Assembly: GCA_030612965.1 (NCBI GenBank)
Contig: JAUWMW010000001.1
Location: 182 to 64,181, forward strand
Direction: 5' to 3'
Origin: a bacterium
GTDB taxonomy: Bacteria > Zixibacteria > MSB-5A5 > GN15 > FEB-12
DNA length: 64,000 nucleotides
Shown here: piece after piece, positions 1 to 64,000 of the stretch
Layout of the letters: each line of letters opens with the position of its first letter
How positions within the stretch are numbered: the first letter of the stretch is position 1
Position numbers and translations under genes: made by a program
Notes under the pieces: model-generated
What the model saw: only the letters and a program-made list of their open reading frames with translations
Told to the model about the DNA's origin: nothing
The model's database searches: none

Positions 1-14
1 TATGGGGTGACAAC

Positions 15-1130
15 ATGACCCTACCTCAAACGGTAGGCGTAAGCACTTGTCCGTCGGGTCGCGGTCGCATGTGGGAAGATAATCTTGGCGATGATGAATA
101 CTTTGGATGTGAGTCATGGTCGGATTGGCACGCGAACTATCGAGATACGCAACTGGTGGATGCGTTGGGAGTCCTCGGGGACTCTCTTTGGTCTCGCCTA
201 AGCCTTCAGCTTTGCGTAAATGGCAACGGCTGGGCTGGTTCGGATATTAATCCCGTGCAGACAAATGCCTATGGTTTTCACAAAGAGTTTGCGGACACTA
301 CCAAGATTGGCAAGGTCAGTCGGGAGTTTGAATTCGGCGGACGGGTTTATCTCGCTGGAGAGTTCTTCGTGCCCGGACCCACAAATGCAGCCTCACAGAT
401 CGATAGTGCGACGGTGGCCGATCCTCAGTGTCCACCCTACTTCTACAAACACCAAGTGGAGATTGCTCTTTTTGGCGAAGAGTGGTGGTTTAATCCGAGG
501 GATTTATCGGCCAGCCGACATTATGGTTGGAACGAAGCATGGATCGGGGCCTTGGTTCAGTATTACCTCGTGCGATCAAGCGCAACGCATCTTTCCTTTG
601 CGGTTGGACCTTCATACAATGAATTGAACTGGCTCACGGGTGCCGGAGATGATGCTTGCGTAGCCGCTGGAGAGGACGGCGACTCTTGTTACTGGATAGA
701 CGCTTTAGGTGTGCGGCTGGGCCGTGACGATGATGCCGCCGGATGGAATACGGACACGGTAAGATGGTATCTTGGAAGCGTTCAGTGTTTACAGTGTATG
801 GACACAGTGGGAATTGGCAAAGACGATGTGAGTCAGAACTTTGTGATTTTCTTGAAACGCTGGGTGGGTGATGACGGCTACAGTTATGTGATCTTGCATA
901 GGACGGCGGGGGACAATCAAGCCACATTCACCAACAGTTGGTCGCCGACGTTTGATCTCCCTGCTGGTAGCTGGAGCAAGCTGACTATCGTTGGGGCTTG
1001 GGGGTCTGCGATCACTCAGGACTCGCTGCGAAACGGCGAGGGTGGGATATACCGGCAGGAGACGGGCGGGGAGGATGCCGGCAAAGCCAACAGAGAGCGG
1101 TTATTGAGAATGAGAAGGAGTGTCCTCTGA
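15..1130 (+). CDS. Hypothetical baseplate-module protein (may be 5'-truncated by the window)
   Basis: 371-aa ORF. Its TGA overlaps the next ATG (1128-1132). The frame stays open back to nt 3. W/D/G-rich with no motif recognised. Lies upstream of the gp25/J/I genes. Confidence 0.5.
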   Translation: MTLPQTVGVSTCPSGRGRMWEDNLGDDEYFGCESWSDWHANYRDTQLVDALGVLGDSLWSRLSLQLCVNGNGWAGSDINPVQTNAYGFHKEFADTTKIGKVSREFEFGGRVYLAGEFFVPGPTNAASQIDSATVADPQCPPYFYKHQVEIALFGEEWWFNPRDLSASRHYGWNEAWIGALVQYYLVRSSATHLSFAVGPSYNELNWLTGAGDDACVAAGEDGDSCYWIDALGVRLGRDDDAAGWNTDTVRWYLGSVQCLQCMDTVGIGKDDVSQNFVIFLKRWVGDDGYSYVILHRTAGDNQATFTNSWSPTFDLPAGSWSKLTIVGAWGSAITQDSLRNGEGGIYRQETGGEDAGKANRERLLRMRRSVL

Positions 1131-2170
1131 TGAAACGGAACTGGAAGTTACTATTATTGATCGCTCTCTTGTCTGGCGCGATCGCATACGGCGGAGCAAT
1201 CACACCGACGACCGAGGTCACGTTCGGTCCTGTGCAGTCTGTCTATCAAGATGGCAATACAGCAGTCCCAGATTCTATGCGTGTGTCAGTTTTTCGTAAC
1301 AGTTCTCAGGTCTTTGATGATTGGTTTAACTCCGGGGATCTCGACTGCTCTGTCTGGAATACTCACTGGTTGATTTTCTCTGACGCATTTCAAGACATCG
1401 ATGGTGCCGGAGGTGACGGTCACTATTCCGTTATGGTCATGGCTTATGATTTTGACTCAACTCTCTACACTCCCTACTACTGGAGCTTCGAGGTCGGGGT
1501 CGTCTTTGATCCGGTCAATGATGCGGTGGCAACCGTCACAACAACAGGTACGGCCACCAGCGTGACCGGCCTCGCGGCTGGGGCGATAGGGGTGGGTGAT
1601 TTTGCCACCGGGGCCATCACCGCTGATGCAATTGCGACCGACGCTATCGGAGCCGCCGAGTGGGCCGCCGGGACAAGTGCAGAGCTATATACCTACTTCG
1701 GAACAACCGGAGATATGGCTCTTGGCGCGGATATTACTCCGGTTGCATCAGACGTTGCTAACCTAAACGGATTCAACCCAGCCACTACCGCCGTCGTTCT
1801 ACCTTCCGCGACGGAAACTCAGATCGACAATATCGAAACGGACGTGGAGAACGTAAACGGGTTTAATTTCGTGACAACTCCCGTCGTTCCTGCGGATACG
1901 AGTGAGTCGGGAACCGACTTTGTGATGGTCGATGATTCTACGGCATTCCAGGGAGGCGCCAACAGTCTCACGCTCGCCGACATAAAGTATTGGATGGGTC
2001 TATATCTGACAATGTGGCCGGGCTGTAAAGCGTATTATGATGTCAGCGCGAACTACGACGACATTCATCTCGTCGATACCCTTGGAGATACTATTGTCAC
2101 ACAACGGTGGCATCACGTGGGTGGTGCGGCAGGTGATACGCCAGACACCGTTAGGGGAATTGCGCCATAA
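1130..2170 (+). CDS. Putative fibre-like structural protein with hydrophobic N-terminus
   Basis: The internal ATG at 1130 gives MKRNWKLLLLIALLSGAIAYG (signal/anchor-like). Contains shaft-like repeats GAITADAIATDAIGAAEW and NLNGFNPATTAVV / NVNGFNFVTTPVV. Confidence 0.5.
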   Translation: MKRNWKLLLLIALLSGAIAYGGAITPTTEVTFGPVQSVYQDGNTAVPDSMRVSVFRNSSQVFDDWFNSGDLDCSVWNTHWLIFSDAFQDIDGAGGDGHYSVMVMAYDFDSTLYTPYYWSFEVGVVFDPVNDAVATVTTTGTATSVTGLAAGAIGVGDFATGAITADAIATDAIGAAEWAAGTSAELYTYFGTTGDMALGADITPVASDVANLNGFNPATTAVVLPSATETQIDNIETDVENVNGFNFVTTPVVPADTSESGTDFVMVDDSTAFQGGANSLTLADIKYWMGLYLTMWPGCKAYYDVSANYDDIHLVDTLGDTIVTQRWHHVGGAAGDTPDTVRGIAP

Positions 2171-2697
2171 TGCCAAGAGATGCAAGACATGGAGTCCCGA
2201 GGGTGCGTGGGATTGGTGCCCCGGCAGGCGCAAGTAATAACGGAGGCTCCGGCATATTATCAGAAAGGCGGCAGCGAGTACCAGACCCTTATACTATAAG
2301 AGGTATCAGATGGCCCCTGAAAATCGTCGGTGGACGGTTCGCGACTTCCTCAGGAACCGCTCATATCAAACAAAGCATCGCGCAGATTATCCTCTGTGAA
2401 AAGGGTGATTACCTCATGCGTCCGACCTTCGGGTCCGGATTACCCGAAAGAGTTTTTGATCAGGTGTCTCTGTTGGCGTTAGTGTGGACTGATGTCGCAG
2501 ATGCATTGCGCATTTGGGAAAAGCGGGTCGAACTCGTAGATGTACGGGTCGGCCCGCTTGCAGCAGCAGGCACCTTTCAACTTGCGGCGGCCACGACTGA
2601 ATCCATACAGTCCGGTGTCGTCGGTATCAACATCAGCTTCCGCGAGCGAGACGCCGAGGAAGTTGTTGACATGGCCCTGACTACACAACGAAGGTGA
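2170..2697 (+). CDS. Baseplate wedge protein, gp25 / GpW-like
   Basis: Motif HIKQSIAQIILCEKGDYLMRPTFGSGL matches the gp25/GPW signature (IxQSIxxIL..xGE/D..RPxFGs). Sits directly upstream of the J-like gene. ATG overlaps the previous TAA. Confidence 0.8.
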   Translation: MPRDARHGVPRVRGIGAPAGASNNGGSGILSERRQRVPDPYTIRGIRWPLKIVGGRFATSSGTAHIKQSIAQIILCEKGDYLMRPTFGSGLPERVFDQVSLLALVWTDVADALRIWEKRVELVDVRVGPLAAAGTFQLAAATTESIQSGVVGINISFRERDAEEVVDMALTTQRR

Positions 2698-4229
2698 GCA
2701 TGATGTTTGTTGTAAGAGATACCTCGCGAACGCTACCGGCCAGTGCCGTGCCCTTTGTCAGCGCCACGCTGGATGACCTGTATGAATACGCCTTGGAACT
2801 GAAGCGTGCACAATGCCCCACCTGGACGGACGAAAGCGACAGCGACTTCGGTATCTTCCTCTTGCATACTTTCTGCGTGCTCGCGAAGTTCACCGCTGTC
2901 CAGGCGCACCGATGCAAAAACGACACCTACCTGGCCACGACCGCGGACCGTGAGGTCATGCGCAAGTTGTGCCAACTGATAAATTACGAGCTGGCCGAGG
3001 CATCTGCCGCAGCGGTGACGATGACGTTCACTTGTGAATCAGGTCATCCCGGTTTCACCATCACCGCCGGGAGCCAGGTCGCTACGGTAGAGACCGATGA
3101 CGAAGATGCGATCATCTTTGAGGTCGGAGCCGACACAGTGGTCGGTGCCGGTGTAACATCAATCACGGCAACCTGTAGCCAAGGCACCACCGTGTCACAA
3201 GAGAACGTCGGTCTCTCCGACGGCACCTCCGGACAGACCTTTACACTATTGAACAAGTCTGTGATCTGGCACTCCGAAACGGTTGAAGTTTACGACGGCA
3301 TCTGGACAAAGTGGACCCTGGTGGACGACTTCACGGAGTCGACACCGACGTCAAAACATTATCGCTTGCAGCTCGGCCCCGAGAGTACCTACCAAATGGT
3401 ATTTGGTGACGGAACCAACGGTGCTATTCCTCCCGTGCGCGATGAAGGTGTCCGGGTTACTTACCGCATCGGCGGCGGTACGATCGGTAATGTTGCTGCC
3501 GGCACGATTGTCGAGATCATTACGCCTTACCAATATGTTGAAAGCGTCACGAACGAGGCTATTGCTACCGGTGGCACGAACCAGGAGACATTGGAACACG
3601 CCAGGCAGTTTGCCCCGGCGGCTATCCGGAGTCTACAGCGAGCCGTGACCATCGACGATGTTGAATATCTCTGTGAACAGTATACGTCGACAACCTACGG
3701 GGGCGTGGCGAAGGCGCGTGCCCATGTGGTTGGTAGTTACCTGGCTCACGTGTCCGTGATTCCTCAGAGTGGCGGCCTGCCGAGTGCCGGGTTCAAGTCG
3801 GAACTATCTGCAATGCTGGCTGACAAAGTGATGATCGGGACTGTGATCGAGGTGATTGATCCACACTATGTTACCGTGGACATCTCCGCAGACGTCACCG
3901 TGATGCCAACCTATCATCTGCCAACAGTTGCCGGCGCCGTAGCGGCGCGCTTGCAGGCGTTCTTGTCACCGCTCTATCAGGACCCGCAAACGGGCCTGTA
4001 CTCGCATCAATTCGGCCGGAACATTTATATCTCGGACGTCTATGCCATCGTCAACGGCACGCCCGGTGTTGACTTTTGTCACATCACCGCACCCACATCG
4101 GATAACATCGTTGCGGACTATCAGATTGCAAGGCCCGGCACGATCACGATAACACCTTACGGTGACCAAGAGGCGCCACCGTTCCATGACAGCCGGTACA
4201 GACCGAGACCGGGACATTCGGATGTTTAG
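2694..4229 (+). CDS. Baseplate J-like protein (P2 gpJ / T4 gp6 family)
   Basis: 511 aa. The N-terminal TWTDESDSDFGIFLLHTF...YLATTADRE pattern and its size and position after gp25-like are typical of Baseplate_J. Start is GTG 2694 or ATG 2700. Confidence 0.8.
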   Translation: MSMMFVVRDTSRTLPASAVPFVSATLDDLYEYALELKRAQCPTWTDESDSDFGIFLLHTFCVLAKFTAVQAHRCKNDTYLATTADREVMRKLCQLINYELAEASAAAVTMTFTCESGHPGFTITAGSQVATVETDDEDAIIFEVGADTVVGAGVTSITATCSQGTTVSQENVGLSDGTSGQTFTLLNKSVIWHSETVEVYDGIWTKWTLVDDFTESTPTSKHYRLQLGPESTYQMVFGDGTNGAIPPVRDEGVRVTYRIGGGTIGNVAAGTIVEIITPYQYVESVTNEAIATGGTNQETLEHARQFAPAAIRSLQRAVTIDDVEYLCEQYTSTTYGGVAKARAHVVGSYLAHVSVIPQSGGLPSAGFKSELSAMLADKVMIGTVIEVIDPHYVTVDISADVTVMPTYHLPTVAGAVAARLQAFLSPLYQDPQTGLYSHQFGRNIYISDVYAIVNGTPGVDFCHITAPTSDNIVADYQIARPGTITITPYGDQEAPPFHDSRYRPRPGHSDV

Positions 4230-4237
4230 AGTAAAAC

Positions 4238-6760
4238 ATGAATAGTGAGCTAACAAAAACACGCCAACTCTCGCGACTCTTACCGCCTCGCGATGATACC
4301 CTCGGTCTCTGGCGGTTCCGCAATGATCTGTCCGACAGTTCTGGTTATGACCACGACTTAACGGCGGTCGCCATCGGTTCTTATATCTCCGGTGGCCTGA
4401 CCGAAAATGTGCTGACAGCCATTGCACCTACCGGGCCGGCGGGAGCAGCAGCCAAGATCGTTGCGGCGTCGGCGACTGACTTCGACATGGGCGCCGGGGA
4501 CTTTACTGTTGAGATCATAGCATATACGACGGAAACTTCGGGTATGTTCATGCTCAGTAAAAATGATGGCGGTTCACCATTGACCGGCTTCTATATCGGC
4601 GCCGGAGCGAACTTATTCGCCTATAAGATCGGTGATGGTTCCAACGAAGTGTCCGGAGTCAGCTCGGCGGCCGTGAATGATGGACGGTGGCATCATTTTG
4701 CTATAGTGTTTGATCGCACCAACGACCAGGTATGCTTTTACATAGACGGCATGGAAGATTCGGGCAGTCCGGACAATCTCGCCTCTGTGACCGGTAGTAT
4801 CTCAGCCGCGTCGAACGACTTCGAGGTTGGCAAATGGTGGAATGGTGGTATAGATGAGATTGCCTTTCATAAGCACGCCTTGTCGGCAGCCGAGATCGCT
4901 GCGCGGGCGGCCGGTAGGCTGGCACCGTTCGTGCGGGTCACGCCCGGGGAGCTGAAGGGATACCTGCGCGGAATAGACGATGCACCGATAGTCGATGAGG
5001 TCCTGCTGCCGTTTGAATATCCGTTTGCGGCCCTACGACAAAAGGCGCGTGAGATCACCGACCTCGTGAAGCTGGATCAAGTCCCTGAACGGCACCTGCC
5101 CGCGCTGGCGAGTCTTTTCAACTTTGAATTGCCAGACGCAACCCTACTTTCTCTCCGCAAACGGCGTATCATGTTCAAGTGGATCACCTGGCTTTATCAG
5201 CACAAAGGTACGCACGCCTGCGCGCAAAAATTGATTGATCTGGCGGGTCTCACGGCCACAACAATAGATCGATACCCCGACAACGTCGCGTTCATTTTGA
5301 ACGGCAGTCGAATCTTCGGATATGTTCTTGTGCCGCAGACGTTCTTCATCGAGGATTTCGCCGGGAATCTCTCTCAATGGGATCCGCCCTTGGATTCCAG
5401 CCTTCCCTGGCGGCTTCAGAATGAAGCCCTGTATTGTAAGGTTGGCGCTCTAATGGATTACGATAGCGCGATTCTGTTTGATGATTCCGAGAAATCGTTT
5501 TACATCCAGGCCGATGTCAAAATGATTGCCAATCCGGATGTGCCATTCGGGTTTTACCTGGCTTATCAAGATTCAAACAATTGGTTGCGACTCGCAAAGG
5601 AACCGGCCGTAGGGAACGCCAAATGGATGCTCCGCTGGTCGGATGCCGGTGTAACCGGCTACGCTTATATAGGTTCAACTTGGGGCGATTTCTGGGATAC
5701 CTATTCTGCCGGGGACACGATTAAGATATGGATTCATGCCGATTTGGACAAGAAAGTGTACACGGCCGGGGCCGACGATCACACTTGTGCCTTTGAGGTC
5801 ACACCTTCGCATCCAGACATAACGGGATCGAAAAAAGGGCTGTGGTTGGGATACAACGCCGAGCTCGAATGGGATAACGTGTCCGTGAAATCCATGCGGG
5901 CGCAAATCAATGCCGTATTGTTCGATGAGGACGCCCGTCTCGGTCGCGGTCTCAGACTCAACTATTCGGGCACATCGAGGAGTTCTCAGGCAAAGAAAGC
6001 GTATGTAGCTGCGGTTCTTCCTCGGTATGTCCCCCTCGGCGTCGTCCTGGAGTGGATCCGGGACATTCCGGTCGCTTCACGGATAGGATTTCGGACGGGT
6101 AATATCACGGTCGTGTCCGGCTGGGTTCTCAATGGAGACCGGGCAGCACGCATTGGTTTCCGGACGGGCGGCATTACCCCGATCAAGGGCAGCCTTGTGA
6201 GGACGCCAGACGCTTCGAGATTTGGACTGCGGACCAGTATTAGTGAGGTTGTTAAAGTCCCGGGAGCCATTCGGATAGGATTCAGAACGGGCGACATAAC
6301 GAAGATAAAGCAATATATCCCCGTGGAGGGGCACATAAACAATTTAGATACTGACCGAGAGAATGAGGCTTTCGGAGGCGATTCCCGTCCTTATCTCATC
6401 GATAGTGATTACGATACGCCAATGCCTTTTGAGCCAAGTGACGACTGTTCAATAGGATTAGAGTTCGCTGAGAGCAAAAACATTGACATAATCATACTGT
6501 ATGACTCTTACACATCAGAACCTGACGGTTTGTACTCGTCTGGTAATAATAAACTGAAAGTCTATTCGGGTTCATCAGATTCACCTTACGTGCTTGAAGA
6601 AACATTTGCTACGCTGACGCGAACAGGGAGGAAGATCGTCTTAAGTCTGGCAACCACAATAACCGCTAAATGGATCAAAGTATTCCCGCACGATGGAAAA
6701 TTAAGGTCCTCCAATGGCGAGGCATTATTCTATAGTGAAATTGAAGCATATCAGAATTAA
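4238..6760 (+). CDS. Fusion protein: LamG (concanavalin-like) + P2 gpI-like tail protein + 4x RIGFRTG repeats + discoidin/F5-8C-like C-terminal domain
   Basis: LamG pattern GDFTVE...GRWHHFAIVFD...FYIDG...GGIDEIAFHKHALSAAEI. gpI pattern HLPALASLFNFEL...KRRIMFKWITWLYQHKGT. The C-terminus ends in a WIKVFP...FYSEIEAY beta-sandwich-like segment. Confidence 0.7.
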   Translation: MNSELTKTRQLSRLLPPRDDTLGLWRFRNDLSDSSGYDHDLTAVAIGSYISGGLTENVLTAIAPTGPAGAAAKIVAASATDFDMGAGDFTVEIIAYTTETSGMFMLSKNDGGSPLTGFYIGAGANLFAYKIGDGSNEVSGVSSAAVNDGRWHHFAIVFDRTNDQVCFYIDGMEDSGSPDNLASVTGSISAASNDFEVGKWWNGGIDEIAFHKHALSAAEIAARAAGRLAPFVRVTPGELKGYLRGIDDAPIVDEVLLPFEYPFAALRQKAREITDLVKLDQVPERHLPALASLFNFELPDATLLSLRKRRIMFKWITWLYQHKGTHACAQKLIDLAGLTATTIDRYPDNVAFILNGSRIFGYVLVPQTFFIEDFAGNLSQWDPPLDSSLPWRLQNEALYCKVGALMDYDSAILFDDSEKSFYIQADVKMIANPDVPFGFYLAYQDSNNWLRLAKEPAVGNAKWMLRWSDAGVTGYAYIGSTWGDFWDTYSAGDTIKIWIHADLDKKVYTAGADDHTCAFEVTPSHPDITGSKKGLWLGYNAELEWDNVSVKSMRAQINAVLFDEDARLGRGLRLNYSGTSRSSQAKKAYVAAVLPRYVPLGVVLEWIRDIPVASRIGFRTGNITVVSGWVLNGDRAARIGFRTGGITPIKGSLVRTPDASRFGLRTSISEVVKVPGAIRIGFRTGDITKIKQYIPVEGHINNLDTDRENEAFGGDSRPYLIDSDYDTPMPFEPSDDCSIGLEFAESKNIDIIILYDSYTSEPDGLYSSGNNKLKVYSGSSDSPYVLEETFATLTRTGRKIVLSLATTITAKWIKVFPHDGKLRSSNGEALFYSEIEAYQN
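6080..6313 (+). repeat. Four in-frame ~22-aa repeats with core R-[IF]-G-[FL]-R-T-[GS] inside the gpI-fusion gene
   Basis: RIGFRTGNITVVSG / RIGFRTGGITPIKG / RFGLRTSISEVVKV / RIGFRTGDITKIKQ, read directly from the translation. Confidence 0.85.
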
Positions 6761-6772
6761 AGGAGATACATA

Positions 6773-7453
6773 ATGGCAAACGCTTATGTCACAAATCGAG
6801 GTTTGAAGCTTATACTGAGCACCTACTTCACGAACAACGCCACGGACGTGCCGGCGAGTTTCAAGCTGGCGCTCTGCACAAAGAAGAATGAGCAGAGTAT
6901 CGACAATGCGGCCGCCGTGGACAAAACAGGCGGGCTGGTCGGCATCCCCGTGACAGCTCACGGTCTCACGGCAGGTATGGCTATAGCGATTGATGACACC
7001 ACCAACTATGATGGCTGGTATCTTATCGTGAGTCAAACGACCAACGAGATTGTCATCACCGCCACCTATGTCGCTGAGACCTTCGGCGGGACCGAGACGA
7101 TTCATGAAGCACCGGGACCGAACACTAACGTCCTGACTGATCTTGAAGAGATTGCCGCTGGCAACGGCTACAGCGCGGGTGGTGAAGCTGTTGCCCGCAA
7201 CGTCACCGCCGGCTTCGACACTCTAACTGAGGACGACACCAATAATCAGGCATACCTGCAATTGCAAAATGTCGAATGGACGGCATCAGGTGGATCCATC
7301 CCTGCCTCCGGCGACGGCATACGCTATCCCGTGCTGGTGGATGATGCTGCTAACGTGCTTCTCTGGTGGGATTTGGAAACTTACGATAGTATCTCAACGG
7401 GCCAGAAGTTCACAATTCAGGATGCCGAAATATCGGCCATTGCGACGGTGTAA
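6773..7453 (+). CDS. Putative tail-fibre / fibre-adaptor protein
   Basis: 226 aa. The N-terminus MANAYVTNRGLKLILSTYF..FKLALCT resembles the N-termini of P2-H/Mu-type fibres (xxITxxGlxll). Lies after the baseplate I-like gene. Confidence 0.45.
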   Translation: MANAYVTNRGLKLILSTYFTNNATDVPASFKLALCTKKNEQSIDNAAAVDKTGGLVGIPVTAHGLTAGMAIAIDDTTNYDGWYLIVSQTTNEIVITATYVAETFGGTETIHEAPGPNTNVLTDLEEIAAGNGYSAGGEAVARNVTAGFDTLTEDDTNNQAYLQLQNVEWTASGGSIPASGDGIRYPVLVDDAANVLLWWDLETYDSISTGQKFTIQDAEISAIATV

Positions 7454-7455
7454 TC

Positions 7456-8556
7456 ATGGCAGATATCACACGCAACCAATTCTTGGCAGGTAAGGGCGTC
7501 CAGAAAAAGATATACCAAAAGGGCATCCTGCTGATGGACGCCGACCTCAATGAGCAGGCCGATGTTGAACTGGAAAGACATCGGCGGGCGTTATCGTGTC
7601 TGCTTAATCGTGAAGATGCGCGATTCGAGAATCCTTTGTGGACTGATGGCAGTGGCTTCAAAATCACCAACCACAATTCAGCGCTCACCGTTTATATTCT
7701 GGCCGGTGATGCAGCGTTTCACCTCGACGAGAATCATGCCGCGCTCGTTACGCATGAAGGACGGACCGAACTGACCGGATTCGCCAGTTGGGTCTCAGGT
7801 GGATTACGCACGGACCTGATTTATATAGATATCGAGGAAAAGGAAATCTCATCGGCCGACGATCCGAACATTGTTAATCCGGCCGTGGCGGCTGAAACCT
7901 GTCGCGATATACGTCTTACTTATGACATCAAAATCGAAGCTGGTGTGTTCCCACCGGCCTATTCCTTACCGAGTGCTCCAGCCGGTCATGTCTATCGAAA
8001 ACTTGCCCTCGTCTCCAAGGATGGCTCCAGCGATCAGATAACGACGGATGATATTGGAATGTTGTTGCCCATTCGTAGTGCCACAACCGCCCTCAATTCG
8101 ATGGAGATTCCGTTCTGGATGGAGGCATCAGTGTCTCATAGTAATTACGATGCTCAAGGTCTGGAAAACAACGACTTTACTTATTTAATAAGTAACGACG
8201 TCGATTCAAAGACGATCATTGTCATCAAAGTGCCGTATGTGTACGATCCGGCTCACAAATATCTTTCTCTGCATTGTCAAGTGAAACGGGCGTCATGGAC
8301 GGACGGTTATGTGCGCCTTGACGGATTTGCTCGGACAGGTACACAGGCGGGGATTCAACTCAGCGGGGCGTCTGAGACGCTGGAGGATGTGGTGAGCTAT
8401 CTGGACATTCCTGCTTCATTGACCGAGGGACAAGTCTATGAGATTCAGGTAGTCCTATCTGCCCAATCCGCAATCGGTTCTTGTTATATCTGGATGTACC
8501 GGCCTGTTCTATCGGCTGGCGTCGGACCGTTCATTCATGAGCTGGGTGGCGTGTGA
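7456..8556 (+). CDS. Hypothetical fibre-module protein
   Basis: 366 aa. The N-terminal QKGILLMDADLNEQ motif recurs in fibre-associated proteins, as far as I recall. Last structural gene before the lysis cassette. Confidence 0.45.
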   Translation: MADITRNQFLAGKGVQKKIYQKGILLMDADLNEQADVELERHRRALSCLLNREDARFENPLWTDGSGFKITNHNSALTVYILAGDAAFHLDENHAALVTHEGRTELTGFASWVSGGLRTDLIYIDIEEKEISSADDPNIVNPAVAAETCRDIRLTYDIKIEAGVFPPAYSLPSAPAGHVYRKLALVSKDGSSDQITTDDIGMLLPIRSATTALNSMEIPFWMEASVSHSNYDAQGLENNDFTYLISNDVDSKTIIVIKVPYVYDPAHKYLSLHCQVKRASWTDGYVRLDGFARTGTQAGIQLSGASETLEDVVSYLDIPASLTEGQVYEIQVVLSAQSAIGSCYIWMYRPVLSAGVGPFIHELGGV

Positions 8557-9065
8557 TGGTCATTGATTGTTTAGTTCCGCCCAAGTTGGCCGCTCTCGGG
8601 GTGAAACGTCAGGGCGATGGTAAGGCCGCGGACCTGTCGACGATTTGGGATACACCTTATCCGGTCTTGACAAATTACCAAAAGCTGATGGGCCGTCTCC
8701 TCTGGCAAGCCTACGCAGGAGGCACTAGGGGAATGCAGGGTCCATCGCATGTCCAGGGGTTCATCACGTCCGGCTACCGGGATGATATCATTGAAGGCCG
8801 GACAAGTTCACCCCACCTTTTTGCGATCGCGCTGGACATTGCCGCCGGTGGTGTGCACGACCAGGTGGGAGCAGCGAGGTTCGCTGTCGAATACTTCAAT
8901 CGGATAGGTCTCTATCCTGAGAACGGGTTCATTCACGTCGACCTGGCCACACCGGCGTGGATGCAACGGTATGGCGGTCGCTTGTTTTGGGTCCGGAAGG
9001 GCGGCAAGTACACGTCGTTCGACGACTTGGGTGAAGCCATCCTCTTTGCAGAAGGGAGATCATAA
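8556..9065 (+). CDS. Endolysin, peptidase M15 (zinc D-Ala-D-Ala / L-Ala-D-Glu peptidase fold)
   Basis: GFITSGYRD...SSPHLFAIALDIA...GFIHVD gives the H-x6-D ... H zinc triad pattern of Peptidase_M15_3. Followed by holin-like membrane genes. Confidence 0.75.
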   Translation: MVIDCLVPPKLAALGVKRQGDGKAADLSTIWDTPYPVLTNYQKLMGRLLWQAYAGGTRGMQGPSHVQGFITSGYRDDIIEGRTSSPHLFAIALDIAAGGVHDQVGAARFAVEYFNRIGLYPENGFIHVDLATPAWMQRYGGRLFWVRKGGKYTSFDDLGEAILFAEGRS

Positions 9066-9610
9066 TGAACATGAAAAAGGTGCTCGGACTTCTCGGTAGC
9101 GTAGTCAAGGGTGCTGCCGGTTTGGTCGGCGGCGACATTGTAACTAAGGCGGCCGAGGTTATTGATGCCATCTCCGGGAAGGCTGAGACCGATCCGGAGA
9201 TGCAGAAGTTGTTACAAGACCACGAGGCGACGATGGTCGGGCTGGCCCTGCAGGACGCCGAAGGTGCACGGCTCTTGATCCGGGAAGCCCAGAAGTCCGA
9301 AGATCCGTATGTCCGGCGCGTCCGACCGACATTCCTCTACCTGATCTACATCCTTTTGATTTTCAACTTCATTGTGATGCCGGTCCTATCCGGCGTCGCG
9401 GGCTTCGGAGTCGAGATCGTTCAGCTCACGGCGGAGGGAGCGATCACGACGAACGCGGTTGAGGCCGTAGAAACTATAGCCGTCAACACAATCGTTTATC
9501 CCGAGTTGCCGGAGCCGTTGTGGTGGGCGTTCACTTCGTCATTCCTCGGCTATGCTGGATTTCGATCATGGGATAAACGTAACAAACTCAAGAATGGAGA
9601 AAACAAATGA
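9065..9610 (+). CDS. Holin-like protein (resembles GTA-type 3-TM holin family)
   Basis: Soluble Gly/Ala-rich N-terminus, then RRVRPTFLYLIYILLIFNFIVMPVLSG plus further hydrophobic helices. Immediately downstream of the endolysin, with a TAATG overlap. Confidence 0.5.
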   Translation: MNMKKVLGLLGSVVKGAAGLVGGDIVTKAAEVIDAISGKAETDPEMQKLLQDHEATMVGLALQDAEGARLLIREAQKSEDPYVRRVRPTFLYLIYILLIFNFIVMPVLSGVAGFGVEIVQLTAEGAITTNAVEAVETIAVNTIVYPELPEPLWWAFTSSFLGYAGFRSWDKRNKLKNGENK

Positions 9611-9870
9611 CTACTCTCGAATGGGCCGACTTCATTCGGCCAATGATTCTGGGCTTTGGCATCGCGGTGCTGGTCCAGTTCACAAAGGATCAGGTTCAGA
9701 AGGCAATCACAATCGCCACGACCGGATACACGATCGGCGTCTGCTTGGTCGTCGCGATCGTATGGGGTTTGATCGGCGGCTGGACATGGCCGGGAATCTT
9801 CTTCTCGGCGGCGCTATCCTTCGCCGGGACTCAAGTCTGGTATTTGTTCGGCCGGGGCGTCCTCAGGTAG
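9607..9870 (+). CDS. Small multi-pass membrane protein (lysis accessory?)
   Basis: 87 aa and almost entirely hydrophobic helices. ATGA overlap with the holin-like gene. Confidence 0.55.
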   Translation: MTTLEWADFIRPMILGFGIAVLVQFTKDQVQKAITIATTGYTIGVCLVVAIVWGLIGGWTWPGIFFSAALSFAGTQVWYLFGRGVLR

Positions 9871-9876
9871 CTGACT

Positions 9877-10149
9877 ATGCCGATCTTTAAGCCAAAGAAC
9901 AAGCCAATCCTGAGATGGAGCCGTATTCTGCATTTCCTCCTGGCCGCCACACTCACGGCCTATGGCGGACACCTCTGGAACTATTCCGGCTCTGTGTGGA
10001 CTGGAGCCGGGACAATCGCCGGCGGGCTGGCTTGGGAACTGTCCAACCGATTTGTCGGCAAGGGCTGGCATCCGTATGCGGACGCCCTCGACTTTTGGGC
10101 TTTTGTGGCCGGGGCTTTGATGGCCGGAGTCGGCTGGAATCTAATCTAA
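9877..10149 (+). CDS. Small membrane protein (lysis accessory?)
   Basis: 90 aa with 2-3 hydrophobic helices. Last gene before a strong terminator. Confidence 0.55.
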   Translation: MPIFKPKNKPILRWSRILHFLLAATLTAYGGHLWNYSGSVWTGAGTIAGGLAWELSNRFVGKGWHPYADALDFWAFVAGALMAGVGWNLI

Positions 10150-10185
10150 ATCCCCTCGTTGTGTGGCTGTGCTCCCACGACGACA

Positions 10186-10223
10186 GGCGGGCGACTCGGC
10201 ATCAGTCGTCCGCCCTGTTTTTT
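10186..10223 (+). terminator. Rho-independent terminator ending the structural/lysis operon
   Basis: GGCGGGCGACT-cggcatc-AGTCGTCCGCC (one G:U pair) followed by CTGTTTTTT. Confidence 0.7.
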
Positions 10224-10260
10224 GCTGGGACCTAAATCGACGTTTTTCGCACGTTTCTTG

Positions 10261-10485
10261 CTAATGTTTGTTGTCCTGCATAGGGTTAACACCGGGACCG
10301 ACTTCCCTCAATACAGTCTTCAATAATCGACCGGGGACCGGCGGGGCCTCGCCCTCCTTGACGAGGATGCAGCCATCCATTCCACATAGCGGGCACGGGT
10401 AGTGCCTGCCGGTCGACAGCTCAAAGAACCGAGCACCACCGCATAGGTAGCAGCTCTTGTGACGGTAACAAGTCACTTCTGACAT
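10261..10485 (-). CDS. Small zinc-ribbon protein
   Basis: Internal ATG at 10485 with a GGAGG 4 nt upstream. The 74-aa product has CYLCGG...CPLCG (two CxxC pairs). Confidence 0.6.
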   Translation of the reverse strand: MSEVTCYRHKSCYLCGGARFFELSTGRHYPCPLCGMDGCILVKEGEAPPVPGRLLKTVLREVGPGVNPMQDNKH

Positions 10486-10558
10486 AAGACCTCCAGCAGT
10501 TAAATCGTTGCGTGCCTTTAGTCTTTTGTCGGCAGAATCACCACTGATCTTTAATGTT

Positions 10559-10762
10559 TCACGTGACACTATTCCACAATGTGCATAGGTCTGTGGAAAA
10601 CGCCGAGTTATCTAAATCGGATAATTGGCTAATTTCTCTAAGGAATGGCTCCTGAGCGACGATCTCGGCATCCACCGGGAAATTACACCTCGATGCCGCG
10701 ATCGGCCCGTCACCGCTATGTATGGTTCTGAGGATTGATCCTACGGATGGTTTTAGATGCAA
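10559..10762 (-). CDS. Hypothetical 67-aa ORF (weak)
   Basis: Acidic, plausible composition, but its start lies inside the U-tract of the upstream terminator and I saw no clear RBS. Confidence 0.25.
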   Translation of the reverse strand: MHLKPSVGSILRTIHSGDGPIAASRCNFPVDAEIVAQEPFLREISQLSDLDNSAFSTDLCTLWNSVT

Positions 10763-10797
10763 AAACCCGCTGCCGGCAGAGGAGGGCGACAGCGGGC
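10760..10797 (-). terminator. Rho-independent terminator (minus strand)
   Basis: Minus-strand RNA reads CCCGCUGUCG..loop..CGGCAGCGGG followed by UUUUUG. Begins exactly at the stop of ORF 10797-11048. Confidence 0.65.
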
Positions 10798-11048
10798 TAT
10801 GAACCGTCAGCTATCCCGATTAAGACACTGACGGAAGTTTGGAGCCGGCCCCGACTGCTTATCGAAAGCGCGCAAAGCAATCGTCCACACCAACCAGGAA
10901 TGACCCGAATGGTAGTACAGCAGACCGGCGTACTGAACTGTTTGGTGGATTTTGGGTGCGGGCGGGGGTGGTTGGCCCGCCAGAGCCGAAGCTCCGTGAC
11001 TGTCGATCCGCACATGAAGTTGAAGCGTTCGATATGTCGCGCCCGCAT
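10797..11048 (-). CDS. Hypothetical 83-aa ORF (weak)
   Basis: Starts 1 nt after the stop of the 40-aa ORF and ends at the terminator stem. Composition is W/C/R-rich and not convincingly protein-like. Confidence 0.3.
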   Translation of the reverse strand: MRARHIERFNFMCGSTVTELRLWRANHPRPHPKSTKQFSTPVCCTTIRVIPGWCGRLLCALSISSRGRLQTSVSVLIGIADGS

Positions 11049-11049
11049 G

Positions 11050-11172
11050 TCATCGTGTTCTGCCTCTTCTGAGTTTATCGTAGAAGCGCAGCCGCCGCCT
11101 GTACCGACGGCGAACTGCTTTGTTCTTGACGTGTTTGATCTGCGCGTGGCGCTCCATGATTTGCGATCTCAT
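11050..11172 (-). CDS. Tiny arginine-rich ORF (40 aa)
   Basis: Hand translation gives MRSQIMERHAQIKHVKNKAVRRRYRRRLRFYDKLRRGRTR. ATG lies 12 nt after the RHH stop. Below the ORF-track size cut-off. Confidence 0.3.
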   Translation of the reverse strand: MRSQIMERHAQIKHVKNKAVRRRYRRRLRFYDKLRRGRTR

Positions 11173-11184
11173 AGCTCGCACTCT

Positions 11185-11370
11185 CTACTTGTTCTGGTCC
11201 GCAAATTCATCGGACCGTTGCTTTTCATCTTCCTCATCCATCGCCCTCTCCAGGAGCCGCGTTGCAACCTTGCTAACCGGCAGGTCCTCAGCTTTCGCCT
11301 TGCGAGTCAGTCGTCGCTTGGTCGCGCTCGGTATCCGGACGTAAAGGATGTCTTTCTTAACTGTACTCAT
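11185..11370 (-). CDS. Ribbon-helix-helix (Arc/CopG-type) DNA-binding protein, candidate repressor
   Basis: MSTVKKDILYVRIPSATKRRLTRKAKAEDLPVSKVATRLLERA fits a beta-strand plus two helices RHH layout. Start chosen downstream of the predicted -10, giving a near-leaderless transcript. Confidence 0.7.
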   Translation of the reverse strand: MSTVKKDILYVRIPSATKRRLTRKAKAEDLPVSKVATRLLERAMDEEDEKQRSDEFADQNK

Positions 11371-11382
11371 TGCGATTGCCAT

Positions 11383-11410
11383 GATATAGCAACCTGCTAT
11401 CACTTGTCAA
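11383..11410 (-). promoter_or_regulatory. Sigma70-like promoter for the RHH operon
   Basis: On the minus strand: TTGACA(AG) - 16 nt - TATATC. The -10 ends about 12 nt before the MSTVKK ATG. Confidence 0.5.
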
Positions 11411-11421
11411 GCACTTTTTTC

Positions 11422-11452
11422 AAAAAAACGCCGACCTGTCTCCAGGCCGACG
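11422..11452 (-). terminator. Strong rho-independent terminator (minus strand only)
   Basis: RNA reads CGUCGGCCUG-GAGA-CAGGUCGGCG + U7: a 10-bp stem with two G:U pairs and a GNRA loop. On the + strand the wobble pairs become A:C mismatches. Confidence 0.75.
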
Positions 11453-11487
11453 TCTGCAAAGACAACCACTCTCAGGAGAGAGTAGGG
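11422..11487 (-). ncRNA. Candidate ~65-nt small RNA or leader in the switch region
   Basis: Bounded by the minus-strand promoter (TTGACA-17-TATCTT) and the terminator. Predicted 5' hairpin ACUCUC-UCCU-GAGAGU plus the terminator hairpin. No ORF. Confidence 0.35.
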
Positions 11488-11493
11488 AACGCC

Positions 11494-11522
11494 AAGATAG
11501 GAGCGGACTTGCGCGTTGTCAA
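11494..11522 (-). promoter_or_regulatory. Sigma70-like promoter (minus strand) driving the candidate sRNA
   Basis: Minus strand: TTGACA (11517-11522), 17-nt spacer, TATCTT (11494-11499). Confidence 0.4.
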
Positions 11523-11667
11523 CTATATTATGTAAATTTAGGAAAAATAATACTTGCGCTCAGGATTCAACAGGGCTATCTTGCCGCCGATGCCAACATT
11601 ACTGACAACCAGAACCATCCTGGTCGGCCTGACCGGGAATTATTTCAGAGCGAAAGGAGTGCCACGT

Positions 11668-11919
11668 ATGGTAAAACCAAGGCTGTTGCGATTCAGCCGC
11701 AGCAAATTGAGACAGTGGCTGGATGCGAACGAGATGGACGCCGGTGACATGATGCGACAGATGGTTAAGGAGGGTCCGGACGATCTTCAGCCATCGAGCA
11801 CGTATATTCAAAACGTCCTATCCGGCCAGACTAAGCGGCCGTCCGCCGACTATGTCTTTCTGTTCGCATTCGTCCTGGGCTGTTCAATCGATGAGCTCGG
11901 GGAACCTTATGACAACTGA
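11668..11919 (+). CDS. XRE/Cro-type helix-turn-helix regulator
   Basis: ATG 11668 is preceded by AAAGGAG. SSTYIQNVLSGQTKRPSADYVFLFAFVLGCSIDEL matches the XRE-type HTH tail. Divergent from the RHH gene. Confidence 0.65.
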   Translation: MVKPRLLRFSRSKLRQWLDANEMDAGDMMRQMVKEGPDDLQPSSTYIQNVLSGQTKRPSADYVFLFAFVLGCSIDELGEPYDN

Positions 11920-12853
11920 CCGCAAACAATTCCATATTGACCGAGGCTCGGGCGTAGGTGGCTCCGACATCGGCGCCTTGTGCGGTGTAAACCCGTTCAA
12001 GACCGAGATGCAGGTCTACCTGGAAAAGGTGGGAGCTGTCGAACCGGCCGAGCCTAATAGCGCAATGAGGTGGGGCACGATCCTGGAGCCGGTGATTATC
12101 CAGGAGTTTTGCACTCAATATAATTGCAAGGTCCAGGTGGGCGTCGACATGGTACGCCTCGAGGGGCATCCTCACATCATCTATCACGCCGACGGGCTGA
12201 TTCTGGATGAGAACGGCGAGGTGTTCGCCCTGCTCGAAGCTAAGACGTCCGGGCCATGGGGCAGGCTTTACTTCGGGCACTCCGGATCGGACGACGTGCC
12301 GCCCGCGTATAATCTCCAGGTACAGCAAGGTATGCTCTGTCATGATCTGGATCGTGCGTTCATGCCGGTGCTCATCTCCGGACAGGATTGGCGCGTGTTC
12401 GAGATCGAACGTAATGACAAGTTGATCAAAGACATGATAAAGGTGGCCGACAACTTCTGGCCCCGCGTCGTGGAACGTCGGCCTCCGGATATCGACGGCA
12501 CGAAAGCCAGCAAGGACTTTCTGGCCGCGCTGTATCCGGACGATACCGGCGAGACGATGAAGGCCGATAGCTATTTGATCGAGTGGGTCAAAAGGCTGCA
12601 CCAGGCGCGTGCGGACAAGGAGGCTGCCGAAGCCGTCGAGCTGGAAGCGCGTAATATGATCATGGACAAGATGCAGAGGGCGACCTATCTCGAAGGTCCG
12701 GGCTTTCGCATCTCTCACAAGAAAACCAAGGACCGGAAAAAGGTGGCCTACCAGAAGGTTGCTGAAGCGTTGAACGCTCCCAAGTCCTTGATCGAACAGC
12801 ACACAACAACCACACCGGGCGGACGGCAGTTCCGGCCCACATGGAAGGAGTAA
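11909..12853 (+). CDS. YqaJ-like (lambda Exo-type, PD-(D/E)XK) recombination exonuclease
   Basis: GVGGSDIGALCGVNPFKTEMQVYLEK...RWGTILEP...HADGLILDE...ALLEAKTS matches the YqaJ family signature. Confidence 0.85.
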   Translation: MTTDRKQFHIDRGSGVGGSDIGALCGVNPFKTEMQVYLEKVGAVEPAEPNSAMRWGTILEPVIIQEFCTQYNCKVQVGVDMVRLEGHPHIIYHADGLILDENGEVFALLEAKTSGPWGRLYFGHSGSDDVPPAYNLQVQQGMLCHDLDRAFMPVLISGQDWRVFEIERNDKLIKDMIKVADNFWPRVVERRPPDIDGTKASKDFLAALYPDDTGETMKADSYLIEWVKRLHQARADKEAAEAVELEARNMIMDKMQRATYLEGPGFRISHKKTKDRKKVAYQKVAEALNAPKSLIEQHTTTTPGGRQFRPTWKE

Positions 12854-13062
12854 TAATGGGATACATACGTCCAGAAGCAAAAGGAATCATCCTGTTGGTC
12901 ATCGTACCTTTGGTTACCTGGGCCAACCAATTGATTTGGAATGCTGTGGCCGTTGATCTTTTCAATGCTCCGGCAATTTCATTTTGGCAGAGCGCCGGAT
13001 TGGAGTGGTTCGTTGCGATGTTTTGGTGGCCATTACAATTAATGAGGATAGGAAAGGACTGA
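12841..13062 (+). CDS. Small membrane protein
   Basis: 73 aa with two hydrophobic, W-rich helices. Wedged between the exonuclease and the next gene. Confidence 0.45.
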   Translation: MEGVIMGYIRPEAKGIILLVIVPLVTWANQLIWNAVAVDLFNAPAISFWQSAGLEWFVAMFWWPLQLMRIGKD

Positions 13063-13065
13063 CCG

Positions 13066-14385
13066 ATGGGAAGCCAATCAAAGAACGAAAATATCAAGGA
13101 GCCACAGCCGGACAATCTGGGAGCGACGGCAGGTGAGATCGTCACGCAAGGTCATGCCTTGCAACAAGTGCGGACGGAATACTTTACCGCCGTCAGGGTA
13201 GAGATGCCACGCAACATGAAACTTGTCGCCGAGAAGGTCTTGGCTGAGGCAAGTCTGGCCGGTGAACTATGTCTCTATTCCTGGGACGTGCGCGACAAGG
13301 GCGCGAAGAAGCATATCGAAGGTCTCTCTATTCAGTCTGCGATGATCTTGGCTCGCAACTACGGCAACTGCGTGGTGGACATCAGCCATGTGATAGATCG
13401 CGTCGACGCTTGGGAGATCAAGGCCGTATTCATTGACCTGGAGGCGGGCGTATCTATTGCCCGGCCATTCCGCAAGGCCAAGCAGACCGGTAACACGGCA
13501 AAGATGCGTGCTAAGGATCCGGACCGTGCAGCCGACATCGAGTTCCAGACCGGTATCAGTAAGGCGGAGCGCAACGTGACCCTTCACGCTATGCCGATAT
13601 GGTTACGGGATGACATGATCACAGCCGCAAAGGATGGGGCCTTGAATAGGGTTGACGCTGCGATCGAGAAGGACGGCATTCAGAAGGTCCGCGAGATGAT
13701 CGCCGACGCTCTGAAGAAGTTCGGCGTCTCGATCGAAAAGATGGAGGACACCGTAGATCTTAAGATGGCGGATTGGTCTAAACACGATATCTTCATGCTT
13801 CGGACGAACCTTCAGACATTGAAGGACGGCATGGCAAGCGTCGATACCGTATTCCCCGGCAAGCCGGTGGACGACGAACCGAAGCCAGGTAAGGAACCAA
13901 AGGGCAAGCCGGACCTGCAGAGCACCGTGGCCGCCAAGGCCAACGGTGAAGAGCAGAAGCCACCGGAGGATGCATCATCTCCGGAGGACAAGGCAGCACC
14001 CGAAGAGGAACCGGAGCCTACGGCCGAGCCGGAACAACCGAAGGCAACAGAGTCCGAGCCGCAACAGCCACCGCCGCAAGCGGAACCGGAGGGGCCAGCA
14101 AACCGCCTGAAGGAATTGATGGCTATGAAAAAAGACCATCTCCAGGTTGAGGCCCTGGAGGCTATGCAGCGTGCGATGGACGCCGGAGTCATAGAGGACC
14201 AATTCGAGGGGGACGGTGACAACACGCCATTCAAGCAGGATATGGTCAAAGAAGGTATCCTGAAGGACGGCGACGTGACATCATCGGCCAACAACAAGGG
14301 GCACCTGGCGCGACTCATCGCCCGGCTCGAAGGCCTGGTCGCCGACAAGAAGGAGACATCGAAGCAAGAACAACTACCATACTGA
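13066..14385 (+). CDS. Putative single-strand annealing protein with long acidic/Pro-rich tail
   Basis: Called mainly from position next to the YqaJ exonuclease. Conserved-looking N-terminal ~200 aa (GLSIQSAMILARNYGNC). The C-terminal PEEPEPTAEPEQPKATESEPQQPPPQAEPE stretch is low complexity. Confidence 0.4.
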   Translation: MGSQSKNENIKEPQPDNLGATAGEIVTQGHALQQVRTEYFTAVRVEMPRNMKLVAEKVLAEASLAGELCLYSWDVRDKGAKKHIEGLSIQSAMILARNYGNCVVDISHVIDRVDAWEIKAVFIDLEAGVSIARPFRKAKQTGNTAKMRAKDPDRAADIEFQTGISKAERNVTLHAMPIWLRDDMITAAKDGALNRVDAAIEKDGIQKVREMIADALKKFGVSIEKMEDTVDLKMADWSKHDIFMLRTNLQTLKDGMASVDTVFPGKPVDDEPKPGKEPKGKPDLQSTVAAKANGEEQKPPEDASSPEDKAAPEEEPEPTAEPEQPKATESEPQQPPPQAEPEGPANRLKELMAMKKDHLQVEALEAMQRAMDAGVIEDQFEGDGDNTPFKQDMVKEGILKDGDVTSSANNKGHLARLIARLEGLVADKKETSKQEQLPY

Positions 14386-14397
14386 GGGAGAACCCAA

Positions 14398-15717
14398 ATG
14401 CGCATAACGAAACTACAGATTCATAACTTTCTCGGCTTGGCCTTTGTGAAGCTCACTAAGATCGGAAAGATCGTGCGCGTCACGGGCGAGAACGGCGTCG
14501 GTAAGTCATCGATCTTGCTGGCCATCAAAGAGAGTTTGAAATCGTCCGGTGTCAAGCCCACATTGATCAAAACCGGCGAAGACACGTCGGAGATCATGGT
14601 GGAGCTGGACAATCGTATTGCTATCCACCGCACGATCACGGGAACCACAAACCAAGTAAAGGTGCGTGTCGATGGTGCACCTCAGAAAAAGCCCGTGGCC
14701 TTCCTGGAGAGTTTACTTGGCGGTCTCGGGCTGAACCCGATCGAGTTTTTCCTGGCCAAACCCCCACAGCAGCGGGCCATGATCCTGAAGGCTCTCCCGG
14801 TGAAGCTCTCGCCCAAGATGCTTGAGGATGTTGTGGGTGAGAGTAAGGTATCCATCGACCTTAGCCGCATCGACTACGACGATCACGGTTTGACGATCCT
14901 GTCCGGATTGCAAAAACACGTCTACGATCTACGCCACCTGACGAATCAGGACGTGACCAGGTTGAAGAAGTCAATTGAGCAGGACACCGCAGATTTGCCG
15001 GAAGGTGTCGATCCGAAACGATGGGACGGTTTTAACCTGGACGCCGCTATGGCAAACCTTGAGGACGCACAGCGGATCACGTCTGAAAACCTTGCCAAGC
15101 AGGACGAACGAAGCATGCTGCGTGAGGGATACGCCAACATAACGGCCGAGATCGAACGCCTCAACGGAAAGCTACAGAAGAACACTGAAAGGGGGATAGA
15201 ACTCACTGCCGAGATCGATGCGTTCGAGGCACCGGACGTTGACGCTATCAAGCAGGAGGTGTTAGACCATCGCGAACACTTGAGCCACGCGGCCACGCTG
15301 GAAGCCATCGAACGCAAGCGGACAGACCTTACAGTCAGAGAGACCGAGCACCGCAGCCTGGATTGGCTGCACGACAAGCTCAACGATGACCTGCCGCAGA
15401 GGTTGATCGAGAAGGCCGACATACCGATCGCGGGCCTGAAGGTTACCCCGGACGGCATCATGGTCGGTGAGACGCCTCTGGATCAATTGTCCGAAGCTGA
15501 GCGGATCATCTTCTCCACGAGTCTCGCTCGTGCACTGTGCGGCCAGGCTAAATTTGTGTGTGTCGACGGCTTTGAAGCGATCGTAGGTAAGCTCCGCAAA
15601 AAGTTCGAGGCCGAGATGGAACAAGACGACATCGAATACTTCATCGCCGAAGCCACGCCGGACGACAAGCTGGCCGTGGACGGCGGAACCCTGTCAACCG
15701 AACAGGAGGCCTCATGA
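14398..15717 (+). CDS. SMC/Rad50/RecF-like AAA ATPase
   Basis: The N-terminal MRITKLQIHNFLG...VTGENGVGKSS forms a Walker A. Has a central coiled-coil-like region and a C-terminal FVCVDGFE Walker B/D-loop. Confidence 0.75.
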   Translation: MRITKLQIHNFLGLAFVKLTKIGKIVRVTGENGVGKSSILLAIKESLKSSGVKPTLIKTGEDTSEIMVELDNRIAIHRTITGTTNQVKVRVDGAPQKKPVAFLESLLGGLGLNPIEFFLAKPPQQRAMILKALPVKLSPKMLEDVVGESKVSIDLSRIDYDDHGLTILSGLQKHVYDLRHLTNQDVTRLKKSIEQDTADLPEGVDPKRWDGFNLDAAMANLEDAQRITSENLAKQDERSMLREGYANITAEIERLNGKLQKNTERGIELTAEIDAFEAPDVDAIKQEVLDHREHLSHAATLEAIERKRTDLTVRETEHRSLDWLHDKLNDDLPQRLIEKADIPIAGLKVTPDGIMVGETPLDQLSEAERIIFSTSLARALCGQAKFVCVDGFEAIVGKLRKKFEAEMEQDDIEYFIAEATPDDKLAVDGGTLSTEQEAS

Positions 15718-16043
15718 TCACTATTTACAAGTATATCTTGGATGAGAACAAAGACATCACCGAAGTCGAGATGCCTAGCGATGCCATCGTCCTTCATGTG
15801 CGTGAACAGAATAACAGGGTATGCGTGTGGGCGAAGGTGAATACTGACAGTGTGACCAGGACGCCTACTGTGCGAGTGCATCGCTTTCTTATTGTGGGTA
15901 CTGGCCGTGAAGTTAAAGTCGATGATGGCGACATCCCAGGTTACACTTGCCGAGAGCTTGTCTATCGAGGCGCCGCGCACCTCGATGGCGGCTGTACTAT
16001 CGCTCACGTCTTCGAGGTTCTGGTGGATGCCAAGAAAAAGTGA
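15714..16043 (+). CDS. Hypothetical protein
   Basis: 109 aa. ATGA overlap with the upstream ATPase gene. Confidence 0.55.
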   Translation: MITIYKYILDENKDITEVEMPSDAIVLHVREQNNRVCVWAKVNTDSVTRTPTVRVHRFLIVGTGREVKVDDGDIPGYTCRELVYRGAAHLDGGCTIAHVFEVLVDAKKK

Positions 16044-16380
16044 CGCCCATAAAGAAGACTATCGCGAGTGGCGCTTGACCGATCACGGCAAGGAGATCTA
16101 CCGTCTGTTCAAAGCCGAAGCTGTCTTCATTGCTGCGCGTCGGTACTACAACCGGGATGTACGGTTCTCGCGGTATTCAGCCCAGGCGATTGTCTATGTC
16201 ATCCGCTATAAGCGAGAGATGCAGCATGGTCCGGAGATCCAAGGTTACAAGGTGCCGAACAATTTCACGCGCTACCTCGGAGCTGAGGTTGTGGCGGAGG
16301 GTGCCGTGCCTCACGGGTTCTTCCCCACGGACGATCCGGAACCAAAACCATCAACTGTTCAGGAGGTCTTGAATGTCTAA
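16027..16380 (+). CDS. Hypothetical protein
   Basis: Internal ATG 16027 (MPRKSDAHKEDYREW...) chosen to minimise overlap with the previous ORF. Confidence 0.5.
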   Translation: MPRKSDAHKEDYREWRLTDHGKEIYRLFKAEAVFIAARRYYNRDVRFSRYSAQAIVYVIRYKREMQHGPEIQGYKVPNNFTRYLGAEVVAEGAVPHGFFPTDDPEPKPSTVQEVLNV

Positions 16381-16675
16381 GGAGGCCGAGTTGTGGGCGC
16401 GGTTTGATGTCAGTGAGGATCCTAACTATCCTGAGCGTCTTGGCAATCATTTCCACTTGTTGCCCCTCGGCGTTCGTACCGATAACTTTGGTGAGATTCA
16501 AGTTGCATGCGCCCCCCGTAACGGCGTAGACGTTGAACAGCTACAGGAGGCATCACGAACCATTGAACAGCGAAAGAAGTGCCCGCGCTGTTATGAATAC
16601 TGGATAGAGCACCGCATTGACAACTTAACAATGGATAGTGCTCAGAAGTCAACCGAACCGGAAAGGGTGGAGTGA
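16373..16675 (+). CDS. Hypothetical protein (CPRC motif)
   Basis: 100 aa with an AGGAGG 6 nt upstream of the ATG. Confidence 0.6.
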   Translation: MSKEAELWARFDVSEDPNYPERLGNHFHLLPLGVRTDNFGEIQVACAPRNGVDVEQLQEASRTIEQRKKCPRCYEYWIEHRIDNLTMDSAQKSTEPERVE

Positions 16676-17061
16676 TGGCCTTTGTAAGGTTTGACCACAA
16701 ACGAGATCAAAACCGTCAGGCACTTGATGGGTGCGTGACTATTGCTGCCTGCGGGATGATAAGAATCTCCCAAAATTTATTTCACGAGGTGTGTCCCGGG
16801 GCCGCCTTTGTTAGTCTTTATTTTGATGAATCCACATCGAGTGTTGCTGTATCTCCTCTGCTGGAGAAGCCTGAGTATTCCGTCTTAAAGCTGTACCGCC
16901 CAACGGGAGGGAGTCGACAGGCCATTGGGATGTCTGGTCGTGGCCTACTAAAGAAGTACCATATAGCAACATGCCAATATCATATCCCCGCCACCATTGA
17001 AACCATTGACGGCAAAAAGATGATCGTGTTTTCTGTAAAAAGGACCGTTAGCAGGCAATGA
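16675..17061 (+). CDS. Hypothetical protein
   Basis: 128 aa. TGATG overlap with the previous gene. Confidence 0.55.
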   Translation: MAFVRFDHKRDQNRQALDGCVTIAACGMIRISQNLFHEVCPGAAFVSLYFDESTSSVAVSPLLEKPEYSVLKLYRPTGGSRQAIGMSGRGLLKKYHIATCQYHIPATIETIDGKKMIVFSVKRTVSRQ

Positions 17062-17124
17062 CCTTCCGGTTACAGCCTGAAGATTGAAACCGGCCTATAG
17101 GCCAATCAAAGGAGTACAGCCACT

Positions 17125-17574
17125 ATGAAGGAACTTGAGGAATACAACGGATCCGAAACCGTTGAGACCGCGCTCGGTGATAAGATCGCCGTCGGGTTGA
17201 AGCTGAAAGCGCCCTACGGCGTCAAGCTACGGCCGTTCGTTGAAAAGTACCGGTCGTTCGTGCACTGGATGCGCAATCAGGGACAGGCAAGTCTGGACTT
17301 TGAGAGCACCGCCGTTCTGGCTGATGCTAAGATCAAAGTCGACAAGCCGGTGAAGTCAAGGAAGGACATGATGATCACGGTTGTATTTCCGTGCGGCGGC
17401 ACGAACGGCTTCGAACTGCAATCGACGTTATTCAACCTGGCGCAGACTAAGACGCCGGTCGATGTCAAGATCGTGACCAGGCCGAAGCCGCCCGCAAAAA
17501 CAACAAAACCAGCGCCCCAGCCCGGCGAGGAAGGAGCAGACAAGCAGGCGACGGCAAAAACATCCAAGAAGTGA
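17125..17574 (+). CDS. Hypothetical protein with basic Pro/Lys-rich tail
   Basis: 149 aa with AAAGGAG upstream. Tail reads RPKPPAKTTKPAPQPGEEGADKQATAKTSKK. Confidence 0.6.
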   Translation: MKELEEYNGSETVETALGDKIAVGLKLKAPYGVKLRPFVEKYRSFVHWMRNQGQASLDFESTAVLADAKIKVDKPVKSRKDMMITVVFPCGGTNGFELQSTLFNLAQTKTPVDVKIVTRPKPPAKTTKPAPQPGEEGADKQATAKTSKK

Positions 17575-17580
17575 TATTTT

Positions 17581-17613
17581 TTGCTTGCGCGCCGCAATCG
17601 GGTAGTATATTAT
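17581..17613 (+). promoter_or_regulatory. Sigma70-like promoter upstream of the replication genes
   Basis: TTGCGC (17585-17590), 17 nt, TATTAT (17608-17613). Alternative pairing is TTGCTT/TAGTAT. Lies in a 220-bp non-coding gap. Confidence 0.45.
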
Positions 17614-17687
17614 GGTCTCATGCAGCAACGTAAAACAGAGAACCCAAAATGCAACCACGGCAATTAACCCTGTAGATCGGGGCGGGC

Positions 17688-17730
17688 GGCCATCGGAAGG
17701 CCAATGGAAGGCCAATGGAAGGCCATCGGG
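17688..17730. repeat. Tandem 11-bp repeat GGAAGGCCAAT x ~3.5
   Basis: ggccatc GGAAGGCCAAT GGAAGGCCAAT GGAAGGCCATC ggg. Sits between the promoter and the replication-gene ATG. Confidence 0.85.
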
Positions 17731-17793
17731 CGACTCTGTGCCCGGCTGCATCCCGCCCTCATCTCGGGGCCTGCTACGCCAGGGACGGTGACA

Positions 17794-18789
17794 ATGACCG
17801 ACGACCTTGATATTAGAGTCAAGACTGGCTTTCTACGCCATCCGAAAACACAACGCCTTTGCCGAATCATCGGTGAGGACGCCCCACAGCGGCTCCTGCA
17901 GCTCTGGTGCTTCTGCCGGTTGAACCGGCCCGACGGCGTCCTCACCTACATGGACAACATCTCAATAGCGATCGCAGCCGACTACAGCGGCGATCCGGAT
18001 CAGTTCATCAATACTCTAGTCGATGAACGCTGGCTTGATTTGCACGATATGCACGGCACCTACCAAGTTCACGATTGGGAAGAGCATCAGGGTTGGTCGT
18101 CCGGTGCTGAACGTCGGAAGGCGGCCGCCCGCTACGCCGCCCTGGTCAAAAATCACAGCCAAACTTATGCGGACCGCGTTATGCCAGGCTGGCGTGAGCA
18201 CAAAATCACAACTCGACCTGCGCCCGCACCCCCAATTAAGCCTGCGGGCGCACAGAAAGGTACAACTCGACCTGCGCCCGCACCCCTATCTGTAACAAAG
18301 GGCAGTGCCCCGTCTCCTTCCCTTTCCGTCTCCTTTCCGTCTCCTAAATACAGAGAGGCGAGTTGTACTATGAAAAGCACAACTCAAGTTGAGGAGGAAA
18401 GGGCGAGTTGTGCTATGAAAACAACTTCCAACCACGACAAGAAAACACCACCGATGGCGGTTATCGTCGCTGTCATTGATGATCTGAATGAGGTCACTGG
18501 ACGGACAGACTCACAGCACAAGTTCAAAAGAGTGGGATCCACGATAAAGCTAATACGCGATCGAATGGTCATCGACGGCGCAACCGTGGACGATTTCAAA
18601 CATGTGCACCGAGTTCAGTGGGCAAAGTGGCAGGGCCGGAAGAGTTCCGATGGCGTGCCTATGACTGATTTTATGAGACCGAAGACACTCTATAATCCGA
18701 CGAACTTTGAGCAATACCGAGCAAGCTCGATGCCTCAGGATATTTCAAGTGGAGATCAGTATGGAGAATCTGGAAAAGTCGCTGTTTAA
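17794..18789 (+). CDS. Phage replication organiser / initiator-like protein (DnaD/O-like with conserved phage C-terminal domain)
   Basis: The C-terminal VIDDLNEVTGR...FKRVGSTIKLIRDRM...DDFKHVHRVQWAKW...MRPKTLYNPTNFEQY resembles the conserved phage C-terminus. Followed by a DnaC-like loader. Start taken at ATG 17794. Confidence 0.55.
   Translation: MTDDLDIRVKTGFLRHPKTQRLCRIIGEDAPQRLLQLWCFCRLNRPDGVLTYMDNISIAIAADYSGDPDQFINTLVDERWLDLHDMHGTYQVHDWEEHQGWSSGAERRKAAARYAALVKNHSQTYADRVMPGWREHKITTRPAPAPPIKPAGAQKGTTRPAPAPLSVTKGSAPSPSLSVSFPSPKYREASCTMKSTTQVEEERASCAMKTTSNHDKKTPPMAVIVAVIDDLNEVTGRTDSQHKFKRVGSTIKLIRDRMVIDGATVDDFKHVHRVQWAKWQGRKSSDGVPMTDFMRPKTLYNPTNFEQYRASSMPQDISSGDQYGESGKVAV
18208..18428. repeat. 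Iteron-like repeats inside the replication gene (candidate origin)
   Basis: ACAACTCGACCTGCGCCCGCACCC occurs twice (18208, 18262). GGCGAGTTGT-N-ACAACT(C/T) inverted-repeat units occur twice (18357-18385, 18402-18428). TCCTTTCCGTC occurs as a tandem pair (18317-18338). Confidence 0.6.
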
Positions 18790-19456
18790 TTACGCCGTCG
18801 GTCAGTTTGTGGCGAAGCGTCACCATCTGGTCACCTGGGAGAATGTGCCCTTGTTGGTACGCAAAGAAGCCCGGGCGGCAGGTGACAGCCTTTCCACGAA
18901 CAATCCTCACGGCCTCTTGATTTTGGGACCAGTAGGATCCGGTAAAACGTCTGTAATAGCTTTGATCGTAATCGATCATTTACGGCGGGTCATCAAAAGG
19001 GTGACATCCGAATCCTGGAAAGATTGGCAAGCGTTGAGTATCGATCCAGACTTTAGAATTTTAGAGTATACCTACCAACATCTCGGTTTGAGAATTACAT
19101 CAGTGACCCATAGCGAGCTGGTGCAGAAACTTCGCGCTCACTTCAAAGCCGAAGATCGAGGTGAGATTGTGCGGGGCTTCCCTGATGATTTAGAAAAGCG
19201 AATTGTCTTGATCGACGACCTTGGTGTAGCACACGATGACCGCTCCGGATGGAACCTATCGCTCCAGGAAGACTACTTTGACTGGCGATGGCGTGAGAAC
19301 CTTCCGACGTTCATCACAACCAACCGTGCCGCCAAGAGGGAGTCTCCTGACTACATTAGAAAATGGCCCGGTTGGGAGCGGATAGTTGATCGCATCTGTG
19401 ATCCGGAGTTTATGACAACGGTGGTGTTGAACCGTGAAAGCAGGAGGCGGGCATGA
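18761..19456 (+). CDS. DnaC/IstB-like AAA+ helicase loader
   Basis: Walker A LILGPVGSGKTS and Walker B IVLIDDLG, followed by TFITTN. ATG 18761 is preceded by GGAGA. Confidence 0.75.
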   Translation: MENLEKSLFNYAVGQFVAKRHHLVTWENVPLLVRKEARAAGDSLSTNNPHGLLILGPVGSGKTSVIALIVIDHLRRVIKRVTSESWKDWQALSIDPDFRILEYTYQHLGLRITSVTHSELVQKLRAHFKAEDRGEIVRGFPDDLEKRIVLIDDLGVAHDDRSGWNLSLQEDYFDWRWRENLPTFITTNRAAKRESPDYIRKWPGWERIVDRICDPEFMTTVVLNRESRRRA

Positions 19457-20637
19457 ACTGGCCGGAGCAAATCAACCAAGTCGTTTGTGCGGACGTGCTG
19501 GATTATCTTTCGGGGATTCCGGACGGGGTAGTGCAGACCTGCATCACCAGCCCGCCGTATTGGGGACTGAGAGATTATGGTGTTCTTGGTCAGCTTGGTC
19601 TTGAGTCCACACCCGAAGAGTACGTAGCCAAGATGGTTGAGATATTCGCTGAGGTTCGAAGGGTGCTGCGAGACGACGGGACTGTTTGGTTAAATATAAG
19701 CGATTCGTCCGCATCGGGTAAAGGTACTTGTCATAATCCCGGTGGTGGTGAAAACAGTATCGGCAGAGAACGCAAGGCCGCGGGTGCATACCCGTTGAAT
19801 CGAGGCAATAAGTCAACCTTGGCGGCGTTTGGATTAAAGCCAAAAGACCTATGTCTAATACCTTATCGCATGATTCTGGCGTTGCAAGCCGATGGATGGT
19901 GGATACGTTCCGCAATCGTCTGGGCGAAGGGTCTATCTTTCTGTGATTCCTACGTTGGTTCTATCATGCCCGATTCAGCAGAGGACCGCCCATCATCGGC
20001 TTATGAAATGGTCTATTTGTTGAGTAAGAGTAGACGGTATTATTACGATTACATAGCGGTTAAGGAGTCGTCGGTCAAAGGTGCGGCAGGATCGACATTT
20101 AACACGGGGAAAACAGCCGTTCATCAGGGGGGTAAAGCTTCTGATGCGGAGCGTGTGGAGAGCGGTACTCGTAACTTGCGGAACGTCTGGGTCATACAAT
20201 CAGAGAAATGTTCCCATGCTCACTTTGCTACCTTCCCGACAAAGTTGGTGGAACCGTGTATTCTGGCTGGGACATCCGAGAAGGGTCAATGTCCGGAGTG
20301 CGGCAAGCCCTGGGTGCGGGTGGTGAGTAAGCCAACTGGCGGAACGACCGGTAAAGGTTGGCAACCACATATAGACGATGACATTACAGGAAACAGTGGT
20401 GGAAAGGTCGGACAAAAAGTGTGGGATACCTATAGCCCAGGTTCAACTCTCGGCTGGCGTCCTGACTGTGAGTGCGGCGGTGATCCGGTCCCCCAGATCG
20501 TTCTCGATCCCTTTGGTGGTAAGGGCACGACAGCCAAACGAGCCAAGGAACTCGGCAGAGATTATTTGACGTGTGATCTCAATGAGGAGTACTGTCAGTT
20601 GGCAAGGCAAGAGTTAAGTCAAGAGGAATTGTTTTGA
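19453..20637 (+). CDS. DNA methyltransferase, beta-class N4/N6 family (SPPY motif; possibly N4-cytosine)
   Basis: Motif IV is TSPPYWG (19549-19560). C-terminal motif I is VLDPFGGKGTT. Has Cys-rich inserts CPECG / CECGG. Confidence 0.9.
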   Translation: MNWPEQINQVVCADVLDYLSGIPDGVVQTCITSPPYWGLRDYGVLGQLGLESTPEEYVAKMVEIFAEVRRVLRDDGTVWLNISDSSASGKGTCHNPGGGENSIGRERKAAGAYPLNRGNKSTLAAFGLKPKDLCLIPYRMILALQADGWWIRSAIVWAKGLSFCDSYVGSIMPDSAEDRPSSAYEMVYLLSKSRRYYYDYIAVKESSVKGAAGSTFNTGKTAVHQGGKASDAERVESGTRNLRNVWVIQSEKCSHAHFATFPTKLVEPCILAGTSEKGQCPECGKPWVRVVSKPTGGTTGKGWQPHIDDDITGNSGGKVGQKVWDTYSPGSTLGWRPDCECGGDPVPQIVLDPFGGKGTTAKRAKELGRDYLTCDLNEEYCQLARQELSQEELF

Positions 20638-20990
20638 ACCCGGCGGCTCCAATTAAGGTGCCTTGGACCGGCGTCGGTCGCAACCTGATCCGTCTCTGGG
20701 TGGATACTCACCTTGACCGGGTAATCGGCTATGATTTGATTCGCGCTGCGGTGGATGGCGACACACCATCAGAGATGGAAGGTAAGATCGGCGGGCGTCT
20801 CAATGTGACGGTGTCCGGTGCTGTCGGTGTTTTTGGTAAACCGTCTTTCCTGAAGGTGCGTGGTCGCAAAGAGCGGTACGTCGATTTGGAATGTGAGTTG
20901 CGAGCTGCCGAGGGTCGCATAGTTGAGCACACGGTGGTTTCACAGATATCAGGTGTCACCGTGGAGAACTCGAATGTGGTACAACTGTAA
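20634..20990 (+). CDS. Hypothetical protein
   Basis: 118 aa. TTG start overlapping the upstream TGA. Confidence 0.5.
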   Translation: MNPAAPIKVPWTGVGRNLIRLWVDTHLDRVIGYDLIRAAVDGDTPSEMEGKIGGRLNVTVSGAVGVFGKPSFLKVRGRKERYVDLECELRAAEGRIVEHTVVSQISGVTVENSNVVQL

Positions 20991-21005
20991 ACGAAGGGAG
21001 CACAG

Positions 21006-21623
21006 ATGGCGAACGGGAAGATTTGTTACATGGACTGCGAGACCACAGGGACCGACCCAAGTGAACACGCCCTCATCGAGGTCGCGATGATCGTTGTCGA
21101 TCATGGCGACCAAGTGGGTGAGAAAGTCTGGCGGATGCGTCCATTCGCGCAGGACAAGATCAACAAGGAAGCCTTAGAAAAAAATGGGCTTGACCGTGCG
21201 GACATTCTTGCCTATCCCGACCCGGTCGCTCAATGGCAATCAATCGAGAAATGGCTCGGACGATTCGTAAAGAAGCTCGACAAGAACGACAAGCTGAGTC
21301 CCGCCGGTCATCATGTCGGCTTCGACGTGAACTTCCTGAAGGCACTCTGGCGCAAGGCAGACAAGGAAAAGAAGGGCATCTTCTATGGGTCCTGGTTTGA
21401 CTACCGGACAATCGATAGTGGTGCCTTTGTGAACTGGTTGATCATGGCGGGTGCGCTGAATCTGCCCGACTATAAGCTCGGCACGCTGTGCGAGCATTTC
21501 GGGATAGAACTCACGGACGCACATACTGCTTTCGCCGATGCACATGCTGCCCGGCAACTTATCAACGTGCTGGCGAAAAACCACCTCTGTTGGCCGGGCG
21601 CCGACAAGGCGGAAAGGAAATAA
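21006..21623 (+). CDS. DEDDh 3'-5' exonuclease (DnaQ/epsilon-like)
   Basis: Exo I MDCETTG, Exo II GHHVGFDVNFL, and Exo III HTAFADAHAARQL. Confidence 0.85.
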   Translation: MANGKICYMDCETTGTDPSEHALIEVAMIVVDHGDQVGEKVWRMRPFAQDKINKEALEKNGLDRADILAYPDPVAQWQSIEKWLGRFVKKLDKNDKLSPAGHHVGFDVNFLKALWRKADKEKKGIFYGSWFDYRTIDSGAFVNWLIMAGALNLPDYKLGTLCEHFGIELTDAHTAFADAHAARQLINVLAKNHLCWPGADKAERK

Positions 21624-21627
21624 GAGA

Positions 21628-22158
21628 ATGACGGAGCGGGACATTCAAAATGCACTATACGATTGGAGAGTAAGAACCGCCCCTTTTCCGATAGTGGTCC
21701 CCAATATATATCTTTGGCGGTGGGAATCTGACTTGATCTATTTGAGTCGCAGTTTCTATGCGACAGAGTACGAGATAAAGTTAACACATTCAGACTTTCT
21801 TGCAGATCGGAAAAAAGTAATAAAGCATGATTGTTTAGCCGGCAAGTACCGCGAAGATGGTCCTTCTGAGTTTTTCTATGTTTGCCCGCGTGGGGTTATC
21901 GTTGTTGATGAATTGCCACCCTATGCTGGATTGATGTATATTGAAAAGCGCAAGCCATCTAAGTATCTGTATTCTCCAGGTTGGCTATCGGATTATAAAA
22001 TCACTCAGATTCGGCGTCGACGGCGGAAAAATGCTAAGAAATTAAATGATAGTCAGATCCGGTCTCTGTTAGAGAAGGGTGTTACCCGATATTGGTCACT
22101 TCAACGACATATAAGAAATAATGGTGGACACCCCGACGACGCCGGAGAAAGGAAATAG
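21628..22158 (+). CDS. Putative PD-(D/E)XK nuclease (MmcB-like)
   Basis: ESDLIYLS...ATEYEIKLTHSDF gives an E-x-D ... E-x-K pattern. The gene is visibly more A/T-rich than its neighbours. Confidence 0.4.
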   Translation: MTERDIQNALYDWRVRTAPFPIVVPNIYLWRWESDLIYLSRSFYATEYEIKLTHSDFLADRKKVIKHDCLAGKYREDGPSEFFYVCPRGVIVVDELPPYAGLMYIEKRKPSKYLYSPGWLSDYKITQIRRRRRKNAKKLNDSQIRSLLEKGVTRYWSLQRHIRNNGGHPDDAGERK

Positions 22159-22161
22159 AAT

Positions 22162-22458
22162 ATGATCAAACTGCTACAGATTCACACCAGCTTTGCCTTT
22201 GAGGTTCATCGATATGAAGACGGTCCATCAATCTCGTTATCGTTAGATGTGACAACCAACGGCGTCAACGAGGACGGTAAGGAGCTGACGATCGACGAAA
22301 CGCTGGCCATTCACATGCACACCATGAAGGACCTCCAGGAAGGCAAGCTGCAAGAGACCCTTGAACAGCGTGGCATCAAGATATTGATGGCCCAGGCTGA
22401 ATACAGCAAGCCGGATGTGGTGCCGTCCCTAACCAAAGGCGGAACCGATGGACCTTAA
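22162..22458 (+). CDS. Hypothetical protein
   Basis: 98-aa acidic ORF. Confidence 0.55.
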   Translation: MIKLLQIHTSFAFEVHRYEDGPSISLSLDVTTNGVNEDGKELTIDETLAIHMHTMKDLQEGKLQETLEQRGIKILMAQAEYSKPDVVPSLTKGGTDGP

Positions 22459-23212
22459 CGATCCCCGCGTGCCATGTACTGTCATCTATCGTGCGTCCTT
22501 AGATGGCTTCGAGATTCGTCGCGCTGGCTCGGGTGAGATGTCTGGGGATGTCCGGGTGCTCATTATCACCCGTGACGATGTACTCAAACGTCACTGCAAC
22601 GGTCTCCGGATCACTCCGGAGTTGTTTGAGGCTATGCGTAAGGTGCTCGCCGTGATAGATGCACGACAGATGCGTGGTGAAGATATGGACCTGTCAATCA
22701 ATAGCACCTCCTATGGCAGCATGTTCCCGTTCAATCTGGACCGGCCCCAAGAAGAATCTGAGTGCTGTGCGGTGGAGCTTGCACAAACAACAAAGGAGGC
22801 CGCAGCGAGGGCGGCCGCCTTGGAGAAAGAGTTCAATGAGAAGAAGAAGCGTCAATGTCGGCACTGGACTATCCTTTTCAGCACAATGTGGTTGGTGGCT
22901 GGCCTGATTGGACTGTTCGCCTGGACAGGGCTGGGCTGGAAGGGATCTGTTTGTATCTTCGTCGTTGTGGGTAGCATCCAGAATTTGATCTCGAATATCT
23001 GGCATGATGGGGTCTATCTCGGCGTCAATCTGGAACATTGGTGTCTGTACGGTGCTAGCCTCGTTCTCGGTCCGACGTTTATTGCGCAGTATGTCGGTGT
23101 TTCGCACATCGGCGTCGGCTTCGGTGTGCTGATCTTAGCAATTGGAATCATGCATGCCATCTGGAAGGTCTTACTGCCTTGGGGGCGGCGGAAAAGGAAG
23201 ATAGATAGATGA
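22448..23212 (+). CDS. Hypothetical protein with C-terminal membrane domain
   Basis: 254 aa. The C-terminal third contains about 4 hydrophobic helices. Confidence 0.55.
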   Translation: MDLNDPRVPCTVIYRASLDGFEIRRAGSGEMSGDVRVLIITRDDVLKRHCNGLRITPELFEAMRKVLAVIDARQMRGEDMDLSINSTSYGSMFPFNLDRPQEESECCAVELAQTTKEAAARAAALEKEFNEKKKRQCRHWTILFSTMWLVAGLIGLFAWTGLGWKGSVCIFVVVGSIQNLISNIWHDGVYLGVNLEHWCLYGASLVLGPTFIAQYVGVSHIGVGFGVLILAIGIMHAIWKVLLPWGRRKRKIDR

Positions 23213-23397
23213 ATCTGTTAGAGCTTAATGCAATCATAGAAGCTTTGGAGCCGTTCGTTCGCTACCGTGAGAGCATTTACGAAAACCTGCCGGAGGACTA
23301 CCCCGTTACACGTGAGGACAAACCTCCACAACTCACAGTGGCGAACCTCGACCGGTTGGTCGCCTTACATAAAACACTTAGTTCTCGGGAGGTCTGA
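23209..23397 (+). CDS. Hypothetical protein
   Basis: 62 aa with an ATGA overlap. Confidence 0.45.
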   Translation: MNLLELNAIIEALEPFVRYRESIYENLPEDYPVTREDKPPQLTVANLDRLVALHKTLSSREV

Positions 23398-24045
23398 GTG
23401 AGTCGACGATCTGGTGACATGGTTATCCGCGTGTATGGCACGGCCCGACCCTGGCCGAAGGTGCAGACCGGCTATAAGGAAAGGAAGGGCAAGATAGTGC
23501 CTATCCCACTCAAAAAAGACTTCCGGACACGCACCGTCACCGACCCGTGGACCGGCGAGAAGTCCACGCAACGGCATGATCGTGGCTACAAGATGCGATG
23601 GTTCGAGCACGTCCGTGAAAACGTGCTCATCTGGATGCGTGAGCACGAGCGCCAGCCGTTCGAACGAAATCATCCGGTGGCGATCGGCTGTCTGTTCTTT
23701 GTGCAGAAACCGAAGTCGTCGCAGCTACCATACCCAACGTGTACCCCCGACTTAGACAACTATCGGTACGGTATCCCGAACATGCTGAAGCGGACGCCGG
23801 ACATCAAGCGCGGTGTCGTCCCTGGCCCGTATCCGGAAGGCGTCGCCTTCTACGATGATGACCAAGTGATCTGGGCGGCGTCGCCGGATGGCATGTTGTG
23901 GGCGTCACAGGCAAACCCGCCTGGCGTGCTCATCACGATTATTGATTTAATACAACGACCCGACCCTTTAGAGTGGGGTCGTGCTATAGACAAGGATGTC
24001 TGCGCACAAACTGTTGCGCTTGGCAATGAAGCTCTTTATGGATAG
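23398..24045 (+). CDS. rusA: RusA-like Holliday junction resolvase
   Basis: CTPDLDNYRYGIPNMLK ... AFYDDDQVIW matches the RusA acidic motifs (PDxDN ... DDxQ). Start is GTG 23398 or ATG 23419. Confidence 0.65.
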   Translation: MSRRSGDMVIRVYGTARPWPKVQTGYKERKGKIVPIPLKKDFRTRTVTDPWTGEKSTQRHDRGYKMRWFEHVRENVLIWMREHERQPFERNHPVAIGCLFFVQKPKSSQLPYPTCTPDLDNYRYGIPNMLKRTPDIKRGVVPGPYPEGVAFYDDDQVIWAASPDGMLWASQANPPGVLITIIDLIQRPDPLEWGRAIDKDVCAQTVALGNEALYG

Positions 24046-24054
24046 GAGGCATGA

Positions 24055-24462
24055 ATGAAAGAACTGAGGGTGAAACTCGAGATCGATGGACGCAAGGACG
24101 GTTCTCGCTACTTAGTGATGATCGGCGGGTGCGCCGTCTATCTCTCGGCCGTGCCGTTCAAGATGTTGGCGATCCTTGCTCTCGAACGATGCGGCGAGGA
24201 CGGTGATGGATGGGTCGACACTAAAGACTTGGATGAACACGCCGCGCAGTACATGTGGAAACTACGCGATTGTATCAAGGCCGGTCTCGGTGATCGTCCG
24301 TCGGCAGGATGGGCAGTCGCCGAATCGTTGAGAGAAGGACGCTACCGCCTGTTGGCTCATCCGCGTCTGATTAAGTTCACGAACCTACAGGCACTGATTG
24401 ATTTCGATAACCATGCAATCACGACTAGGCTGCGCGGACCCGGTCGGGTGCTGAAACAATGA
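24055..24462 (+). CDS. Hypothetical protein (possible winged-helix)
   Basis: 135-aa ORF with no firm motif. Confidence 0.5.
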   Translation: MKELRVKLEIDGRKDGSRYLVMIGGCAVYLSAVPFKMLAILALERCGEDGDGWVDTKDLDEHAAQYMWKLRDCIKAGLGDRPSAGWAVAESLREGRYRLLAHPRLIKFTNLQALIDFDNHAITTRLRGPGRVLKQ

Positions 24463-24474
24463 TGGGAGCACACC

Positions 24475-24921
24475 ATGCAACGAGACACTACAGTGACTCT
24501 GATGGACAATCTAACAAAAACGATCCGCCACCATCTGTGGGCCTTTTATGAGGCGGAGCGCAAGCTGGTCTTGTGGGTTGACCTACCTGAGAACGATGAG
24601 GAACGCGCCAGTCACGTCGCCACGATCCAGCGGCACGTTGATCGGGTAAATGATCATATCATTCCGGCGGCGGACGACCTGATGGATTCAACGAAGATGA
24701 GCTTCACCGGCGATGACGCTTACGACGAAGCCTTCACTCTTCTGATTCACGTCCGCAATAAATGGGTAAGGGAGACCAAGGGTGTTATCTCCGGTGAGGA
24801 CGCGGTAGCAAAGGCGGCAAGATGCCAGATATGCGGCGTGGAAGTTTTACAAGCTCCGCGTCAGACAGCACTTGGCGGACCACCCGCCGAAGCCACTGTT
24901 CACCGTACCGACAGAACCTGA
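24475..24921 (+). CDS. Hypothetical protein
   Basis: 148-aa ORF. Confidence 0.55.
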   Translation: MQRDTTVTLMDNLTKTIRHHLWAFYEAERKLVLWVDLPENDEERASHVATIQRHVDRVNDHIIPAADDLMDSTKMSFTGDDAYDEAFTLLIHVRNKWVRETKGVISGEDAVAKAARCQICGVEVLQAPRQTALGGPPAEATVHRTDRT

Positions 24922-24999
24922 CTATGGCCCCGCATACAAACCGAACGGCGAGATCAACTGGCAGTCGGACGAGATGGGGTCAGGGGCTACGGGGCTAAG

Positions 25000-25392
25000 A
25001 TGGCCATGATGCGCGAGGGGTTTGGGCAGAAGCACCAGTGCCCGAAGTGCGGGTCAAGGAAGTGGCGGGTGGCAAATCAGGAAAAGACAAGCGCCGACGT
25101 GACCGATATGATCTTCTGTCACGACTGCCTTGATAAAAAAATGACCGTCGTTGGTACGGATAACGAATTGACCCGTCGTTCTATGGAGGTCTCAAAGGAC
25201 AGATGGGGCAATGCACACATAATCTATCCATTGGCCGACTGGAACCTGTACGAGGTTCGCATGGCCAGGGTCAAGGCTGCACGGCGGGCTGCGGCCAAGG
25301 TACGCAGGGCTGAGTTTGTGGAGCACCCTATTGAAACGACGTTCACCTTGGTCGCCGGCTGGTTCCGACGCAAGGTGGTGCCTGGTGCGTAG
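25000..25392 (+). CDS. Zinc-ribbon protein
   Basis: CPKCG ... CHDC forms a four-Cys pattern. 130 aa. Confidence 0.55.
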   Translation: MAMMREGFGQKHQCPKCGSRKWRVANQEKTSADVTDMIFCHDCLDKKMTVVGTDNELTRRSMEVSKDRWGNAHIIYPLADWNLYEVRMARVKAARRAAAKVRRAEFVEHPIETTFTLVAGWFRRKVVPGA

Positions 25393-25402
25393 GGACCTTA
25401 GT

Positions 25403-25939
25403 ATGAAGCGCAAACCAGTTATCGGCGTTCGGGGAGATTACAAGGCTGCCCGACAACTATACAACAAAATGAAACGGAAGGAGGCCTCTTCGGTCATGAA
25501 TAACACCAGACCCGAACCGACCTACGCCTACATGAAAGACGCCAAAGGCTTCTGTTGGGCCGTCTGCGCGTTCATTCATGGCGACGGGGACATCCTGTAT
25601 GCTTGGACAGTGCGTGCGAAGTGTGATCACGACCACCGCCCGACGGCCAAGAAGCTGCTTGGCTACCGGCTGAACCATTTGTGGTTCGGTGATGAGTCCT
25701 GGCGGCGTCCGTTTCGTAAGTACAGGGGCAAGCGAGTAAATCGTCGGAGGCCGGTAGAGGCTATCCGGATAGAGGACATGGACAAGTGCGGCACCTGGCG
25801 CGACAGTCCAGATGCTTTCAGGGGGGCGCTGGAACGTATCCGGAATCGCATCGCGCTGATGAACGTCGACCACGATCCGCCGGCCTGGTTGGCGTCCGGT
25901 GCGCCCAACGCCTTGGCCTTACGGCGGGTCGGTGGGTGA
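25403..25939 (+). CDS. Hypothetical protein
   Basis: Internal ATG 25403 (MKRKPVIGVRGDYK...) avoids an overlap with the previous gene. Confidence 0.5.
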   Translation: MKRKPVIGVRGDYKAARQLYNKMKRKEASSVMNNTRPEPTYAYMKDAKGFCWAVCAFIHGDGDILYAWTVRAKCDHDHRPTAKKLLGYRLNHLWFGDESWRRPFRKYRGKRVNRRRPVEAIRIEDMDKCGTWRDSPDAFRGALERIRNRIALMNVDHDPPAWLASGAPNALALRRVGG

Positions 25940-26158
25940 ATGGATACGTCCGGCAAAATAGTCATCCCTGAACTGGCGGCCAAGCGGCTCTTTGAGTACG
26001 GTGGTATCGATGCGTTGAACAATTACGTGACCTCTCTGATGGTCATTAAGTTCGGAGAATCGGGGCTGCCTTTCATAACGGTCGTTCACCCAGAGGGTCC
26101 ACCCCAGGACGACTTGGTTCTTGAATGGACACTGATGAACAACGAAAGGCCAAACTGA
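25940..26158 (+). CDS. Hypothetical protein
   Basis: 72-aa ORF abutting the previous stop. Confidence 0.45.
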   Translation: MDTSGKIVIPELAAKRLFEYGGIDALNNYVTSLMVIKFGESGLPFITVVHPEGPPQDDLVLEWTLMNNERPN

Positions 26159-26159
26159 T

Positions 26160-26345
26160 ATGACAACGTGCGATTGGTTTGACAACGGCGCCGGCACAAC
26201 CTTACAATGGGTAGGGCCAGAGGATTCCGTCGACTCGGCCAATCGCTATTTACTCACCCAGTGGGGGTCGTCCGCCGTCCACGCATCTACCGAGTCATCA
26301 GTGATTACTGTCCGGGTTGCCGCTTTTTTATTAGCTGTAACGTAA
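26160..26345 (+). CDS. Hypothetical protein
   Basis: 61-aa ORF, the last before a 200-bp non-coding gap. Confidence 0.4.
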   Translation: MTTCDWFDNGAGTTLQWVGPEDSVDSANRYLLTQWGSSAVHASTESSVITVRVAAFLLAVT

Positions 26346-26439
26346 GAAAATCGGGGCAGCGAGGGCCGGGCTATTTGTAAGTGGTTCACACTGGGGCCTT
26401 TACAGTGCAAAAAAAGTGCGAAAAAGGTCACGAATTCAC

Positions 26440-26468
26440 TTGACAAGGTTTGGCCAATTGCCGATATT
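26440..26468 (+). promoter_or_regulatory. Sigma70-like promoter (middle-gene cluster)
   Basis: TTGACA(AG) at 26440-26445, 17 nt, GATATT at 26463-26468 (TATTTA/TATAGT follow). Lies in a non-coding gap upstream of 26548. Confidence 0.55.
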
Positions 26469-26547
26469 TATAGTATGAAAACGACTGAAGGACATAGAGT
26501 TGAAACTTTAACCGGGGATTGCAAAGCCCCACAATCAGGAGAGAATC

Positions 26548-26865
26548 ATGAGACGGAAGAGAAAACTGATGGCGGCCCAAAAGGAGGCCGCTGCGGAACG
26601 GCGGGCCAAGGTCCGGCCAATGCTGAAGAGGATTGCTCGGGAGCCAGTTACGGACAATAGAAGCCGAGCCAAACGAGCAGAGGAAACGGTATTGAGTCAC
26701 GCCGATGAAGACTACTCAATCGACTACGCCATAACGGACCTATTGGTCGACCTCAGACATCTTTGTGATTTCAAAGGTCTGAGCTTTGTAGATCATGACC
26801 GGACTGCCCATGATCACTATACAGAAGAAGTTGTAGAGGAACGCCATGCCGGAGGTGCGGTGTGA
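26548..26865 (+). CDS. Hypothetical protein (basic N-terminus)
   Basis: 105 aa with AGGAGA upstream. Confidence 0.55.
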   Translation: MRRKRKLMAAQKEAAAERRAKVRPMLKRIAREPVTDNRSRAKRAEETVLSHADEDYSIDYAITDLLVDLRHLCDFKGLSFVDHDRTAHDHYTEEVVEERHAGGAV

Positions 26866-27683
26866 GTCCACTATGCAAAGCAACCACCGCCGATGGCAAG
26901 CCATGTATGACTCCGGCCCAGGCAGGTCGAAAGTTCTGTTACTGGCATCGGCGTGGAAGGTCGACGGCGCCCAAGCCGGCCAGGCGGACACGTAAACGAT
27001 CAGAGCCGAAGGCTATGCCGATGGTCACGATCGTGCAACGCCTGGACGAAAAGTGGCGGCCAGCCACGTTCAAGGATGTTGTCGGTCAGGAGTCGGCCAT
27101 CCGGAAGATTACGACCGTACTAAGCCGAGGCTGGGGTGCCCGGGCCTTTTGGTTATCCGGTGACTCCGGGACCGGCAAGACCACCTTGGCTCACATTATT
27201 GCCAAGTCTGGAGCAACGGATGCCGATATCGGTGACCACTTCGGGCGGATCACGGAAGTGGTCGGACGTGAGATGTCACCAGCTGGCCTGACGGCCATTA
27301 TGCACGACTGGATGTTTGCCGGAGGCCACGCCTTGATCGTGAATGAGGCTCACGGACTCAACAAGGTAATGATCGAAATCTTTCTGAACGTCCTAGAACA
27401 ACTAAGGCCGAACGTAGTGGTGATCTTCACGACTACGAATGAAGGCGAGGACTTGTTCAATGGACAGGCGGACGCAGCGCCGTTCGCTTCCAGGTGTCTA
27501 TGCCTGAACCTGAAGTCGGACGGCTTGACGATTCCGTTTGCCCGACGTGCCAAGTTCATTGCTCGCAAAGAGAACCTCGACGGTAGGCCGATCACGGCTT
27601 ACCGGAAATTGATGAAACGACATAACAACAACCTACGCGCCGCGCTCTCGGAGATCGAGGCCGGTGCGATGCTGGAGGATTGA
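26862..27683 (+). CDS. AAA+ ATPase, clamp-loader (DnaX/RFC)-like, with N-terminal Cys/His cluster
   Basis: WRPATFKDVVGQ...LSGDSGTGKTTLA (Walker A), LIVNEAHGL (Walker B/DExx-like) and VVIFTTT (sensor 1). N-terminal C-x10-C-x10-C-x2-H cluster. Confidence 0.75.
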   Translation: MSPLCKATTADGKPCMTPAQAGRKFCYWHRRGRSTAPKPARRTRKRSEPKAMPMVTIVQRLDEKWRPATFKDVVGQESAIRKITTVLSRGWGARAFWLSGDSGTGKTTLAHIIAKSGATDADIGDHFGRITEVVGREMSPAGLTAIMHDWMFAGGHALIVNEAHGLNKVMIEIFLNVLEQLRPNVVVIFTTTNEGEDLFNGQADAAPFASRCLCLNLKSDGLTIPFARRAKFIARKENLDGRPITAYRKLMKRHNNNLRAALSEIEAGAMLED

Positions 27684-27761
27684 ACAATCGAACGGCATGG
27701 CATAAAGGTATATCCATCAACTGAGTGCTGCACTGAATGCCAAGGGAAATGTTGTAAGGAT

Positions 27762-28154
27762 ATGCCGGGAACATACCACCCAAAAGATATCAAAGGGCCA
27801 AAGCGCAAGGCTATTGCCAAGATGCTCAGAGAAGGACGGGCCGCAATTGATTGGTATGATGGATCTTCAAATATCTACTATCTGCGGCCGGTCGCTGGTG
27901 ATTCTAATCTCATTTTTGATCCGTCCTGGGGTGGCCGCTGTCAACATTTAACGTCTGAGGGTTGTGCCTTACGACCGAATGAGCGTCCTCTCGGTTGCCG
28001 AACCGTAGAGGTAAGGGCTAATCGTAGCTGTTACAATCACTCAGACAAAAAGCAGTGCGCCCATTGGTGGGCCGATTATCAAGATATGTTGATCGAAGTA
28101 GGAAAAGAAGTAGAACGCCAAAAAGGACACAATACCAGAGGATTGAAACGATGA
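27762..28154 (+). CDS. YkgJ-family Cys-rich (zinc/iron-chelating CxxCxxxCC) protein; true start unresolved
   Basis: CALRPNERPLGCR is the C-terminal family motif. The N-terminal signature CCTECQGKCC (27726-27755) lies upstream of the first ATG, in frame with and 42 nt after the upstream gene's TGA. Confidence 0.6.
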   Translation: MPGTYHPKDIKGPKRKAIAKMLREGRAAIDWYDGSSNIYYLRPVAGDSNLIFDPSWGGRCQHLTSEGCALRPNERPLGCRTVEVRANRSCYNHSDKKQCAHWWADYQDMLIEVGKEVERQKGHNTRGLKR

Positions 28155-28390
28155 CACAATTAACCATGAAGCTCACAATCATTCTATTGACATTTGTGGC
28201 CGTCCTCATCGTGGGCTGCACAACACCCACTGAGCCACAGCCAGAACCGGAGAAAATGTCGGTCGATAGCCTGTTGGGAGTCATCGACACCCTGACAATT
28301 CAACTCGGCCACAACAGATGTTTGGTCTATTGTATGGCAAAAACTTTAGACTCTCTCAATATAACCATGCGCTGTGAATGCGGCATCTGA
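28151..28390 (+). CDS. Lipoprotein
   Basis: ATG 28151 has an ATGA overlap. MTQLTMKLTIILLTFVAVLIVGC is a signal peptide ending in the lipobox L-I-V-G-C. Confidence 0.65.
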   Translation: MTQLTMKLTIILLTFVAVLIVGCTTPTEPQPEPEKMSVDSLLGVIDTLTIQLGHNRCLVYCMAKTLDSLNITMRCECGI

Positions 28391-28404
28391 AAGGAGTCGA
28401 GTAA

Positions 28405-29214
28405 ATGATTTCACGAGAACGCATGGACTTCGGGAAGTTCTGGCAAGAAGGGCTTACTCTTATTGAAGGGTGCACGCCTACCTCTCCCGGCTGTCTGCAT
28501 TGTTGGGGACAAGCACAGACTCACCTCCGGGCACAACAGAGGGGCAACCCGAAGGTCATCGCCCGATATGAGGGATTGACCAATAGTCACGGGAAGTTCA
28601 ACGGTAAGATCCGGATCATGGAAAGCGCCCTGGATCGTCCGGTGCGTAAGCGGAAAGGTATCGTATACGCCATCTGGAACGACCTGTTCCATGAGGATGT
28701 GCCCACGGAGTTCATCAAGCGGACGTGGACCATGATGACAGCCAATCAAAAACACATCTTTATCGTGACCACAAAACGTCCACAGCGTGCGGTTGAGTTT
28801 GCACGACGACATCAATTGCCACACCTGCCGAATCTGTGGTTTCTGGGAACGACCGAAGACCAGGCACGATGGGAGGAACGCTATAGATGGATTCAGAAGT
28901 TCTCGGCGGCTCAGGTCCGGGGTGCCATTATTGAACCGATCCTTGGTGACGTTCGATTAACGGGAGTCGACCCGGCTCTCATGAGTTGGATCATCGTAGG
29001 TGTCGAAACCGGTCAACGGCGCAGACGTATCGACATGAGGCACGTCTGGAACGTGGCGAGGCAAACTCAGGAAATGTCCATGTTATTATGGGTCAAGACT
29101 ATCGACAACGAAGGAACCTTGATCCATGACATTAGCCGGATGCCTTCCGGTTTACAGGTCCATAACCTGCCGGCCATGGACGCCCAACATCAAACTGACC
29201 TTGGACTGTTTTAG
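28405..29214 (+). CDS. Phage Gp37/Gp68 family protein (DUF5131)
   Basis: The N-terminal LIEGCTPTSPGCLHCWG matches the family signature (W.p..GC...S.GC..CY). 269 aa. Confidence 0.75.
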   Translation: MISRERMDFGKFWQEGLTLIEGCTPTSPGCLHCWGQAQTHLRAQQRGNPKVIARYEGLTNSHGKFNGKIRIMESALDRPVRKRKGIVYAIWNDLFHEDVPTEFIKRTWTMMTANQKHIFIVTTKRPQRAVEFARRHQLPHLPNLWFLGTTEDQARWEERYRWIQKFSAAQVRGAIIEPILGDVRLTGVDPALMSWIIVGVETGQRRRRIDMRHVWNVARQTQEMSMLLWVKTIDNEGTLIHDISRMPSGLQVHNLPAMDAQHQTDLGLF

Positions 29215-29242
29215 GAGGATGCAATGGTACTGAACGAGCGCG

Positions 29243-29485
29243 ATGAATTCTATGAGCGGGTCAAAACCGCAATTGAACATTTTGGTGAAAGGACTCAGAG
29301 TGAAAACATCTAAGAAAACCAACAAGAAGTCTAACCTGACTGCACAGTTCAAGGTGAGCGTGTCACCGGCAACCCTCAAGAAGCTGAAAGCGGCTGCCGC
29401 CAAGGATAGCCGGACGCTCTCGGCGTGGGCACGGATGGTCCTTGAGGATCACGTGGCCTTAAGTATGAAAGCGAGTAACCGATGA
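29243..29485 (+). CDS. Ribbon-helix-helix (CopG-like) protein; start uncertain
   Basis: AQFKVSVSPATLKKLKAAAAKDSRTLSAWARMVLEDHV fits strand-helix-helix. Alternative GTG start at 29300. Overlaps a 29-aa ORF that has a strong SD. Confidence 0.55.
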   Translation: MNSMSGSKPQLNILVKGLRVKTSKKTNKKSNLTAQFKVSVSPATLKKLKAAAAKDSRTLSAWARMVLEDHVALSMKASNR

Positions 29486-29510
29486 AGATGGCCGTAACTG
29501 ATGAAGAACT

Positions 29511-29837
29511 GTGGTCCATCGGCGAATGGACAGTAATATGAGTAAGCTAATTATCGCGCGTTGTGGCCTCAGGTCTGACAATATAAATGCTGGCGTTCCG
29601 TTTTGGTTTGATGGGAATGCTGTAGGAAGATTGGCGATGACCGATGATGTTTCCGATAACACCATGCATTTAGTGGTAGGTTCTGAGATTGATGACAATA
29701 CGTTCAACTTCATAATACATTGCGCGAAGCGTCTGGCTGGGACCAGCGACCGAAGGCTCGTAAGTATCGGCGATAACCGAGCAACTTTTGTAGATGAGAT
29801 GACGGAAACCGATTACACTCAAGGCGGTAGTAGATGA
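29511..29837 (+). CDS. Hypothetical protein
   Basis: 108-aa ORF. Confidence 0.5.
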   Translation: MVHRRMDSNMSKLIIARCGLRSDNINAGVPFWFDGNAVGRLAMTDDVSDNTMHLVVGSEIDDNTFNFIIHCAKRLAGTSDRRLVSIGDNRATFVDEMTETDYTQGGSR

Positions 29838-29932
29838 GACGCTTGGTCGCTGGATTGATCCTGAGTGTCTTGGTTGCCCTGATCGCTCTGGGTATCGGTT
29901 ACGCCTTGGGCCACTTCCGGCTTTCGCCATAA
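29834..29932 (+). CDS. Tiny single-pass membrane ORF (32 aa)
   Basis: Hand translation gives MRRLVAGLILSVLVALIALGIGYALGHFRLSP. ATGA overlap with the previous gene. Below the ORF-track cut-off. Confidence 0.35.
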   Translation: MRRLVAGLILSVLVALIALGIGYALGHFRLSP

Positions 29933-29954
29933 TCGGCTCCTAAGCGACGATCTC

Positions 29955-29993
29955 GCCCTCCCTGGTAAAAATCACACCGGGGAGGGCTTTGTC
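29955..29993 (+). terminator. Possible terminator hairpin
   Basis: GCCCTCCC - 17 nt - GGGAGGGC followed by TTTGTCGTG. Large loop and weak U-tract. Confidence 0.35.
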
Positions 29994-30189
29994 GTGCTAC
30001 TACGGTTGCCCACGGGCCTAAAACAGCCTGAATTTATGCCGGTCACGACCTCAAAGCCGGTCTTCACTAACTGCGAGCCCATCAGCTTTAATTATTGACA
30101 AGAACCCCTTGCACTTACTACGGATGAAGTAGACGACAGCGCCGATCTGATGCCGGTCGGGTGGCAGACGTAAAAGCAAGGAGCAACCG

Positions 30190-31365
30190 ATGCCAAAGAA
30201 ATCCGGCCGAGCCAGAACAGAACCACCGAAGGCCAAGCTACTATCCATGCACCCCGCCTATCCACTCAGGCGGATGAAGCCGTACAAAGGGAACCCACGC
30301 AACCATGAGGACACGCTCGACTTCCTGGTCGATTCGCTGAATATCTTCGGTAGTCTGAATCCCATCGTCCTACGTGAGGATGGAACCATTTGCGCTGGTC
30401 ATGCTCGGTTCAAGGCGGCCAAGGCCCGAGGCGACAAAGTCTTTCCCGCGATTAAGGTGCGCTTCGAAAACGAGGCCACGTTTCTGGCGTACATGCTTGC
30501 GGACAATCAGATCGCTACCAGGTCAACTTGGTTGTCGAACGAGTTCGGCGACATCATGGACAAGCTCGAAAGCGCCGGATGGCTCCCGAAGCAGATGGGA
30601 TTCGATATCGACATGATACCGACGATCCGTACTCAGGACATTGATATCCAAGCGGCTAAAAAGGCGGACCTTGATATCATTCCAAAGCCGCCGAGGAAGC
30701 TGATTGCAAAACTCGGTGACTTGTGGACCCTGGGCGGCCATCGCATCCTGGTCGGTGACTGCACGAAAAAGACCAACATGACCAGGTTATTGAACGGTGA
30801 CAAGCCGCACATGGTTTTCACCGATCCTCCTTACGACATGAAAGAGGGGCCGCTGTTGAAAGCTCACGACAACATCAAAGAGCGGGCAGCAGTATCGTTT
30901 TGGATGGCATCGGATGCACAGCAAATACTGCTTGCCATAAATGATCGCGAGAAATTCAATCATTTTTTTGTTTGGGATTGGCGAACACCGACGATGGTGA
31001 GCGGCACACGTCCCATGCAACGACACAATATCATTGCTAAGTTTGGTAAGCGGAAGATGAATAACTTACAAGATGCCTTTCATACTATTCTTTCGATTGC
31101 GAGATTGCGCCCGCAGTCTGAAAAGTCAGGCTTTCGTCAAGGCAAGCCGACAAGCCTACCCTTAGAGTTCATTCTCCACTACACCAACATCTATGAGATC
31201 GTGCTTGATCCTTTTCTCGGGACCGGATCAACCCTCATGGCGTGTGAGCAAGTACAGCGCAGATGCTATAGCATCGAACTGGAGCCGTTACACGTTGACA
31301 TCACCGTTCGCCGATGGGAGGAATTCACGGGTCGCAAAGCTACAAGAACACGCGGCAAGAGATGA
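30190..31365 (+). CDS. ParB-like nuclease domain fused to N6-adenine-type DNA methyltransferase (DPPY)
   Basis: ParB N-domain LNPIVLREDGTICAGHARFKAAKARG. Motif IV is VFTDPPYDM. Motif I is VLDPFLGTGST. Confidence 0.9.
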   Translation: MPKKSGRARTEPPKAKLLSMHPAYPLRRMKPYKGNPRNHEDTLDFLVDSLNIFGSLNPIVLREDGTICAGHARFKAAKARGDKVFPAIKVRFENEATFLAYMLADNQIATRSTWLSNEFGDIMDKLESAGWLPKQMGFDIDMIPTIRTQDIDIQAAKKADLDIIPKPPRKLIAKLGDLWTLGGHRILVGDCTKKTNMTRLLNGDKPHMVFTDPPYDMKEGPLLKAHDNIKERAAVSFWMASDAQQILLAINDREKFNHFFVWDWRTPTMVSGTRPMQRHNIIAKFGKRKMNNLQDAFHTILSIARLRPQSEKSGFRQGKPTSLPLEFILHYTNIYEIVLDPFLGTGSTLMACEQVQRRCYSIELEPLHVDITVRRWEEFTGRKATRTRGKR

Positions 31366-32024
31366 CCACAATGCCTAAGAAGAAACCGAAAAAGAAGCGG
31401 ATTAGGAAAGCCGCTACGAACAAGAACACCTGGGGCAATCGCATCTCCGACGATGAAGGTGAGAAATTATACAAACTATGGGCAGATACCTATCGTGGCA
31501 AAGAAGGGTTCGCTGGACTGGCGCGACAGGTCAAGCGCCGTCGCACGTCGATCTCACAATATGCCAAGCGGCATGGCTGGGAATCTCGCTATCTAAAGAT
31601 GCTCGAACGTCGAGAACGGAAAGTCGACGACGCCCTGGTCGAGCGGCATGTTGAGAAGGCGCATCTTATCGAACGAATGGCGGGCAGTGCCGTGCGTGCA
31701 CTGTACGAAGAACAATACATCCCGGACAAAGACGCACCCGGAGGTCAGCGCAAGGTGCTGGTTCTGAAAGCGGATGCCACGATCTCCGATGTCGTCCGGC
31801 TGATGAGATATGAAGATGAGTTGCGCGACAAATTCCCGACGCCTCCGGATGAGGCGACGTCGACGGTGCCGCAGGAGGTAGTCAGGAGCGTCCTCGGTGA
31901 GTTGACGCTCATCGGGCCGAAAGGTTTGGAGGCCCTCGGTAAATTGATCGTAGAAAAGGGACACCGGCTTGACCGGGAAAGACAACCGGACGATGGCGAA
32001 GATCACACGACCCTTACTGACTAA
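31362..32024 (+). CDS. Putative terminase small subunit
   Basis: Basic N-terminus MTTMPKKKPKKKRIRK and an HTH-like LARQVKRRRTSISQYAKRHGW. Immediately upstream of and overlapping the large terminase. ATGA overlap with the MTase. Confidence 0.55.
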   Translation: MTTMPKKKPKKKRIRKAATNKNTWGNRISDDEGEKLYKLWADTYRGKEGFAGLARQVKRRRTSISQYAKRHGWESRYLKMLERRERKVDDALVERHVEKAHLIERMAGSAVRALYEEQYIPDKDAPGGQRKVLVLKADATISDVVRLMRYEDELRDKFPTPPDEATSTVPQEVVRSVLGELTLIGPKGLEALGKLIVEKGHRLDRERQPDDGEDHTTLTD

Positions 32025-33645
32025 ATACCTGGAGATGCTGTTTATCATCGCCGAGTTGTGCGCAGCTACCAGGCGATTGATCGCACGTCACAGTATCGTA
32101 TACTTTGCCTGGCATTATCTCGGCGTCTATCTCCCGTGGCATCAGGAGTTTTGGGTCCGGATGCTGTTGCGTTCAAAGCGGATCGTCATCCTGGGACCTC
32201 GAAACCACGGCAAGACAGAAGTGGTCTCAAAGATTCTCCCTCTGTGGCTGATCTGTTGCAATCGGAACATTCGCATTCTGATGGTCACAAAGTCATTGGA
32301 GCTGGCGCGACGTAATTCTATGCTGATTCGTGGCGAGCTGGAGACGAACCAGAAGTTGATCGCCGACTACGGCGCCTTCTATCATCACAAAGAGTCACGC
32401 ATCTGGCAGCAAGCGACTTGGCAAGTTGTTCGATCCAAAGCGATGAAGGACCCGACCTTCACGGCGGTCGGTTTGTTCGGTGCGGTAACCGGTAACCGCT
32501 GTGACGTTCTTATCCTGGACGACGTGATCGATCAGGCTTCGGTGACCACACCCGAACAGATCGCCAAGTGCAAGGCGGAAATCCAGGGCACCTATTTCCC
32601 GCTGTTGGAACCGTCGGGCCAGACGTTCGCTATCGGTACGCGCAAGAACTTTAACGACATCTACGGTTTTCTTCTGAAGGCGCCCGGCTGGCAGGCGATA
32701 GTGCAGCAGGGCGTCCTCCGAATGCCCGCTAAGTGGCATGTTGAAAAGCTGGAGGAACCGTGGATCGATGAGGACGGCTTTGAACGATTTGAGCGCGTGG
32801 TGATCGACGGCGCCGATCGTGGTGTCGTGCTCTGGCCCGAGGTGCGCCCGATCGAGTGGTGCCTGGAGCAAAAGCTGATCATGGGCACGCCCTTATGGGA
32901 GCGTGAGATTCAGAACAACCCGGTCGATGAAGAAACGGCCATGTTCCCTATGAAGAACCTGAAGCAGTGCACGGACGAATCGTTGTCTTATATCGACGGA
33001 CGGATCACGCCGCGCATCCGTCGACAATACCTGGCCATCATTGCCGGATGCGATCCGGCTATCGTCACCACGAAGCAGGATGCCGAGCGCAAGGACTCCG
33101 ACTATATGTGCATGTATGCCATAGGTGTCCGGCGTGATGGCACTCGCGACCTGTTGGCCGTGCATCATGAACGCGGCCTCTCGCCCTCGAAGGTCCAGAA
33201 GGCGATCAAAGCGTTCTGTCGCCGGGTCTCACCGCTCAGGATGGCCGTGGAGTCGAACGCTTTCGGTATCTTGCACATTGATATGATCATAGAGGAAACG
33301 GACCTGCCAATCATTCCACACATCACGGGACTGAACAAGCACGACGCCTACGAAGGTGTTGGCCACATGGGTATGCTGTTTGAAAATCTCAAGTTCCGTC
33401 TGCCCTACCAAACAGATGAGGATAAGCGTCGAACGGACGATCTCATTCAAGAGCTGCACGCTTTCGGTGCGGACATTCACGATGATATGGTTATGGCTCT
33501 TTGGATCACCTGCTTTGCCATCCTGCGGTTCCTGCGAGGCAAGGCCCTGGTCAGAAAGAGAACACGACAAAGGATAGGTAACAATGTCGAAGAAGAACAA
33601 ACTACAGAAGCAACGGTCGGCGAAGAAGCGCCTGTCGAAGGATAG
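31969..33645 (+). CDS. terL: Terminase large subunit
   Basis: Walker A VILGPRNHGKTE and Walker B DVLILDDVID, with a C-terminal RNaseH-like nuclease region. Start is ATG 31969 or 31993. Confidence 0.9.
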   Translation: MTGKDNRTMAKITRPLLTKYLEMLFIIAELCAATRRLIARHSIVYFAWHYLGVYLPWHQEFWVRMLLRSKRIVILGPRNHGKTEVVSKILPLWLICCNRNIRILMVTKSLELARRNSMLIRGELETNQKLIADYGAFYHHKESRIWQQATWQVVRSKAMKDPTFTAVGLFGAVTGNRCDVLILDDVIDQASVTTPEQIAKCKAEIQGTYFPLLEPSGQTFAIGTRKNFNDIYGFLLKAPGWQAIVQQGVLRMPAKWHVEKLEEPWIDEDGFERFERVVIDGADRGVVLWPEVRPIEWCLEQKLIMGTPLWEREIQNNPVDEETAMFPMKNLKQCTDESLSYIDGRITPRIRRQYLAIIAGCDPAIVTTKQDAERKDSDYMCMYAIGVRRDGTRDLLAVHHERGLSPSKVQKAIKAFCRRVSPLRMAVESNAFGILHIDMIIEETDLPIIPHITGLNKHDAYEGVGHMGMLFENLKFRLPYQTDEDKRRTDDLIQELHAFGADIHDDMVMALWITCFAILRFLRGKALVRKRTRQRIGNNVEEEQTTEATVGEEAPVEG

Positions 33646-35233
33646 GATCGTCCAGACGCCGGACGGTGCGATGAGTGTCCACATGGTGTCGGTGGGCAAG
33701 GCGAGTGGTCCGTTGACCACGTCGACGCAGTCTAACATCCTGGACCCGTTCAGGACGGACTATACCGGCAACAGGATATTGGCTCCGCCGTATCCGCTGG
33801 AGACATTGGCGCAGATGTGCGAATACTCGGCGCCGCTGTCGCAGTGTATCGCTGTTTACACGTCGAACATCGTAGGCTTCGGGATCGACCTCGTCCGGGC
33901 ACGCTGGACGGCTGACACTGAGGAAGACAGCGAAAAGAAGTTGCCACCGGAAGCAGACACCGAGTATATGCGTCTCATGCAGTTGTTCAACTACGCCAAC
34001 CGCAAGGAATCGTTTGTGACGCTCATGCGGACGGTGTTCAAGGATCAAGAGAACTGCGGCATGGGTTATGTGGAGGTGGTGCGCAACCGCGCCGGTGAGA
34101 TCGCCACACTTTTGCGACTACCAGCACACACCGTGCGATGGACGCCCAAGGATGCGGAGTGGACTGAGTTCACGCAGCGCGTGCTCGGTGAGGGCGGTGA
34201 ATATGTCGACATCCCACGAACCGACCGCTTTCGGCGCTTCGTTCAACGGGTGAACGGTAAGAAAATGTACTTCAAGGAATGGGGTGATCCGCGTCCGATC
34301 TCAAAGTCAACAGGCAAGCCCCTGGCGGCCAATTCAAGGGCGGACGCTGCTAACGAAGTGATCATCTTCGAGCAAGAGGCGGTCCGCACTACCTATCCGC
34401 TGCCCCGATGGATGCCGAATATGATGGGTATCCTGGGTGCTCACGACGCCGACACGGTCAACTATCTGTTCTTCCAGAACAAGTCGATTCCGCCGCTCAT
34501 TGTTACAGTATCGGGCGGATCGCTCACCGGCGAGACCGTGGACAAGCTCGGAGACTTCTTTGACAAAGAGATCAAAGGCCTGGACAGCTTTGAGCGGGTG
34601 CTCATCCTGGAGGCCGTACCCGCTGAGGTCGGTTCGTTTGAAGGTGAAAAGGTCAGTCCGGTCAAGATCGAAGTGCAACCGCTCACACAGTTTATCAAAG
34701 AGGATGCTCGTTTCCTTCTGTACCGGGAGGCCGTGGCCAAGTCTATCCGCGGTGATTACCGGTTACCTCCCGTATTGCTCGGTATGTCTGAAGACTACAA
34801 TCGTGCTACTGTGATTGAGGCGGTGCGATCCGCTGAAGAACAGGTCTTCCGTCCGGAGCGCACGCCCATTGAATATGTTATCCAGACGACCATCATGGCG
34901 GACATGGAAATCAAGTATTGGGAATTCAATTTCCTCGGGGGTAAAACGTCCGACTACGCTGCCATGCTCGAAGCTATCTCCGGCGTCAAGGAGATGATTC
35001 CTGTCGGGCAGGTTCAGAAGATTGTCCAGATGATGTTGAACGAACCGACTGAGGATATTCCGGAGGCTCTATTCCAGACGCTTCTGTCAGAGCTGCAAGC
35101 GGCGATCAATGAACCTGCTCCCCTCCCGCCTAGTGCCAAAACCACACCGGAGCAACAGGAGGGCTTGGTTGAAAAGCTGGTTGACCTCAGACATCAATTA
35201 GAGAAACGACTGGAAGAAAGGAAGGCCGGATAA
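33584..35233 (+). CDS. Portal protein
   Basis: 549 aa directly after terL. The pattern ILAPPYPLETL...CIAVYTSNIVGFG resembles the PBSX/HK97-type portal family. Confidence 0.8.
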   Translation: MSKKNKLQKQRSAKKRLSKDRIVQTPDGAMSVHMVSVGKASGPLTTSTQSNILDPFRTDYTGNRILAPPYPLETLAQMCEYSAPLSQCIAVYTSNIVGFGIDLVRARWTADTEEDSEKKLPPEADTEYMRLMQLFNYANRKESFVTLMRTVFKDQENCGMGYVEVVRNRAGEIATLLRLPAHTVRWTPKDAEWTEFTQRVLGEGGEYVDIPRTDRFRRFVQRVNGKKMYFKEWGDPRPISKSTGKPLAANSRADAANEVIIFEQEAVRTTYPLPRWMPNMMGILGAHDADTVNYLFFQNKSIPPLIVTVSGGSLTGETVDKLGDFFDKEIKGLDSFERVLILEAVPAEVGSFEGEKVSPVKIEVQPLTQFIKEDARFLLYREAVAKSIRGDYRLPPVLLGMSEDYNRATVIEAVRSAEEQVFRPERTPIEYVIQTTIMADMEIKYWEFNFLGGKTSDYAAMLEAISGVKEMIPVGQVQKIVQMMLNEPTEDIPEALFQTLLSELQAAINEPAPLPPSAKTTPEQQEGLVEKLVDLRHQLEKRLEERKAG

Positions 35234-36621
35234 TGGGGTTCAGTGATTCCATCGGCCAAGTCATACAAGGTGATTGCCTCCAAGTCATGCGAACCATGCC
35301 GGATGAATGCATCGATACGATCATCACCGACCCACCTTATGGTCTGAAGTTCATGGGCAAAGAGTGGGATCATGGCGTTCCGGGTGTACCGTTTTGGTCT
35401 GAAGCATTGCGAGTCGCCAAGCCGGGCACGATGCTTCTGGCGTTCGGAGGCACGAGGACTCACCACCGCCTGATGGTGGCTATCGAAGATGCTGGCTGGG
35501 AGATTCGGGACTGCATGATGTGGCTATATGGATCTGGGTTTCCGAAGTCGCTGGATATTTCAAAGGCTATCGACAAGAAGGCGGGTGCGAAGCGGGAGGT
35601 AATAAAGGAGCATCCTAATCCGGCCACGACCCTCGGCAATAAACAAACGATGGATGGCGGAGAAGCGCAAGACTTTGTTTCGCTGACCGCTCCCTCTACC
35701 GACGCCGCCAAAGAATGGGACGGCTACGGCACTGGTCTCAAGCCCGCATGGGAGCCGATCATCGTTGCTATGAAATCGCTGGACGGCACGTTTGCAGCTA
35801 ACGCCTTAGAACACGGCGTGGCTGGGTTCAACATAGACGGAGGGCGGATAGCGACAGGAGAGTCGTTGGCTGGTGGCGGGCCTGTGCGCCGATCTGCAAT
35901 GGCGGGCGACTCTCGAACGGGTGCAGCATTAGGTCTGTTTGCCCCGGGGAAAGAAAGACAACCATTCCAACAACCTCAAGGCCGTTGGCCCGCGAACCTT
36001 GTGCTATCGCATACGCCGGAGTGCCGGGAAGTCGGGACGAAAAAGGTTAAAGGTTCATCGTCACAGTCCTCAATCGGACAAGGCAGTGGCAAAAAGTCAA
36101 AGGTATATGGACAGGCACCAAGTATTGTGACCACGGCTTATTCGAGTCCTGACGGCACGGAGACCGTCGCCGCTTGGGAGTGCTCAGAAGATTGTCCGGT
36201 GCGGTTGCTGGATGAACAGAGCGGAGAACGTAAGGCGGCCCCTCATGGGCCTAACATCAAAGCCAAGGGTTTGTTTGGCGTGGAGCCGGGACATCGCGGA
36301 TTCTCCGATACTGGCGGCGCGTCTCGCTTCTTCTATTGCGCCAAAGCGTCCTCGTCTGAACGCAATGCCGGTCTGCCCGAAGGTCACAAGAACACACACC
36401 CGACAGTCAAGCCGCTGAAGCTGATGGAGTGTCTCTGTAAGCTAACAGCAACACCGACTGGCGGGATCGTCCTCGACCCTTTCGCTGGTAGTGGTTCAAC
36501 TTTGTTGGCCGCTCAGAATGTTGGGCGACCGTTCATCGGGATAGAATTGGACGAAGAACATTGTGAAACCGCCAGATATCGTTTAGGCGGCACCCTCTTT
36601 TCAAAGGCGGCGACAGCATGA
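35233..36621 (+). CDS. DNA methyltransferase, N6-adenine type (DPPY), beta-class
   Basis: Motif IV is IITDPPYGL. C-terminus reads HPTVKPLKLMECL...VLDPFAGSGST...GIELDEE. Confidence 0.9.
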   Translation: MGFSDSIGQVIQGDCLQVMRTMPDECIDTIITDPPYGLKFMGKEWDHGVPGVPFWSEALRVAKPGTMLLAFGGTRTHHRLMVAIEDAGWEIRDCMMWLYGSGFPKSLDISKAIDKKAGAKREVIKEHPNPATTLGNKQTMDGGEAQDFVSLTAPSTDAAKEWDGYGTGLKPAWEPIIVAMKSLDGTFAANALEHGVAGFNIDGGRIATGESLAGGGPVRRSAMAGDSRTGAALGLFAPGKERQPFQQPQGRWPANLVLSHTPECREVGTKKVKGSSSQSSIGQGSGKKSKVYGQAPSIVTTAYSSPDGTETVAAWECSEDCPVRLLDEQSGERKAAPHGPNIKAKGLFGVEPGHRGFSDTGGASRFFYCAKASSSERNAGLPEGHKNTHPTVKPLKLMECLCKLTATPTGGIVLDPFAGSGSTLLAAQNVGRPFIGIELDEEHCETARYRLGGTLFSKAATA

Positions 36622-36642
36622 CAACCGGACAGGAGTTATAAT

Positions 36643-37185
36643 ATGGCGACAGCGGCTTTTACCGCGTACAAGTGCACCGGCGCCAACGCGGCCACCGAGA
36701 CCGACAGCGTCAAGAATCCATGCTTCTTGAATAGCGATGAGCACAGTACAGATACCGGCGCCCACAGGGTAGGTGTGCCCGACGCGGCATCCAGCCCCAA
36801 CCAAAGCTATGAGGTCTATCTGCGGCTGAAGTGCATCACGGCCCCAAACAACGACTGTGACAACTTCAAATACTGGGGACCATCAGAGCAGCCGGACTAT
36901 ATGGACACGCCGGGTAACAAACTGACTATCATGGTTGCCACGACGGCCACGGGAGCAACACCGACCGACAACGTCTCCACTGTGGCCACCACCGTTCAGC
37001 ACACGAATTACAACGGGCCTGACCCGGGCAGCCATTTGGCTATTGGTGTCGTCCCAGGTGACGACGTTATCGATGCTGTTGGTGAGTACACCGATTATAT
37101 CGTGTGTCAGTTGAAGGTCGAGGACGAGGCGCAGCGCGGCGAGATGGCCACGTTGCCTTTTTACATCGAGTATGATGAGGCTTAG
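36643..37185 (+). CDS. Hypothetical protein
   Basis: 180-aa ORF with GGAG upstream. Confidence 0.55.
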   Translation: MATAAFTAYKCTGANAATETDSVKNPCFLNSDEHSTDTGAHRVGVPDAASSPNQSYEVYLRLKCITAPNNDCDNFKYWGPSEQPDYMDTPGNKLTIMVATTATGATPTDNVSTVATTVQHTNYNGPDPGSHLAIGVVPGDDVIDAVGEYTDYIVCQLKVEDEAQRGEMATLPFYIEYDEA

Positions 37186-37188
37186 AAC

Positions 37189-37536
37189 ATGACCGATTCG
37201 TGGGCCAAGATATACCAGTACGAACTGACCTTTGCCGATGGGCGGGTTGTTCGGCAGGCGGATGAGGATATCAAGATGGTGGACTTCGTCCGCAAGTACG
37301 GTCGCATGGTCAAGATAACTCTCGTGCCACAACAATCTGAGCTGGCGGAGCACTATGCTCTCATCCCGGAAGGAATGGATCCCGTCTACCGACGCCGCAT
37401 CCTATTGAAAAACGGCACGCAACTTGAACGCCTCCGCTTTGTCATTGGATGGTCTACCGGCAAGGCTCGCAATCTCATTGCTGTCGATGCCGCTACCGGT
37501 GCGGTTGAATTGTTATTGCCGGAGGCTGGCAAATAG
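37189..37536 (+). CDS. Hypothetical protein
   Basis: 115-aa ORF. Confidence 0.55.
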   Translation: MTDSWAKIYQYELTFADGRVVRQADEDIKMVDFVRKYGRMVKITLVPQQSELAEHYALIPEGMDPVYRRRILLKNGTQLERLRFVIGWSTGKARNLIAVDAATGAVELLLPEAGK

Positions 37537-37597
37537 ATGGCAACGATCACTCGCAGACCTACGGGTAACACCTTACTGATGGAGCCGGAAAACTACA

Positions 37598-38080
37598 ATG
37601 GACAGTAAGATCATGGTGGAAGAGCGAGAGTATAAAGACTTAGTCGAATATAGACCCCAGCAAGAGGGGAATATCATATTAGAGAAAGTTCTGCACAAGG
37701 GCGGTGATCTCTTTCAGTTTACAAGAGCAGAGAGAATCAGGATCAAGGACGATACGTATTTTTGGGAGCTTGTGGAAATGATTGACGGGGAGAGGTCTGC
37801 GGTAATGAACGATCATCCGGTGATGCGGGAAAGCTACCGTAAGGCGTTTGACGATTTCAGCGGGGACATTCTGGTCGGCGGGCTGGGGATCGGTCTGATG
37901 TTTTCCTACATTAAGGAGTTCTCCTGTATTGACGTAGTAGAAAAGGACGCTCGAATAATCAAGATCGTCGGACCTTACTTCGCCGGACTGAAGGGGGTCA
38001 ACATAATCGAGGGTGATATTATGACGATCGACGAACGGTTCACGCCCCACGCTGACATTGTTAGGCACTGGGAGTATTGA
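37598..38080 (+). CDS. Small class-I SAM-methyltransferase-fold protein (spermidine-synthase-like, apparently truncated)
   Basis: ILVGGLGIGLM is a motif I-like GxGxG, and IDVVEKD carries the motif II acidic residue. Only 160 aa. Its stop overlaps the start of the 2120-aa gene. Confidence 0.45.
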   Translation: MDSKIMVEEREYKDLVEYRPQQEGNIILEKVLHKGGDLFQFTRAERIRIKDDTYFWELVEMIDGERSAVMNDHPVMRESYRKAFDDFSGDILVGGLGIGLMFSYIKEFSCIDVVEKDARIIKIVGPYFAGLKGVNIIEGDIMTIDERFTPHADIVRHWEY

Positions 38081-41000
38081 TGGCTACCGCTATATTAAGA
38101 CCGGACGGGGATGGTTATTTAACAGAGTGGCTAAATCCATCTGGGGGCAACCATTATCTTCAAGTCGATGAAGCATCTCCTGATGATGCAGTTACAGTTA
38201 TAGCTCATCCGGCTGTTGCCAATGTTACTCCGTTTTTAAGATTAAGCAGCACGAATGGACTGGGAACATTAACAGCATTAGTTAATAATACCTGGACAAC
38301 ACATAGTGAAGTGATAGCAAAGCCTGGCGGAGGTTCTTGGACCTATACTGATTTGGCATCACTTGAGGTGGGGATCATCGGTGATGCGACTGTCGATGTG
38401 TATGACAGTTTCACGCTAAGCGCCTGGGGCGAGGGTGATGTAACAATCAATTCGGTTACCGTTTATTTCAGGGGGATGAAAACACTCGGTAAGCTTGCCG
38501 AAGGTTATATTACACAGATTTATGTTCAGGTGGATTATTCGGCGGCGGCCACCGATGAAGCTCCGACCTCCCTGGAATGTGATCGGCAAACGAACCCGAC
38601 CGGCGTTGGCGACACGCCCATTTTCACCGCACTCTACCAAGCAGAGGGCGACAGCGGCACCGCAGACCGGTACAAAATCGAGGTGGATGACAACAGTGAC
38701 TTCGCCTCGCCCAAGTGGCAGAGCGGGGAGCAGACTTTGTCACCGACCTGCACAGATGGGCAGCGTTGCACCGAGATTGCCTATGGTGGCACTTCCTTAC
38801 AGTCGGACGTGACCTACTATTGGCGGATCCAGCTTTATCAAAGCGGTCGCACCCCCACCTGGTCGACCGGGACCAACACGTTCGCGGGCGTCAATCGGGA
38901 TTGGGAAGACGCGGAATATCCCGTTCGGCGTAAGTTGACCGTGAACGCAGACCATGACGGGATAGCATCGGGAGAATTGTTGTCCTTTGATTTCGAGACC
39001 GGCAAGCGAATCATTCTGGCGTCTGACGGTTGTTTTGACGAAGCTATTCAGGCGAGCGGCGGATTCTCTATCGCTCGCCATGCCGGGCGCACACATATCG
39101 CATATCTTTCCAAGCTGGAATCTGTGGATGCGAAACTGGGCATTCGGATCGTGACGCTCAATGCGATCACCGGAGAGCAGGGAACATCCCATTATATCGA
39201 CACTTCCGGGAGCACGTATGACACCCACTTCTTTCCAACCTTAGATGTGACGCCGGATGGATACCTGCATTGCTTCTACGGTGCGCATGGTGGCTCTTAC
39301 AGATATCGACGCAGCAAATATCCCAATGAGAGCGGATCGCTCTCGACCGACCATACCGACGCCGCGATGTGGGTTCGTGCCGACACCGGGGCGGACGCCT
39401 ATATGACGATTAGTGGTTTCACCGGAACCTATGCTATCCCGTTCCACATTGCCAGCGGCAATGATGCGGGACGTCTTTATTGTTTCTGTCGGTCAGGGAC
39501 GTCGTACAGATACATCTTCGTGTATTCGGACAATTCTGGCGTGAGCTGGAGTGCCGTGCACACCATGATTGATGATACCAGCGCAAGCCACTATCGAGTT
39601 TATATGTACGGCGTGCGGTTCGACCGCAAAGAACAGCGATTGCATATTTCGTGGACTCACAACCACGCCGGTGATGTCGAGAAAGGTATTTGGTACGCCT
39701 ACTGCGACTATGACGAAACCGATGGCTCAAGTCTTGACGTCGGCTTGAACATCTGGCGTTGGGCCGATGGTACTCTTGCCGGTCGCACAAAGACAACGGG
39801 CGCGCAGGCGCCGATAGATTATACTCTCGCGGAGGCTATCACCACCTCGGCCAGCGAGTTATCAAAGGTCTTTACCGAGACGCTTGTGATCGACAAGAAC
39901 GGTGATCCGGTTGTGTTCTGGGAACAGAAGTTCAATCAGGGAACGAATCTGTGGGCGCACCAGACGAACCTGATGTGTGCGCGGTGGTCGGGATCCGCTT
40001 GGGTCATCTACTGCATCAGCGACCAGGTCAATACCAAGTTGCGGGTGCGCAGGTCGAGCGTTGCCATTGGACTGGATAAGGACGGGGTGATCCATGCTAT
40101 TATGCCGGTGGCTTCAAAAACACAATGGCGACAACTGGCTACTGGTGATGATGATGATGTTGGTGTCACGCTCGCGAGCGGCACGGACAACTATGCCATG
40201 ATTGACGATGGCTTCAGTCGGATCGATCAGGCGACCTGGCTCAAGATGTCGGCGGTGGGTAGCAAGGCCAGCTTCACGCACGGCACCAGTAACGCGGATG
40301 ATATCAATAAGATATTCAGCGTCGAGGTTGTTGCCTTCGCTAAGTCGACCGGCAGCGCGTCGAGCATAAAGCTCTACCTTGACGACGGCACATCATCTGA
40401 CCTTGCAACAGCTCAGACGATTTCGACTTCGGCGATAACCCGATACACGAAAGAATGGACAACGAACCCCTTCACGGCTGCGGCTTGGGCCTCTGGTGAT
40501 ATTGCCGGATTGCGGTTCGGCGTACAGTGCGAAAGCACCAACGAAGTGCAGATTTGGAGCGTCTTTATGCGCTTCACGTTCATGCGTTCGACTGATGAGA
40601 ATCTGGGTGCGGCCGAACTGCACGAATTGACATCCAGCGATAACGGAGTTACCTGGCAGATACAGGAGCGCAGCCGTAATAGCATGATCGGGGTGCCGAT
40701 GATGAACCATCCTCATCATCTTACCGGCGATGTTTTTCAAGCGATCTGGACCTCCGGGCACGACGTTTTCTACTACAGCAACGAACGCTTCGGTCTGATG
40801 TTGCCGACCGGTCTTGACGTTCGCATTCTGCATGGGGCGACGGAGATCGATAGGGTTGCAACATATTGGAATCTCAATAAGTCTCGGATATCTTTCAAAG
40901 CACAAGAGGCTATCACCGCAGGCAAAATAGCCGGCGCCTCCGACTATTACCTGGAATATGGCAATCGCAACGCTGATAACGATGTGCAGGGTGCACCTGC

Positions 41001-44000
41001 GGATGTCTGGCAGGGTTTCTGGAACTTCGAGGAAATGGCAGAGGGGGATAGTATTGGGACTCATGCCGACTGGACGCTCGTATCGGGCACGGCTTCCGTC
41101 TATTCATCATTGACCAATCATCGCAACAAAGTTTATGCTGGCAATCATGCTATAAAATCCCTCACGCATGCATTCGAGGCTTACACGATCATTGGCGTCA
41201 ACGTAGCTGATGTCTTCATCGAGGCCGGTATCTGGTTGCAAGCGTCCCTGAACTACAGCTATATCGCGGCGCGGGACGGCACAACGGAGTTTAGGGTTGG
41301 CGTCAATCAAGGAACGAACCGCCCGGCTTATTACGATGGATCCTGGCACGATGTGACGACGGCGGGCTATGCCGACCGGGCCAATATGAACAACTTCGCT
41401 ATTCTTGTAACGTCAAAAGGTTGTTCTGCCTGGGTGAATGGCACAAGGATATGCGAAGAAGTCTCTTGTATTACAGTTGTCGATCAGATCAGGATCGGCA
41501 GCGCCGGCGAATCCTACTTTGACCTGATCCGGTGGAGCAAGCGACCATATGCCACTGAGGATTATACCACCACGACGGGATTCGATAAGGCGATGGGTGT
41601 TTACAGCAGTAATCATACGGCAACGAAAGAAACAGCGGACTCTTATCATAATATCCCTTCAACGCCCTGGCAAAAGTCTCGGATCACGCGGGTCGATGTT
41701 ACTGTCGACGTGCGGAACACGCAGACTTTTGAAAACGATTTTACGATCGATACCCATTGCTGGATCGGTGGCACCTCGCCCTATGACAGCAGCGATACCG
41801 TAGACGATGGGACTCATGTGCACACCGGAATCAATTCCGGGAGCGCATGGCAGGGTTCTCATACCTATTCCTTTACCGATTTGGATCTTGGTCCGAAGTC
41901 AGTCAAGGTTGATTGCTATGCCTGCTCGGTAACAGACGAACCAACCAAGACGGACGTTCGGATAACGCAGATCAAGATATGGACGGAAGACCGTGATCCG
42001 ATCATCGTCATAGGAGACGAGGAGTGGCGCGGGTTCCGTATGGATGCTACGCTGCAAGGCTCCGGCCAGATTCAGTTTTTCATGGATGCCAACATCAACG
42101 CGGCCTACAGGCGCAACCCCTTACCGGTACGGATGGCACATACCGGAGGGGTGGAGATGCGTCACGCTACTATGATTGAAAGCCTCGCACAGATTACGCC
42201 GAATGGCCGAGTGGTGATAGAAGCGGGTCGGCTCTTGGACACACACGCTCAGTGTATACTTGAGGGTCTTCGCGGTCTGGTCGACCGTGTGGTTGCTCCC
42301 CTTGAGTACGCAGGTCAACCTGCCGCCATCATGCAGACGGCCATCGGCCATGTGGCAGGCCTGTCTACGGTAGGACAGGTCTGTCTCGACTACGGAGGAT
42401 TGATCAATACGAATGTGCTCACGGCCCTGGAATACAACACATCGATCGACGCCGACGGTCAGTTCATTATCGACTACGCCGGACAAGCGGCGGTGCAAGG
42501 TGCTGTGGTCATTGAATCGTTGCATCGGATAGATACCGAGCTGGCCGTCCCGGCCGAGTTCCTTAGTAGCATGATTACCCACGGGCAGGGTCTTGTCGAG
42601 TTCGGTAAAGGGTTGGCCGGGCAGCAACAAGTCTGCCTGGCTTATGTCGGCTCGTTCTCTGCCGCTGGCGTTTTTGTCATTGATCACCTGGCCATGCTGA
42701 AGTTGCGCCGTCTTGCAAACATAGAACACGGGCTAAGAACGCAAGTCAGGGGATTGGTGCCTTTCGGTCATGGTCAGGGTTTAGATGGTCGTGCTATCTT
42801 GCCGATCGCTTTCCTGGGATCGGCTCAGATGGTCTCGCAGGCACTCGTTGAATGGTCCAAGATTGCACAGCCGATGACGCCGCAGATTGTTTTTGATAGC
42901 GGCAGAGCCATCGCATCTCATGGTCAGCTCGCCATTGAGAACCTGGGTGCGTTACTCACCGACGTGATCACACCGGTCGAATGGCAGGGTGGCGTAGCTG
43001 TGAGCGCCGAAGGCCTTTTCCCTGTCGAATGGGGTGGTGGCGTCTCTATCACCGCCCCAGCCATGATTGAGTCACGCGGTGGATTCTCAGACGACATTGT
43101 TTTACGCCTGGAGTTCGTTGGTGCTTTCAAGACGGATCAGAAACTCGTGTGGTCGAACCTGGCGCTGCTCGAAGCTCCACAAGCGGCGCTGATCGAAGCC
43201 GGTGAGGGTGTTGCCGTTAAGGCATCGACGTTGTTAGAGTGGGGCCGGGGCTTACAGTCTCAGGGTAAAGCAGCGATAAATTGGATGACTGCCATGCAGA
43301 TCGTGCAGCAGCTCATCGCCGGGTGGTCTGCATGGACGACAACACAGGCCAGGGCGGGCATTGAATGGACGGGCACGATGGTCCCGCTGGAACTGCGGAC
43401 CGCCTTTGAGTACGGCGAGGGAGGCACGATGCAGCTTCAAACGCCTACCGAATGGCTCACAGGACGCAAGACGGTCCAACAGACGGTTATTGAATTCACC
43501 GGCGGCCAGGTTGTGACCGTGCCTGGGGCGTTCCCGATCGAGTGGACACTCAAAGTTGACACGTCCGGCGTGGTTCATTTTGACTACGGACAACGATCCT
43601 TGATCAATGCCATCACTCCGATCGACATCATGTCCGGACTATCTACTTCTGGTAAGATACCTATCGCCGTCGACCAGCTCGCCAAGGTGATCCACCAAGT
43701 CAGTATTGAATACCTTGCTCGCCTGGAACGGATCGGTCAGGTCAATTTTGATTACGGACGTCTCGCTCAGGGTGAGATTCAAGCATCCTTGGAGTATGGT
43801 GTAAAGTTGCTCACCGATGGCATCATGCCGATGGAATGGCTTGGCGCTACGGTCATGACTACCTTTGGCCAGCTCCCTATAAGTTGGCGCTCATCTCTGG
43901 TTGCAAATCAGCGGGCCGGCATCGAATACGTGAAAGGCTTGGAGATCATACACGGCCAGGTTCTTATCGACTGGGGAGCGTCGACCTCTGCTATCGTAGG

Positions 44001-44442
44001 CCAAGTCTCGATAGAGTGGGGCCAAGGTACGCGGGTCATTGCGCAATATCTGGCTGATTGGCTCGGCACCGTCGGCGCCTACGGACGCATCTCTTTTGAA
44101 AACCGTGGCTACATGACACCGATGATCATGGTCGCGGACATCGAATGGGGTAAAGGTCTTACGACGCGCACACAGATACCGATCGAGTATGGCTTTAGCC
44201 TGGTGGCCAGCGGTCAGCTTCCGATCGATTGGCTCGGCTTCGCCATCACTATGTTCACGGTTGCGTGGGCCGAGGCACGCATCCCCGGTATCGTCGGTGC
44301 GGCCGCACAGTTACCCGGCGTGCGTGAAGCGATGGCTAAACTATCCGAGGCGGAAAGCGCAACGGCCCGGACGGCCGCCGCCGCCAACGCCCTCGCAAAG
44401 ATCATTGACGCTATGGACTCTGAAAACTTAGGAGGTGTATAA
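38080..44442 (+). CDS. Giant (2120-aa) multidomain virion-associated carbohydrate-binding/adhesin-like protein
   Basis: Asp-box motifs SDNSGVSW (39526-39549) and SSDNGVTW (40633-40656). GH78-N/FN3-like module (...YGGTSLQSDVTYYWR). LamG-like region. About 49 x 14-aa repeats. Ala-rich C-terminal helix. Confidence 0.8.
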   Translation: MATAILRPDGDGYLTEWLNPSGGNHYLQVDEASPDDAVTVIAHPAVANVTPFLRLSSTNGLGTLTALVNNTWTTHSEVIAKPGGGSWTYTDLASLEVGIIGDATVDVYDSFTLSAWGEGDVTINSVTVYFRGMKTLGKLAEGYITQIYVQVDYSAAATDEAPTSLECDRQTNPTGVGDTPIFTALYQAEGDSGTADRYKIEVDDNSDFASPKWQSGEQTLSPTCTDGQRCTEIAYGGTSLQSDVTYYWRIQLYQSGRTPTWSTGTNTFAGVNRDWEDAEYPVRRKLTVNADHDGIASGELLSFDFETGKRIILASDGCFDEAIQASGGFSIARHAGRTHIAYLSKLESVDAKLGIRIVTLNAITGEQGTSHYIDTSGSTYDTHFFPTLDVTPDGYLHCFYGAHGGSYRYRRSKYPNESGSLSTDHTDAAMWVRADTGADAYMTISGFTGTYAIPFHIASGNDAGRLYCFCRSGTSYRYIFVYSDNSGVSWSAVHTMIDDTSASHYRVYMYGVRFDRKEQRLHISWTHNHAGDVEKGIWYAYCDYDETDGSSLDVGLNIWRWADGTLAGRTKTTGAQAPIDYTLAEAITTSASELSKVFTETLVIDKNGDPVVFWEQKFNQGTNLWAHQTNLMCARWSGSAWVIYCISDQVNTKLRVRRSSVAIGLDKDGVIHAIMPVASKTQWRQLATGDDDDVGVTLASGTDNYAMIDDGFSRIDQATWLKMSAVGSKASFTHGTSNADDINKIFSVEVVAFAKSTGSASSIKLYLDDGTSSDLATAQTISTSAITRYTKEWTTNPFTAAAWASGDIAGLRFGVQCESTNEVQIWSVFMRFTFMRSTDENLGAAELHELTSSDNGVTWQIQERSRNSMIGVPMMNHPHHLTGDVFQAIWTSGHDVFYYSNERFGLMLPTGLDVRILHGATEIDRVATYWNLNKSRISFKAQEAITAGKIAGASDYYLEYGNRNADNDVQGAPADVWQGFWNFEEMAEGDSIGTHADWTLVSGTASVYSSLTNHRNKVYAGNHAIKSLTHAFEAYTIIGVNVADVFIEAGIWLQASLNYSYIAARDGTTEFRVGVNQGTNRPAYYDGSWHDVTTAGYADRANMNNFAILVTSKGCSAWVNGTRICEEVSCITVVDQIRIGSAGESYFDLIRWSKRPYATEDYTTTTGFDKAMGVYSSNHTATKETADSYHNIPSTPWQKSRITRVDVTVDVRNTQTFENDFTIDTHCWIGGTSPYDSSDTVDDGTHVHTGINSGSAWQGSHTYSFTDLDLGPKSVKVDCYACSVTDEPTKTDVRITQIKIWTEDRDPIIVIGDEEWRGFRMDATLQGSGQIQFFMDANINAAYRRNPLPVRMAHTGGVEMRHATMIESLAQITPNGRVVIEAGRLLDTHAQCILEGLRGLVDRVVAPLEYAGQPAAIMQTAIGHVAGLSTVGQVCLDYGGLINTNVLTALEYNTSIDADGQFIIDYAGQAAVQGAVVIESLHRIDTELAVPAEFLSSMITHGQGLVEFGKGLAGQQQVCLAYVGSFSAAGVFVIDHLAMLKLRRLANIEHGLRTQVRGLVPFGHGQGLDGRAILPIAFLGSAQMVSQALVEWSKIAQPMTPQIVFDSGRAIASHGQLAIENLGALLTDVITPVEWQGGVAVSAEGLFPVEWGGGVSITAPAMIESRGGFSDDIVLRLEFVGAFKTDQKLVWSNLALLEAPQAALIEAGEGVAVKASTLLEWGRGLQSQGKAAINWMTAMQIVQQLIAGWSAWTTTQARAGIEWTGTMVPLELRTAFEYGEGGTMQLQTPTEWLTGRKTVQQTVIEFTGGQVVTVPGAFPIEWTLKVDTSGVVHFDYGQRSLINAITPIDIMSGLSTSGKIPIAVDQLAKVIHQVSIEYLARLERIGQVNFDYGRLAQGEIQASLEYGVKLLTDGIMPMEWLGATVMTTFGQLPISWRSSLVANQRAGIEYVKGLEIIHGQVLIDWGASTSAIVGQVSIEWGQGTRVIAQYLADWLGTVGAYGRISFENRGYMTPMIMVADIEWGKGLTTRTQIPIEYGFSLVASGQLPIDWLGFAITMFTVAWAEARIPGIVGAAAQLPGVREAMAKLSEAESATARTAAAANALAKIIDAMDSENLGGV
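42172..44256 (+). repeat. ~49 consecutive degenerate 14-residue repeats, consensus [LIV]-[ED]-[WYF]-x-G-x8-[hydrophobic]
   Basis: Example run: IEWGQGTRVIAQY / LADWLGTVGAYGRIS / FENRGYMTPMIMVAD / IEWGKGLTTRTQIP / IEYGFSLVASGQLP / IDWLGF... Spans 695 aa, an average unit of 14.2 aa. Confidence 0.85.
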
Positions 44443-44838
44443 ATGCCGATTCCGATTGAAGTCTCAGGCGACGTACCCCAGGGCAATTCCTGCCTACTAC
44501 ACTTTGAGATCAAAGACTATGATGGCACGACGGCCGTGAGTGTGGCCAACATTGTTACGGCGACCATGACTCTCTACAACCACGACACCGGGCTGGTCAT
44601 TAACGCTCGCGAGGACGTTGACGTTAAGTCCTCGATCGACACCAACGGCATCTTCAGTCATCTCTTGACGGGCGACGACAACCAGATTATCGCAGTCGGT
44701 GAAAGGATGCCGCATGAAAAGCATGTCGCCGTCGTGACGTTCACCGCGACAGGACCGACGGAGAATATCGAATTCAAAAGAGAATTTTGGATTAAAGTGA
44801 TCAACCAACAACACGTCACGAATTACGTGGCACCGTAA
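44443..44838 (+). CDS. Hypothetical protein (beta-sandwich-like)
   Basis: 131 aa. Starts at the nucleotide immediately after the giant gene's stop codon. Confidence 0.6.
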   Translation: MPIPIEVSGDVPQGNSCLLHFEIKDYDGTTAVSVANIVTATMTLYNHDTGLVINAREDVDVKSSIDTNGIFSHLLTGDDNQIIAVGERMPHEKHVAVVTFTATGPTENIEFKREFWIKVINQQHVTNYVAP

Positions 44839-44850
44839 AGGAGGACAACC

Positions 44851-45876
44851 ATGTCCGTAGAACCTTGGGATATCTGGTTTCTCGGCTCAGCCGCGATGCT
44901 GGAGGACGATGTGACCGCAACCGGTAACGGCGGTGCGGCCGCTAAAGGCACAAAGATGACATTCGCTTCGCTGGACCTCGGCTCTGCCGTCACTATCAAG
45001 GCTGTGTCAGAAGACGCTGGCGACACCGTTCCCGTGGTCAAAGTATGGGGCCGTGACGCTGCGGGTGTCAAAGAGGATACCGGCAGCGAACTGGACTTGA
45101 ACGGTCAAACAGCAGTCACCTCAACGCAAGTCCTCGAACGTATCATGAAGGTGACCCTGGAGAGTGGCACGCCAACGGGCGCCATTGCGATCTATCCGAC
45201 AGGGGCTGCAATCGCATCCGGTACGGCTCAAGCCGGAGCGGCCAACGAGATCACCTTGGCTGCCGCTGATTCGGCCGGTGACAACGACTACCAGTTCCAT
45301 GTTCTGATCCTGGACGGTGGAACCGGGGAGTATCAGATTCGTGAGATATTGTCCAATGACGCCACGACCAAAAAGGTCAAGGTGCGTGATTGGGAGACAA
45401 CTCCGGATGGCACGACTACATACTCGATCTATAACGGCGTTGTCCTGGAACCTGCCGACCAGGGGCCGGGGGCAACGAAGATCGACAAGGTCGTCCGTGC
45501 ACACTTTGATGCGTCGGCCAATCCGCTCGGTGGGGCCGACAAGACGTATTACGAAAAGCTGTTCGTCTATAACGATCATGCGACGCTGGCCTTGACGAAT
45601 GCCAAGATCGATGAAGTCGATGAAGGCGCATACGCTGACGTGACATTTGCCCTGGCTGATACTCTTGACGACAGCGGGACTAACGGATCGAACACCCGTC
45701 TTGTTGCACCGTCGTCCGGCGTCGGTTCGTTTGACTCGGACGAAAAGGACGTGCAGAACGGCGGCGCCTTGTCACCCGGCACCGGCCAGGGTGTATGGCT
45801 CGCAACGTTGCTTGAGGACGGTGATCCGGCCGCCGATACGTTCTACAAGTTGCAGGTCACAGGTCAGAGCGTGTAA
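44851..45876 (+). CDS. Hypothetical protein
   Basis: 341 aa, Gly/Ala/Thr/Asp-rich, with AAGGAGGA upstream. Confidence 0.6.
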   Translation: MSVEPWDIWFLGSAAMLEDDVTATGNGGAAAKGTKMTFASLDLGSAVTIKAVSEDAGDTVPVVKVWGRDAAGVKEDTGSELDLNGQTAVTSTQVLERIMKVTLESGTPTGAIAIYPTGAAIASGTAQAGAANEITLAAADSAGDNDYQFHVLILDGGTGEYQIREILSNDATTKKVKVRDWETTPDGTTTYSIYNGVVLEPADQGPGATKIDKVVRAHFDASANPLGGADKTYYEKLFVYNDHATLALTNAKIDEVDEGAYADVTFALADTLDDSGTNGSNTRLVAPSSGVGSFDSDEKDVQNGGALSPGTGQGVWLATLLEDGDPAADTFYKLQVTGQSV

Positions 45877-45959
45877 GGCGTTAAAGAAGAAAGGAGGTAG
45901 CCAATGCTGTGATGTCTTGTGATGTGTAGTTTTGTAATGTCTAACGAAGGAATGAATCA

Positions 45960-46364
45960 ATGTCTGAGAAAACAGAAACAAAAGAGAAGGCCGCCGAGCA
46001 AGTGCTGGTCGACATGTTTGAAACAATCAAGCATGGTGTGATTCTCACTCTATCAGGGATGATCGACAATGATCGACGTGTCGAGGCTTTGCAGCGTTTG
46101 ATTGAATGGGAAATCTGGTCACACTTTGAGAACGATCAGGGTAGTCTTGTGGGCGCAGCGAAAGCGGATGACCCGAATACTGCCATCCGCCGTTTGTTGA
46201 CCGATTTCTATTCTCGCACCCAAGGATTGATGTTGACTATCGTTGACGCCAGCATTGATCCGGCGCGGGTTGAGGCTGCTAAACAAGTCGCAACGCGCCA
46301 GGTGTGGCGAGATCAGCGATGGGTATTGCCTCGCGCCGTTGAACGCATGGCGGACGCAGCTTGA
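45960..46364 (+). CDS. Hypothetical protein
   Basis: 134-aa helical-looking ORF. Confidence 0.55.
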   Translation: MSEKTETKEKAAEQVLVDMFETIKHGVILTLSGMIDNDRRVEALQRLIEWEIWSHFENDQGSLVGAAKADDPNTAIRRLLTDFYSRTQGLMLTIVDASIDPARVEAAKQVATRQVWRDQRWVLPRAVERMADAA

Positions 46365-46375
46365 TAAAGGAATGA

Positions 46376-47485
46376 ATGCCAATACCGTCACCCAACAAAG
46401 ATGAAAAGAAAGGCGCTTTCGTAAGTCGCTGCATTTCATCTATCGTCGAGGAGTACGGCCAGGACAAGGCTGCGGCTATCTGCTATACACAGTGGAAAAA
46501 CCGCAACAAAAAGAAGGTCGACAAATCGGGTGCTGTCGAAACTGCCGGTCATGGGTTGTCCATCAATCCTGATGTGATGACCCACGACCAGGCGGTTGTT
46601 GCTAAGGTCGTGCTTGATAATCTTATCGGTATGGTATGCGGGCTCGCAAAGGCCGAAGGTGAAGCCGTCCCCGGTGAATCCGTCCTCCGTTCGATGTTCT
46701 ATGTTGAATGGGGTGTCGGCGAGGAAAAAGCTATCACCGCCGCCTTGGCGAAACTGGAGGCCGGGTCAGGCAAATTCACGAAGAGGGAGCTGGCAGCGAT
46801 CAGTCAGCTTATTGATAAGACGCTGCAAGGTGAATTTGTGGACCCGGTCGCGGGTAAAATGCCATCGATCTTGACCCGGTGGTACAAGAAGGCCAAGAAG
46901 TCGGTTGCATCGACGCATGGCCTCGAGGTTCTATGGGATAGCATCGACGATAAAGCGACTGAATGGCTATATGACCATCACATGTATTGGGTCAAGGGTT
47001 ACTATAACAAGCATCTGTCGAACGCTCTCTCGGCGCACGTCGCGGACGCCATGAAAGAAGGTCTTGGGCGCCAGGCTATCGGTGAAGAACTCAAAGGGTT
47101 CTTTGACGGCTATCCCGGCGTGCGAAATCAACCCCTGCACTATTGGCGAGGCTTCGCCGCCAACGGCATGAACCGAACCAGGCAGTTCGGTAAGCTCCAG
47201 TCCTGGCAGGATGTCGGGATCACTGAGCTTGAAGTCGTGGCTGTGATGGATGAACGCACCTCTGCGATCTGCAAACGCATGAATGGCGAGATCATTCCGC
47301 TGGATATGGGAATCGCACAGCGTGACCTCTTAATGGGCGCCGAGGACCCGGAGGATGTGAAGACCATCGCACCGTGGCCGAAGGTGGAAGATATTGAGAG
47401 CAAGAAGATCAAGGCGATTATGGAGCAGGGAGTCATAGCGCCGCCGTATCACTTTAACTGTCGAACCGACCTGGTTGAACGATAA
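46376..47485 (+). CDS. Minor head protein, Mu gpF / SPP1 gp7 family
   Basis: VAVMDERTSAICKRMNGEIIPL ... PPYHFNCRTDLV matches the Phage_Mu_F signature (DeRtc..C...G ... PP.H.nCRc). Confidence 0.8.
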   Translation: MPIPSPNKDEKKGAFVSRCISSIVEEYGQDKAAAICYTQWKNRNKKKVDKSGAVETAGHGLSINPDVMTHDQAVVAKVVLDNLIGMVCGLAKAEGEAVPGESVLRSMFYVEWGVGEEKAITAALAKLEAGSGKFTKRELAAISQLIDKTLQGEFVDPVAGKMPSILTRWYKKAKKSVASTHGLEVLWDSIDDKATEWLYDHHMYWVKGYYNKHLSNALSAHVADAMKEGLGRQAIGEELKGFFDGYPGVRNQPLHYWRGFAANGMNRTRQFGKLQSWQDVGITELEVVAVMDERTSAICKRMNGEIIPLDMGIAQRDLLMGAEDPEDVKTIAPWPKVEDIESKKIKAIMEQGVIAPPYHFNCRTDLVER

Positions 47486-47510
47486 AGGAGGACTTCACAA
47501 TCGCACCTGG

Positions 47511-47551
47511 CAGGTAGGAAAATTATTGACAGCTACCTGTTGAGTTTCTTA
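47511..47551 (+). terminator. Hairpin, possibly a weak terminator, overlapping a TTGACA box
   Basis: CAGGTAG - 15 nt - CTACCTG followed by TTGAGTTTCTT. The loop contains AATTATTGACA. Confidence 0.3.
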
Positions 47552-47593
47552 TGGGTTCTTCAAAGGCCGCGATAGCAATAACCTGGAGACGAA

Positions 47594-48214
47594 ATGTCAG
47601 CAGACTACGAAGGTATCGGATTCAGACTTTTCACTGACTCGACCGTTCTGCATATACGACCGGACTCTACCATTGAGATTTATGATGCCGGCACGGCTAA
47701 CCTTGTGTGGTCGGGCACGACGAACGCCAACGGCTGGTTCTCGGTCTCGACTCTGGCTACCGGCCATTACGATCTCAAGGTCGACGGCGTCCAACTGTCC
47801 AGTTTCCATCATGTCAAGGCAGACCATTCGCACAGCGCCGCCGAGACGGTTTCCTTTTTCATCTCCGGGGGCATCACCGGCGACCAGGACGAGGTGAACA
47901 CGCTGCCGGTCTTCGCCCCTGGTGTAGCCGGAGATATCGAAAAGATCGAGATCACCGCGCGAGCGGACGCCACCGGTGACATCACTGTGCATCTTCTACG
48001 CGGAGCCACCGCCGGGGCGTCCGCCCTTACCTTTGCTGCGAATAGTGTGTGGTCTTATCAGATCAATCCGGGGTCCGCCAAGTATCGGTGGTCCCACATA
48101 GATTCCAATCCGGGTGTGAGCCTTTTGGCTTCGCAGGCCGTAACGATCGGTATCGATTGGACGGCCAACAGCATCTCCGGACTGTGTGTGAACATAACCT
48201 TTAGACCGAGCTAA
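47594..48214 (+). CDS. Hypothetical protein with carboxypeptidase-regulatory-like beta-sandwich
   Basis: IEIYDAGTANLVWSGTTNANGWFSVSTLATGHYDLKV resembles the CarboxypepD_reg pattern. Confidence 0.5.
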   Translation: MSADYEGIGFRLFTDSTVLHIRPDSTIEIYDAGTANLVWSGTTNANGWFSVSTLATGHYDLKVDGVQLSSFHHVKADHSHSAAETVSFFISGGITGDQDEVNTLPVFAPGVAGDIEKIEITARADATGDITVHLLRGATAGASALTFAANSVWSYQINPGSAKYRWSHIDSNPGVSLLASQAVTIGIDWTANSISGLCVNITFRPS

Positions 48215-48226
48215 TGAGGTGCACGA

Positions 48227-49642
48227 ATGAATGACCATACCGGAAAGCCCGTGGCCAAGAACAAGCTTTCAAACTGCAACGTCGTTGAGATAGCGAACGC
48301 CGGTCTTCCGGCGGTTCCGGCTGCGACGTTTGTAGTGATGAAAGATGTCGCGATCGGTGACGGGCAAGAAGCTATCATGAAAACGGTACGCTTCTACAAG
48401 GATGAAGTCAAGAAGCGCGTTTATGGATACGTCCTGGTCCCGGACGTGCCTGACCTCCAAGGTGACGTGCTCACCAAAGAGGAAGTCGAAAAGGCCATGA
48501 TCTCATACATGAAGAACGGCTTTTTCGGTGACGCTAAAGCGTCCGGTATATCTGGATCGCACACCGACTTCGATAACATGAACCATCCGATCGAATGTGC
48601 CATCGACAAGGACGGCGCTCTCATGAAGGCTTACGGCCATAAGGATGTGGCCGTTGACGGTGCCTGGTGGTTCGGTGAGCAGTGCGATGATCTCACCTGG
48701 GAATCCGTTCAGAAAGGTGAGTATACCGGGTTCTCGATTGGTGGCGTCGGTCAACGTTCTCCTATCGAAGCGGATACGGCCGACGAACCTGGCGAGTCTA
48801 TCCTGGACAAGGCCTTTGCCAAAGTCAAAAGCCTCGTAATGAAAGGGGAAGGCGACGCCATGTCGTTCGATGAAGTGGACCTCATGGATCGCGTCAATAG
48901 TGAGCTGTGGAAAAAGCTGGATCAGCTTGCCTACTCGATCTCGATGATCGTCGGTGATCCGGAGGTCGGCAACAAGCAGGAGGCTATCGGGGCCAGCATT
49001 GACGAATTTCGTGCATCGTTGCTGGGTGCACTGTCGATACAGAAGGCGGCGAAGGTAATCGCCAAAGCCGGTAAAGAGATCAGCGCCAAAAACAAAAAGC
49101 TGATCGCGGATGCCGTCGCCGCCCTGGAGGGATTGCAGGGAATCATAGACAGAATTAACGAAGCCGAACAGGCTATAAACAAAGGAGATAACACAATGGC
49201 GCACACGCTGGAATCACTCGGCAAGGGTCTTGAGACTCTAACGGAGACGATTGACAAAAAGGTGATGCCGAAGCTGGGCGAATTTGAAGAGTTCAAGAAA
49301 GCCCAGGAAGGGGCCGCCGCAGGTGACGCCGACGGGAAGCCGGGCGATAAGCCCGCCAAAGACGATGGGAAACCGTCCGAGCTGGAGAAAACCCTTGACG
49401 CCGCCTTCGAGAAGAACGTCAAGCCTGTCTCGGACAAAATCGATGCCATAGACACGCGCCTCAAGAAGGTGGAGGGTCAGCCTGACAAGCCCGCCGGTGA
49501 CCAGCCGGACGGACATGATGCCGGCCTGCCCACTGAGCCGCTCACAAAGGAGCAGCGTGAGGCGGTCAATAAGGACAAGATTCAGAAGGTTGGACGCACC
49601 ATGATTTTCGGGCCGCAGCCGGACGCTAAACCGACCGAATGA
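48227..49642 (+). CDS. XkdF-like prohead protease domain fused to scaffold-like coiled coil
   Basis: YGYVLVPDVPDLQGDVLTKEEVEKA...GAWWFG...WESVQKGEYTGFSIGG matches the XkdF family. The C-terminal half is helical and charged. Precedes the capsid gene. Confidence 0.7.
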   Translation: MNDHTGKPVAKNKLSNCNVVEIANAGLPAVPAATFVVMKDVAIGDGQEAIMKTVRFYKDEVKKRVYGYVLVPDVPDLQGDVLTKEEVEKAMISYMKNGFFGDAKASGISGSHTDFDNMNHPIECAIDKDGALMKAYGHKDVAVDGAWWFGEQCDDLTWESVQKGEYTGFSIGGVGQRSPIEADTADEPGESILDKAFAKVKSLVMKGEGDAMSFDEVDLMDRVNSELWKKLDQLAYSISMIVGDPEVGNKQEAIGASIDEFRASLLGALSIQKAAKVIAKAGKEISAKNKKLIADAVAALEGLQGIIDRINEAEQAINKGDNTMAHTLESLGKGLETLTETIDKKVMPKLGEFEEFKKAQEGAAAGDADGKPGDKPAKDDGKPSELEKTLDAAFEKNVKPVSDKIDAIDTRLKKVEGQPDKPAGDQPDGHDAGLPTEPLTKEQREAVNKDKIQKVGRTMIFGPQPDAKPTE

Positions 49643-49684
49643 AGGGCTTGCCGTTAGGGTAAGTCTACTACGAAAGGTATCGAT

Positions 49685-50941
49685 ATGTTAACTATGAATG
49701 AAGCATTGATGAGGGCAGCCGGTATTCACAAAGCCGCCGGTGGTTCCATCAATCTCGACACAACGAACTTCAACGGTGTGCTGGTGCGTGATGAGGTGCT
49801 GCCTATGATCGACCTGACCCGCAAGCACAACGATTGGCTGGGAGCCATATCGTCCTTCACGCGCCGTCGCCGTAAGGGAACCGTGCCGATCTATCGTCTC
49901 ACGGAAGAAGTCATGGAGCACGTCGGTGAACAGGACCCTCGCTCCGTGACGACCACGCCGCCCAACACCAGCGTGCCCTACGAGACCGAAAAGCATCACG
50001 CTCAGATCGTGATCTCTCGCGAGGATATCGAGGAAGCATCTCTGGACGTTGACGGCGATCATGAGAACAAGCTGCTCGACATGTTCACTACGCAGATCGG
50101 CAATAACACTGCTGACATCACCATTAACGGCAATACGGCTTTTGCAACCGCCCCGGCGAACCGGCGCCAGCGGATGCTCAAGGGCGTTGACGGTCTCTAT
50201 GTCCAGCTTGCTGCCGGAGCCAACGTCTACGATCGCAACGGCCTGCCCTTCGATGAGTACAACTTCGATGCCCTGTGGGATCGCGTGCCGCAGCACTGGC
50301 GCAATGATAAGTCGAAGATGCGGTGGATGTACCCGGACCGGATCGACACGGCCTACCGTCGTCAGCTCAAAGCCCGCAAGACCGGTCTCGGTGACATGGC
50401 CTTCGGGTCGACGGCTACCCTGGCGCCCCAAGGCATCAAACCCGTTCTGGTTCCGCAGATGCCGGATAACGAAGGTCCGACCGCGATCGCGCCGACCTCG
50501 TGTACGGACGAAACGACCTACATCCAGGCTATTCTGACGACTCTGGTCAACGCCACTAATCCACTTTCAGCGGCGGCCGGGGTGGGGCGTAAGTTCCTGC
50601 TGAGCTGCATTGCCACGGGTGTATCGGAAGTCTGCATCGGTTTCCTTGATACCACGCTCCGGATCAACACCGCCGGACTGCTCGGTCAAACCACCGTCTC
50701 TACTAATGCGGCCCACTACACCGTGCGTCCCTACGACGAAACGCGCATCGTTTTGGGTGATCCCAAAGGTATCACGATCGTCTGGCACGATGAATGGGTT
50801 TTCTACCGCGAGTGGAATCCGAAGCTCGATCAGGTAGAGATCGACATCTTCCTCGAGTTCGATGTCATCGTGGCCGTTCGGGAGATGTACATGATGCTGA
50901 CCGGCGTGGCCGCTCCGCCGCTCGGTTGGGTTTCGGCATAG
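49685..50941 (+). CDS. Major capsid protein
   Basis: 418 aa directly after the protease/scaffold gene. Called from position and size, not from a specific motif. Confidence 0.7.
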   Translation: MLTMNEALMRAAGIHKAAGGSINLDTTNFNGVLVRDEVLPMIDLTRKHNDWLGAISSFTRRRRKGTVPIYRLTEEVMEHVGEQDPRSVTTTPPNTSVPYETEKHHAQIVISREDIEEASLDVDGDHENKLLDMFTTQIGNNTADITINGNTAFATAPANRRQRMLKGVDGLYVQLAAGANVYDRNGLPFDEYNFDALWDRVPQHWRNDKSKMRWMYPDRIDTAYRRQLKARKTGLGDMAFGSTATLAPQGIKPVLVPQMPDNEGPTAIAPTSCTDETTYIQAILTTLVNATNPLSAAAGVGRKFLLSCIATGVSEVCIGFLDTTLRINTAGLLGQTTVSTNAAHYTVRPYDETRIVLGDPKGITIVWHDEWVFYREWNPKLDQVEIDIFLEFDVIVAVREMYMMLTGVAAPPLGWVSA

Positions 50942-50958
50942 GAAGGTGGAGTACAGCA

Positions 50959-51432
50959 ATGAAACAGTATCGATTCACGCTACTGGCGAACCACTATAGC
51001 GGTCGCGGTATCGAAGTGAACAAACCGTTCTCTGTCGTTTTGGGAGAGGATGATCCACGCATCGAACAATTCCGCAATCCATCGTTCGAGGAACAGTCGG
51101 TCGACGGCACGGGCGCAATCATTCCGTTTAAGCGTCCGGTGCAAAAGATCGGTCCGCCTCCGGGATCGACGGGGCCGTCCGGCACCAATGAGGGGCCGGC
51201 GATCGAGGTGATCGTCGGTAACATTAACACTCAGATCGCGGACGAAAAGAAACGAGCCATAGCCGACGAGGCGCTCGTCGCCAACCTCAAAAAGCATAAC
51301 TACGATTTCGTGGCTGACGTGCTCGATGAGGAAAAACCGGTTGAGGCTCTGTGCATGATCGACAAGATCGGCGACGCCACGGCTGAGAAAATTCTGACCG
51401 CCTGCGAGCAAGCGGCCGGGAATAAGGAGTAA
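50959..51432 (+). CDS. Hypothetical head-module protein
   Basis: ATG 50959 is preceded by GGAAGGTGGAG. 157 aa. Confidence 0.55.
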   Translation: MKQYRFTLLANHYSGRGIEVNKPFSVVLGEDDPRIEQFRNPSFEEQSVDGTGAIIPFKRPVQKIGPPPGSTGPSGTNEGPAIEVIVGNINTQIADEKKRAIADEALVANLKKHNYDFVADVLDEEKPVEALCMIDKIGDATAEKILTACEQAAGNKE

Positions 51433-51435
51433 ACG

Positions 51436-51945
51436 ATGAGTATTCATAGCGTTGGTCGGATGGGCCAGGGCGCCGTCCCTGGTCTACCGATCGAAGGTTA
51501 TCTGTTCGCAAACTGGCCTCACGGCGTCTTTCTCGCGCCGTCAACAACTCCCTCGGCGCAGTTGACCGGCACCGGGAACGGCACGTTCACCTACAATCTG
51601 ACGCCGGGCGTGGTAATCGTAGACGGAACCGCGCTGTCAGTCACCGGACTGGTTGACGCTGCCCTGGAAACGCCTGCGGACATTCTCGACGACGGCCAGA
51701 CGAAGTTCTATGCGTTCATCGCCTGGAAGAACCCCGTTGGCGGTGCCGTCGCCATCAAGATCGTTGAGGGCACCATTGCCATTCACGCCAACGCGGTAGG
51801 TCCGACTGACGCCGAGATCGAAGCGACCCTCCCGGTCGATACCGTGTGGATTCATCTCGGTACTCAGGCGATCGCCCGCACCGGTGCGACGAGTTGTACC
51901 GAAGCTCAGGACCACCTGCCGCGTCCGACAGGATATGCCACGTAA
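51436..51945 (+). CDS. Hypothetical head-module protein
   Basis: 169-aa ORF. Confidence 0.55.
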   Translation: MSIHSVGRMGQGAVPGLPIEGYLFANWPHGVFLAPSTTPSAQLTGTGNGTFTYNLTPGVVIVDGTALSVTGLVDAALETPADILDDGQTKFYAFIAWKNPVGGAVAIKIVEGTIAIHANAVGPTDAEIEATLPVDTVWIHLGTQAIARTGATSCTEAQDHLPRPTGYAT

Positions 51946-51951
51946 GGCTTT

Positions 51952-52596
51952 ATGGCTTACATAACGGTAGCAGACCTGCGCAACGAGGGTGTTGCGGACC
52001 CGCCGTACTCTACTGAGCACGTCGAGGAACGCATCACCCTCGCCTGCGCGGCTGTCGACCAGATGACAAGCTGCTTCTTCGAAGCGAGAGCAGCGCACGT
52101 CGTCCAGGTCAACGGCCGTGGCCACGACATTCTGTTTCTGCCGTATCCGCCCTGCACAGAATCGTCTATCACCAAGGTCGAACTACGATCAGTATCGGCT
52201 TCCGGCACTACGTGGGCGGAAGTCGACACCGACCTTTATGAAGTCGTCATGCCGGTTTTCCCAGACGGACGTTACAACCCGAAGATTGTGCATCTGACCG
52301 GCACCTGGCCGAAAGGTGAACGGAACGTGCGCCTGACCGGCACGTTCGGTTTTGTGGAATCCGACGGGACAACGACTCCGCCCGGTATCCGCGATCTCGC
52401 TCTGAGAATCGCGGTATGGAATATGAAGCAGATCGGCGATGAGTCCGCCCAACGGCAGGACAAGATCGTCGAGGAATCTCTCAGAGATTACCGTTACAAG
52501 TTGGCCGAGCCGAAAACCTCATCTGGATCGTTCAACGACCAAAAGATTGACAACTTGATAAGCATGTTTCGGATGCGCAGAATGAGGGCAGTGTGA
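51952..52596 (+). CDS. Putative head-tail connector/adaptor (gp6-like)
   Basis: The N-terminus MAYITVADLRNEGVAD...EERITLACAAVDQMT resembles connector N-termini. Position fits. Confidence 0.5.
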   Translation: MAYITVADLRNEGVADPPYSTEHVEERITLACAAVDQMTSCFFEARAAHVVQVNGRGHDILFLPYPPCTESSITKVELRSVSASGTTWAEVDTDLYEVVMPVFPDGRYNPKIVHLTGTWPKGERNVRLTGTFGFVESDGTTTPPGIRDLALRIAVWNMKQIGDESAQRQDKIVEESLRDYRYKLAEPKTSSGSFNDQKIDNLISMFRMRRMRAV

Positions 52597-52937
52597 CGAT
52601 GCAACAAATAATCACCAAGGGCACAGTAGGGCAAACCAGTCTGGCAATTGTAGCCGTCGTTTTGGTTTTGCAGATCGTAATGCCATACGTAAACGGTAAT
52701 GATCCCAGCGCCGATCACGCACTTACAACAACAGTCATGGCAGGTGCCCTGGACCCGCTCAAAGAATATCTGACCGACTTGAAGGCTCTGAATAAGAACC
52801 AAGCCGAGTCGGACATTGCGAACGCTGAGGCTCACCGACGACTCGCCGAGGCTTTGATTCAAATGACAGGGTCTCTTGACCGCTTGGTTGTTGTTGTTGA
52901 CCGTGTCGAAAGACGAGTGGAGGCTCTAAGTCCATGA
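52593..52937 (+). CDS. Hypothetical protein (one hydrophobic helix)
   Basis: 114 aa. Start is GTG 52593 or ATG 52599. Confidence 0.5.
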   Translation: MTMQQIITKGTVGQTSLAIVAVVLVLQIVMPYVNGNDPSADHALTTTVMAGALDPLKEYLTDLKALNKNQAESDIANAEAHRRLAEALIQMTGSLDRLVVVVDRVERRVEALSP

Positions 52938-53350
52938 AACCGTCCGCCTTTCTAAAGGGCCGCCTGGGAAAGTTTGCGGCTGAGGTCGCCGGCGAGGCAA
53001 CCGTGCGGTATTTTGTGCTATCCGAGGGTCAACGTGACACCCTCACTGGAACCGTGGACGAAAGCAACGCATACGCTACAGTGGGCGTTGCCTTGACGGC
53101 ATTGATCGACTACAGTCCGAGCGACGCCGTCAGGAAAAAGGTCGGAGCGTCTATTGAGTTCGACGCAACCCTTCAGATTCCACAATCGCAGCTCACAGAT
53201 AAGTCTATCACGCTCAAGATAGGTGATGCCTTCACGTTAGAGGACAGCGCCGACAAGGTCTATGTCAAGAGGGTTGTCTCAACCCACCAGGTGGACGACG
53301 GTCACCTCATGAAACTCGTTGCCGTGAGCGGTCGGCTCGGGAGGCGATGA
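52934..53350 (+). CDS. Hypothetical head-tail joining protein
   Basis: 138 aa with an ATGA overlap. Called from position only. Confidence 0.5.
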   Translation: MKPSAFLKGRLGKFAAEVAGEATVRYFVLSEGQRDTLTGTVDESNAYATVGVALTALIDYSPSDAVRKKVGASIEFDATLQIPQSQLTDKSITLKIGDAFTLEDSADKVYVKRVVSTHQVDDGHLMKLVAVSGRLGRR

Positions 53351-53541
53351 TGTGGCAATGGCTAATGCAGCCCTGGTACAATGAGCCGGAATCGTCGCTA
53401 CCCCCAGAGTCTGAACGATTCATAGAAACTATTCATCCTGGCCAGCCAAAAAGGCTTGATGTTATAGTATTATGGGTCATCGCTGCCATATATCCAATCG
53501 TCGCGTTGTTCCATCTCATCTTCAAGGACGGTGCTCAGTGA
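53347..53541 (+). CDS. Small membrane-helix protein
   Basis: 64 aa with an ATGA overlap. Contains LDVIVLWVIAAIYPIVALFHLIF. Confidence 0.4.
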   Translation: MMWQWLMQPWYNEPESSLPPESERFIETIHPGQPKRLDVIVLWVIAAIYPIVALFHLIFKDGAQ

Positions 53542-54188
53542 CGGGACTCGAAGGAGACTGGAACAAGGGAGATCGGCTTTTTGGCAAAATGGGCAAGCTT
53601 ATGAAAAAGAACATGCAACTCGCCACAAAGCGCAATGCCATGATGTATCGCGATCAGATCAAACGGACTATCCGCAGTGGCCGGAACATGGCGCCCGTGT
53701 CTCCAGTGACCAAAGCCTATAAGAAAAGTTCGAAGCCGCTTATCGATCACGGTGACTTGTTGCAGTCTGTCGACTTGATCACCATCTCGCCATCGACGTT
53801 CTTTGTCGGTGTGCCCAGAACCGCCGGCAAGAAAGGGCGTACATCGATGGTCAACATTGCCGCCGTGCATGAATTTGGAGCCACCATCCGTCCGGTGTCC
53901 GCGTCCGCTTTGACCATACCGGTCACTCGCGAAGCATCCGAACTGGCCAGGGAGCATGGCGGCGTTGGGAATATACCTGGTTTGTTCCGGCCCAAAGGTA
54001 CAAAGGTGCTCGCACGCAAGAAAGGCAAGGGTTTTGAAATTATGTTCATCCTGAAGGATGAGGTAGTGATTCCACCCCGGCCGTTCATCGAACCAAGTCT
54101 GAATAAGGTGCGCCACAAAATGAAGCGCCAGTGGGAACGTGCTATCATCGCTGCCTTACGAGGGAAACCGTATGCCGCAAGATCATAA
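53538..54188 (+). CDS. Tail completion / virion morphogenesis protein (P2 gpS / Mu gpG-like)
   Basis: GTG 53538 overlaps the upstream TGA. KPLIDHGDLLQSV...VNIAAVHEFGA fits the family pattern (L..tG.L..S...YA.iHqfG). Confidence 0.5.
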   Translation: MTGLEGDWNKGDRLFGKMGKLMKKNMQLATKRNAMMYRDQIKRTIRSGRNMAPVSPVTKAYKKSSKPLIDHGDLLQSVDLITISPSTFFVGVPRTAGKKGRTSMVNIAAVHEFGATIRPVSASALTIPVTREASELAREHGGVGNIPGLFRPKGTKVLARKKGKGFEIMFILKDEVVIPPRPFIEPSLNKVRHKMKRQWERAIIAALRGKPYAARS

Positions 54189-54777
54189 GCACATCATCTC
54201 GGACTTGGAGGACGCCGTCAAAGGCGTCATTGATACTGTGCAGACGCAGTTGACCGGCGTCGTGGCTTCCGGCGATGTTGTCCTGGCATTCAAAGATGAA
54301 CGTCCGGATGCCAGTATCGATCGGGCCTTCCCCCGGGCGACCGTACATCTTTATGACTTTCGCCCTGCCTCCGGTAGGCGGCACGCCGGCGACCTTCGCA
54401 CTCATACCTATAATTCAGAGACGGGCGAAGCTGTGATCACGCTTAAGCCTATCCCTGTCGATTTGTTATTCCAGATTGACACCTACGCCCTCACGCACGA
54501 AGCGGATTGGGCCATCAAACAAAAGATGCTGCCCTGGTTCGACGTGCAATCTCAACCAAAGATAACGACGGACGGCGGGCGCGAGTTCTACCTCGCCTGG
54601 GTAACCTGGCAACCGCTCGATGAAATAGAAACGGAAAATTGGTTCAGGACGGCTTGGCGCTGTCGTGCAGAGGTGTGGTTCGGTAACCCGAAGACACCAC
54701 CGGCGTCGCCTTACATCGTGCTTCAGCGGAAACTGACTATGCTGGCCGAGACCTGGACGATGGACGCCGCACCATAA
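54172..54777 (+). CDS. DUF4255-like protein (Pvc16/Afp16 N-terminal-like tail terminator candidate)
   Basis: ISDLEDAVKGVI...ATVHLYDFRP...VDLLFQIDTYA fits the pattern. Lies upstream of the sheath gene, as in contractile injection system loci. Confidence 0.45.
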   Translation: MPQDHKHIISDLEDAVKGVIDTVQTQLTGVVASGDVVLAFKDERPDASIDRAFPRATVHLYDFRPASGRRHAGDLRTHTYNSETGEAVITLKPIPVDLLFQIDTYALTHEADWAIKQKMLPWFDVQSQPKITTDGGREFYLAWVTWQPLDEIETENWFRTAWRCRAEVWFGNPKTPPASPYIVLQRKLTMLAETWTMDAAP

Positions 54778-54786
54778 GGAGAACGC

Positions 54787-55065
54787 ATGGCAACAGCAGT
54801 AAACCTAAAGAATCGCGGACCGTCAGCCTTTGGATTTGAATACGACGGCGCAACATTCTCTATCCCTTCCGGTGAGGTGCGCGGACCGTTTGAAGCCAAA
54901 ATCTTCGACAATCCGGTAGTGCTCATCGCCGTCCAGGCTGGCAGGCTGGTTCCTTCCCGTGCCGTCGATCCGCCGGCACTGCCAGAGGAAGAGACCATCG
55001 CTGTAGAAGATTCGCCGGAAGATGCGCCTGCAAGAATATCGCACAGGAAACGCAAAAATGATTAA
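54787..55065 (+). CDS. Hypothetical protein
   Basis: 92-aa ORF between the DUF4255-like gene and the sheath gene. Confidence 0.45.
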   Translation: MATAVNLKNRGPSAFGFEYDGATFSIPSGEVRGPFEAKIFDNPVVLIAVQAGRLVPSRAVDPPALPEEETIAVEDSPEDAPARISHRKRKND

Positions 55066-55098
55066 CGCTATAACTGGCACAATGTCAGGAGGTAACAA

Positions 55099-56811
55099 AT
55101 GGCGAACCTGAAAGTCGGCGTCAACCTCATTGAAGGAACTGCAATCTCTCCCGTCGAAGGTGTGTCGACGGCCGTGTCCGGGATCCTCGGCACGTTTGAA
55201 CGCGGTCCTGTCAACGTGGCGACGCTGGTAACATCAATGGCTCAATTCGAGTCGATCTTCGGCTTGGCCCCTGCACCGGTCGGGAATAACACGTCCTGGT
55301 ATGCCGTCAAGGCGTTCTTTCAAAAGGTGGGCGCCGGCCAGCTCTATGTTGTGCGGGTGGCGTCGTCCGCGAAGATGCTCGCGACCAAGGCGTTTGATGA
55401 TCGGCAGGTTGCTCCGGCCAACACGTTGCGCATCGATGCGATCAACGAAGGCACCTGGGGCAACTCACTCTCTGTCGACGTTGACGACGACGCTTTGCTC
55501 ACCACGACTCTGACAGCGGAGTGCGCTGCGGCCACCCAGGCATCACTGACATCCGTCGAGGGCCTCGAAGTGGGCAGCTACGTCAAGTTCTACAACGGGA
55601 CGCTCACAGAGTATATTACTGTCACGTCAATTGAATACGTCGCGAAGATCATTCACTGGAGCGGGGCAGTCACCAACACTTACACCGTCGGGAACGGCGT
55701 GATCACTTCGCAGGAGTTCAAGCTCAATGTTTACGTCAACGACGTGCTCGTTGAGACGTGGCCGGGTCTATCGATGAACGACAACGTCTCTTTCTTCTGT
55801 GAGACGGCCGTCAATTCGGACTATATCGCCTGCGTGGACCTCAAGGCATCCGATACCAACCATGAGGATCAGCCTGTGGCTACCTCGGTGGCACAAGGGC
55901 TGGCCAGTGGCGCGGACGGTATCGCCGACATCGAAGTGACGGATTGGTCTGGTAGCCAGGCCAACAAGACCGGCCTTTATGCGTTTGACAATATACCGAC
56001 TGTCTTCCGGATCATCGCACCGAACCCGACCATTACCACGGATCCCGAAGAGGGGTGTATCATTCTGGCGCAGGCGCAGCTCGCTTATTGCGACGTTCGC
56101 GTCACATGTCAGACTTATGTCGACATCCCTTACGGCACCTCGGTGACCGACGCCCTGACTTGGGCAACCAACTTCGCCGGTCGTCGGATCGCTGTCTTTT
56201 TCCCATGGGTCAATGTCGGTTCGCGTGCCAACCCCAATTGGATCCCGCCGTCACCGTTCGCCCTCGGCACTGTCGTGGAGAAAGATTATCGACGCGGCGT
56301 GCACAAGTCTATCGGTAACGAGCGGATCGCCCTCGCTACCGACCTGGAGTATCACGTCTCCCGCCCCGAAGGTCAAACGCTGAACGACGGCAAGGTCAAC
56401 ACGATCCGCAAGAAGCCATCGGGCGGTCTGTGGGTATACGGCGGACGCACTCTGTCCGCCACCACCAACTTCAGGTTTATCGACGCCAGTGAATACTGGA
56501 ACTATGTCGGGCGCAGCCTGGAACTGGCCACGCATTGGGTGCCGTTCGAGCTGAACGACCAGACCTTGTGGAAAGCAGTCGAACGCTCCATTGGAGATTT
56601 CTTGTCCAATGAGCAGCGCCGTCGGGCGTTGTTTGATGCAAGCAATCCCGGTGCACAGGCGTGGTCCGTGGTCATGAACGAATCTAACAATCCGGCTGAC
56701 CAGGTGGCGCTTGGCATCGCTTCGGTGGGTGTCGTTTACGTCAAAACCGGCACGGCCGAGAAATTTGCCATCACCCTGACGCCGTCCTCCGGCGGCCTCA
56801 CTGTGGCTTAA
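55099..56811 (+). CDS. Contractile tail sheath protein
   Basis: 570 aa. C-terminal DGKVNTIRKKPSGGLWVYGGRTLS matches the sheath pattern (iN.ir..pg.G..vwGarT). Followed by tube genes. Confidence 0.85.
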   Translation: MANLKVGVNLIEGTAISPVEGVSTAVSGILGTFERGPVNVATLVTSMAQFESIFGLAPAPVGNNTSWYAVKAFFQKVGAGQLYVVRVASSAKMLATKAFDDRQVAPANTLRIDAINEGTWGNSLSVDVDDDALLTTTLTAECAAATQASLTSVEGLEVGSYVKFYNGTLTEYITVTSIEYVAKIIHWSGAVTNTYTVGNGVITSQEFKLNVYVNDVLVETWPGLSMNDNVSFFCETAVNSDYIACVDLKASDTNHEDQPVATSVAQGLASGADGIADIEVTDWSGSQANKTGLYAFDNIPTVFRIIAPNPTITTDPEEGCIILAQAQLAYCDVRVTCQTYVDIPYGTSVTDALTWATNFAGRRIAVFFPWVNVGSRANPNWIPPSPFALGTVVEKDYRRGVHKSIGNERIALATDLEYHVSRPEGQTLNDGKVNTIRKKPSGGLWVYGGRTLSATTNFRFIDASEYWNYVGRSLELATHWVPFELNDQTLWKAVERSIGDFLSNEQRRRALFDASNPGAQAWSVVMNESNNPADQVALGIASVGVVYVKTGTAEKFAITLTPSSGGLTVA

Positions 56812-56829
56812 CCCTGAAAGGAGGTTCCT

Positions 56830-57291
56830 GTGAGTGATTATGGAGCTGCCGGGCCGGACGCCAATCCCCAACTATCCGCAAAGTTCAGGATTGAGATCGA
56901 TGGCATCAATCTGGGCGCTGTTCAGAAAGCAACCATCGACGGTTACGAATGGAACACGATGAACGCCCGCACCGGCATTGACGATCTCAACTCGTTGACG
57001 GCGAGCGCGACAAAGAAGGCTCACGTCGTGACAATCGAAAAGAACTTGGTGGAGGGCGGACAGTCCGACATTCAGGCCTTAATCGATTGGGCCGAGCAAG
57101 GTTCGTCTTTACGAAAGACCGGCGCGGTGATCTCTGATGGCCGCGATGGCAACGAGGTGCTACGCATCACGTTCTTTAAGTCCTGGCTGAAGAAGGTCAC
57201 GTTCCCTCAGTGGGATGCCGAAGAAGAGGCTGGACCTCAGACGTACACGTTCGAGATCGAGGCGTCTCACATAAAACATGAGGTCTCTTAG
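56830..57291 (+). CDS. Tail tube protein (T4 gp19-like)
   Basis: GTG start with AAAGGAGG upstream. FRIEIDGINLGAVQKATIDGYEW matches tube-family N-termini. Confidence 0.8.
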   Translation: MSDYGAAGPDANPQLSAKFRIEIDGINLGAVQKATIDGYEWNTMNARTGIDDLNSLTASATKKAHVVTIEKNLVEGGQSDIQALIDWAEQGSSLRKTGAVISDGRDGNEVLRITFFKSWLKKVTFPQWDAEEEAGPQTYTFEIEASHIKHEVS

Positions 57292-57860
57292 TGGGATTAT
57301 TGGATCTACCAAACCAGGTGATCGAAGCTCTTAACGTGCTGGACTTGCACCAGCTCAACGGTCTTCGGTTCGTCGTGCAGATTGACGGTGTCGGTTTCCG
57401 AGGTAAAGAAACCGTCTGCGGTTTTCGTGCTGTCGACAACCTGGTCTCCGACCTTGAGGTGCAGAAGCTCGCCGAGGGCGGGTCAGGTCAGGTTCATACT
57501 TTTCCACGCCGGGAGCGGCAGCCGTCGATCACGTTGACGCGCCCGGTCACCTTTAGTCGATCGCTTTGGAATTGGTTCCTTGCCGGACGCCACTGGAAGA
57601 AAGGTCAACCGACCTACGTGAGAACGATGTCCATCTATCTACTCGACAGCGTACATCCTCCTGTGACCGGCGCGGTTACCTACGAGGCCTGGCGGTGGGA
57701 TTTCAGCCGTTGCTGGATTTCCACCTGGCGCGGCCCGAGAATGGATGCCACAAACGATGCGATCGCACTCGAAGAAGTAGTTATCCAACACGGCGGTGTC
57801 GTTGAGGCCAGAGGTGTCCTGAGCGGCATCGCCGGTGAAATTTTGTCAATCTTTCAATGA
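57291..57860 (+). CDS. Second tail tube paralogue
   Basis: FVVQIDGVGFRGKETVCGFRAVDNL...PSITLTRPV..SLWNWF matches the tube family. GTG overlaps the previous TAG. Confidence 0.65.
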   Translation: MGLLDLPNQVIEALNVLDLHQLNGLRFVVQIDGVGFRGKETVCGFRAVDNLVSDLEVQKLAEGGSGQVHTFPRRERQPSITLTRPVTFSRSLWNWFLAGRHWKKGQPTYVRTMSIYLLDSVHPPVTGAVTYEAWRWDFSRCWISTWRGPRMDATNDAIALEEVVIQHGGVVEARGVLSGIAGEILSIFQ

Positions 57861-57875
57861 AGATGGGAGCACATA

Positions 57876-58406
57876 ATGGCCACGACACAGGAATTTGAAT
57901 TGATCTTCGGAGTAGAGAAGGACGGCGCTACGCACATGACCGTAATCATGCGCCGTGTTTTGGTCCAGGACCTCATCGACGTTAATAACGATGCTCAGGT
58001 CCGTGAGCTGCGCAAGCAAGGACACAAGATCAGCGTAGCTACCATGCGCTACGCGGAGGACCGGGTCTTACACGGTAGGGAGGCCGGTCGTGTGGCCGCC
58101 GCGTCCGGACAACCGACGGACGGTTATGTCGATCCGGTAGCGATGAGCGCTATGGAAGGCGTCATGGCGCAGATGCAGACTCCTCTGTTAGCTCGCGTGA
58201 TCCTCCGCATCGGTGACATCGAGAACGTCGATCAGAAAGTTATCAAACAGATGAGTCCGGCCGACATAGAACGCTGCATGGATTGGTACGGCTGGATGAA
58301 CACGCCACCGAAGAAGCGCGATCTTAATCCGGATGAACAGGAGCCTAAGGATGATGAAGGTCAAACGGTTCCGAAGCAGGACCCTCCAAAGACCTCGCCG
58401 AGCTGA
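57876..58406 (+). CDS. Tail assembly chaperone (gpG-like)
   Basis: 176 aa, acidic, between the tube and tape-measure genes. Confidence 0.6.
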   Translation: MATTQEFELIFGVEKDGATHMTVIMRRVLVQDLIDVNNDAQVRELRKQGHKISVATMRYAEDRVLHGREAGRVAAASGQPTDGYVDPVAMSAMEGVMAQMQTPLLARVILRIGDIENVDQKVIKQMSPADIERCMDWYGWMNTPPKKRDLNPDEQEPKDDEGQTVPKQDPPKTSPS

Positions 58407-58624
58407 TTCTACAGTTTCCGTTTCCAGAGGATCGCTTGCGTCGTGCTGCGGTCTTCTTGGCGAGGTCGTTGGGTTGTAGTCCGCAGGCGGTTGTGGAGAT
58501 GGAGTTCGTTGAGATGATGGAATGGGTCGACGTTGAACGAGATTATCAGGAGAGAGAAACCCGAGCGCAGTCGGATGCAATTGCGAAGGCCTCTCCCGGT
58601 AAACGGGGAAGGAGACGCCTGTAA
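58358..58624 (+). CDS. Possible -1 frameshift extension of the chaperone (gpGT-like)
   Basis: The -1 frame is open from 58358 and ends at 58624, exactly at the tape-measure ATG. It overlaps the last 47 nt of the chaperone gene, including CCAAAG at 58386-58391. Confidence 0.4.
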   Translation, partial: RSNGSEAGPSKDLAELILQFPFPEDRLRRAAVFLARSLGCSPQAVVEMEFVEMMEWVDVERDYQERETRAQSDAIAKASPGKRGRRRL

Positions 58625-60919
58625 ATGGCGTTATTGGGCACATTAGGCTTGGGTGCTGTGGTCACGATGAAGGATCGTGCTTCACGGCAGATGGATCGTC
58701 TCAATCAATCGTTTGTGCGTTTGCACAAGCAGGCTGATCGGTCTCTCAAGGGCGTCGAAGAACAGATGGAGAAACTTGACAAGAGGATGGATCGTTCACG
58801 CGCCGGACTCGGCAAGTCGCTGAAGGTGATGGGTGCGGGTATGGTCATGGCGGTTCCCCTCGCCCTCGCGGGTAAGGCCGCCGCTACGTTCCAGGACTCC
58901 ATGAACGACGTGCTCTCTATTGTTATGGCGACCGGGTTAGGCGAAGATGAAGCTCGTGCCAAAGTTAAGGAACTTGGCGATGAGATATTGGCGTTCGCAG
59001 GCAAGACCAGAGTGCCACTCAATGAGCTGGCTGCCTCTGCATACGAGCTGACGTCGGCTCTTGGTATCGAAACGGCCAAGGGAGCCTTCCAGAGTGCGGC
59101 CAATCAGGCAGTCGCCGGTAAAGGCACCATAGTCGACTCTACGAAGGTCATGACATCAGTTCTGGCAAACTTTGGGCTGGACTGGGACGCAACGATGACA
59201 AAGGTCGAGCAATCGAAAAAGGTTTTCAATGTCATATCGGGAACCATTGCTGCGTTCAACACTGATCTGACGCGACTGTCTGCCGGTCTGACTTACGCTA
59301 CGCCGTCGGCTAACTTGTTGGGGATGGAATTCTCCGAGATGACCGCAACCCTTGGCATGCTTCAAACGAAGGGGTTGGAGGCATCTATGTCTGGTACTGC
59401 TTTCGCCGCCGGACTGCGTGGAATCATAAAGACTACATCAACGTTTACTGACGAAGCCGAAAAGGCGAAAGTCGCAGCTATGGATATGGGTGAGTATCTC
59501 GCCCACTTCGAGGGGCAGCAGTTGGGCGGGAAATTAAAAAAAGGAGCGAAGGGATCAGGGGCTCTCGCGAATCTTAATTTGACTGACAAGTCTGGGAAAA
59601 TGATACCGCTGTGGAACATTCTCCAGCAAATAGAGAAAGCCTTTGGCATAACAAGTGAGACCGCCGAGGAAACCGCAGCAAAGATGGAAGCGGTTAGGGC
59701 TGGAACTATGACAGCCGAAGAAGCATTCAAAGTGGAAGCCTTGTCGATGGAGCACGCTAATGCTATGCAAAGCACCTTCACGGACGAGGGCAGTCGGATG
59801 TTCTCTCTCTTATTAGGCCAATCTGAGGCTCTCAAGGCATACGCCCAGGGGATCGACGAGTCGACGATGGGTGTCACGATGTTGAATGTCAGGCAGTCCG
59901 GCGCAATCGCCAAATGGGAGATGATGAAAAACGCACTGAAGTCGACTGCGATTATGTTCGGAAAGGAGTTACTCCCGGCCATCGATTCAGTAATTATCGG
60001 TCTCGGCACTCTGGTGGAGAGAGTGCAATCGTTCATGAAAGCGCATCCCACCGCCACAAAGTGGATAGCCTGGGGCGGCGGGGTCTTTTCCATTCTCATG
60101 ATCGTTGGTGGCGCTATAGGTTCCGTCGTCTTTGCTATGCGAATGTGGCGCGCTCAGACAGCGATGATGCAACTTGCCGGAATGAAGACGGGGGGTCTTT
60201 TCAAGACGTTAGGTAATAACGCGATAGTTCTTCGGGCGCGGCTCATCGCCCTGGCCACAGCAGAGAAGGTCTTGGCCGGCGCAAAGATATTCCTCGCGAC
60301 CGTCACGAAAATTCTCTCTGCGGTCATGGGGTTTTTCAATATGGTTCTGATGGCAACCCCGATCGGATGGCTGGTGCTGGGTATCACTGCCGTGATCGCC
60401 ATTATCTATGCGTTAATCTTTCACTTCGATTGGGTCAAGGAGGTGGCCTCCGCTACCTGGGAGGGCATCAAGTGGGGTCTCGGTAAGTTGTGGGGATACC
60501 TGAAGGACTTCGGACGGTTCTTTGAGGAATTATGGGACAAGTTCGGCTGGCTGATAACGACCTCACCGCCGTTCTTACTGATTAAAGGCATGATCGATAG
60601 CGTCAAGTGGCTTCTTGAAGCGTTGGGATTGATCGGCGGCCCCGAGCTGACGGTCAAGCCGGGCACCTTAGACCCGAGACTGCTTACCCCAGAGAAGTTG
60701 GCCAAGACAGGTGCTCCCAGTGGGGGTGATGAAGTGCGCAGCGTGGCCACCGGCAAGGCGGCACCGGCGCTACCTGAAACGGGCGGTCTCAGCAATCAGA
60801 TAATCACCACCAACCATTTTCATATTCAGGGTAAAGAAAAGACAGCGAAGGAGCTGGCCCGCGAGATGACCAAACATCAACTCAACGCGCAGATGAGAAC
60901 AGTTCAGGGGGTAAACTGA
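58625..60919 (+). CDS. Tail tape measure protein
   Basis: 764 aa and helical. Central region resembles the TP901-type core. Hydrophobic segments near aa 480-600. Position after the chaperone fits. Confidence 0.85.
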   Translation: MALLGTLGLGAVVTMKDRASRQMDRLNQSFVRLHKQADRSLKGVEEQMEKLDKRMDRSRAGLGKSLKVMGAGMVMAVPLALAGKAAATFQDSMNDVLSIVMATGLGEDEARAKVKELGDEILAFAGKTRVPLNELAASAYELTSALGIETAKGAFQSAANQAVAGKGTIVDSTKVMTSVLANFGLDWDATMTKVEQSKKVFNVISGTIAAFNTDLTRLSAGLTYATPSANLLGMEFSEMTATLGMLQTKGLEASMSGTAFAAGLRGIIKTTSTFTDEAEKAKVAAMDMGEYLAHFEGQQLGGKLKKGAKGSGALANLNLTDKSGKMIPLWNILQQIEKAFGITSETAEETAAKMEAVRAGTMTAEEAFKVEALSMEHANAMQSTFTDEGSRMFSLLLGQSEALKAYAQGIDESTMGVTMLNVRQSGAIAKWEMMKNALKSTAIMFGKELLPAIDSVIIGLGTLVERVQSFMKAHPTATKWIAWGGGVFSILMIVGGAIGSVVFAMRMWRAQTAMMQLAGMKTGGLFKTLGNNAIVLRARLIALATAEKVLAGAKIFLATVTKILSAVMGFFNMVLMATPIGWLVLGITAVIAIIYALIFHFDWVKEVASATWEGIKWGLGKLWGYLKDFGRFFEELWDKFGWLITTSPPFLLIKGMIDSVKWLLEALGLIGGPELTVKPGTLDPRLLTPEKLAKTGAPSGGDEVRSVATGKAAPALPETGGLSNQIITTNHFHIQGKEKTAKELAREMTKHQLNAQMRTVQGVN

Positions 60920-61458
60920 TGCTGTTTATTCCGTCCTCATCTGGTGCTCTCGCTCAGGCCTACAGTGTTGACAGTGTCGTTCATGGCCGTCTAACGAATC
61001 TCGACAACAACGAGTTTATCGGTTTTCAATATAACCCTGTCCGGTTCACGTATGACCGTGACTTGAATTGGGGCGCCGTGCAATGGCGCGGCTCGGAACT
61101 CGGTGGCGATCTCGATTACCTGGGCAGTGGCCCGCACACGTTTGATCTCAGCCTTGATTATGTAGCGGAACCATCAGCGAACGCTATGTATGCGCAGACC
61201 CATATAACCATTCCCCAACCGAATTATCAGGTAAACTTTGAGAACTTGGAGACTACCATCCTTAACTGGACGACACCGCTCGAAGGTAAGCGGCGCCCGG
61301 CCAGGATTAATGTCATCCTTGGGCCGCGCTTTTTCAATGGCGTGATTCTGAGTTATAGGTTTGAGATTCTGGAGTTTCATGAGGATTTGTCGGCCCGGCA
61401 TGGCCGTCTCACTTTGGAGTTTAAGCAATGGGAACCGACCCTAAATATGCAACCGTGA
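60919..61458 (+). CDS. Tail protein, tube-initiator / gpU-like candidate
   Basis: FIGFQYNPVRFTYDRDLNW...HTFDLSLDY resembles tube-fold proteins. Lies directly after the tape measure gene. Confidence 0.45.
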   Translation: MLFIPSSSGALAQAYSVDSVVHGRLTNLDNNEFIGFQYNPVRFTYDRDLNWGAVQWRGSELGGDLDYLGSGPHTFDLSLDYVAEPSANAMYAQTHITIPQPNYQVNFENLETTILNWTTPLEGKRRPARINVILGPRFFNGVILSYRFEILEFHEDLSARHGRLTLEFKQWEPTLNMQP

Positions 61459-61601
61459 AAGCTGGTGAGCGCATAGACGTTCTGGCTTACCGCCTGCTCG
61501 GCAATCCGAGCAAGTTCGAGCTATTGCTTGACGCAAACCCCGACCTGGACTTGTGGCATCCACAACCAGGACTAAAGATAAAGGTGCCCGATGCCCGATA
61601 G
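61428..61601 (+). CDS. Tail protein X-like (LysM-type), 57 aa
   Basis: Hand translation gives MGTDPKYATVKAGERIDVLAYRLLGNPSKFELLLDANPDLDLWHPQPGLKIKVPDAR, which matches the P2 gpX/LysM pattern. Not in the ORF track (<60 aa). Confidence 0.6.
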   Translation: MGTDPKYATVKAGERIDVLAYRLLGNPSKFELLLDANPDLDLWHPQPGLKIKVPDAR

Positions 61602-62745
61602 TGTTATGGAAGTCTCGCTCTGTATCGGTGGTCACGAACTGACACCGGCGCAGCTCAACTATATCGGCGGCGTGAGCTATGAAGAAGCCTTGACCGAGAT
61701 GGGTACACTGGAGTTTTCGTTGTCCAGCGGTGAGAACCTTGATCTATCCGATCTCCCGTTGCAGCTCGGGACCGAAGTTGAATTGCAGATCGGGTGGGTG
61801 CATGGCGACCTGGTATCTCTGTTCGTTGGGCGGATTCAAACGGTTACGCCGTCCTTCTCGACTGACGAACCGGCCGTACTCAATGTCACCTGCTACGACC
61901 GTGGTTATGGCTTGCGCCGGGTGCCGTGGCCGACGGTCTACAAAGAGATCTCGCACAAAAAGCTGGTCGAGGACATCTGCCGGCGGCATGGATTGAAAGT
62001 AGTTATCAATCCAGTTGACAAGCTATCCAACTATAAGCTGGAGGGTGATCAGGCCGTCACGCAGGTGGACGAAACGGACTTTCAAGTCCTGGATGCTATC
62101 GCCAGGCGTGGCAACTTCAATCTGTTGGTGCATGACGATATCCTCTATATCGTCAACGATGAATACATGGCCACCGAAGCCTTTCATCGGGCTGTTCGCC
62201 CCGGATCCTCCGCTCGCAAGTTCCGGTTTGTCCATCGTGGCACAGACACCGACCTGGCGGAGCCGAACACCTGGCCGTTGTTGACGTTCGAGCCGGAGAT
62301 GGGATCGGAAGGTCAACGCACCCAGGTTGAGGTCAAGTCCTGGGCCGCTGTCGGCGAGGATGGCACAAAGTACGGCAAGGGAAAGCTGGAAGGAACGCCA
62401 ACCAAGGGTCAGAAATATACCGAGGTGGTCGTCAAAACAGAAAAGATCGAAACATACCGGATCACGGGCCAAGCCGCACGCGATGCCGGCCAAGCCAAGT
62501 ACATTGCGATAAATGAAATGGAGCGGCGTGCGCGTCGCCTGGTTAAGGGCGAAGTCGTCCCGGCCATCGGCACGCCTCACTTGCATATCGGCATGACCGT
62601 GGAGATTCTCGTTCGCGACCTCGAACCGTTCGGGACGATGTTCTCGGGTGAGTACGTCATCGAGGCCTGTCGGCATGAGATCGACAGCGAAGGTGTCTAC
62701 ACTACATCGTTCGACGTGCGCAGAGATGGAATAACAGAACCATGA
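61591..62745 (+). CDS. Baseplate hub protein, P2 gpD (late control D) / VgrG-N-like
   Basis: 384 aa. SYEEALTEMGTLEFSL...LGTEVELQIGW...LFVGRIQTV and its position before the spike fit the family. Confidence 0.75.
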   Translation: MPDSVMEVSLCIGGHELTPAQLNYIGGVSYEEALTEMGTLEFSLSSGENLDLSDLPLQLGTEVELQIGWVHGDLVSLFVGRIQTVTPSFSTDEPAVLNVTCYDRGYGLRRVPWPTVYKEISHKKLVEDICRRHGLKVVINPVDKLSNYKLEGDQAVTQVDETDFQVLDAIARRGNFNLLVHDDILYIVNDEYMATEAFHRAVRPGSSARKFRFVHRGTDTDLAEPNTWPLLTFEPEMGSEGQRTQVEVKSWAAVGEDGTKYGKGKLEGTPTKGQKYTEVVVKTEKIETYRITGQAARDAGQAKYIAINEMERRARRLVKGEVVPAIGTPHLHIGMTVEILVRDLEPFGTMFSGEYVIEACRHEIDSEGVYTTSFDVRRDGITEP

Positions 62746-63314
62746 AGCACCGCGCAATAGTCACAAACGTGAGCGATCCTGACAATAAAGGTCGCATCCT
62801 TGCCCGTCTCATCGGCTTCGGTGAGACCGACGACGACACGCAACACAACGAGACGCCGTGGGCATGGCCGTGCGTACCGCTGGCCGCCGATGGGTGCGGC
62901 ATGTTTATGGTGCCACCGGTCGGTGCTGAGGTCTGGATGGAACAGACGGCCGAAGGTGATTGGGTATGGACCGGCTGCTTCTGGTCCGGACGCCAAGCCG
63001 TACCGGCCGAGGCGAGCGCACCCGACGTGCGGATGATTAGAACCCCGGCCGGTCACCAGGTGAAGTTCGATGAAGCGGGTGACCTGGAAATCATGCACGC
63101 CAACGGCAACGTGGTTGCGCTACGAGAAGGTGGCGATATCGACGTGACGGTCAGCGGAGCTTGCAATGTGAGGGCGTCCGGAAAGGTCGTCGTGGACGGT
63201 TCTCAGATCGAATTGAACGGAACCTCGGGTAAGATCGTGCGAACCTGTGACACCTGCGCCTACACAGGCGGTCCGCACGTCAAGGGTTCAACAACCGTGA
63301 AGGCAGGTGATTGA
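62742..63314 (+). CDS. Baseplate spike, gpV / gp5 OB-fold family with Cys/His-containing apex
   Basis: AIVTNVSDPDNKGRILARL...PWAWPCVPLA...PPVGAEVW is the OB-fold part. A beta-helical segment follows. C-terminus reads CDTCAYTGGPHVKGSTTV. Confidence 0.75.
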   Translation: MKHRAIVTNVSDPDNKGRILARLIGFGETDDDTQHNETPWAWPCVPLAADGCGMFMVPPVGAEVWMEQTAEGDWVWTGCFWSGRQAVPAEASAPDVRMIRTPAGHQVKFDEAGDLEIMHANGNVVALREGGDIDVTVSGACNVRASGKVVVDGSQIELNGTSGKIVRTCDTCAYTGGPHVKGSTTVKAGD

Positions 63315-63315
63315 T

Positions 63316-63555
63316 ATGGCGATGAACGCCACTCGATTAGGAGCAGCGATGTTTAACGCCGTCAACGCCCTGGCGGCCGGCGCGACTAAGGCGGACGCTA
63401 AAGCCCGCATGATCGCGATGGCCCAGGAGATCATAGACGAGATATCGAGCAACGCCACAATCGCATCGCTCGCTACGAATGGCGGCACCACTCAGGGCGA
63501 TCCTCCACACAAACATTATCCTGCCACGAACTCTGCAACTGGAAAGATATCATGA
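63316..63555 (+). CDS. Hypothetical small baseplate-module protein
   Basis: Ala-rich 79 aa (82 aa if GTG 63307 is used). Its stop overlaps the next ATG. Confidence 0.45.
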   Translation: MAMNATRLGAAMFNAVNALAAGATKADAKARMIAMAQEIIDEISSNATIASLATNGGTTQGDPPHKHYPATNSATGKIS

Positions 63556-64000
63556 GACTCCTACCCTGCATATTCATCCTGTTGCTGGCCGGGAGCGTGA
63601 TGGCCGACCTGACACCCTCGGTACGCTACTTCAATTTCGATTACAACGGTGCTGTTTTGGTGGACTCTCTTGATTCGATTTACGCTGGACGATACGAAGT
63701 CCTCGTAGCCGACCAAGGTGGCACCAGTTGGGGCACCAAGTACACTGCGATCTACGCTTACGATAACACGTTTCAGTTTTATCAATATCTCGACCTTCAT
63801 AATGCCTGGGGCGAAAGTGGAAACATCGGGCAGATAAACGAGCGGATGGCGGGGGGATTGGCGGACTCAACGTCGATGTACTGGCATAGTCTGGATTCTT
63901 GTGAGTACGATACATCAGGAAGTACAAGCTGGATGGTTCCATATTCCGAAAGTGAGGCAGGGTCAAGACTCATTGCCTATAGTGGTACTAGGAGACTCAT
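63552..64000 (+). CDS. Hypothetical protein with signal-peptide-like N-terminus (3'-partial at window end)
   Basis: Hand translation gives MRLLPCIFILLLAGSVMADLTPSVRYFNFDYNG..., open for 149 codons to the window edge. ATGA overlap with the previous gene. Absent from the ORF track because it has no stop. Confidence 0.55.
   Translation, partial: MRLLPCIFILLLAGSVMADLTPSVRYFNFDYNGAVLVDSLDSIYAGRYEVLVADQGGTSWGTKYTAIYAYDNTFQFYQYLDLHNAWGESGNIGQINERMAGGLADSTSMYWHSLDSCEYDTSGSTSWMVPYSESEAGSRLIAYSGTRRL

Follow-up and report, generated by a model that had tools for sequence, protein, structure and literature searches.

Does the space between two divergent regulator genes of a phage encode a small RNA of its own, or only the control signals of its neighbours? 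The window, i.e. the whole 64-kb stretch of DNA analysed here, comes from a novel tailed, myovirus-like phage of a lineage without a close cultured relative; its terminase shares at most 27% identity with that of any deposited phage, and no integrase was found among the scanned ORFs of the window. The first-pass annotation had proposed a unit of about 65 nt on the minus strand at 11422-11522, and had read it as a regulatory sRNA or, alternatively, as a terminator-controlled leader of the adjoining ribbon-helix-helix (RHH) operon. Related phages retain this stand-alone unit of promoter, non-coding stretch and terminator, which therefore most likely encodes a small regulatory RNA, with a function that we infer from sequence. 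The relatives were obtained solely from Logan/ENA metagenomic contigs (L001-L004, L016, L017, L018 and L020).

Anatomy of the putative small-RNA unit

The minus-strand promoter put forward by the first-pass annotation was found where it had been placed (11522-11494), with a -35 hexamer TTGACA (11517-11522) and, after a 17-nt spacer, a -10 hexamer TATCTT recovered by promoter scan (11494-11499). It matches the consensus at 10 of 12 positions, and its spacing lies within the 16-18 bp of sigma-70-type promoters. Such a match by itself is not rare genome-wide: nine of at least 10/12 occur in the 64-kb window against 6.1 +/- 2.6 expected. Two of these nine fall in the 300-bp intergenic region, and both are conserved. 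The relatives carry TTGACG-17-TATCTT (L001-L004) and TTGACA-17-TAGATT (L018), the latter retaining the 17-nt spacing although the spacer itself carries indels. The -10 context CTATCTTGSCG is common to this promoter and to the divergent promoter of the XRE gene (inverted repeat I4).

A transcript from this promoter is predicted to start about 7 nt past the -10 and to end in a U tract, giving 64-66 nt (11422-11487, minus strand). Its 3' part is the intrinsic terminator that had been claimed, present at 11452-11422 and recovered both by folding and by hairpin scan. The stem-loop (11429-11452) consists of the arms CGUCGGCCUG (11452-11443) and CAGGUCGGCG (11438-11429) around a GAGA tetraloop (11442-11439), and is followed by a U7 tail (11422-11428). 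The stem has 10 bp including two G:U pairs, or 13 with an A:U/G:U extension, and at about -21 kcal/mol plus U7 it is predicted to be a strong terminator. Hairpins of -10 kcal/mol or below that are followed by at least six T's occur only twice in the 64 kb, the second being a plus-strand terminator past the lysis genes (10186-10223). A consensus terminator scanner made no call at 11452-11422, probably because maximal stem extension, under its stated rules, pairs three of the U's with AGA. The 11 nt that were said to separate U7 from the -35 of the RHH promoter were confirmed (11421-11411, ahead of TTGACA 11410-11405).

The structure is strand-specific because of the two G:U pairs, as the earlier annotation had argued. 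A 74-mer of the minus strand folds at -33.2 kcal/mol (z = -4.9), far better than its shuffles, none of 200 being as good, while the plus-strand RNA folds at -20.7 kcal/mol (z = -1.8) with the stem broken. The 5' hairpin described earlier, ACUCUC-UCCU-GAGAGU, is present at 11483-11468; by scan and fold it can be extended to 8 bp, with a CU-rich arm and loop (CUACUCUC-UCCU-GAGAGUGG; 11466-11485, minus strand). Its motif ACUCUCUC(C)UGAG is kept in L018, where the local hairpin is swapped for a longer-range CCUCAG/CUGAGG stem; conservation of this region is one of sequence and not of structure. Between the two hairpins lies CUUUGCA (11455-11461, minus strand), mostly unpaired by prediction and a candidate seed or chaperone site. 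It is identical in the window, L001 and L018, and reads GUUUGCA in L020. L018 carries a 17-nt insertion, yet both ACUCUCUC and CUUUGCA are retained, the segment reading UUCGCUUUGCA in L001 and CUCUCUCUGAGG...CUUUGCA in L018. The U7 tail and the stretch UUGUCUUUGCA, predicted to be unpaired immediately 5' of the terminator hairpin, fit the 3' module of an Hfq-type sRNA, which the Aiba laboratory reportedly defined as a U-rich single strand followed by a terminator hairpin ending in a long U tail.

The earlier statement that the unit contains no ORF was borne out: it has no ATG, and its only frames, a GTG frame of 20 codons and a TTG frame of 21, have no usable Shine-Dalgarno sequence (SD). No conserved ORF was found on either strand of the unit in the window and the aligned relatives. 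Plus-strand ORFs across 11422-11522 are limited to a 29-codon TTG frame (11516-11605, clipping the -35 end) and a 266-aa frame that runs antisense over the RHH gene and was judged spurious. With no annotated or predicted gene, and no toxin ORF, on the strand opposite the unit, a target of the RNA would have to be reached in trans.

Membership of a known RNA family was sought in Rfam (E<=10 locally, gathering score over the whole window). The scan that the first-pass annotation had called for found no family at gathering score in the window, and the only sub-threshold matches were to PtaRNA1 (RF01811), at 19.5 bits in the window and 23.0 in L001, with none in L018, against a gathering threshold of 47. 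What the two share is an arrangement of two hairpins in about 72 nt, with a loop of CUCUCU type and a terminator rich in GC, aligned over the full length of the model. PtaRNA1, a plasmid-transferred antisense type I antitoxin, overlaps a small toxin gene of the XCV2162 family on the opposite strand, whereas the unit described here has no overlapping toxin gene; the resemblance is one of architecture, not of family membership. We therefore regard it as extremely improbable that the unit is a PtaRNA1-like antitoxin RNA or the gene of a 20-aa peptide (GTG 11469 to TGA 11407). By reading of the alignments, L001 keeps the GTG frame open and L018 has a similar open frame, but the peptide frame crosses the terminator hairpin and stops within the -35 of the next promoter. 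Identity with a Y RNA (YrlA, RF02553) was likewise rejected, with no match at E<=10 in the window region.

The RHH promoter and the question of read-through

The RHH gene (61 aa; 11185-11370, minus strand) has a sub-threshold Pfam match to RHH_5. Its AF2 model (pLDDT 82) shows an extended N-terminus and two helices, and Foldseek matches it to ORF56, AmrZ, CopG and Arc. The promoter of this gene, TTGACA-18-TATCAT (11/12; 11381-11410, minus strand), is conserved in L001, L016, L017 and L018, hence also in relatives without the sRNA, and holds an inverted repeat GATAGCA...TGCTATC (I2) between its hexamers. The RHH mRNA would be nearly leaderless, since the ATG follows the -10 by 10 nt and has no SD. 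Directly upstream of the -35, the A-tract of GAAAAAAGTGC (11411-11421, minus strand) fits the proximal UP-element consensus, which is AAAAAARNR, and the U7 tail of the terminator also fits the distal half of such an element. The combined UP and -35 motif, AAAAAAGWGCTTGACAAG, is a generic strong-promoter motif: a scan matched more than 120 unrelated IMG/VR contigs, none with the sRNA, and the motif is therefore not evidence of homology. Several unrelated phage contigs have hairpins directly upstream of it.

On the other side of the intergenic region lies a gene for a Cro/CI-type HTH (XRE) protein (83 aa; 11668-11919, plus strand) with a weak Pfam HTH_3 match. Its AF2 model (pLDDT 85) is matched by Foldseek to 434 Cro, C.AhdI, the TP901-1 CI NTD and SinR. 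The divergent promoter of this gene, TTGCGC-17-TATCTT (11554-11582, plus strand), is putative because its -35 scores below the threshold of the scanner; its -10, like the downstream GCCGCCGATGC, is conserved in every lineage. Behind the RHH gene comes a conserved 40-aa ORF rich in arginine (11172-11050), which is absent from the L018 and L020 loci over their sequenced extent. A 44-aa called gene of L003 was ruled out as its homologue, the true counterpart having been identified by alignment.

This arrangement makes the leader into the RHH operon, which the first-pass annotation had offered as the alternative, less likely than an sRNA combined with an insulator. In every lineage a near-consensus promoter of its own precedes the RHH gene, which, having no SD, would offer ribosomes no binding site on a read-through RNA; the terminator is predicted to be strong; and a search of the four homologues predicted no alternative antiterminator pairing.

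A more specific form of this idea is that of a conditional terminator, in which a phage or host factor reads CUUUGCA and the GNRA hairpin and permits read-through when the RHH promoter is auto-repressed, with N/nut and PR'-tR'/Q of lambda as the analogues. In lambda nut sites, boxA (consensus CGCUCUUA / UGCUCUUUA) lies upstream of boxB, which has 5 bp of stem and a GNRNA pentaloop and binds an N-type arginine-rich motif. The locus resembles this order, with a short conserved single-stranded box 2-3 nt upstream of a hairpin with a GNRA-type loop and an arginine-rich small protein encoded nearby. The hairpin is also conserved in primary sequence, the two G:U pairs being the same in L020 as in the window, and L020 has the element within an operon. 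The stem of 10-13 bp with its GAGA/GAAA tetraloop is nevertheless itself a terminator, unlike boxB; compared by eye, the conserved YUUUGCA has only a UCUUU/CUUU core in common with boxA, a weak likeness; and the arginine-rich ORF is missing from the sequenced extent of two of the loci that carry the hairpin. With lambda PR'-tR' (6S RNA) and StxS the unit shares a promoter, a short non-coding stretch and a strong terminator ahead of an operon in the same orientation. The lambda genes downstream need Q-mediated read-through, whereas the RHH operon has a strong promoter of its own, and neither a Q-like nor an N-like protein was identified. StxS, the short terminated RNA of Stx phages, is itself a trans-acting sRNA (PMC12197685). 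We consider a conditional terminator quite unlikely. More speculative, and highly improbable, is a new kind of RNA switch, recognised by a protein and formed by CUUUGCA, 2-3 nt and a GNRA hairpin with two fixed G:U pairs, in which the terminator hairpin would be read by the 40-aa arginine-rich protein or by a host Nus-type factor. If true, transcription of the 65-nt unit would either end as a terminated sRNA or continue into the variable leftward cargo operon, which holds Ro60 and Y-RNA-like genes in relatives.

Conservation and mosaicism of the unit in related phages

Locus searches guided by the XRE and RHH proteins in IMG/VR, JGI metagenomes and GTDB genomes returned no relatives. DNA similarity to deposited phages and plasmids was confined to the generic UP/-35 motif, and exact-pattern scans with segments of the sRNA matched only coding or unrelated GC-rich contexts. 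Among the Logan/ENA contigs, the unit is kept in three diverged lineages (the window, L001-L004 and L018), whose YqaJ identity falls to 62%. The covariance model R1 finds homologues in L001-L004, L018 and L020, the last at E = 3e-6 with a model built from the window and L001 alone, and within the 64-kb window it finds a single copy, the next match scoring 9 bits. In L020, a fourth lineage (YqaJ 50% identical), the RNA body lies within an operon, without the promoter and with a decayed U tract, so independent transcription would not be universal.

Pairing of the terminator stem is complete, at 43 of 43 cells across the four distinct homologues. Four of the ten pairs vary, all of them wobble-compatible on the minus strand only; one of them, altered on both sides, runs through a U:A, U:G, C:G series. 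With n = 4 sequences, 268 of 500 shuffles reach the observed covariation score, a statistic made uninformative by the small number of distinct homologues. The module formed by the hairpin and UUUGCA is 83% identical between the window and L020 against 58.5% for the flanking CDS, and the loops are GAGA and GAAA, both GNRA. This high identity could stem from recent recombination of a cassette and not from selection on RNA function.

The same substitutions bear on whether the repeats act at the DNA level, as binding sites for the RHH protein, the XRE protein or a recombination protein instead of as RNA structures. The terminator is an imperfect palindrome that amounts to a direct repeat, GTCGGC-N9-GTCGGC, and the 5' hairpin corresponds to a palindrome ACTCTC-TCCT-GAGAGT. 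RHH proteins often bind repeated sites, and GTCGGCCTG recurs in the XRE leader hairpin (11623-11631; inverted repeat I6). All stem substitutions, however, preserve pairing in minus-strand RNA, while on the plus strand they leave two to three C:A mismatches per homologue; the ACTCTC palindrome is lost in L018, the L020 locus has the hairpin but no RHH gene, and the likely RHH operator is the inverted repeat I2 in the promoter of the RHH gene itself. A DNA-level role of these repeats appears very unlikely.

The gene content around the unit is mosaic. In L016 the T7 tract is retained and the hairpin upstream of it is replaced, homology to the window beginning exactly at the 3' end of the hairpin (11429); in L020 the copy of the module sits at a gene junction with a relic TTGACA. 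The cargo of the leftward operon also differs, comprising small proteins in the window, Y-RNA-like genes and Ro60 in L018, and Lar-like genes in L020. The YrlA-like matches found in L018 and L017 are located downstream of the RHH gene and not at the sRNA. We rejected a connection of the sRNA with the Ro60/Y-RNA cargo of L018, as the sRNA has no Y-RNA signature and the window no TROVE gene.

These junctions recall the PeSLs (promoter-early stem-loops) of T4-type phages, cassettes of promoter and stem-loop that mediate shuffling (PMC2839356, PMC4122927). As in PeSLs, the terminator stem-loop is immediately followed by a strong sigma-70-like promoter that has an AT-rich tract upstream (PMC2839356), here the hairpin 11452-11429, the T7/A6 tract and TTGACA-18-TATCAT, and the unit lies at mosaic junctions beside variable small genes (11429 in L016 and the gene junction in L020). 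PeSLs, by contrast, occur in some 50 dispersed copies per genome flanking ORFans, and the unit here is a single copy in an unrelated phage. It would also differ from a PeSL in being a discrete RNA, since its stem-loop has a promoter of its own about 40 nt upstream.

The functional parts might accordingly be the two promoters and the hairpin as punctuation, the 65-nt RNA being a by-product. The upstream promoter would then compete with the XRE promoter, act as its divergent partner or serve as a polymerase sink, the terminator would shield the RHH promoter and supply its UP-like tract, and the hairpin and promoter would form a PeSL-like recombination joint for the leftward cargo genes. The L016 and L020 junctions, the differing cargo, the hairpins upstream of the same UP/-35 motif in unrelated phage contigs and the PeSL precedent all speak for such a composite. 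It leaves unexplained, however, why ACUCUCUC and CUUUGCA are conserved 5' of the hairpin across lineages, and why the promoter-less L020 copy shows a compensatory change and kept pairing; nor does a by-product RNA need a near-consensus promoter whose 17-nt spacing survives indels. On this evidence we hold the composite to be unlikely.

Candidate targets and proposed role of the RNA

What holds of the earlier sRNA reading is the discrete non-coding unit of about 65 nt with its own promoter and terminator, its conserved spacing and its strand-specific pairing; the regulatory function is putative. Complementarity to the XRE 5' UTR, which had been suggested, amounts in the window to an 8-nt match (UGGUUGUC with GACAACCA, 11604-11611) that is absent in relatives, and L001 and L004 have a 9-bp match shared by neither the window nor L018. 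Since neither is conserved across lineages, this pairing was discarded.

The best target lead lies in an operon at 26.5 kb, where two candidate sites are 350 nt apart. The first (26520-26544, plus strand) comprises UGCAAAG in a hairpin loop, CCAC and UCAGGAGAGA, and covers the SD of orf26548 (AUG 26548). The predicted pairing has two perfect helices of 7 and 10 bp, with a collinear chain score of 17; an additional 4-bp CCAC/GUGG helix between them is not counted by this statistic. In shuffles, P(max>=17) is about 0.01 for the chain score, a statistic devised post hoc, after the match had been seen. The cofold net gain of -13.4 kcal/mol ranks first among 185 start regions. The second site (26874-26887, plus strand) lies at codons 5-9 of orf26862, which encodes a clamp-loader-like AAA+ protein, and pairs UGCAAAG and CAACCAC over 14 bp interrupted by a 1-nt bulge; it ranks second of the 185 by cofold gain, and shuffles give about 0.57 such sites per 64 kb. 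Energy-based target scans, including an RNAduplex shuffle test, found nothing significant against shuffles, and a cofold shuffle test was not significant, the shuffled sequences losing hairpin 1. Pairing was scored in the window, the contigs of the relatives stopping short of the 26.5-kb region. A possible second promoter-plus-short-RNA unit nearby (26179-26336) was rejected as unstructured (z = +0.4).

Taken together, our preferred explanation, held tentatively and at a little less than an even chance, is that the unit is an autonomous sRNA gene of a myovirus-like phage, acting as a riboregulator that base-pairs in trans and as an insulator in cis. From the sequence we infer the steps as follows. 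The sigma-70-type promoter (11522-11494, minus strand) would start a transcript near 11487 that ends about 65 nt on at the intrinsic terminator (stem 11452-11429, U7 11428-11422). The RNA would have a 5' domain whose arm and loop (CUCUCUCCU) are pyrimidine-rich and anti-Shine-Dalgarno-like, and a second domain formed by the GNRA-capped terminator hairpin, with the unpaired CUUUGCA linker between them. Through its CU-rich loop and this linker, it may pair with its targets, mask the SD of orf26548 along with codons 5-9 of orf26862, and thereby reduce translation of both genes. In cis, the terminator would halt RNA polymerase 11 nt before the RHH promoter, and U7 with the following A6 would serve as an UP-like element for that promoter.

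To our knowledge, few phage sRNAs have been described beyond those of model coliphages, Salmonella phages and vibriophages. Those with their own promoter and terminator form an established class that includes OOP, sar, PreS and VpdS (PMC12197685). The sizes of lambda OOP (77 nt), P22 sar (68-69 nt), lambda PreS and VP882 VpdS are close to the ~65 nt of the unit (PMC12197685). Like them, the unit is non-coding, is served by its own sigma-70-type promoter and by a Rho-independent terminator ending in a U tail, and lies in or beside a phage early regulatory region. It differs in that it has no sequence or Rfam relationship to them and in that the tail of its terminator would also serve the next promoter as an UP-like tract; OOP and sar, moreover, are antisense to an overlapping gene, which the unit is not.

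A new phage sRNA gene of a known kind is thus a credible reading, one by which the candidate joins an existing class and overturns no concept. If the RNA is made, it would be a compact and tractable regulator at the central divergent control region of the phage, with the clamp-loader-like operon as a concrete target hypothesis, and a single hairpin with its U/A tract would serve as terminator, insulator and UP-like element. The regulatory module marks a mosaic joint with differing cargo, including Ro60 and Y-RNA-like genes, and in this respect bears on how phages shuffle their accessory genes.

Divergent regulators and the predicted transcription unit between them

The window is almost the entire genome of a tailed phage (source contig, 64,242 nt), with genes for portal, tail sheath, tape measure, baseplate J, head protease and endolysin, nearly all on the plus strand. 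Terminase identity to any deposited phage is at most 27%, blastn against phage and plasmid collections gave no match, and no integrase was found among the ORFs scanned. The sole leftward genes form a small operon (11370 to ~10261) whose first gene encodes a 61-aa protein; its model, an extended N-terminus followed by two helices (pLDDT 82), matches ORF56, AmrZ, CopG and Arc, a predicted ribbon-helix-helix (RHH) fold. The 83-aa XRE protein encoded rightward from 11668 yields a model (pLDDT 85) matching 434 Cro, C.AhdI, the TP901-1 CI N-terminal domain and SinR, and its gene is followed by a YqaJ exonuclease and then by recombination and replication genes. Because both models match known regulators, of RHH type and Cro/CI type, the divergent regulators named in the first-pass annotation are real at the fold level.

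The same annotation had placed a candidate small RNA (sRNA) of ~65 nt between them, and its promoter, 5′ hairpin, terminator and U7 are all confirmed to read on the minus strand. The −35 box TTGACA (11522–11517) is separated by 17 nt from the −10 box TATCTT (11499–11494); a 5′ hairpin with the core ACUCUC-UCCU-GAGAGU (11485–11466), a linker with CUUUGCA (11461–11455), the terminator stem CGUCGGCCUG-GAGA-CAGGUCGGCG (11452–11429) and the U7 (11428–11422) follow, and GAAAAAAGTGC lies between the U7 and the RHH promoter, TTGACA-18-TATCAT (11410–11381, minus strand). The minus-strand RNA folds at −33.2 kcal/mol (z = −4.9), whereas the opposite-strand RNA reaches z = −1.8, its long stem interrupted by two C:A mismatches. 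No ATG and no frame with a Shine-Dalgarno (SD) sequence were found in an ORF scan of the unit, and a 20-aa peptide is a disfavoured explanation.

Promoter matches of 10/12 are not rare alone (nine in the window vs. 6.1 expected), and two of the nine fall within the 300-bp region of the unit. Hairpins of −10 kcal/mol or below followed by at least six T occur only twice in the 64 kb, as the sRNA terminator and at 10186–10223. The latter (plus strand, −23.7 kcal/mol with T6) is, besides the sRNA terminator, the sole strong intrinsic terminator of the window. It closes the lysis genes and a long plus-strand transcription series and points towards the end of the leftward operon; a 74-nt stretch (10150–10223) is 100% identical in the relatives L001 and L002, with flanks at ~80–85%.

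An Rfam scan returned no family at threshold. PtaRNA1 aligned over its full length, but its scores of 19.5 bits for the window and 23.0 bits for L001 fall below the gathering score of 47; it gave no alignment in the relative L018, and no toxin ORF lies on the opposite strand. PtaRNA1 was rejected, the likeness being architectural, and a type I antitoxin is disfavoured. A Y RNA (Rfam-based search) and a tRNA or tmRNA were also rejected. Each read in its own orientation, the two divergent promoters share their −10 context (11490–11500 and 11576–11586; CTATCTTGGCG / CTATCTTGCCG, an 11-nt inverted repeat), and ACTTGCGC is repeated at 11507–11514 and 11552–11559; these may be shared regulator sites. 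DNA-level sites are disfavoured as an account of the unit itself.

Conservation in metagenomic relatives

Relatives come only from Logan/ENA metagenome contigs. Three lineages carry the unit: the window, L001–L004 (~85% DNA identity) and L018 (YqaJ 62% identical; L017 is a truncated L018 copy). All three keep the −35 box, a 17-nt spacer to the −10 box (TATCTT or TAGATT), GGCG after it, ACUCUCUC(C)UGAG, CUUUGCA, the stem and a U7; in L018 the 5′ domain is longer by an insertion of 17 nt, and the stem has gained three base pairs and a GAAA loop. When just the window and L001 are used to build a covariance model, it recovers L018 (E = 0.002) and an unexpected copy in L020 (E = 3e-6), where YqaJ identity is only 50% and no unit lies between the divergent promoters. 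The L020 copy (1878–1943, minus strand) is an sRNA body lacking a promoter, located within the leftward operon and flanked by two small genes. Both G:U pairs of the window recur in it, and one U:A pair of the window is replaced by C:G. The U tract is degraded to CUUUG, the A-tract can now be read as an SD (AAGAGG), and just ahead of the next ATG stands a relic TTGACA. Between window and L020, the CUUUGCA and hairpin module is 83% identical vs. 58.5% DNA identity for the XRE and YqaJ genes. In L019, L021 and L022 the intergenic region is short and the unit absent.

Across the four distinct sequences, all 43 of 43 stem cells are standard pairs, and four of the ten stem pairs vary: three one-sided (G:C, G:U, A:U) and one as U:A → U:G → C:G. 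All changes are pairing-compatible on the minus strand only; with four sequences the covariation shuffle control is non-discriminating (268/500).

The XRE 5′ UTR (11618–11638, plus strand) has a hairpin, UCCUGGUCGGCCUGACCGGGA then AUUAUUUCAG, flagged by a scanner as terminator-like, with GUCGGCCUG in common with the sRNA stem. It occurs in the three sRNA-bearing lineages and not in L019–L022, the relatives without the unit between the divergent promoters, a co-occurrence confounded by phylogeny. Directly 3′ of the RHH gene, a 40-aa arginine-rich ORF (MRSQIMERHAQIKHVKNKAVRRRYRRRLRFYDKLRRGRTR; 11050–11172, minus strand) is conserved in L001 and L003 with conservative substitutions and has no family match. 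The conserved stretch after it (10940–11055, minus strand) is probably non-coding because it differs from L001 by indels of 1 and 2 nt; its fold is a three-way junction with GCGGGCG/CGCCCGC as the closing stem (z = −1.7, not significant), in the position of the Y-RNA-like genes of L018.

In L018 (3–1990, minus strand) and L017 (290–1542, plus strand) the RHH-led leftward operon includes a TROVE/Ro60 gene (Pfam E = 1e-32). Ahead of this gene lie YrlA-like Y-RNA candidates (38–39 bits, E ~1e-5, gathering score 69), of which L018 has two and L017 one. ARAGORN finds a tRNA-Ile-like element in both loci; in L018 this element overlaps the YrlA match, and in L017 only the 3′ part of the element does. 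A 251-aa ORF called at this place is probably spurious. The arrangement suggests a Ro60/Y-RNA module carried by a phage and controlled by an RHH regulator. A further TROVE/Ro60 homologue (26% identity to the one of L018) is encoded in the IMG/VR contig L024 (3446–4714, minus strand), found through a chance pattern match that itself falls within a coding region. Three related GC-rich viral contigs (L025, L026 and L028, IMG/VR; e.g. L028 2040–2110, plus strand) carry CCUUUCGCA-YGCGG-CGUCGACCCG-GAAA-CGGGUCGGUG-CCG-UUUU, a hairpin that, with its preceding motif, resembles the CUUUGCA and hairpin module of the sRNA. Rfam gave no match for it, and the genes around it are unrelated; we judge the resemblance convergent or due to chance, without proof.

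Leader, punctuation or discrete RNA

The first-pass annotation had offered, as an alternative to an sRNA, a terminator-controlled leader of the RHH operon. All lineages keep the RHH promoter, even the ones that lack the unit, and for none of the homologues is an alternative pairing predicted that would compete with the terminator, so read-through control is the less likely reading. The RHH mRNA appears nearly leaderless from its own promoter because the −10 hexamer ends 10 nt before the ATG, without an SD (11368–11386, minus strand), as lambda cI is from PRM; from a 117-nt read-through leader RHH would be poorly translatable. The U7 and A6 tract fits the UP-element pattern, whose proximal consensus is AAAAAARNR. 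AAAAAAGWGCTTGACAAG is a generic strong-promoter motif found in more than 120 unrelated viral contigs, several with a hairpin just upstream. We conclude from these sequence features that the terminator probably insulates the RHH promoter and contributes to it. As for the pattern AAAAAAG[AT]GCTTGACAAG (>120 unrelated viral contigs; L030–L109, IMG/VR), many contigs have a TATAAT-like hexamer ~17–18 nt downstream and several a hairpin immediately upstream, and by its sequence it is a widespread UP and −35 promoter design, often a terminator–promoter composite.

What the contig L016 has in common with the window is limited to the T7, the A-tract and the RHH gene with its promoter: homology (90.6% over 256 nt) starts at precisely the final base of the terminator hairpin (L016 137, window 11429) and stops just past the RHH stop codon, and T7, UP element, promoter and RHH gene behave as a mosaic module. 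That junction, the L020 copy and the variable cargo favour a terminator–promoter punctuation and recombination cassette, PeSL-like in function, but the occurrence of just one copy per genome speaks against it, as does the conservation of the 5′ motifs. The fixed G:U pairs, the GNRA loops and the conserved arginine-rich ORF suggest a conditional nut-like terminator read by a protein, which nothing further supports.

In favour of a discrete sRNA, the 5′ motifs are conserved in sequence even where the local hairpin is not, which argues that the RNA body matters. They comprise a pyrimidine-rich anti-SD-like stretch and an unpaired CUUUGCA beside a U-tailed terminator, an arrangement typical of base-pairing sRNAs. 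With the XRE leader, the partner suggested initially, only an unconserved 8-mer can pair. When the plus-strand RNAs of the phage itself were searched, one locus stood out, in the 26.5-kb region, with two candidate sites. At the first (26520–26544, plus strand), UGCAAAG, CCAC and UCAGGAGAGA pair with CUUUGCA, GUGG and UCUCUCCUGA; UGCAAAG sits in the loop of a GGGG/CCCC hairpin, and the site spans the SD of the phage gene orf26548. At the second (26874–26887, plus strand), ~350 nt downstream, in codons 5–9 of orf26862 (a clamp-loader-like AAA+ gene), UGCAAAG and CAACCAC pair with GUGGUUG-U-CUUUGCA. By net cofold gain they rank first and second of 185 start regions (−13.4 and −12.6 kcal/mol). A collinear-helix score of 17, a statistic devised after the first site was seen, is reached by ~1% of dinucleotide shuffles, and three sites score at least 14 per 64 kb vs. 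0.57 in shuffles, also post hoc; RNAduplex and cofold shuffle tests of the target were not significant. We treat the locus as a lead rather than a finding.

Nearby are two more strong promoter-like sites (26179–26208 and 26440–26468, plus strand): TTGACA-18-TACAAT (11/12) inside a small ORF, and TTGACA-17-GATATT, preceded by AAAAAAAGTGCGAAAAAGG, heading the operon with the candidate sites. The stretch at 26214–26336 is unstructured (z = +0.4).

The sRNA reading is the best supported, though unproven.

Follow-up and report, generated by a model that had tools for sequence, protein, structure and literature searches.

[quoted passage not shown] From comparison with related loci, the ATC appears to be an ordinary start-codon substitution, and neither a site of stop-codon read-through nor the mark of a split fusion. 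The most likely gene model is 27687-28154, coding for 155 aa. The features on which this account is built are the following.

26440..26468, forward strand: candidate sigma-70-like promoter TTGACA-N17-GATATT, with 10 of 12 consensus matches
26862..27683, forward strand: gene of an AAA+ clamp-loader-like / RarA-like ATPase, recognized by PHROG and Pfam profile matches
27641..27728, forward strand: mosaic segment diverged from locus L001, running from the 3' end of the AAA+ gene across the initiation region to codon 14 of the Cys-rich gene
27674..27679, forward strand: GGAGGA, the SD of the Cys-rich gene, lying within the last AAA+ codons (GAG GAT)
27681..27683, forward strand: TGA, the native stop of the AAA+ gene, at the position where the AAA+ family ends
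27687..27689, forward strand: ATC at the homologous start position, aligned with the ATG or GTG of relatives; proposed near-cognate initiation codon
27687..28154, forward strand: gene of the Cys-rich protein (155 codons and a stop), a divergent member of PF03692 (CxxCxxCC / YkgJ-type) with homologs co-linear from codon 1
27729..27755, forward strand: Cx2Cx3CC motif, first half of an eight-Cys signature (C15, C18, C22 and C23, with the ATC as 1)
27762..27764, forward strand: codon of an internal Met (M26, within CCKxMPG in the family alignment), and the first canonical start
28138..28154, forward strand: downstream junction GAGGATTGAAACGATGA, with the SD and ATG 28151 of the next gene (79 aa)

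The arrangement described in the sequence-only reading was upheld when its coordinates were rechecked. The AAA+ ORF, 26862..27683, ends in ...GAG GAT TGA, so that its stop is TGA 27681-27683; the same frame stays open past this codon and through the Cys motif, correctly placed at 27726-27755, and the first ATG, GTG or TTG that it contains is ATG 27762. The in-frame stretch from the ACA that follows the TGA up to this ATG is ACA ATC GAA CGG CAT GGC ATA AAG GTA TAT CCA TCA ACT GAG TGC TGC ACT GAA TGC CAA GGG AAA TGT TGT AAG GAT ATG and translates as TIERHGIKVYPSTECCTECQGKCCKDM. A codon-by-codon scan between the TGA and ATG 27762 found zero ATG, GTG or TTG codons, and also zero CTG, the only near-cognates being ATC 27687 and ATA 27702. 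Over 26 codons, the absence of a canonical start has a chance probability of (61/64)^26, about 0.29, and is not statistically unusual alone. Its significance comes from homology, because the motif cysteines are invariant in an alignment of 84 family sequences and a canonical start (ATG or GTG) is found 7-23 codons before the motif in all 20 non-window loci examined. Only the window and its duplicate in the Logan assemblies (L007) have no canonical start before the motif.

Public annotation is wrong at this locus. The NCBI record (64,242 bp) annotates a 130-aa product from ATG 27762 (P0125), which lacks the four invariant Cys of the motif, and the Cys-rich gene is wholly absent from the Logan gene calls; the window's 273-aa AAA+ product is likewise a member of the NCBI protein collection. 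Both the short product and the missing gene are artefacts, since gene callers accept only ATG, GTG or TTG. Downstream, the ATG 28151 of the 79-aa gene overlaps the stop of the Cys-rich gene (TGA 28152-28154). Upstream, the candidate promoter would head a unit consisting of a 105-aa ORF, the AAA+ gene and the Cys-rich gene; the element is also present in L001, immediately 5' of an AAA+ relic, and a similar one is found in L005.

The initiation region can be followed base by base in related loci. ATC 27687 is aligned with an ATG in L001, L002, L003 and L025 and with a GTG in L004, the correspondence being exact in the four closest lineages, and the GGAGGA is retained in L001-L004, L006 and L025. 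The junctions read GGAGGA-TTGAAACG-ATG in L001-L003, with an 8-nt spacer, GGAGGA-TTGAAGA-ATG in L025, GGAGGA-TTGACAA-GTG in L004 and GGAGGA-TTGAACA-ATC in the window, where the 28-mer with the ATC start is GGAGGATTGAACAATCGAACGGCATGGC. The closest junction, that of L025, is GGAGGATTGAAGAATGAAA and its window counterpart is GGAGGATTGAACAATCGAA; at the start codon itself the two differ only by G to C. The ATC is located 7 nt past GGAGGA and 3 nt past the AAA+ stop, and the SD/anti-SD duplex at this codon, with 7-nt spacing, amounts to -9.3 kcal/mol, a strength seen for 8 of the 42 window genes (the top fifth) and at 2.5% of background positions. The codon therefore combines the start position of the orthologs with an SD at functional spacing, as looked for in a near-cognate start. 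The ATC start is not conserved, being seen in the window haplotype only, with ATG or GTG in 20 of the 20 other loci.

Other ways of starting upstream of the motif were considered and rejected. ATA 27702 has no SD (-2.7 kcal/mol). As for out-of-frame starts that would need a frameshift, TTG 27680 directly adjoins the SD and begins an ORF of 14 codons, and the frame of ATG 27697 runs through GCA into TAA. No significant local RNA structure was predicted near the SD and the ATC, with a z of -1.55 and equally good folding of 10 of 200 shuffled sequences. A degenerate junction pattern that matches the window and L001-L004 gave no match in the IMG/VR and JGI metagenome contigs, collections evidently without these contigs, and no second independent sample with the ATC haplotype was found in these scans.

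The protein family points to the same start. Five homologs of 146-156 aa (P0001-P0004 and P0126) are co-linear with the window protein from codon 27687, with N-termini such as MKRHGIK.., MRTHKHGE.. and MGKDQ.. against I-ERHGIK in the window. In the 84-sequence alignment the invariant Cys codons of the motif are TGC 27729, TGC 27738, TGT 27750 and TGT 27753; the Cys at 27726 is specific to the window genome, and close relatives have Arg there. The Cx2Cx3CC pattern is present in 82 of the 84 sequences, and in the second Cys group C93 and C115 are invariant and C85 and C104 at least 90% conserved, with G92, R100 and P101 also conserved in a G-C...R-P-x-x-C element; all eight conserved Cys are kept in the window protein. 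The first Cys is a median of 11 residues from the N-terminus (range 5-41) in the 84 sequences, and 14 with the ATC start. A profile search returned 1,507 relatives, the best 150 of which all match from profile position 18 or earlier. The sequence-only reading had held that homologs starting at the equivalent of M27762 and lacking the motif would count against it; the homologs start upstream of the motif. The column of M26 contains M 34, L 26, I 10 and Y 8, which suggests a conserved hydrophobic position within CCKxMPG and not a start. An AF2 model built from the 84-sequence alignment has a mean pLDDT of 90.3, with 92, 85 and 90 in the blocks of residues 1-30, and these residues are thus predicted as a confident part of the fold; with only 5 sequences in the alignment, the model reached a pLDDT of 49.8 and could not be used. 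No solved structure was found to resemble the AF2 model.

Assignment to the YkgJ family, proposed in the sequence-only reading, holds by transitive homology, as 45 of the 84 homologs match PF03692 at E<=0.1 (best E 8e-9), but not by direct scoring, as the window protein itself, whether 155 or 130 aa, has no Pfam match, PF03692 included, at E<=1 or E<=10. Among ten members scanned individually, four exceed the curated PF03692 gathering cut-off of 23 bits (P0136, 23.3; P0139, 25.8; P0141, 23.3; P0148, 32.0 bits). In the relatives, position 2 of the PF03692 profile falls on the first Cys of the motif, and both its N-terminal cluster C-x2-C-x2/3-C-C and a second Cys group are present in the window protein. 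PHROG and NCBIfam gave no meaningful match for this protein, NCBIfam having no applicable model. In this analysis the clade was seen in phage and metagenome contigs only, including IMG/VR loci located with the 5-sequence alignment; no relatives were found in GTDB species genomes by pattern scan, and there was no match among INPHARED phages.

The upstream gene bears directly on the question of a fusion. Its product is 273 aa long if translation starts at GTG 26862 and 222 aa if it starts at ATG 27015, the start chosen in the Logan gene call. It matches PHROG 5846 'clamp loader' (2e-21) and PHROG 168 'clamp loader of DNA polymerase' (6e-17); the Pfam matches RuvB_N (28.9 bits, cut-off 27) and AAA (24.7 bits, cut-off 21.2) identify a P-loop module, and a Walker A motif, GDSGTGKTT, is visible. 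The C-terminus, ...NNLRAALSEIEAGAMLED, fits the family end (...EIEAGAML-ED), and 11 aligned homologs share an ...EIEAGAML(x0-2) end, except for P0011 (...EIESGRML plus 6). Nearly all of the best 120 of 725 AAA+ homologs are stand-alone proteins of about 200-250 aa, the longest having 292. Read-through of UGA 27681 to give a functional AAA+-Cys-rich fusion, or a fusion recently split by a nonsense mutation, had both been offered in the sequence-only reading, and both are now rejected as highly improbable. In favour of such readings, the window, L004 and L025 have the TGA in the frame of the downstream ORF, separated from its start by one codon, and with a weakened start the basal leakiness of UGA could match the level of AUC initiation. 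Against this, the AAA+ protein ends at the conserved C-terminus of its family, the longest of its best 120 homologs is too short for a fusion, and no AAA+/Cys-rich fusion is found either among these or among the best 150 of 1,507 Cys-rich matches, which are mostly stand-alone with N-termini of their own. The AAA+ gene is absent within 3 kb in 14 of 14 IMG/VR loci, and no examined locus has both in one ORF; in L001 and L025, where the neighbouring AAA+ gene has been lost, the Cys-rich gene functions from the same leader without an AAA+ ORF 5' of it. The frame relationship is itself unconserved, because in L001-L003 the relic TGA is shifted by +1 relative to the frame of the ATG, and the relatives have their own SD and ATG or GTG. 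A genome-wide reassignment of TGA, as in phages of the code 4 or code 25 type, would make TGA 27681 a sense codon, and its probability is practically negligible: nothing but the in-frame TGA itself speaks for it, whereas TGA is the commonest stop in the window, closing 39 of 74 long ORFs, the standard code leaves reading frames of as many as 2,121 aa open, and the AAA+ protein has its family-typical end here.

The start codon lies within a diverged segment. Relative to L001, 14 of 88 nt differ in 27641-27728 against 6 of 426 nt in 27729-28154 (Fisher p ~1e-7); within the gene, 5 of codons 1-14 carry non-synonymous differences, and from codon 15 onward there are 5 synonymous differences and 1 non-synonymous. 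Within the family, codons 1-14 vary naturally, and the divergence also reaches the 3' end of the AAA+ gene, in keeping with a mosaic boundary. The 17-mer of 28138..28154 recurs unchanged in L001-L003, where it forms the junction at which the Cys-rich gene starts, and in L001 the gene is flanked by an exact 17-nt repeat.

Three further explanations leave the AAA+ stop as it is and concern the start codon. A true start at ATG 27762, with a 130-aa protein functional without the N-terminal Cys cluster, is hardly credible. This codon is the first canonical start, is the one used in the existing public annotation and has AAGGA just upstream; yet this sole SD-like element abuts the codon (spacing 0, -5.9 kcal/mol), the shorter protein loses four of the eight conserved Cys, these four being invariant, the beginning of the PF03692 domain and an N-terminal segment that the AF2 model predicts to be confidently folded, the Met column within CCKxMPG is a conserved hydrophobic one (M/L/I/Y), and no relative's match among the best 150 of 1,507 begins there. 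It is very unlikely that the ATC is an error of sequencing or assembly, or represents a minority variant, in a phage population that really carries ATG at 27687-27689. The haplotype is known from one lineage and a single sequencing run, SRR12623518, together with an NCBI record possibly from the same sample, and every other relative examined has ATG or GTG. However, the Logan assembly of this run agrees with the window base for base over 641 nt, which makes an assembler-specific error unlikely, the NCBI record has the same 130-aa product, and consensus substitution errors are rare in short-read assemblies; moreover, the ATC is no lone discrepancy, since between its segment and the nearest relative there are 14 differences in 88 nt, four of them within 9 nt, as expected of a distinct haplotype. 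More weight, although still with no better than a modest chance, may be given to the view that the loss of the start codon effectively silenced the gene, the ATG-to-ATC change being recent and inactivating or strongly hypomorphic, and the gene, its ORF still intact, either a recently formed pseudogene or an accessory gene that can be dispensed with and is being lost. An AUC start yields about 0.02-3% of AUG expression, the variant is seen in one lineage only, the region is highly mosaic and evidently dispensable (AAA+ lost in L001 and L025; 17-nt repeat in L001), and the concentration of non-synonymous changes in codons 1-14 could reflect relaxed constraint after start loss. On the other hand, the ORF is intact over 155 codons with its eight conserved Cys, synonymous differences prevail over non-synonymous from codon 15 onward (5 against 1), and the SD and its spacing are preserved; low expression is also not zero, and a putative metal-cluster protein or enzyme may suffice in small amounts.

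Among the options listed in the sequence-only reading, rare non-canonical initiation is thus the one favoured, with ATC 27687 sitting at the ATG or GTG of relatives behind a conserved GGAGGA, whereas read-through and a split fusion were rejected and a sequencing error is unlikely. The initiation region is common to the clade and comprises GGAGGA in the last AAA+ codons, a spacer of 7-8 nt with the AAA+ stop inside it, and the start codon; under initiation at AUC 27687, this codon would have changed in the window from ATG to the near-cognate ATC, which leaves no ATG, GTG or TTG before the essential Cys motif. ATC is a permitted initiator in translation table 11, and IF3 discriminates against AUC starts. 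Translation would begin at AUC 27687 with initiator tRNA, so that the N-terminal residue would be Met, probably at a rate of a few percent or less of that of an AUG start. The strong, well-spaced SD would support this initiation, and ribosomes terminating at the AAA+ UGA 3 nt upstream may help through translational coupling or reinitiation; the in-frame relation of the TGA to the downstream ORF would be an accident of spacer length. In E. coli, initiation at AUC has been reported at about 1-2% of AUG, and at 0.02-3% in other constructs, and an AUC-initiated protein was shown by mass spectrometry to carry an N-terminal Met (Hecht et al., bioRxiv 10.1101/063800). These rates may not transfer to the phage host. 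Coupling may also fail to rescue a near-cognate start, since overexpression of IF3 lowered reinitiation in a coupled reporter (PMC2268962). It is doubtful, though conceivable, that the AUC start is a selected feature by which nearly all of the Cys-rich protein comes from ribosomes fresh from termination on the AAA+ ORF, because such a start would be almost silent for free 30S subunits. If so, the AAA+ gene, newly (re)acquired, would set the synthesis of the Cys-rich protein at a low and fixed ratio to its own, and the locus would be a natural phage case of coupling-dependent near-cognate initiation.

The main value of these results is the correction of the annotation at the Cys-rich gene locus, where a single-base change of the start codon is enough for gene callers limited to ATG, GTG and TTG to truncate or drop a gene. 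No new mechanism is revealed, and a read-through fusion, recoding and a split gene are removed as readings; what is left is turnover of the start codon between ATG, GTG and ATC at one homologous position, at the boundary of a mosaic module, in a locus on which AUC initiation and translational coupling could be tested in a natural setting.

Programmed stop-codon read-through is known in phages from the Q-beta coat/A1 type, and like that system the window has an in-frame UGA between two coding segments; unlike it, what follows the UGA is a gene in its own right, which in all relatives has an SD and a start, and no fusion homologs were found among the best 120 AAA+ and the best 150 Cys-rich matches. 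PF03692, the family of E. coli YkgJ, is the CxxCxxCC 'putative zinc- or iron-chelating domain', and the window protein shares with it an N-terminal C-x2-C-x3-CC and a second four-Cys set (G-C-x-L...R-P-x-x-C), but departs from the family name in its Cys spacing of x3, not x2, and has no PF03692 score of its own. A functional lead only is offered by DpdM, a phage-encoded YkgJ homolog of the DUF3109 family that has been proposed to act as a preQ1 methyltransferase in 7-deazaguanine DNA modification (bioRxiv 10.1101/2023.04.13.536721): both are small Cys-cluster proteins related to YkgJ and encoded by phages, but DpdM belongs to another Pfam family, DUF3109 gave no match here, and an unsystematic look at the surroundings of the locus showed no genes of a 7-deazaguanine pathway. 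With regard to coupling, galT/galK and rplK/rplA are classic coupled pairs with a +3 nt stop-start spacing (PMC12548453). The window has the same +3 nt spacing, an SD inside the upstream ORF and an apparently shared transcription unit; unlike in these pairs, coupling is read here from geometry only, and it is not required by the Cys-rich family, since in L001 and L025 the leader works without the upstream AAA+ ORF. The AUU start of infC is conserved and autoregulatory, unlike the ATC of the window, which occurs in one lineage whose relatives all have ATG or GTG. What the window ATC does share with the near-cognate starts of bacteria (AUU, AUC, AUA and CUG) is that it differs from AUG by one base, occupies the start position and is preceded by a good SD.

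The AAA+ clamp-loader-like ORF (26862..27683, + strand) closes with GAG GAT TGA, the TGA lying at 27681-27683, and its frame stays open beyond the stop, reading TIERHGIKVYPSTECCTECQGKCCKDM, with the first in-frame ATG, GTG or TTG at ATG 27762; a codon-by-codon scan found ATC 27687 and ATA 27702 to be the sole near-cognates in between. In all this a second reading of the sequence agrees with the sequence-only reading. A run of 26 codons lacking a canonical start has by our own arithmetic a chance of ~0.29, (61/64)^26, and is not rare; it is a real anomaly only because of what it encodes, the Cys motif of the next, YkgJ/PF03692-like gene (27687-28154, + strand, 155 codons).

Judged by sequence comparison, the decisive evidence on this gene is where its relatives start. 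In protein alignments the initiator Met of three homologs (P0001, P0002 and P0126) aligns exactly with the Ile of ATC 27687, and the starts of P0003 and P0004 fall at most two residues from it. At the DNA level, the window and related loci on other contigs compare as follows.

Shine-Dalgarno (SD) sequence, spacer and start at the junction
Window: SD GGAGGA, spacer TTGAACA, then ATC GAA CGG
L001-L003: SD GGAGGA, spacer TTGAAACG, start ATG AAA CGG
L025 (JGI): SD GGAGGA, spacer TTGAAGA, start ATG AAA CGG
L004: SD GGAGGA, spacer TTGACAA, start GTG AAA AGG
L006: SD GGAGGA, spacer TAGG, start ATG

A scripted survey of every fetched locus, including 14 IMG/VR loci found via the family alignment, located an ATG or GTG 7-23 codons 5' of the motif in 20/20 non-window loci, a canonical start before the motif being absent only from the window and its Logan assembly duplicate. 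Homologs, which it had been proposed to consult for the start site, thus start upstream of the motif, itself present as Cx2Cx3CC in 82/84 aligned sequences, and the alignments show the homologous start of the Cys-rich gene to be codon 27687, ATC in the window. This codon has a strong SD at the right distance (-9.3 kcal/mol, 7-nt spacing); only 8/42 well-supported window genes, and 2.5% of positions in the background, have one as strong. Before ATG 27762 nothing is SD-like except an AAGGA directly abutting the codon, and an SD duplex scan saw no SD at ATA 27702. The locus is an accessory phage gene, from a divergent clade of PF03692, whose start codon has been substituted from ATG to ATC.

Searched alone, the window Cys-rich protein has no match in Pfam, PHROG or NCBIfam. 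A word-indexed homology search returned four relatives, P0001 (96% identity), P0002 (68%), P0003 (61%) and P0004 (39%), 146-156 aa long and all with the Cys motif. A profile built from these, searched against 1.84 billion representatives, gave 1,507 relatives at E<=1e-3 (1,053 at E<=1e-10); the best 150 of the 1,507 are mostly stand-alone proteins of 140-200 aa, and in 150/150 of these the match starts no later than profile position 18, at or before the motif. When residues are numbered from ATC 27687 as 1, C15, C18, C22, C23, R67, C93, P101 and C115 are invariant in the 84-sequence alignment, conservation is at least 90% at C85 and C104, the first Cys follows the N-terminus by 5-41 residues (median 11), and the M27762 column is a conserved hydrophobic position within CCKxMPG (M 34, L 26, I 10, Y 8). 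An extra, window-specific Cys (TGC 27726-27728, residue 14; CGC, Arg, in close relatives) lies directly 5' of the conserved motif. PF03692 (CxxCxxCC, YkgJ family) is matched individually by 45/84 sequences (best E 8e-9), and 4/10 members scanned individually exceed its 23-bit gathering cut-off, the matches in scanned relatives always beginning at profile position 2, the first Cys. The YkgJ family call made earlier therefore holds by transitive homology, while the window protein itself stays below the formal threshold. An AlphaFold2 model from the 84-sequence alignment (mean pLDDT 90.3, pTM 0.84) predicts the fold confidently, with residues 1-30 as part of it (block mean pLDDT 92, 85, 90). No solved structure resembling this model was found, and the sole resembling entry in BFVD is one uncharacterised phage protein. 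A literature lead to function may be DpdM, a phage YkgJ homolog (related DUF3109 family) proposed to be a preQ1 methyltransferase (bioRxiv 10.1101/2023.04.13.536721).

L001, a mosaic phage syntenic with the window and its closest relative, has no counterpart of window 26510-27640 (1,131 nt, comprising a 105-aa ORF at 26548-26865 and most of the AAA+ gene); there (9813-9954) a promoter-like element runs straight into the final 43 nt of the AAA+ gene, kept as a leader. A similar ~35-nt AAA+ 3' relic stands in L025 (520-590) behind a different, unrelated 52-aa ORF. Both relics carry the SD, so the 3' end of AAA+ also serves the Cys-rich gene as its initiation region, and it is retained as leader and SD of that gene after AAA+ loss. 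In L001-L003 the Cys-rich gene stands between two identical 17-nt direct repeats, GAGGATTGAAACGATGA (SD, spacer, ATG and A); in the window the downstream copy alone is intact, the upstream equivalent having diverged to GAGGATTGA-ACAATCGA, which contains the ATC.

Copies of the 17-nt repeat
L001 9988-10004
L001 10452-10468
Window 28138-28154, downstream copy

The repeat may link modules through recombination or gene conversion. Identity between the window and L001 runs by block from 69% to 96%, which indicates extensive module shuffling. A DUF5131 gene lies directly 3' of the block in the window (28405-29214); in L001 (2936-3739) it is found ~7 kb 5' of the Cys-rich gene. A promoter-like CTTGACA-N17-GATATT followed by TATAGT stands upstream of the gene block (window 26440-26475), is conserved in L001 (~9880-9920) and has a similar counterpart in L005 (17-50; CTTGACAGG...TTGCCGATATT), which points to a promoter shared among these phages and to a bacterial host of the sigma-70 type.

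For the AAA+ gene, the product is annotated as 273 aa by NCBI and 222 aa by Logan. GTG 26862 overlaps the stop of the upstream ORF as GTGA and is preceded by a strong SD (-10.8 kcal/mol, spacing 4), the SD of ATG 27015 is weak, and most homologs begin at the MRLDEKYRP position. The 51 codons 5' of the AAA+ core (26862-27014; MSPLCKATTADGKPCMTPAQAGRKFCYWHRRG...) give a weak DUF5763 match (E 2e-4, below cut-off) and may be a lineage-specific Cys/His extension. In NCBI, two close homologs, P0023 and P0031 (50-55% identity), are named as proteins from MAGs of Candidatus Hodarchaeota and Thorarchaeota (Asgard archaea); viral contigs may have been binned with these MAGs, or the names may hint at which hosts related viruses infect. 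In several JGI entries the family is called 'replication-associated recombination protein RarA'.

Two of the explanations first offered, TGA read-through into an AAA+-YkgJ fusion and a recent nonsense mutation splitting a fusion gene, are rejected. The AAA+ family has 725 matches at E<=1e-5, of which the best 120 are nearly all stand-alone (~200-250 aa); none of these 120 is a fusion, since the longest, at 292 aa, is too short to include the 155-aa domain. Homolog C-termini share the ending ...NNLRxALxEIEAGAML followed by 0-2 residues, P0011 (...EIESGRML plus 6) being the single exception, and by this alignment ...LSEIEAGAMLED-TGA is the native AAA+ end. In L001-L003 the spacer is 1 nt longer, shifting the relic TGA to +1 relative to the frame of the ATG, so the frame relation between TGA and Cys-rich ORF is not conserved. 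None of the surveyed loci holds both proteins in one ORF: they are separate throughout, as the suggested fused-or-separate comparison was meant to settle, and no AAA+ gene lies within 3 kb of the Cys-rich gene in 14/14 IMG/VR loci. Genome-wide TGA recoding is excluded, TGA being the commonest stop in the window (39/74 long ORFs) and a 2,121-aa ORF being open under the standard code. A sequencing or assembly error at the ATC leaves a small residual doubt, as no second independent sample with this haplotype was found in IMG/VR, JGI metagenome contigs or INPHARED. Against it, the Logan assembly of SRR12623518 (64,131-bp contig) is the same as the window, ATC included, over the 641 nt compared, and products of an NCBI record of 64,242 bp match the window's 130-aa and 273-aa products exactly. 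Window and L001 show 14 differences in 27641-27728 (16%) and 6 in 27729-28154 (1.4%; Fisher p ~1e-7), and L025, the nearest junction, differs by three substitutions inside 8 nt; with these many accompanying differences, the start codon falls inside a mosaic stretch that has truly diverged.

We infer that translation would still begin at ATC 27687. In the main competing reading the ATG to ATC change has in effect silenced the gene, and what remains is a recent pseudogene with its ORF still intact. AUC is among four near-cognates initiating in E. coli at ~1-2% of AUG, and at 0.02-3% in other constructs, and an AUC construct carried N-terminal Met by mass spectrometry (bioRxiv 10.1101/063800). 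The AAA+ stop is 3 nt from the ATC, the same +3 spacing as in galT/galK and rplK/rplA, classic translationally coupled pairs (PMC12548453), so that AAA+-terminating ribosomes would be delivered to the ATC site, and coupling might compensate for the near-cognate codon. In a coupled reporter, IF3 overexpression lowered reinitiation (PMC2268962). A predicted local RNA hairpin pairing part of the SD and the ATC was not significant. From codon 15 onward the window and L001 differ by 5 synonymous and 1 non-synonymous changes; codons 1-14, the naturally variable N-terminus of the family, carry 5 non-synonymous changes, and the divergence of this segment reaches into the AAA+ 3' end. Very low expression and none cannot be told apart on sequence data.

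Because of the ATC start, annotation in the NCBI record is limited to the 130-aa ORF that begins at ATG 27762, and the Logan gene caller leaves the whole gene uncalled, a 467-nt gap (window 27684-28150; L007 3670-4136). What the case offers is a gene model put right, 27687-28154, and a neat illustration of how start codons (ATG / GTG / ATC) replace one another where modules meet. Elsewhere, in a rough list of ORFs of at least 80 aa with canonical starts, ~660 nt without a long ORF (18790-19452) separate a gene end at 18789 from a gene start at 19453, and could hold small genes, RNA or another non-canonical-start gene. Set beside known systems, the window locus fails every test for programmed read-through, and it lacks the hallmark of infC-type regulatory non-AUG starts because the ATC codon is not conserved; it is another instance of near-cognate initiation or of start-codon loss, both of which are known.

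Follow-up and report, generated by a model that had tools for sequence, protein, structure and literature searches.

In the genome of an uncultured myovirus, analysed here over a stretch of 64 000 nucleotides (the window), the genes for the portal protein and the MuF-type minor head protein are separated by 11.1 kb of DNA carrying eight genes (35233–46364). With a probability of about 0.6, this block is read as an old cassette encoding a virion-borne polysaccharide-lyase fibre module that moved into the head operon, to which three young single-gene events were added. The cassette accounts for five of the eight genes: g180, g115, the gene for a 2120-residue protein (the giant), g131 and g341. 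The DNA methyltransferase gene MT462, the gene g160 together with the N-terminal domain of the giant, and the gene g134 are separate and recent single-gene events.

Organization of the portal–MuF region

The head module of the window has the gene order TerL, portal, MuF, protease, major capsid. The MuF gene was assigned by a match to PF04233 (Phage_Mu_F) of 33.1 bits (gathering score 29.6) and precedes those for the protease and the major capsid protein. The content of the block (Table 1) agrees with that given for 35233–46364 in an earlier note on this DNA; its genes are co-oriented and tightly packed inside the head operon, and no terminator signal above chance expectation was found. The start of the giant was placed at the ATG at 38080 and not at the TTG at 38077, and the identical database protein P0069 has 2120 residues.

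Table 1
Coordinates of the features in the window
Feature	Position	Strand	Evidence or remark
'Empty' alternative site: 366-aa tail-cluster gene, then endolysin-like gene	7456..9065	+	Lysis genes identified
Portal gene, left flank	33584..35233	+	Pfam Phage_portal, 50.5 bits; phrog_12
MT462, N6/N4 DNA methyltransferase with DPPY motif	35233..36621	+	Pfam N6_N4_Mtase, 98.7 bits
g180, first cassette gene	36643..37185	+	180 aa
g115, second cassette gene	37189..37536	+	Positional homologues in L005, L009, L010, L041
Relic of the former 5' end of the giant gene (ATGGCAACGATCACTCGCAGACCTACGG; MATITRRPT in translation)	37537..37564	+	28 nt
A/T-rich replacement patch: g160 and foreign N-terminal domain of the giant	37565..38511	+	GC 0.45–0.48
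g160, small SAM-methyltransferase-like	37598..38080	+	phrog_15480, E = 6.5e-5; GxGxG motif
Giant, 2120 aa	38080..44442	+	Pfam BNR_4, 64.9 bits; Ig_Rha78A_N, 29.9 bits; homologues P0069–P0079
BNR_4 propeller core, residues 371–648	39187..40020	+	Pfam PF15892
H383	39226–39228	+	Candidate catalytic residue, giant
H403	39286–39288	+	Candidate catalytic residue, giant
Y451	39430–39432	+	Candidate catalytic residue, giant
R471	39490–39492	+	Candidate catalytic residue, giant
~50 tandem 14-residue repeats, G-x6-G-x-h-P-[IV]-E-[WY]	42184..44271	+	Period-14 autocorrelation, motif listing
g131, directly downstream of the giant	44443..44838	+	Conserved at the same position in nine loci
g341, last cassette gene	44851..45876	+	Conserved in the cassette
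g134, lineage-specific small gene	45960..46364	+	Inserted DNA ~45877–46375
MuF/SPP1 gp7-type minor head gene, right flank	46376..47485	+	Pfam Phage_Mu_F; phrog_115

Portal–MuF adjacency was counted in the 37 related IMG/VR loci with matches to both genes. In 33 of these the MuF match begins at most ~1.1 kb after the end of the portal match, so the block between the two genes is an insertion, as had been proposed earlier on the premise, true for this phage family, that the pair is normally adjacent. In the outgroup phage (L071) the pair is likewise adjacent, with the matches 173 nt apart. The content of the slot varies: in L002, L003 and L004 it is occupied by unrelated large genes whose products have signal-peptide-like N-termini, and in L008 by a divergent BNR_4 giant with other companion genes, next to an enlarged 879-aa MuF. 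No boundary repeats flank the block, and Pfam and PHROG scans gave no integrase, transposase or HNH match among its eight genes.

Base composition does not set the block apart as a whole (GC 0.544, compared with 0.542 elsewhere in the genome). The A/T-rich patch that had been noticed earlier is real and marks foreign DNA: g160 has a GC content of 0.480, and over the initial ~145 codons of the giant GC falls to 0.453 and GC3 to 0.36, the minimum of the window (z = −3.5 against 69 window genes). This patch (37565–38511) is the only part of the block that deviates in composition, and the window contains 11 low-GC patches in all; the GC3 values of MT462, g160 and g134 each lie within 1.1 sd.

Recent additions

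Each of the three young additions is missing from a relative that is 86–93% identical, and the lineage-specific DNA amounts to ~2.9 kb, about a quarter of the block. MT462 (PF01555), in which the motif ITDPPYG is visible, has its nearest phage homologues at about 42–49% identity. It lies on inserted DNA (~35237–36642) that L001 (93% portal identity) lacks; in L001 the stop of the portal gene overlaps the start of g180. The methyltransferase gene, an orphan, was inserted precisely at this junction, and its product presumably shields phage DNA from restriction.

Over the A/T-rich patch no nucleotide similarity to L009 was found, and the flanks are 86–89% identical. At the protein level, the giant is ~33% identical to its L009 counterpart over residues 1–100 and 83–100% identical from about residue 200. 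The gene g160 is lineage-specific, being missing in L009 and in every other locus; the methyltransferase fold earlier assigned to its 160-aa product is tentative, suggested by a weak PHROG match and a GxGxG-type motif. Upstream of g160, 28 nt align with the beginning of the L009 giant gene before similarity ends at about 37565; they are now a dead start. A recombination brought in g160 together with a foreign N-terminal domain for the giant, leaving the old start codon behind as a relic. The third gene, g134, was inserted between g341 and MuF; in L009, which lacks it, the g341 stop abuts the MuF start.

The conserved cassette and its second location

The cassette is also found between portal and MuF in L009, L005–7, L010/L017 and L098/99. 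In L001, g180 directly follows the portal gene and the contig then ends, leaving only the first cassette gene visible. Relatives with 42–47% portal identity keep the cassette core at this site, with identities of 57–60% for g180, 49–52% for g341 and 33–35% for the giant, compared with 45–49% for TerL; divergence of the cassette tracks that of the core genes, and its base composition is like that of the backbone.

Within the cassette, g180 precedes the giant, separated from it by no more than a small g115-type gene, in L005, L009, L010, L011, L012, L014, L015, L040 and L041; ORFs of g115 size occupy the g115 position in L012, L014 and L040. The position of g131 is conserved in L005, L009, L010, L011, L012, L015, L040, L041 and L098. 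The g180 family has 113 representatives, and IMG/VR contains 211 relatives of g341, most of which follow large ORFs. Searches of PDB and PHROG with g180 and of Pfam and PDB with g341 gave no match, and none of the four small genes has recognisable homologues, which counts against the fibre-module reading. These genes travel with the giant and would presumably serve to attach or assemble it; g131 could possibly encode a fibre chaperone.

In a second set of phages (group B) the same cassette closes the tail/baseplate cluster at its distal end, directly ahead of the endolysin/lysis genes. In the window the 366-aa gene at this place runs straight on to lysis genes. The order in L015 is baseplate wedge, tail fibre (phrog_892), tail protein (phrog_48), a homologue of window 7456–8556, cassette, endolysin (phrog_315), and L011, L012, L014, L040 and L041 are arranged similarly. 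In total, at least seven other contigs have the cassette behind their tail-fibre genes, and the homologue of window 7456–8556 is immediately upstream of g180 in L015, L040 and L011. In IMGVR_UViG_3300028883_000048, the phage to which the outgroup locus L071 belongs, the cassette follows the tail genes (L040/L109), yet portal and MuF are adjacent. The slot between tail and lysis genes is a common place for non-structural morons too, a point against the fibre-module reading.

In a neighbour-joining tree of TerL and portal, {window, L001–4} and {L005, L010} were united with 100% bootstrap support, and the cassette is present on both sub-branches. The cassette is a movable unit which was probably set between portal and MuF in the ancestor of the window's clade and has been inherited there since, the direction of this move being derived from a tree of two genes and one outgroup contig.

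Domain architecture and candidate active site of the giant

The AF2 model of the giant (pLDDT 68.7 overall) and Foldseek comparisons gave, from the N-terminus, the swapped β-sandwich, an Ig/FN3-like domain and a BNR_4 propeller, predicted to be seven-bladed from the model and its structural matches. Several β-sandwich/jelly-roll domains, ~50 14-residue repeats and an Ala-rich C-terminal helix follow. The propeller region was modelled with a pLDDT of mostly 75–90; its PF15892 score is well above the gathering score of 27.3, and the family was also matched in the homologues and in the L008 giant. Its top Foldseek matches were 5mum, 5mvh, 4irt and 7esk (target TM 0.61–0.63), of which 5mvh and 7esk are GH145/PL42 propellers.

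The repeats make up the C-terminal third of the giant (roughly 700 residues), have no Pfam or PDB match and were modelled with a pLDDT of about 27; that they form a shaft is an assumption. One jelly-roll domain weakly resembles λ gpJ and carbohydrate-binding modules (Foldseek), and the BFVD matches of the giant were large cyanophage 'structural proteins', LamG-jellyroll proteins and tail fibres. Outside the propeller and the Ig-like domain no Pfam, PHROG or PDB match was obtained, no tail-attachment, trimerisation or intramolecular-chaperone domain was recognised, and no signal peptide was found. A tblastn search of 50 697 deposited phage records with the giant gave no match.

H383, H403, Y451 and R471 align with His123, His143, Tyr188 and Arg204 of PL25 (5uam) (phmmer, a weak alignment with E = 0.004, reported as one constant offset). 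All four are invariant in family alignments of 11 and 13 sequences that include the tail-end members and L008; a fifth conserved residue, Tyr246 of PL25 (Tyr202 of FoRham1), falls outside the alignment. From the roles described for such enzymes (His base/acid, a helper His ~20 residues on, Tyr and a neutralising Arg; PMC8377490), base/acid catalysis would fall to H383, assisted by H403, Y451 would also be catalytic, and neutralisation of the carboxylate would be the task of R471. β-Propellers are an established phage depolymerase fold (PMC11326577). The propeller of the giant probably cleaves a uronic-acid-containing capsule or exopolysaccharide by β-elimination. The cassette would then be a host-surface recognition and depolymerase module, in which Ig-like and jelly-roll domains of a carbohydrate-binding type flank the propeller and the presumed shaft follows.

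Alternative explanations

The earlier note had taken the entire ~11 kb to be acquired accessory cargo; as a recent island it would be horizontally acquired and without relation to virion function. The adjacency of portal and MuF in most relatives, the A/T-rich patch, the presence of a methyltransferase (typical moron cargo) and the different slot contents of L002, L003 and L004 speak for such an island. It is nevertheless highly improbable and largely refuted: the block has the GC content of the backbone, its five core genes occupy the same site in relatives with portal identities as low as 42% and have diverged about as much as the core genes of the phage, flanking repeats and integrase or transposase families are missing, and only the three separate events are lineage-specific. 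A shared site in relatives together with backbone-like composition is largely what the note itself had named as refuting an island. Acquired cargo describes MT462, g160 with the N-terminal domain of the giant, and g134, for which close relatives have no counterpart; instead of all eight genes co-occurring, only the five core genes are shared, and these look structural, of fibre or depolymerase type, rather than cargo. It is also improbable that the giant is a non-virion enzyme, made during infection and released at lysis or acting on the cell envelope or matrix (biofilm or EPS, with spread of progeny). Conserved lyase-type residues, the secretion-like N-termini of the L002, L003 and L004 slot proteins and the lack of a virion-anchor domain in the giant would suit such a role. 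The giant itself, however, has no signal peptide, is tied to the four small genes and lies inside the tail-gene cluster in group B, and its ~1400 non-catalytic residues, ~700 of them in repeats, keep a common architecture that would be difficult to explain in a soluble enzyme.

The position of the giant in the window, between portal and MuF and not in the tail/baseplate-fibre cluster, could instead reflect its function, as a fibre on the capsid or on the portal vertex, or as an internal protein that enters and leaves the head together with MuF. This explanation, which we consider unlikely, is in keeping with the close packing between two portal-associated genes, with a placement that has persisted throughout a clade whose core proteins are about 45% identical and with the BNR_4 giant that L008 has independently in the same slot. 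It is at odds with the tail-end copies of the cassette, one of them in a phage with adjacent portal and MuF; a lyase propeller, Ig-like domains, CBM-like jelly-rolls and long repeats typify external adhesins and fibres, and a 2120-aa all-β multidomain protein would hardly pass the tail channel. Equally doubtful is a head-borne depolymerase, attached to capsid or portal vertex or co-packaged with MuF instead of sitting on the baseplate, in which the repeats form an undescribed fibre or solenoid anchor; if true, it would use the PL24/25/42 catalytic class, of which no phage example has been found so far in the records and literature searched. Against the preferred reading of a fibre module stand the place of the giant gene within the head operon of the window and the N-terminal location of the swapped part of the giant; classical fibres vary at the C-terminus.

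Relation to known systems

By analogy, the giant would resemble the propeller depolymerases of tail fibres and tailspikes in its large size and multidomain, structural-type build, in its glycan-cleaving propeller, in being encoded next to tail-fibre genes in several relatives and in undergoing modular domain exchange between close relatives. It differs from them in its PL24/25/42 (BNR_4) lyase type, for which no phage example was found in the 50 697 records or in the literature looked at, in its length of about 2100 aa with a repetitive C-terminal third of no known family, and in having the exchanged part at the N-terminus and the gene between portal and MuF. PL25 PLSV_3936 (5UAM/5UAS), PL24 LOR_107 and PL42 FoRham1 (7ESK) share with it BNR_4 and the seven-bladed propeller (Foldseek TM about 0.62), and the His/His/Tyr/Arg set of PL25 aligns with its invariant residues. 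These enzymes, however, are stand-alone bacterial or fungal proteins of ~400–500 aa, to which the giant is only about 14–17% identical. MT462, g160 and g134 are clean insertions at gene boundaries, like other morons and orphan DNA methyltransferases between structural genes; unlike plain morons, g160 came in with the replacement of a stretch of a structural gene. The gene order of SPP1- and Mu-type head modules is the same as in the window, but portal and MuF are adjacent there and split in the window's clade.

The giant represents a metagenome-only family in which a lyase-type propeller is joined to an uncharacterised 14-residue repeat, and it is a candidate for a new class of depolymerase; the hosts, by MAG binning only, appear to include Ignavibacteria- and Rhodothermales-like bacteria. 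The relic start codon documents, with unusual clarity, how a domain was swapped at the 5' end of a structural gene. Both sites of the cassette are preserved, with the tail end filled and portal–MuF intact in one phage, and the tail end empty and portal–MuF filled in the window. With a tail-fibre-type cassette held stably inside a head-morphogenesis operon, annotation of phage genes by position alone can mislead.

Genome layout and gene content

In essence the window covers an entire myovirus-type genome, and all of its genes are on the + strand. All eight genes that the earlier note listed between the portal and MuF genes were found. The DPPY methyltransferase among them (MT462) was borne out by an N6_N4_Mtase match of 98.7 bits together with the DPPY motif; the 160-aa product described as a methyltransferase-fold protein (g160) carries a GxGxG motif and resembles methyltransferases weakly. 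A third N6/N4 methyltransferase of the window is encoded at 19453-20637. Using an identical database protein as a guide, the start of the giant gene was placed at the ATG at 38080, giving a product of 2120 aa. A 206-aa gene (g206, 47594-48214) lies between MuF and the protease and is kept after MuF in five related loci (L010, L046, L048, L071 and L098), with and without the cassette, that is, the giant gene with g180, g115, g131 and g341; it is therefore a member of the head module and not part of the insertion. No paralogues of the cassette genes were found among the other window genes. Megablast of window positions 30-50 kb against 50,697 deposited phage genomes gave no DNA-level match, and tblastn with giant, g341 and g180 as queries gave no match among deposited phages. 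A promoter/terminator scan returned counts equal to the shuffled expectation, and its sigma-70 model may not suit this host.

Positions of the features discussed (window coordinates unless a related locus is named)
Feature	Position	Strand	Remarks
Baseplate and fibre genes, followed by lysis genes	1-9.6 kb	+	
Replication and recombination genes	about 11.8-29 kb	+	
ParB-methyltransferase	30190-31365	+	
TerL	31969-33645	+	
Portal	33584-35233	+	
MT462	35233-36621	+	N6/N4 DNA methyltransferase
g160	37598-38080	+	
Giant	38080-44442	+	
g134	45960-46364	+	
MuF	46376-47485	+	passes Pfam threshold; then protease, major capsid protein, adaptor, sheath, tape measure, baseplate hub
Post-portal proteins of relatives	L002:10598-10954; L003:11623-17995; L004:11581-13185		1366 aa, 221 aa, more than 538 aa among these relatives

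The portal-MuF junction in related phages

Relatives were gathered through portal homologues and their contigs, homologues of giant, and portal-profile and g341-profile scans of IMG/VR; an IMG/VR scan with a single portal protein gave no relative, and the portal alignment as a query did. The premise that portal and MuF genes normally adjoin holds: the MuF match begins no more than about 1.1 kb from the portal match in 33 of the 37 loci having both. Adjacency is thus the rule in the wider portal family and the 11.1 kb gap of the window is the derived state.

L005-7 (portal 47% identical) and L010 and L017 (42.5%) likewise carry all five cassette genes in the portal-MuF gap. The cassette runs straight into MuF in L009 (giant 86% identical) and L098/99, loci that are truncated upstream, and in L001 (93%) g180 follows the portal gene directly before the contig ends. 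Identities of the cassette genes to L005 and L010 (g180 57-60%, g341 49-52%, g131 48-57%, giant 33-35%) compare with 45-49% for TerL, 42-47% for portal, 45-54% for MuF and 44.5% for the major capsid protein (MCP), so that at the sequence level the cassette has diverged about as much as the core genes. A neighbour-joining tree of TerL plus portal placed the window with L001, L002, L003 and L004 as sister to L005 and L010, each group with 100% bootstrap; because the cassette is present on both sister branches, it was already at this junction in the common ancestor of the clade.

The earlier note had judged the block consistent with acquired cargo inserted into a morphogenesis operon. The portal-MuF pair is indeed interrupted, but an old shared cassette with core-like divergence is no recent 11-kb cargo island, and a single recent island was rejected since five core block genes are shared at the same site by relatives to 42.5% portal identity. 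The cassette was probably relocated long ago and then vertically inherited, and three recent single-gene acquisitions overlie it.

Other proteins occupy the same slot. L002, L003 and L004 (portal identity 58-64%), though inside the clade of the window, have unrelated large proteins after the portal instead of the cassette; these are secondary replacements, and the slot is therefore recombinationally active. All have signal-peptide-like hydrophobic N-termini and none gave a Pfam match; the 1366-aa protein contains Asp-box motifs (SNDGVTW, SNNRGLTW). L008 belongs to the sister group, in which the remaining loci (L045, L046, L048) have portal and MuF adjacent; its BNR_4 giant is divergent, has 1774 aa and is accompanied by other genes than in the cassette. 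The MuF protein of this locus (L008:17473-19227) has 879 aa, compared with 326-369 aa elsewhere.

Base composition and recent events

The A/T-rich patch reported earlier exists: GC is 0.48 in g160 and 0.45 in the first ~145 codons of giant, where GC3 is 0.36 (z = -3.5 against 69 genes, the window minimum). It is one among 11 low-GC patches of the window, and the GC of the whole block is 0.544 versus 0.542 elsewhere. The strongest such patches are at 6151-6950 and 21551-22350 (minima 0.407 and 0.420 in 400-nt windows); the former spans the 3' end of a gene for an 840-aa tail protein and the following gene, and may mark a further receptor-binding region that was exchanged.

MT462, g160 (with an N-terminal swap of giant) and g134 are each a clean indel relative to a near-identical phage. 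In L001 the stop codon of portal and the start codon of g180 overlap (TAATG); in the window this junction is split by 1.4 kb with MT462. Positions 37565-38511 show no nucleotide similarity to L009, while both flanks are 86-89% identical; identity between the two giants is ~33% in residues 1-100 and 83-100% from about residue 200 on. Directly after the g115 stop the window retains ATGGCAACGATCACTCGCAGACCTACGG, the first nine codons of an L009-type giant and now a dead start. Given this relic start and the replaced stretch, recombination brought in g160 and the 5' end of a divergent member of the giant family, and the recombined stretch is exactly the A/T-rich patch. The g341 stop of L009 abuts the MuF start, where the window is about 0.5 kb longer (g134). 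No repeats flanking the insertion boundaries were found, nor any mobility genes among the block genes in Pfam and PHROG scans.

The methyltransferase half of the ParB-methyltransferase fusion was lost or gained relative to L001, whose counterpart is ParB only (175 aa) and lacks 666 nt; the part of the window chiefly concerned is 30646-31311. Counting MT462, two methyltransferase indels separate phages whose portals are 93% identical.

A second address of the cassette

The cassette lies away from any portal in L011, L012, L014, L015, L040 and L041 (the last without a g341 homologue). By PHROG annotation the order in L015 is baseplate wedge (38% identical to window 2694-4229), a 1348-aa protein, tail fibre (phrog_892), tail protein (phrog_48), a homologue of window 7456-8556 (34% identical), cassette and endolysin (phrog_315), and the same upstream homologues occur in L040, L011 and L041. 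The 366-aa gene of the window at 7456-8556 has an endolysin-like gene and a holin directly downstream, and the tail-end site is therefore 'empty'. The 66.6 kb contig IMGVR_UViG_3300028883_000048 serves as a full control: the cassette follows tail genes (L040/L109), and TerL (40%), portal (32%), MuF (41%), g206, protease and MCP are contiguous (L071) with a spacing of 173 nt between the portal and MuF matches. This phage branches outside the clade of the window and its sister group in the TerL-portal tree. In the simplest history a tail-end cassette would have moved, or been acquired, into the portal-MuF junction once, in the ancestor of the clade; the direction would then be from the tail end to this junction.

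Companion genes and distribution

Searches of g180, g115, g131, g341 and g134 against Pfam, PHROGs and NCBIfam gave nothing credible, g341 and g180 profiles matched nothing among PDB sequences, and homologues of known function were not detectable for g180, g115, g131 and g341. These four may work with giant, as their constant linkage at both genomic addresses, the sole evidence, would suggest. The g180 family has 113 representatives. In IMG/VR, 211 relatives of g341 turned up, as a rule just behind a large ORF. The g341 family (see loci L098-L177) thus extends well beyond the giant family: its upstream ORF of 400-2100 aa is often no homologue of giant, and many matches span the conserved central segment only (core about residues 119-209 of the 44851-45876 product). 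Giant-bearing contigs fall mostly in Ignavibacteria bins (MAG loci L011, L014 and L015), with others binned as Rhodothermales (L017), Spirochaetota (L013) and Dehalococcoidia (L016). Two of the Ignavibacteria-binned contigs (L011 and L014, 105-130 kb) may be integrated prophages and would then show which host they infect.

Domains and predicted activity of giant

The N-terminal 1200 residues were modelled with AF2 as all-beta and multidomain (pLDDT 68.7), in the order N-terminal beta-sandwich (the swapped part), Ig/FN3-like domain (Ig_Rha78A_N, 29.9 bits), BNR_4 propeller (64.9 bits) and further beta-sandwich domains. Comparison of the N-terminal domain with residues ~700-830 gave only E about 0.4-0.7, and no similarity is claimed. 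Structurally the propeller comes closest to GH145/PL42 propellers and to sialidase-like enzymes, with 5mvh and 7esk at a target TM of 0.61-0.63. A weak direct sequence match to the PL25 ulvan lyase 5uam (E=0.004) aligns H383, H403, Y451 and R471 with chain positions 99, 119, 164 and 180, which a single offset of 24 turns into His123, His143, Tyr188 and Arg204, in PL25 the catalytic acid, neighbouring His, base and neutraliser; the PL42 FoRham1 equivalents are His85, His105, Tyr150 and Arg166 (PMC8377490). The four aligned residues do not vary in alignments of 11 and 13 members, tail-end members and L008 included, and giant is therefore predicted to have uronate-specific polysaccharide lyase activity.

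A jelly-roll is modelled with confidence at residues ~1160-1305 and shows weak similarity to lambda gpJ and carbohydrate-binding modules, residues ~1370-2065 hold about 50 tandem 14-residue repeats (G-x6-G-x-h-P-[IV]-E-[WY]), and the C-terminal end is an Ala-rich helix. The repeats were assessed by periodicity, as a short repeat HMM recovered only eight units; the repeat region gave no match in Pfam or PDB, and in an AF2 model of residues 1141-2121 as a monomer the jelly-roll alone folded (repeats at pLDDT about 27). The 14-residue period is kept in most homologues and is 23 residues in two (P0078, P0079), the N-terminal halves of which are also less like other family members.

BFVD matches of the N-terminal model were large 'structural proteins', LamG-jellyroll proteins and tail fibres, and of the depolymerase folds recognised in phages, about 12% are beta-propellers (PMC11326577). 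The cassette most likely encodes a virion-borne lyase fibre, both its function and its virion location being deduced. A head-associated role for giant is conceivable and, if true, would be the more novel outcome.
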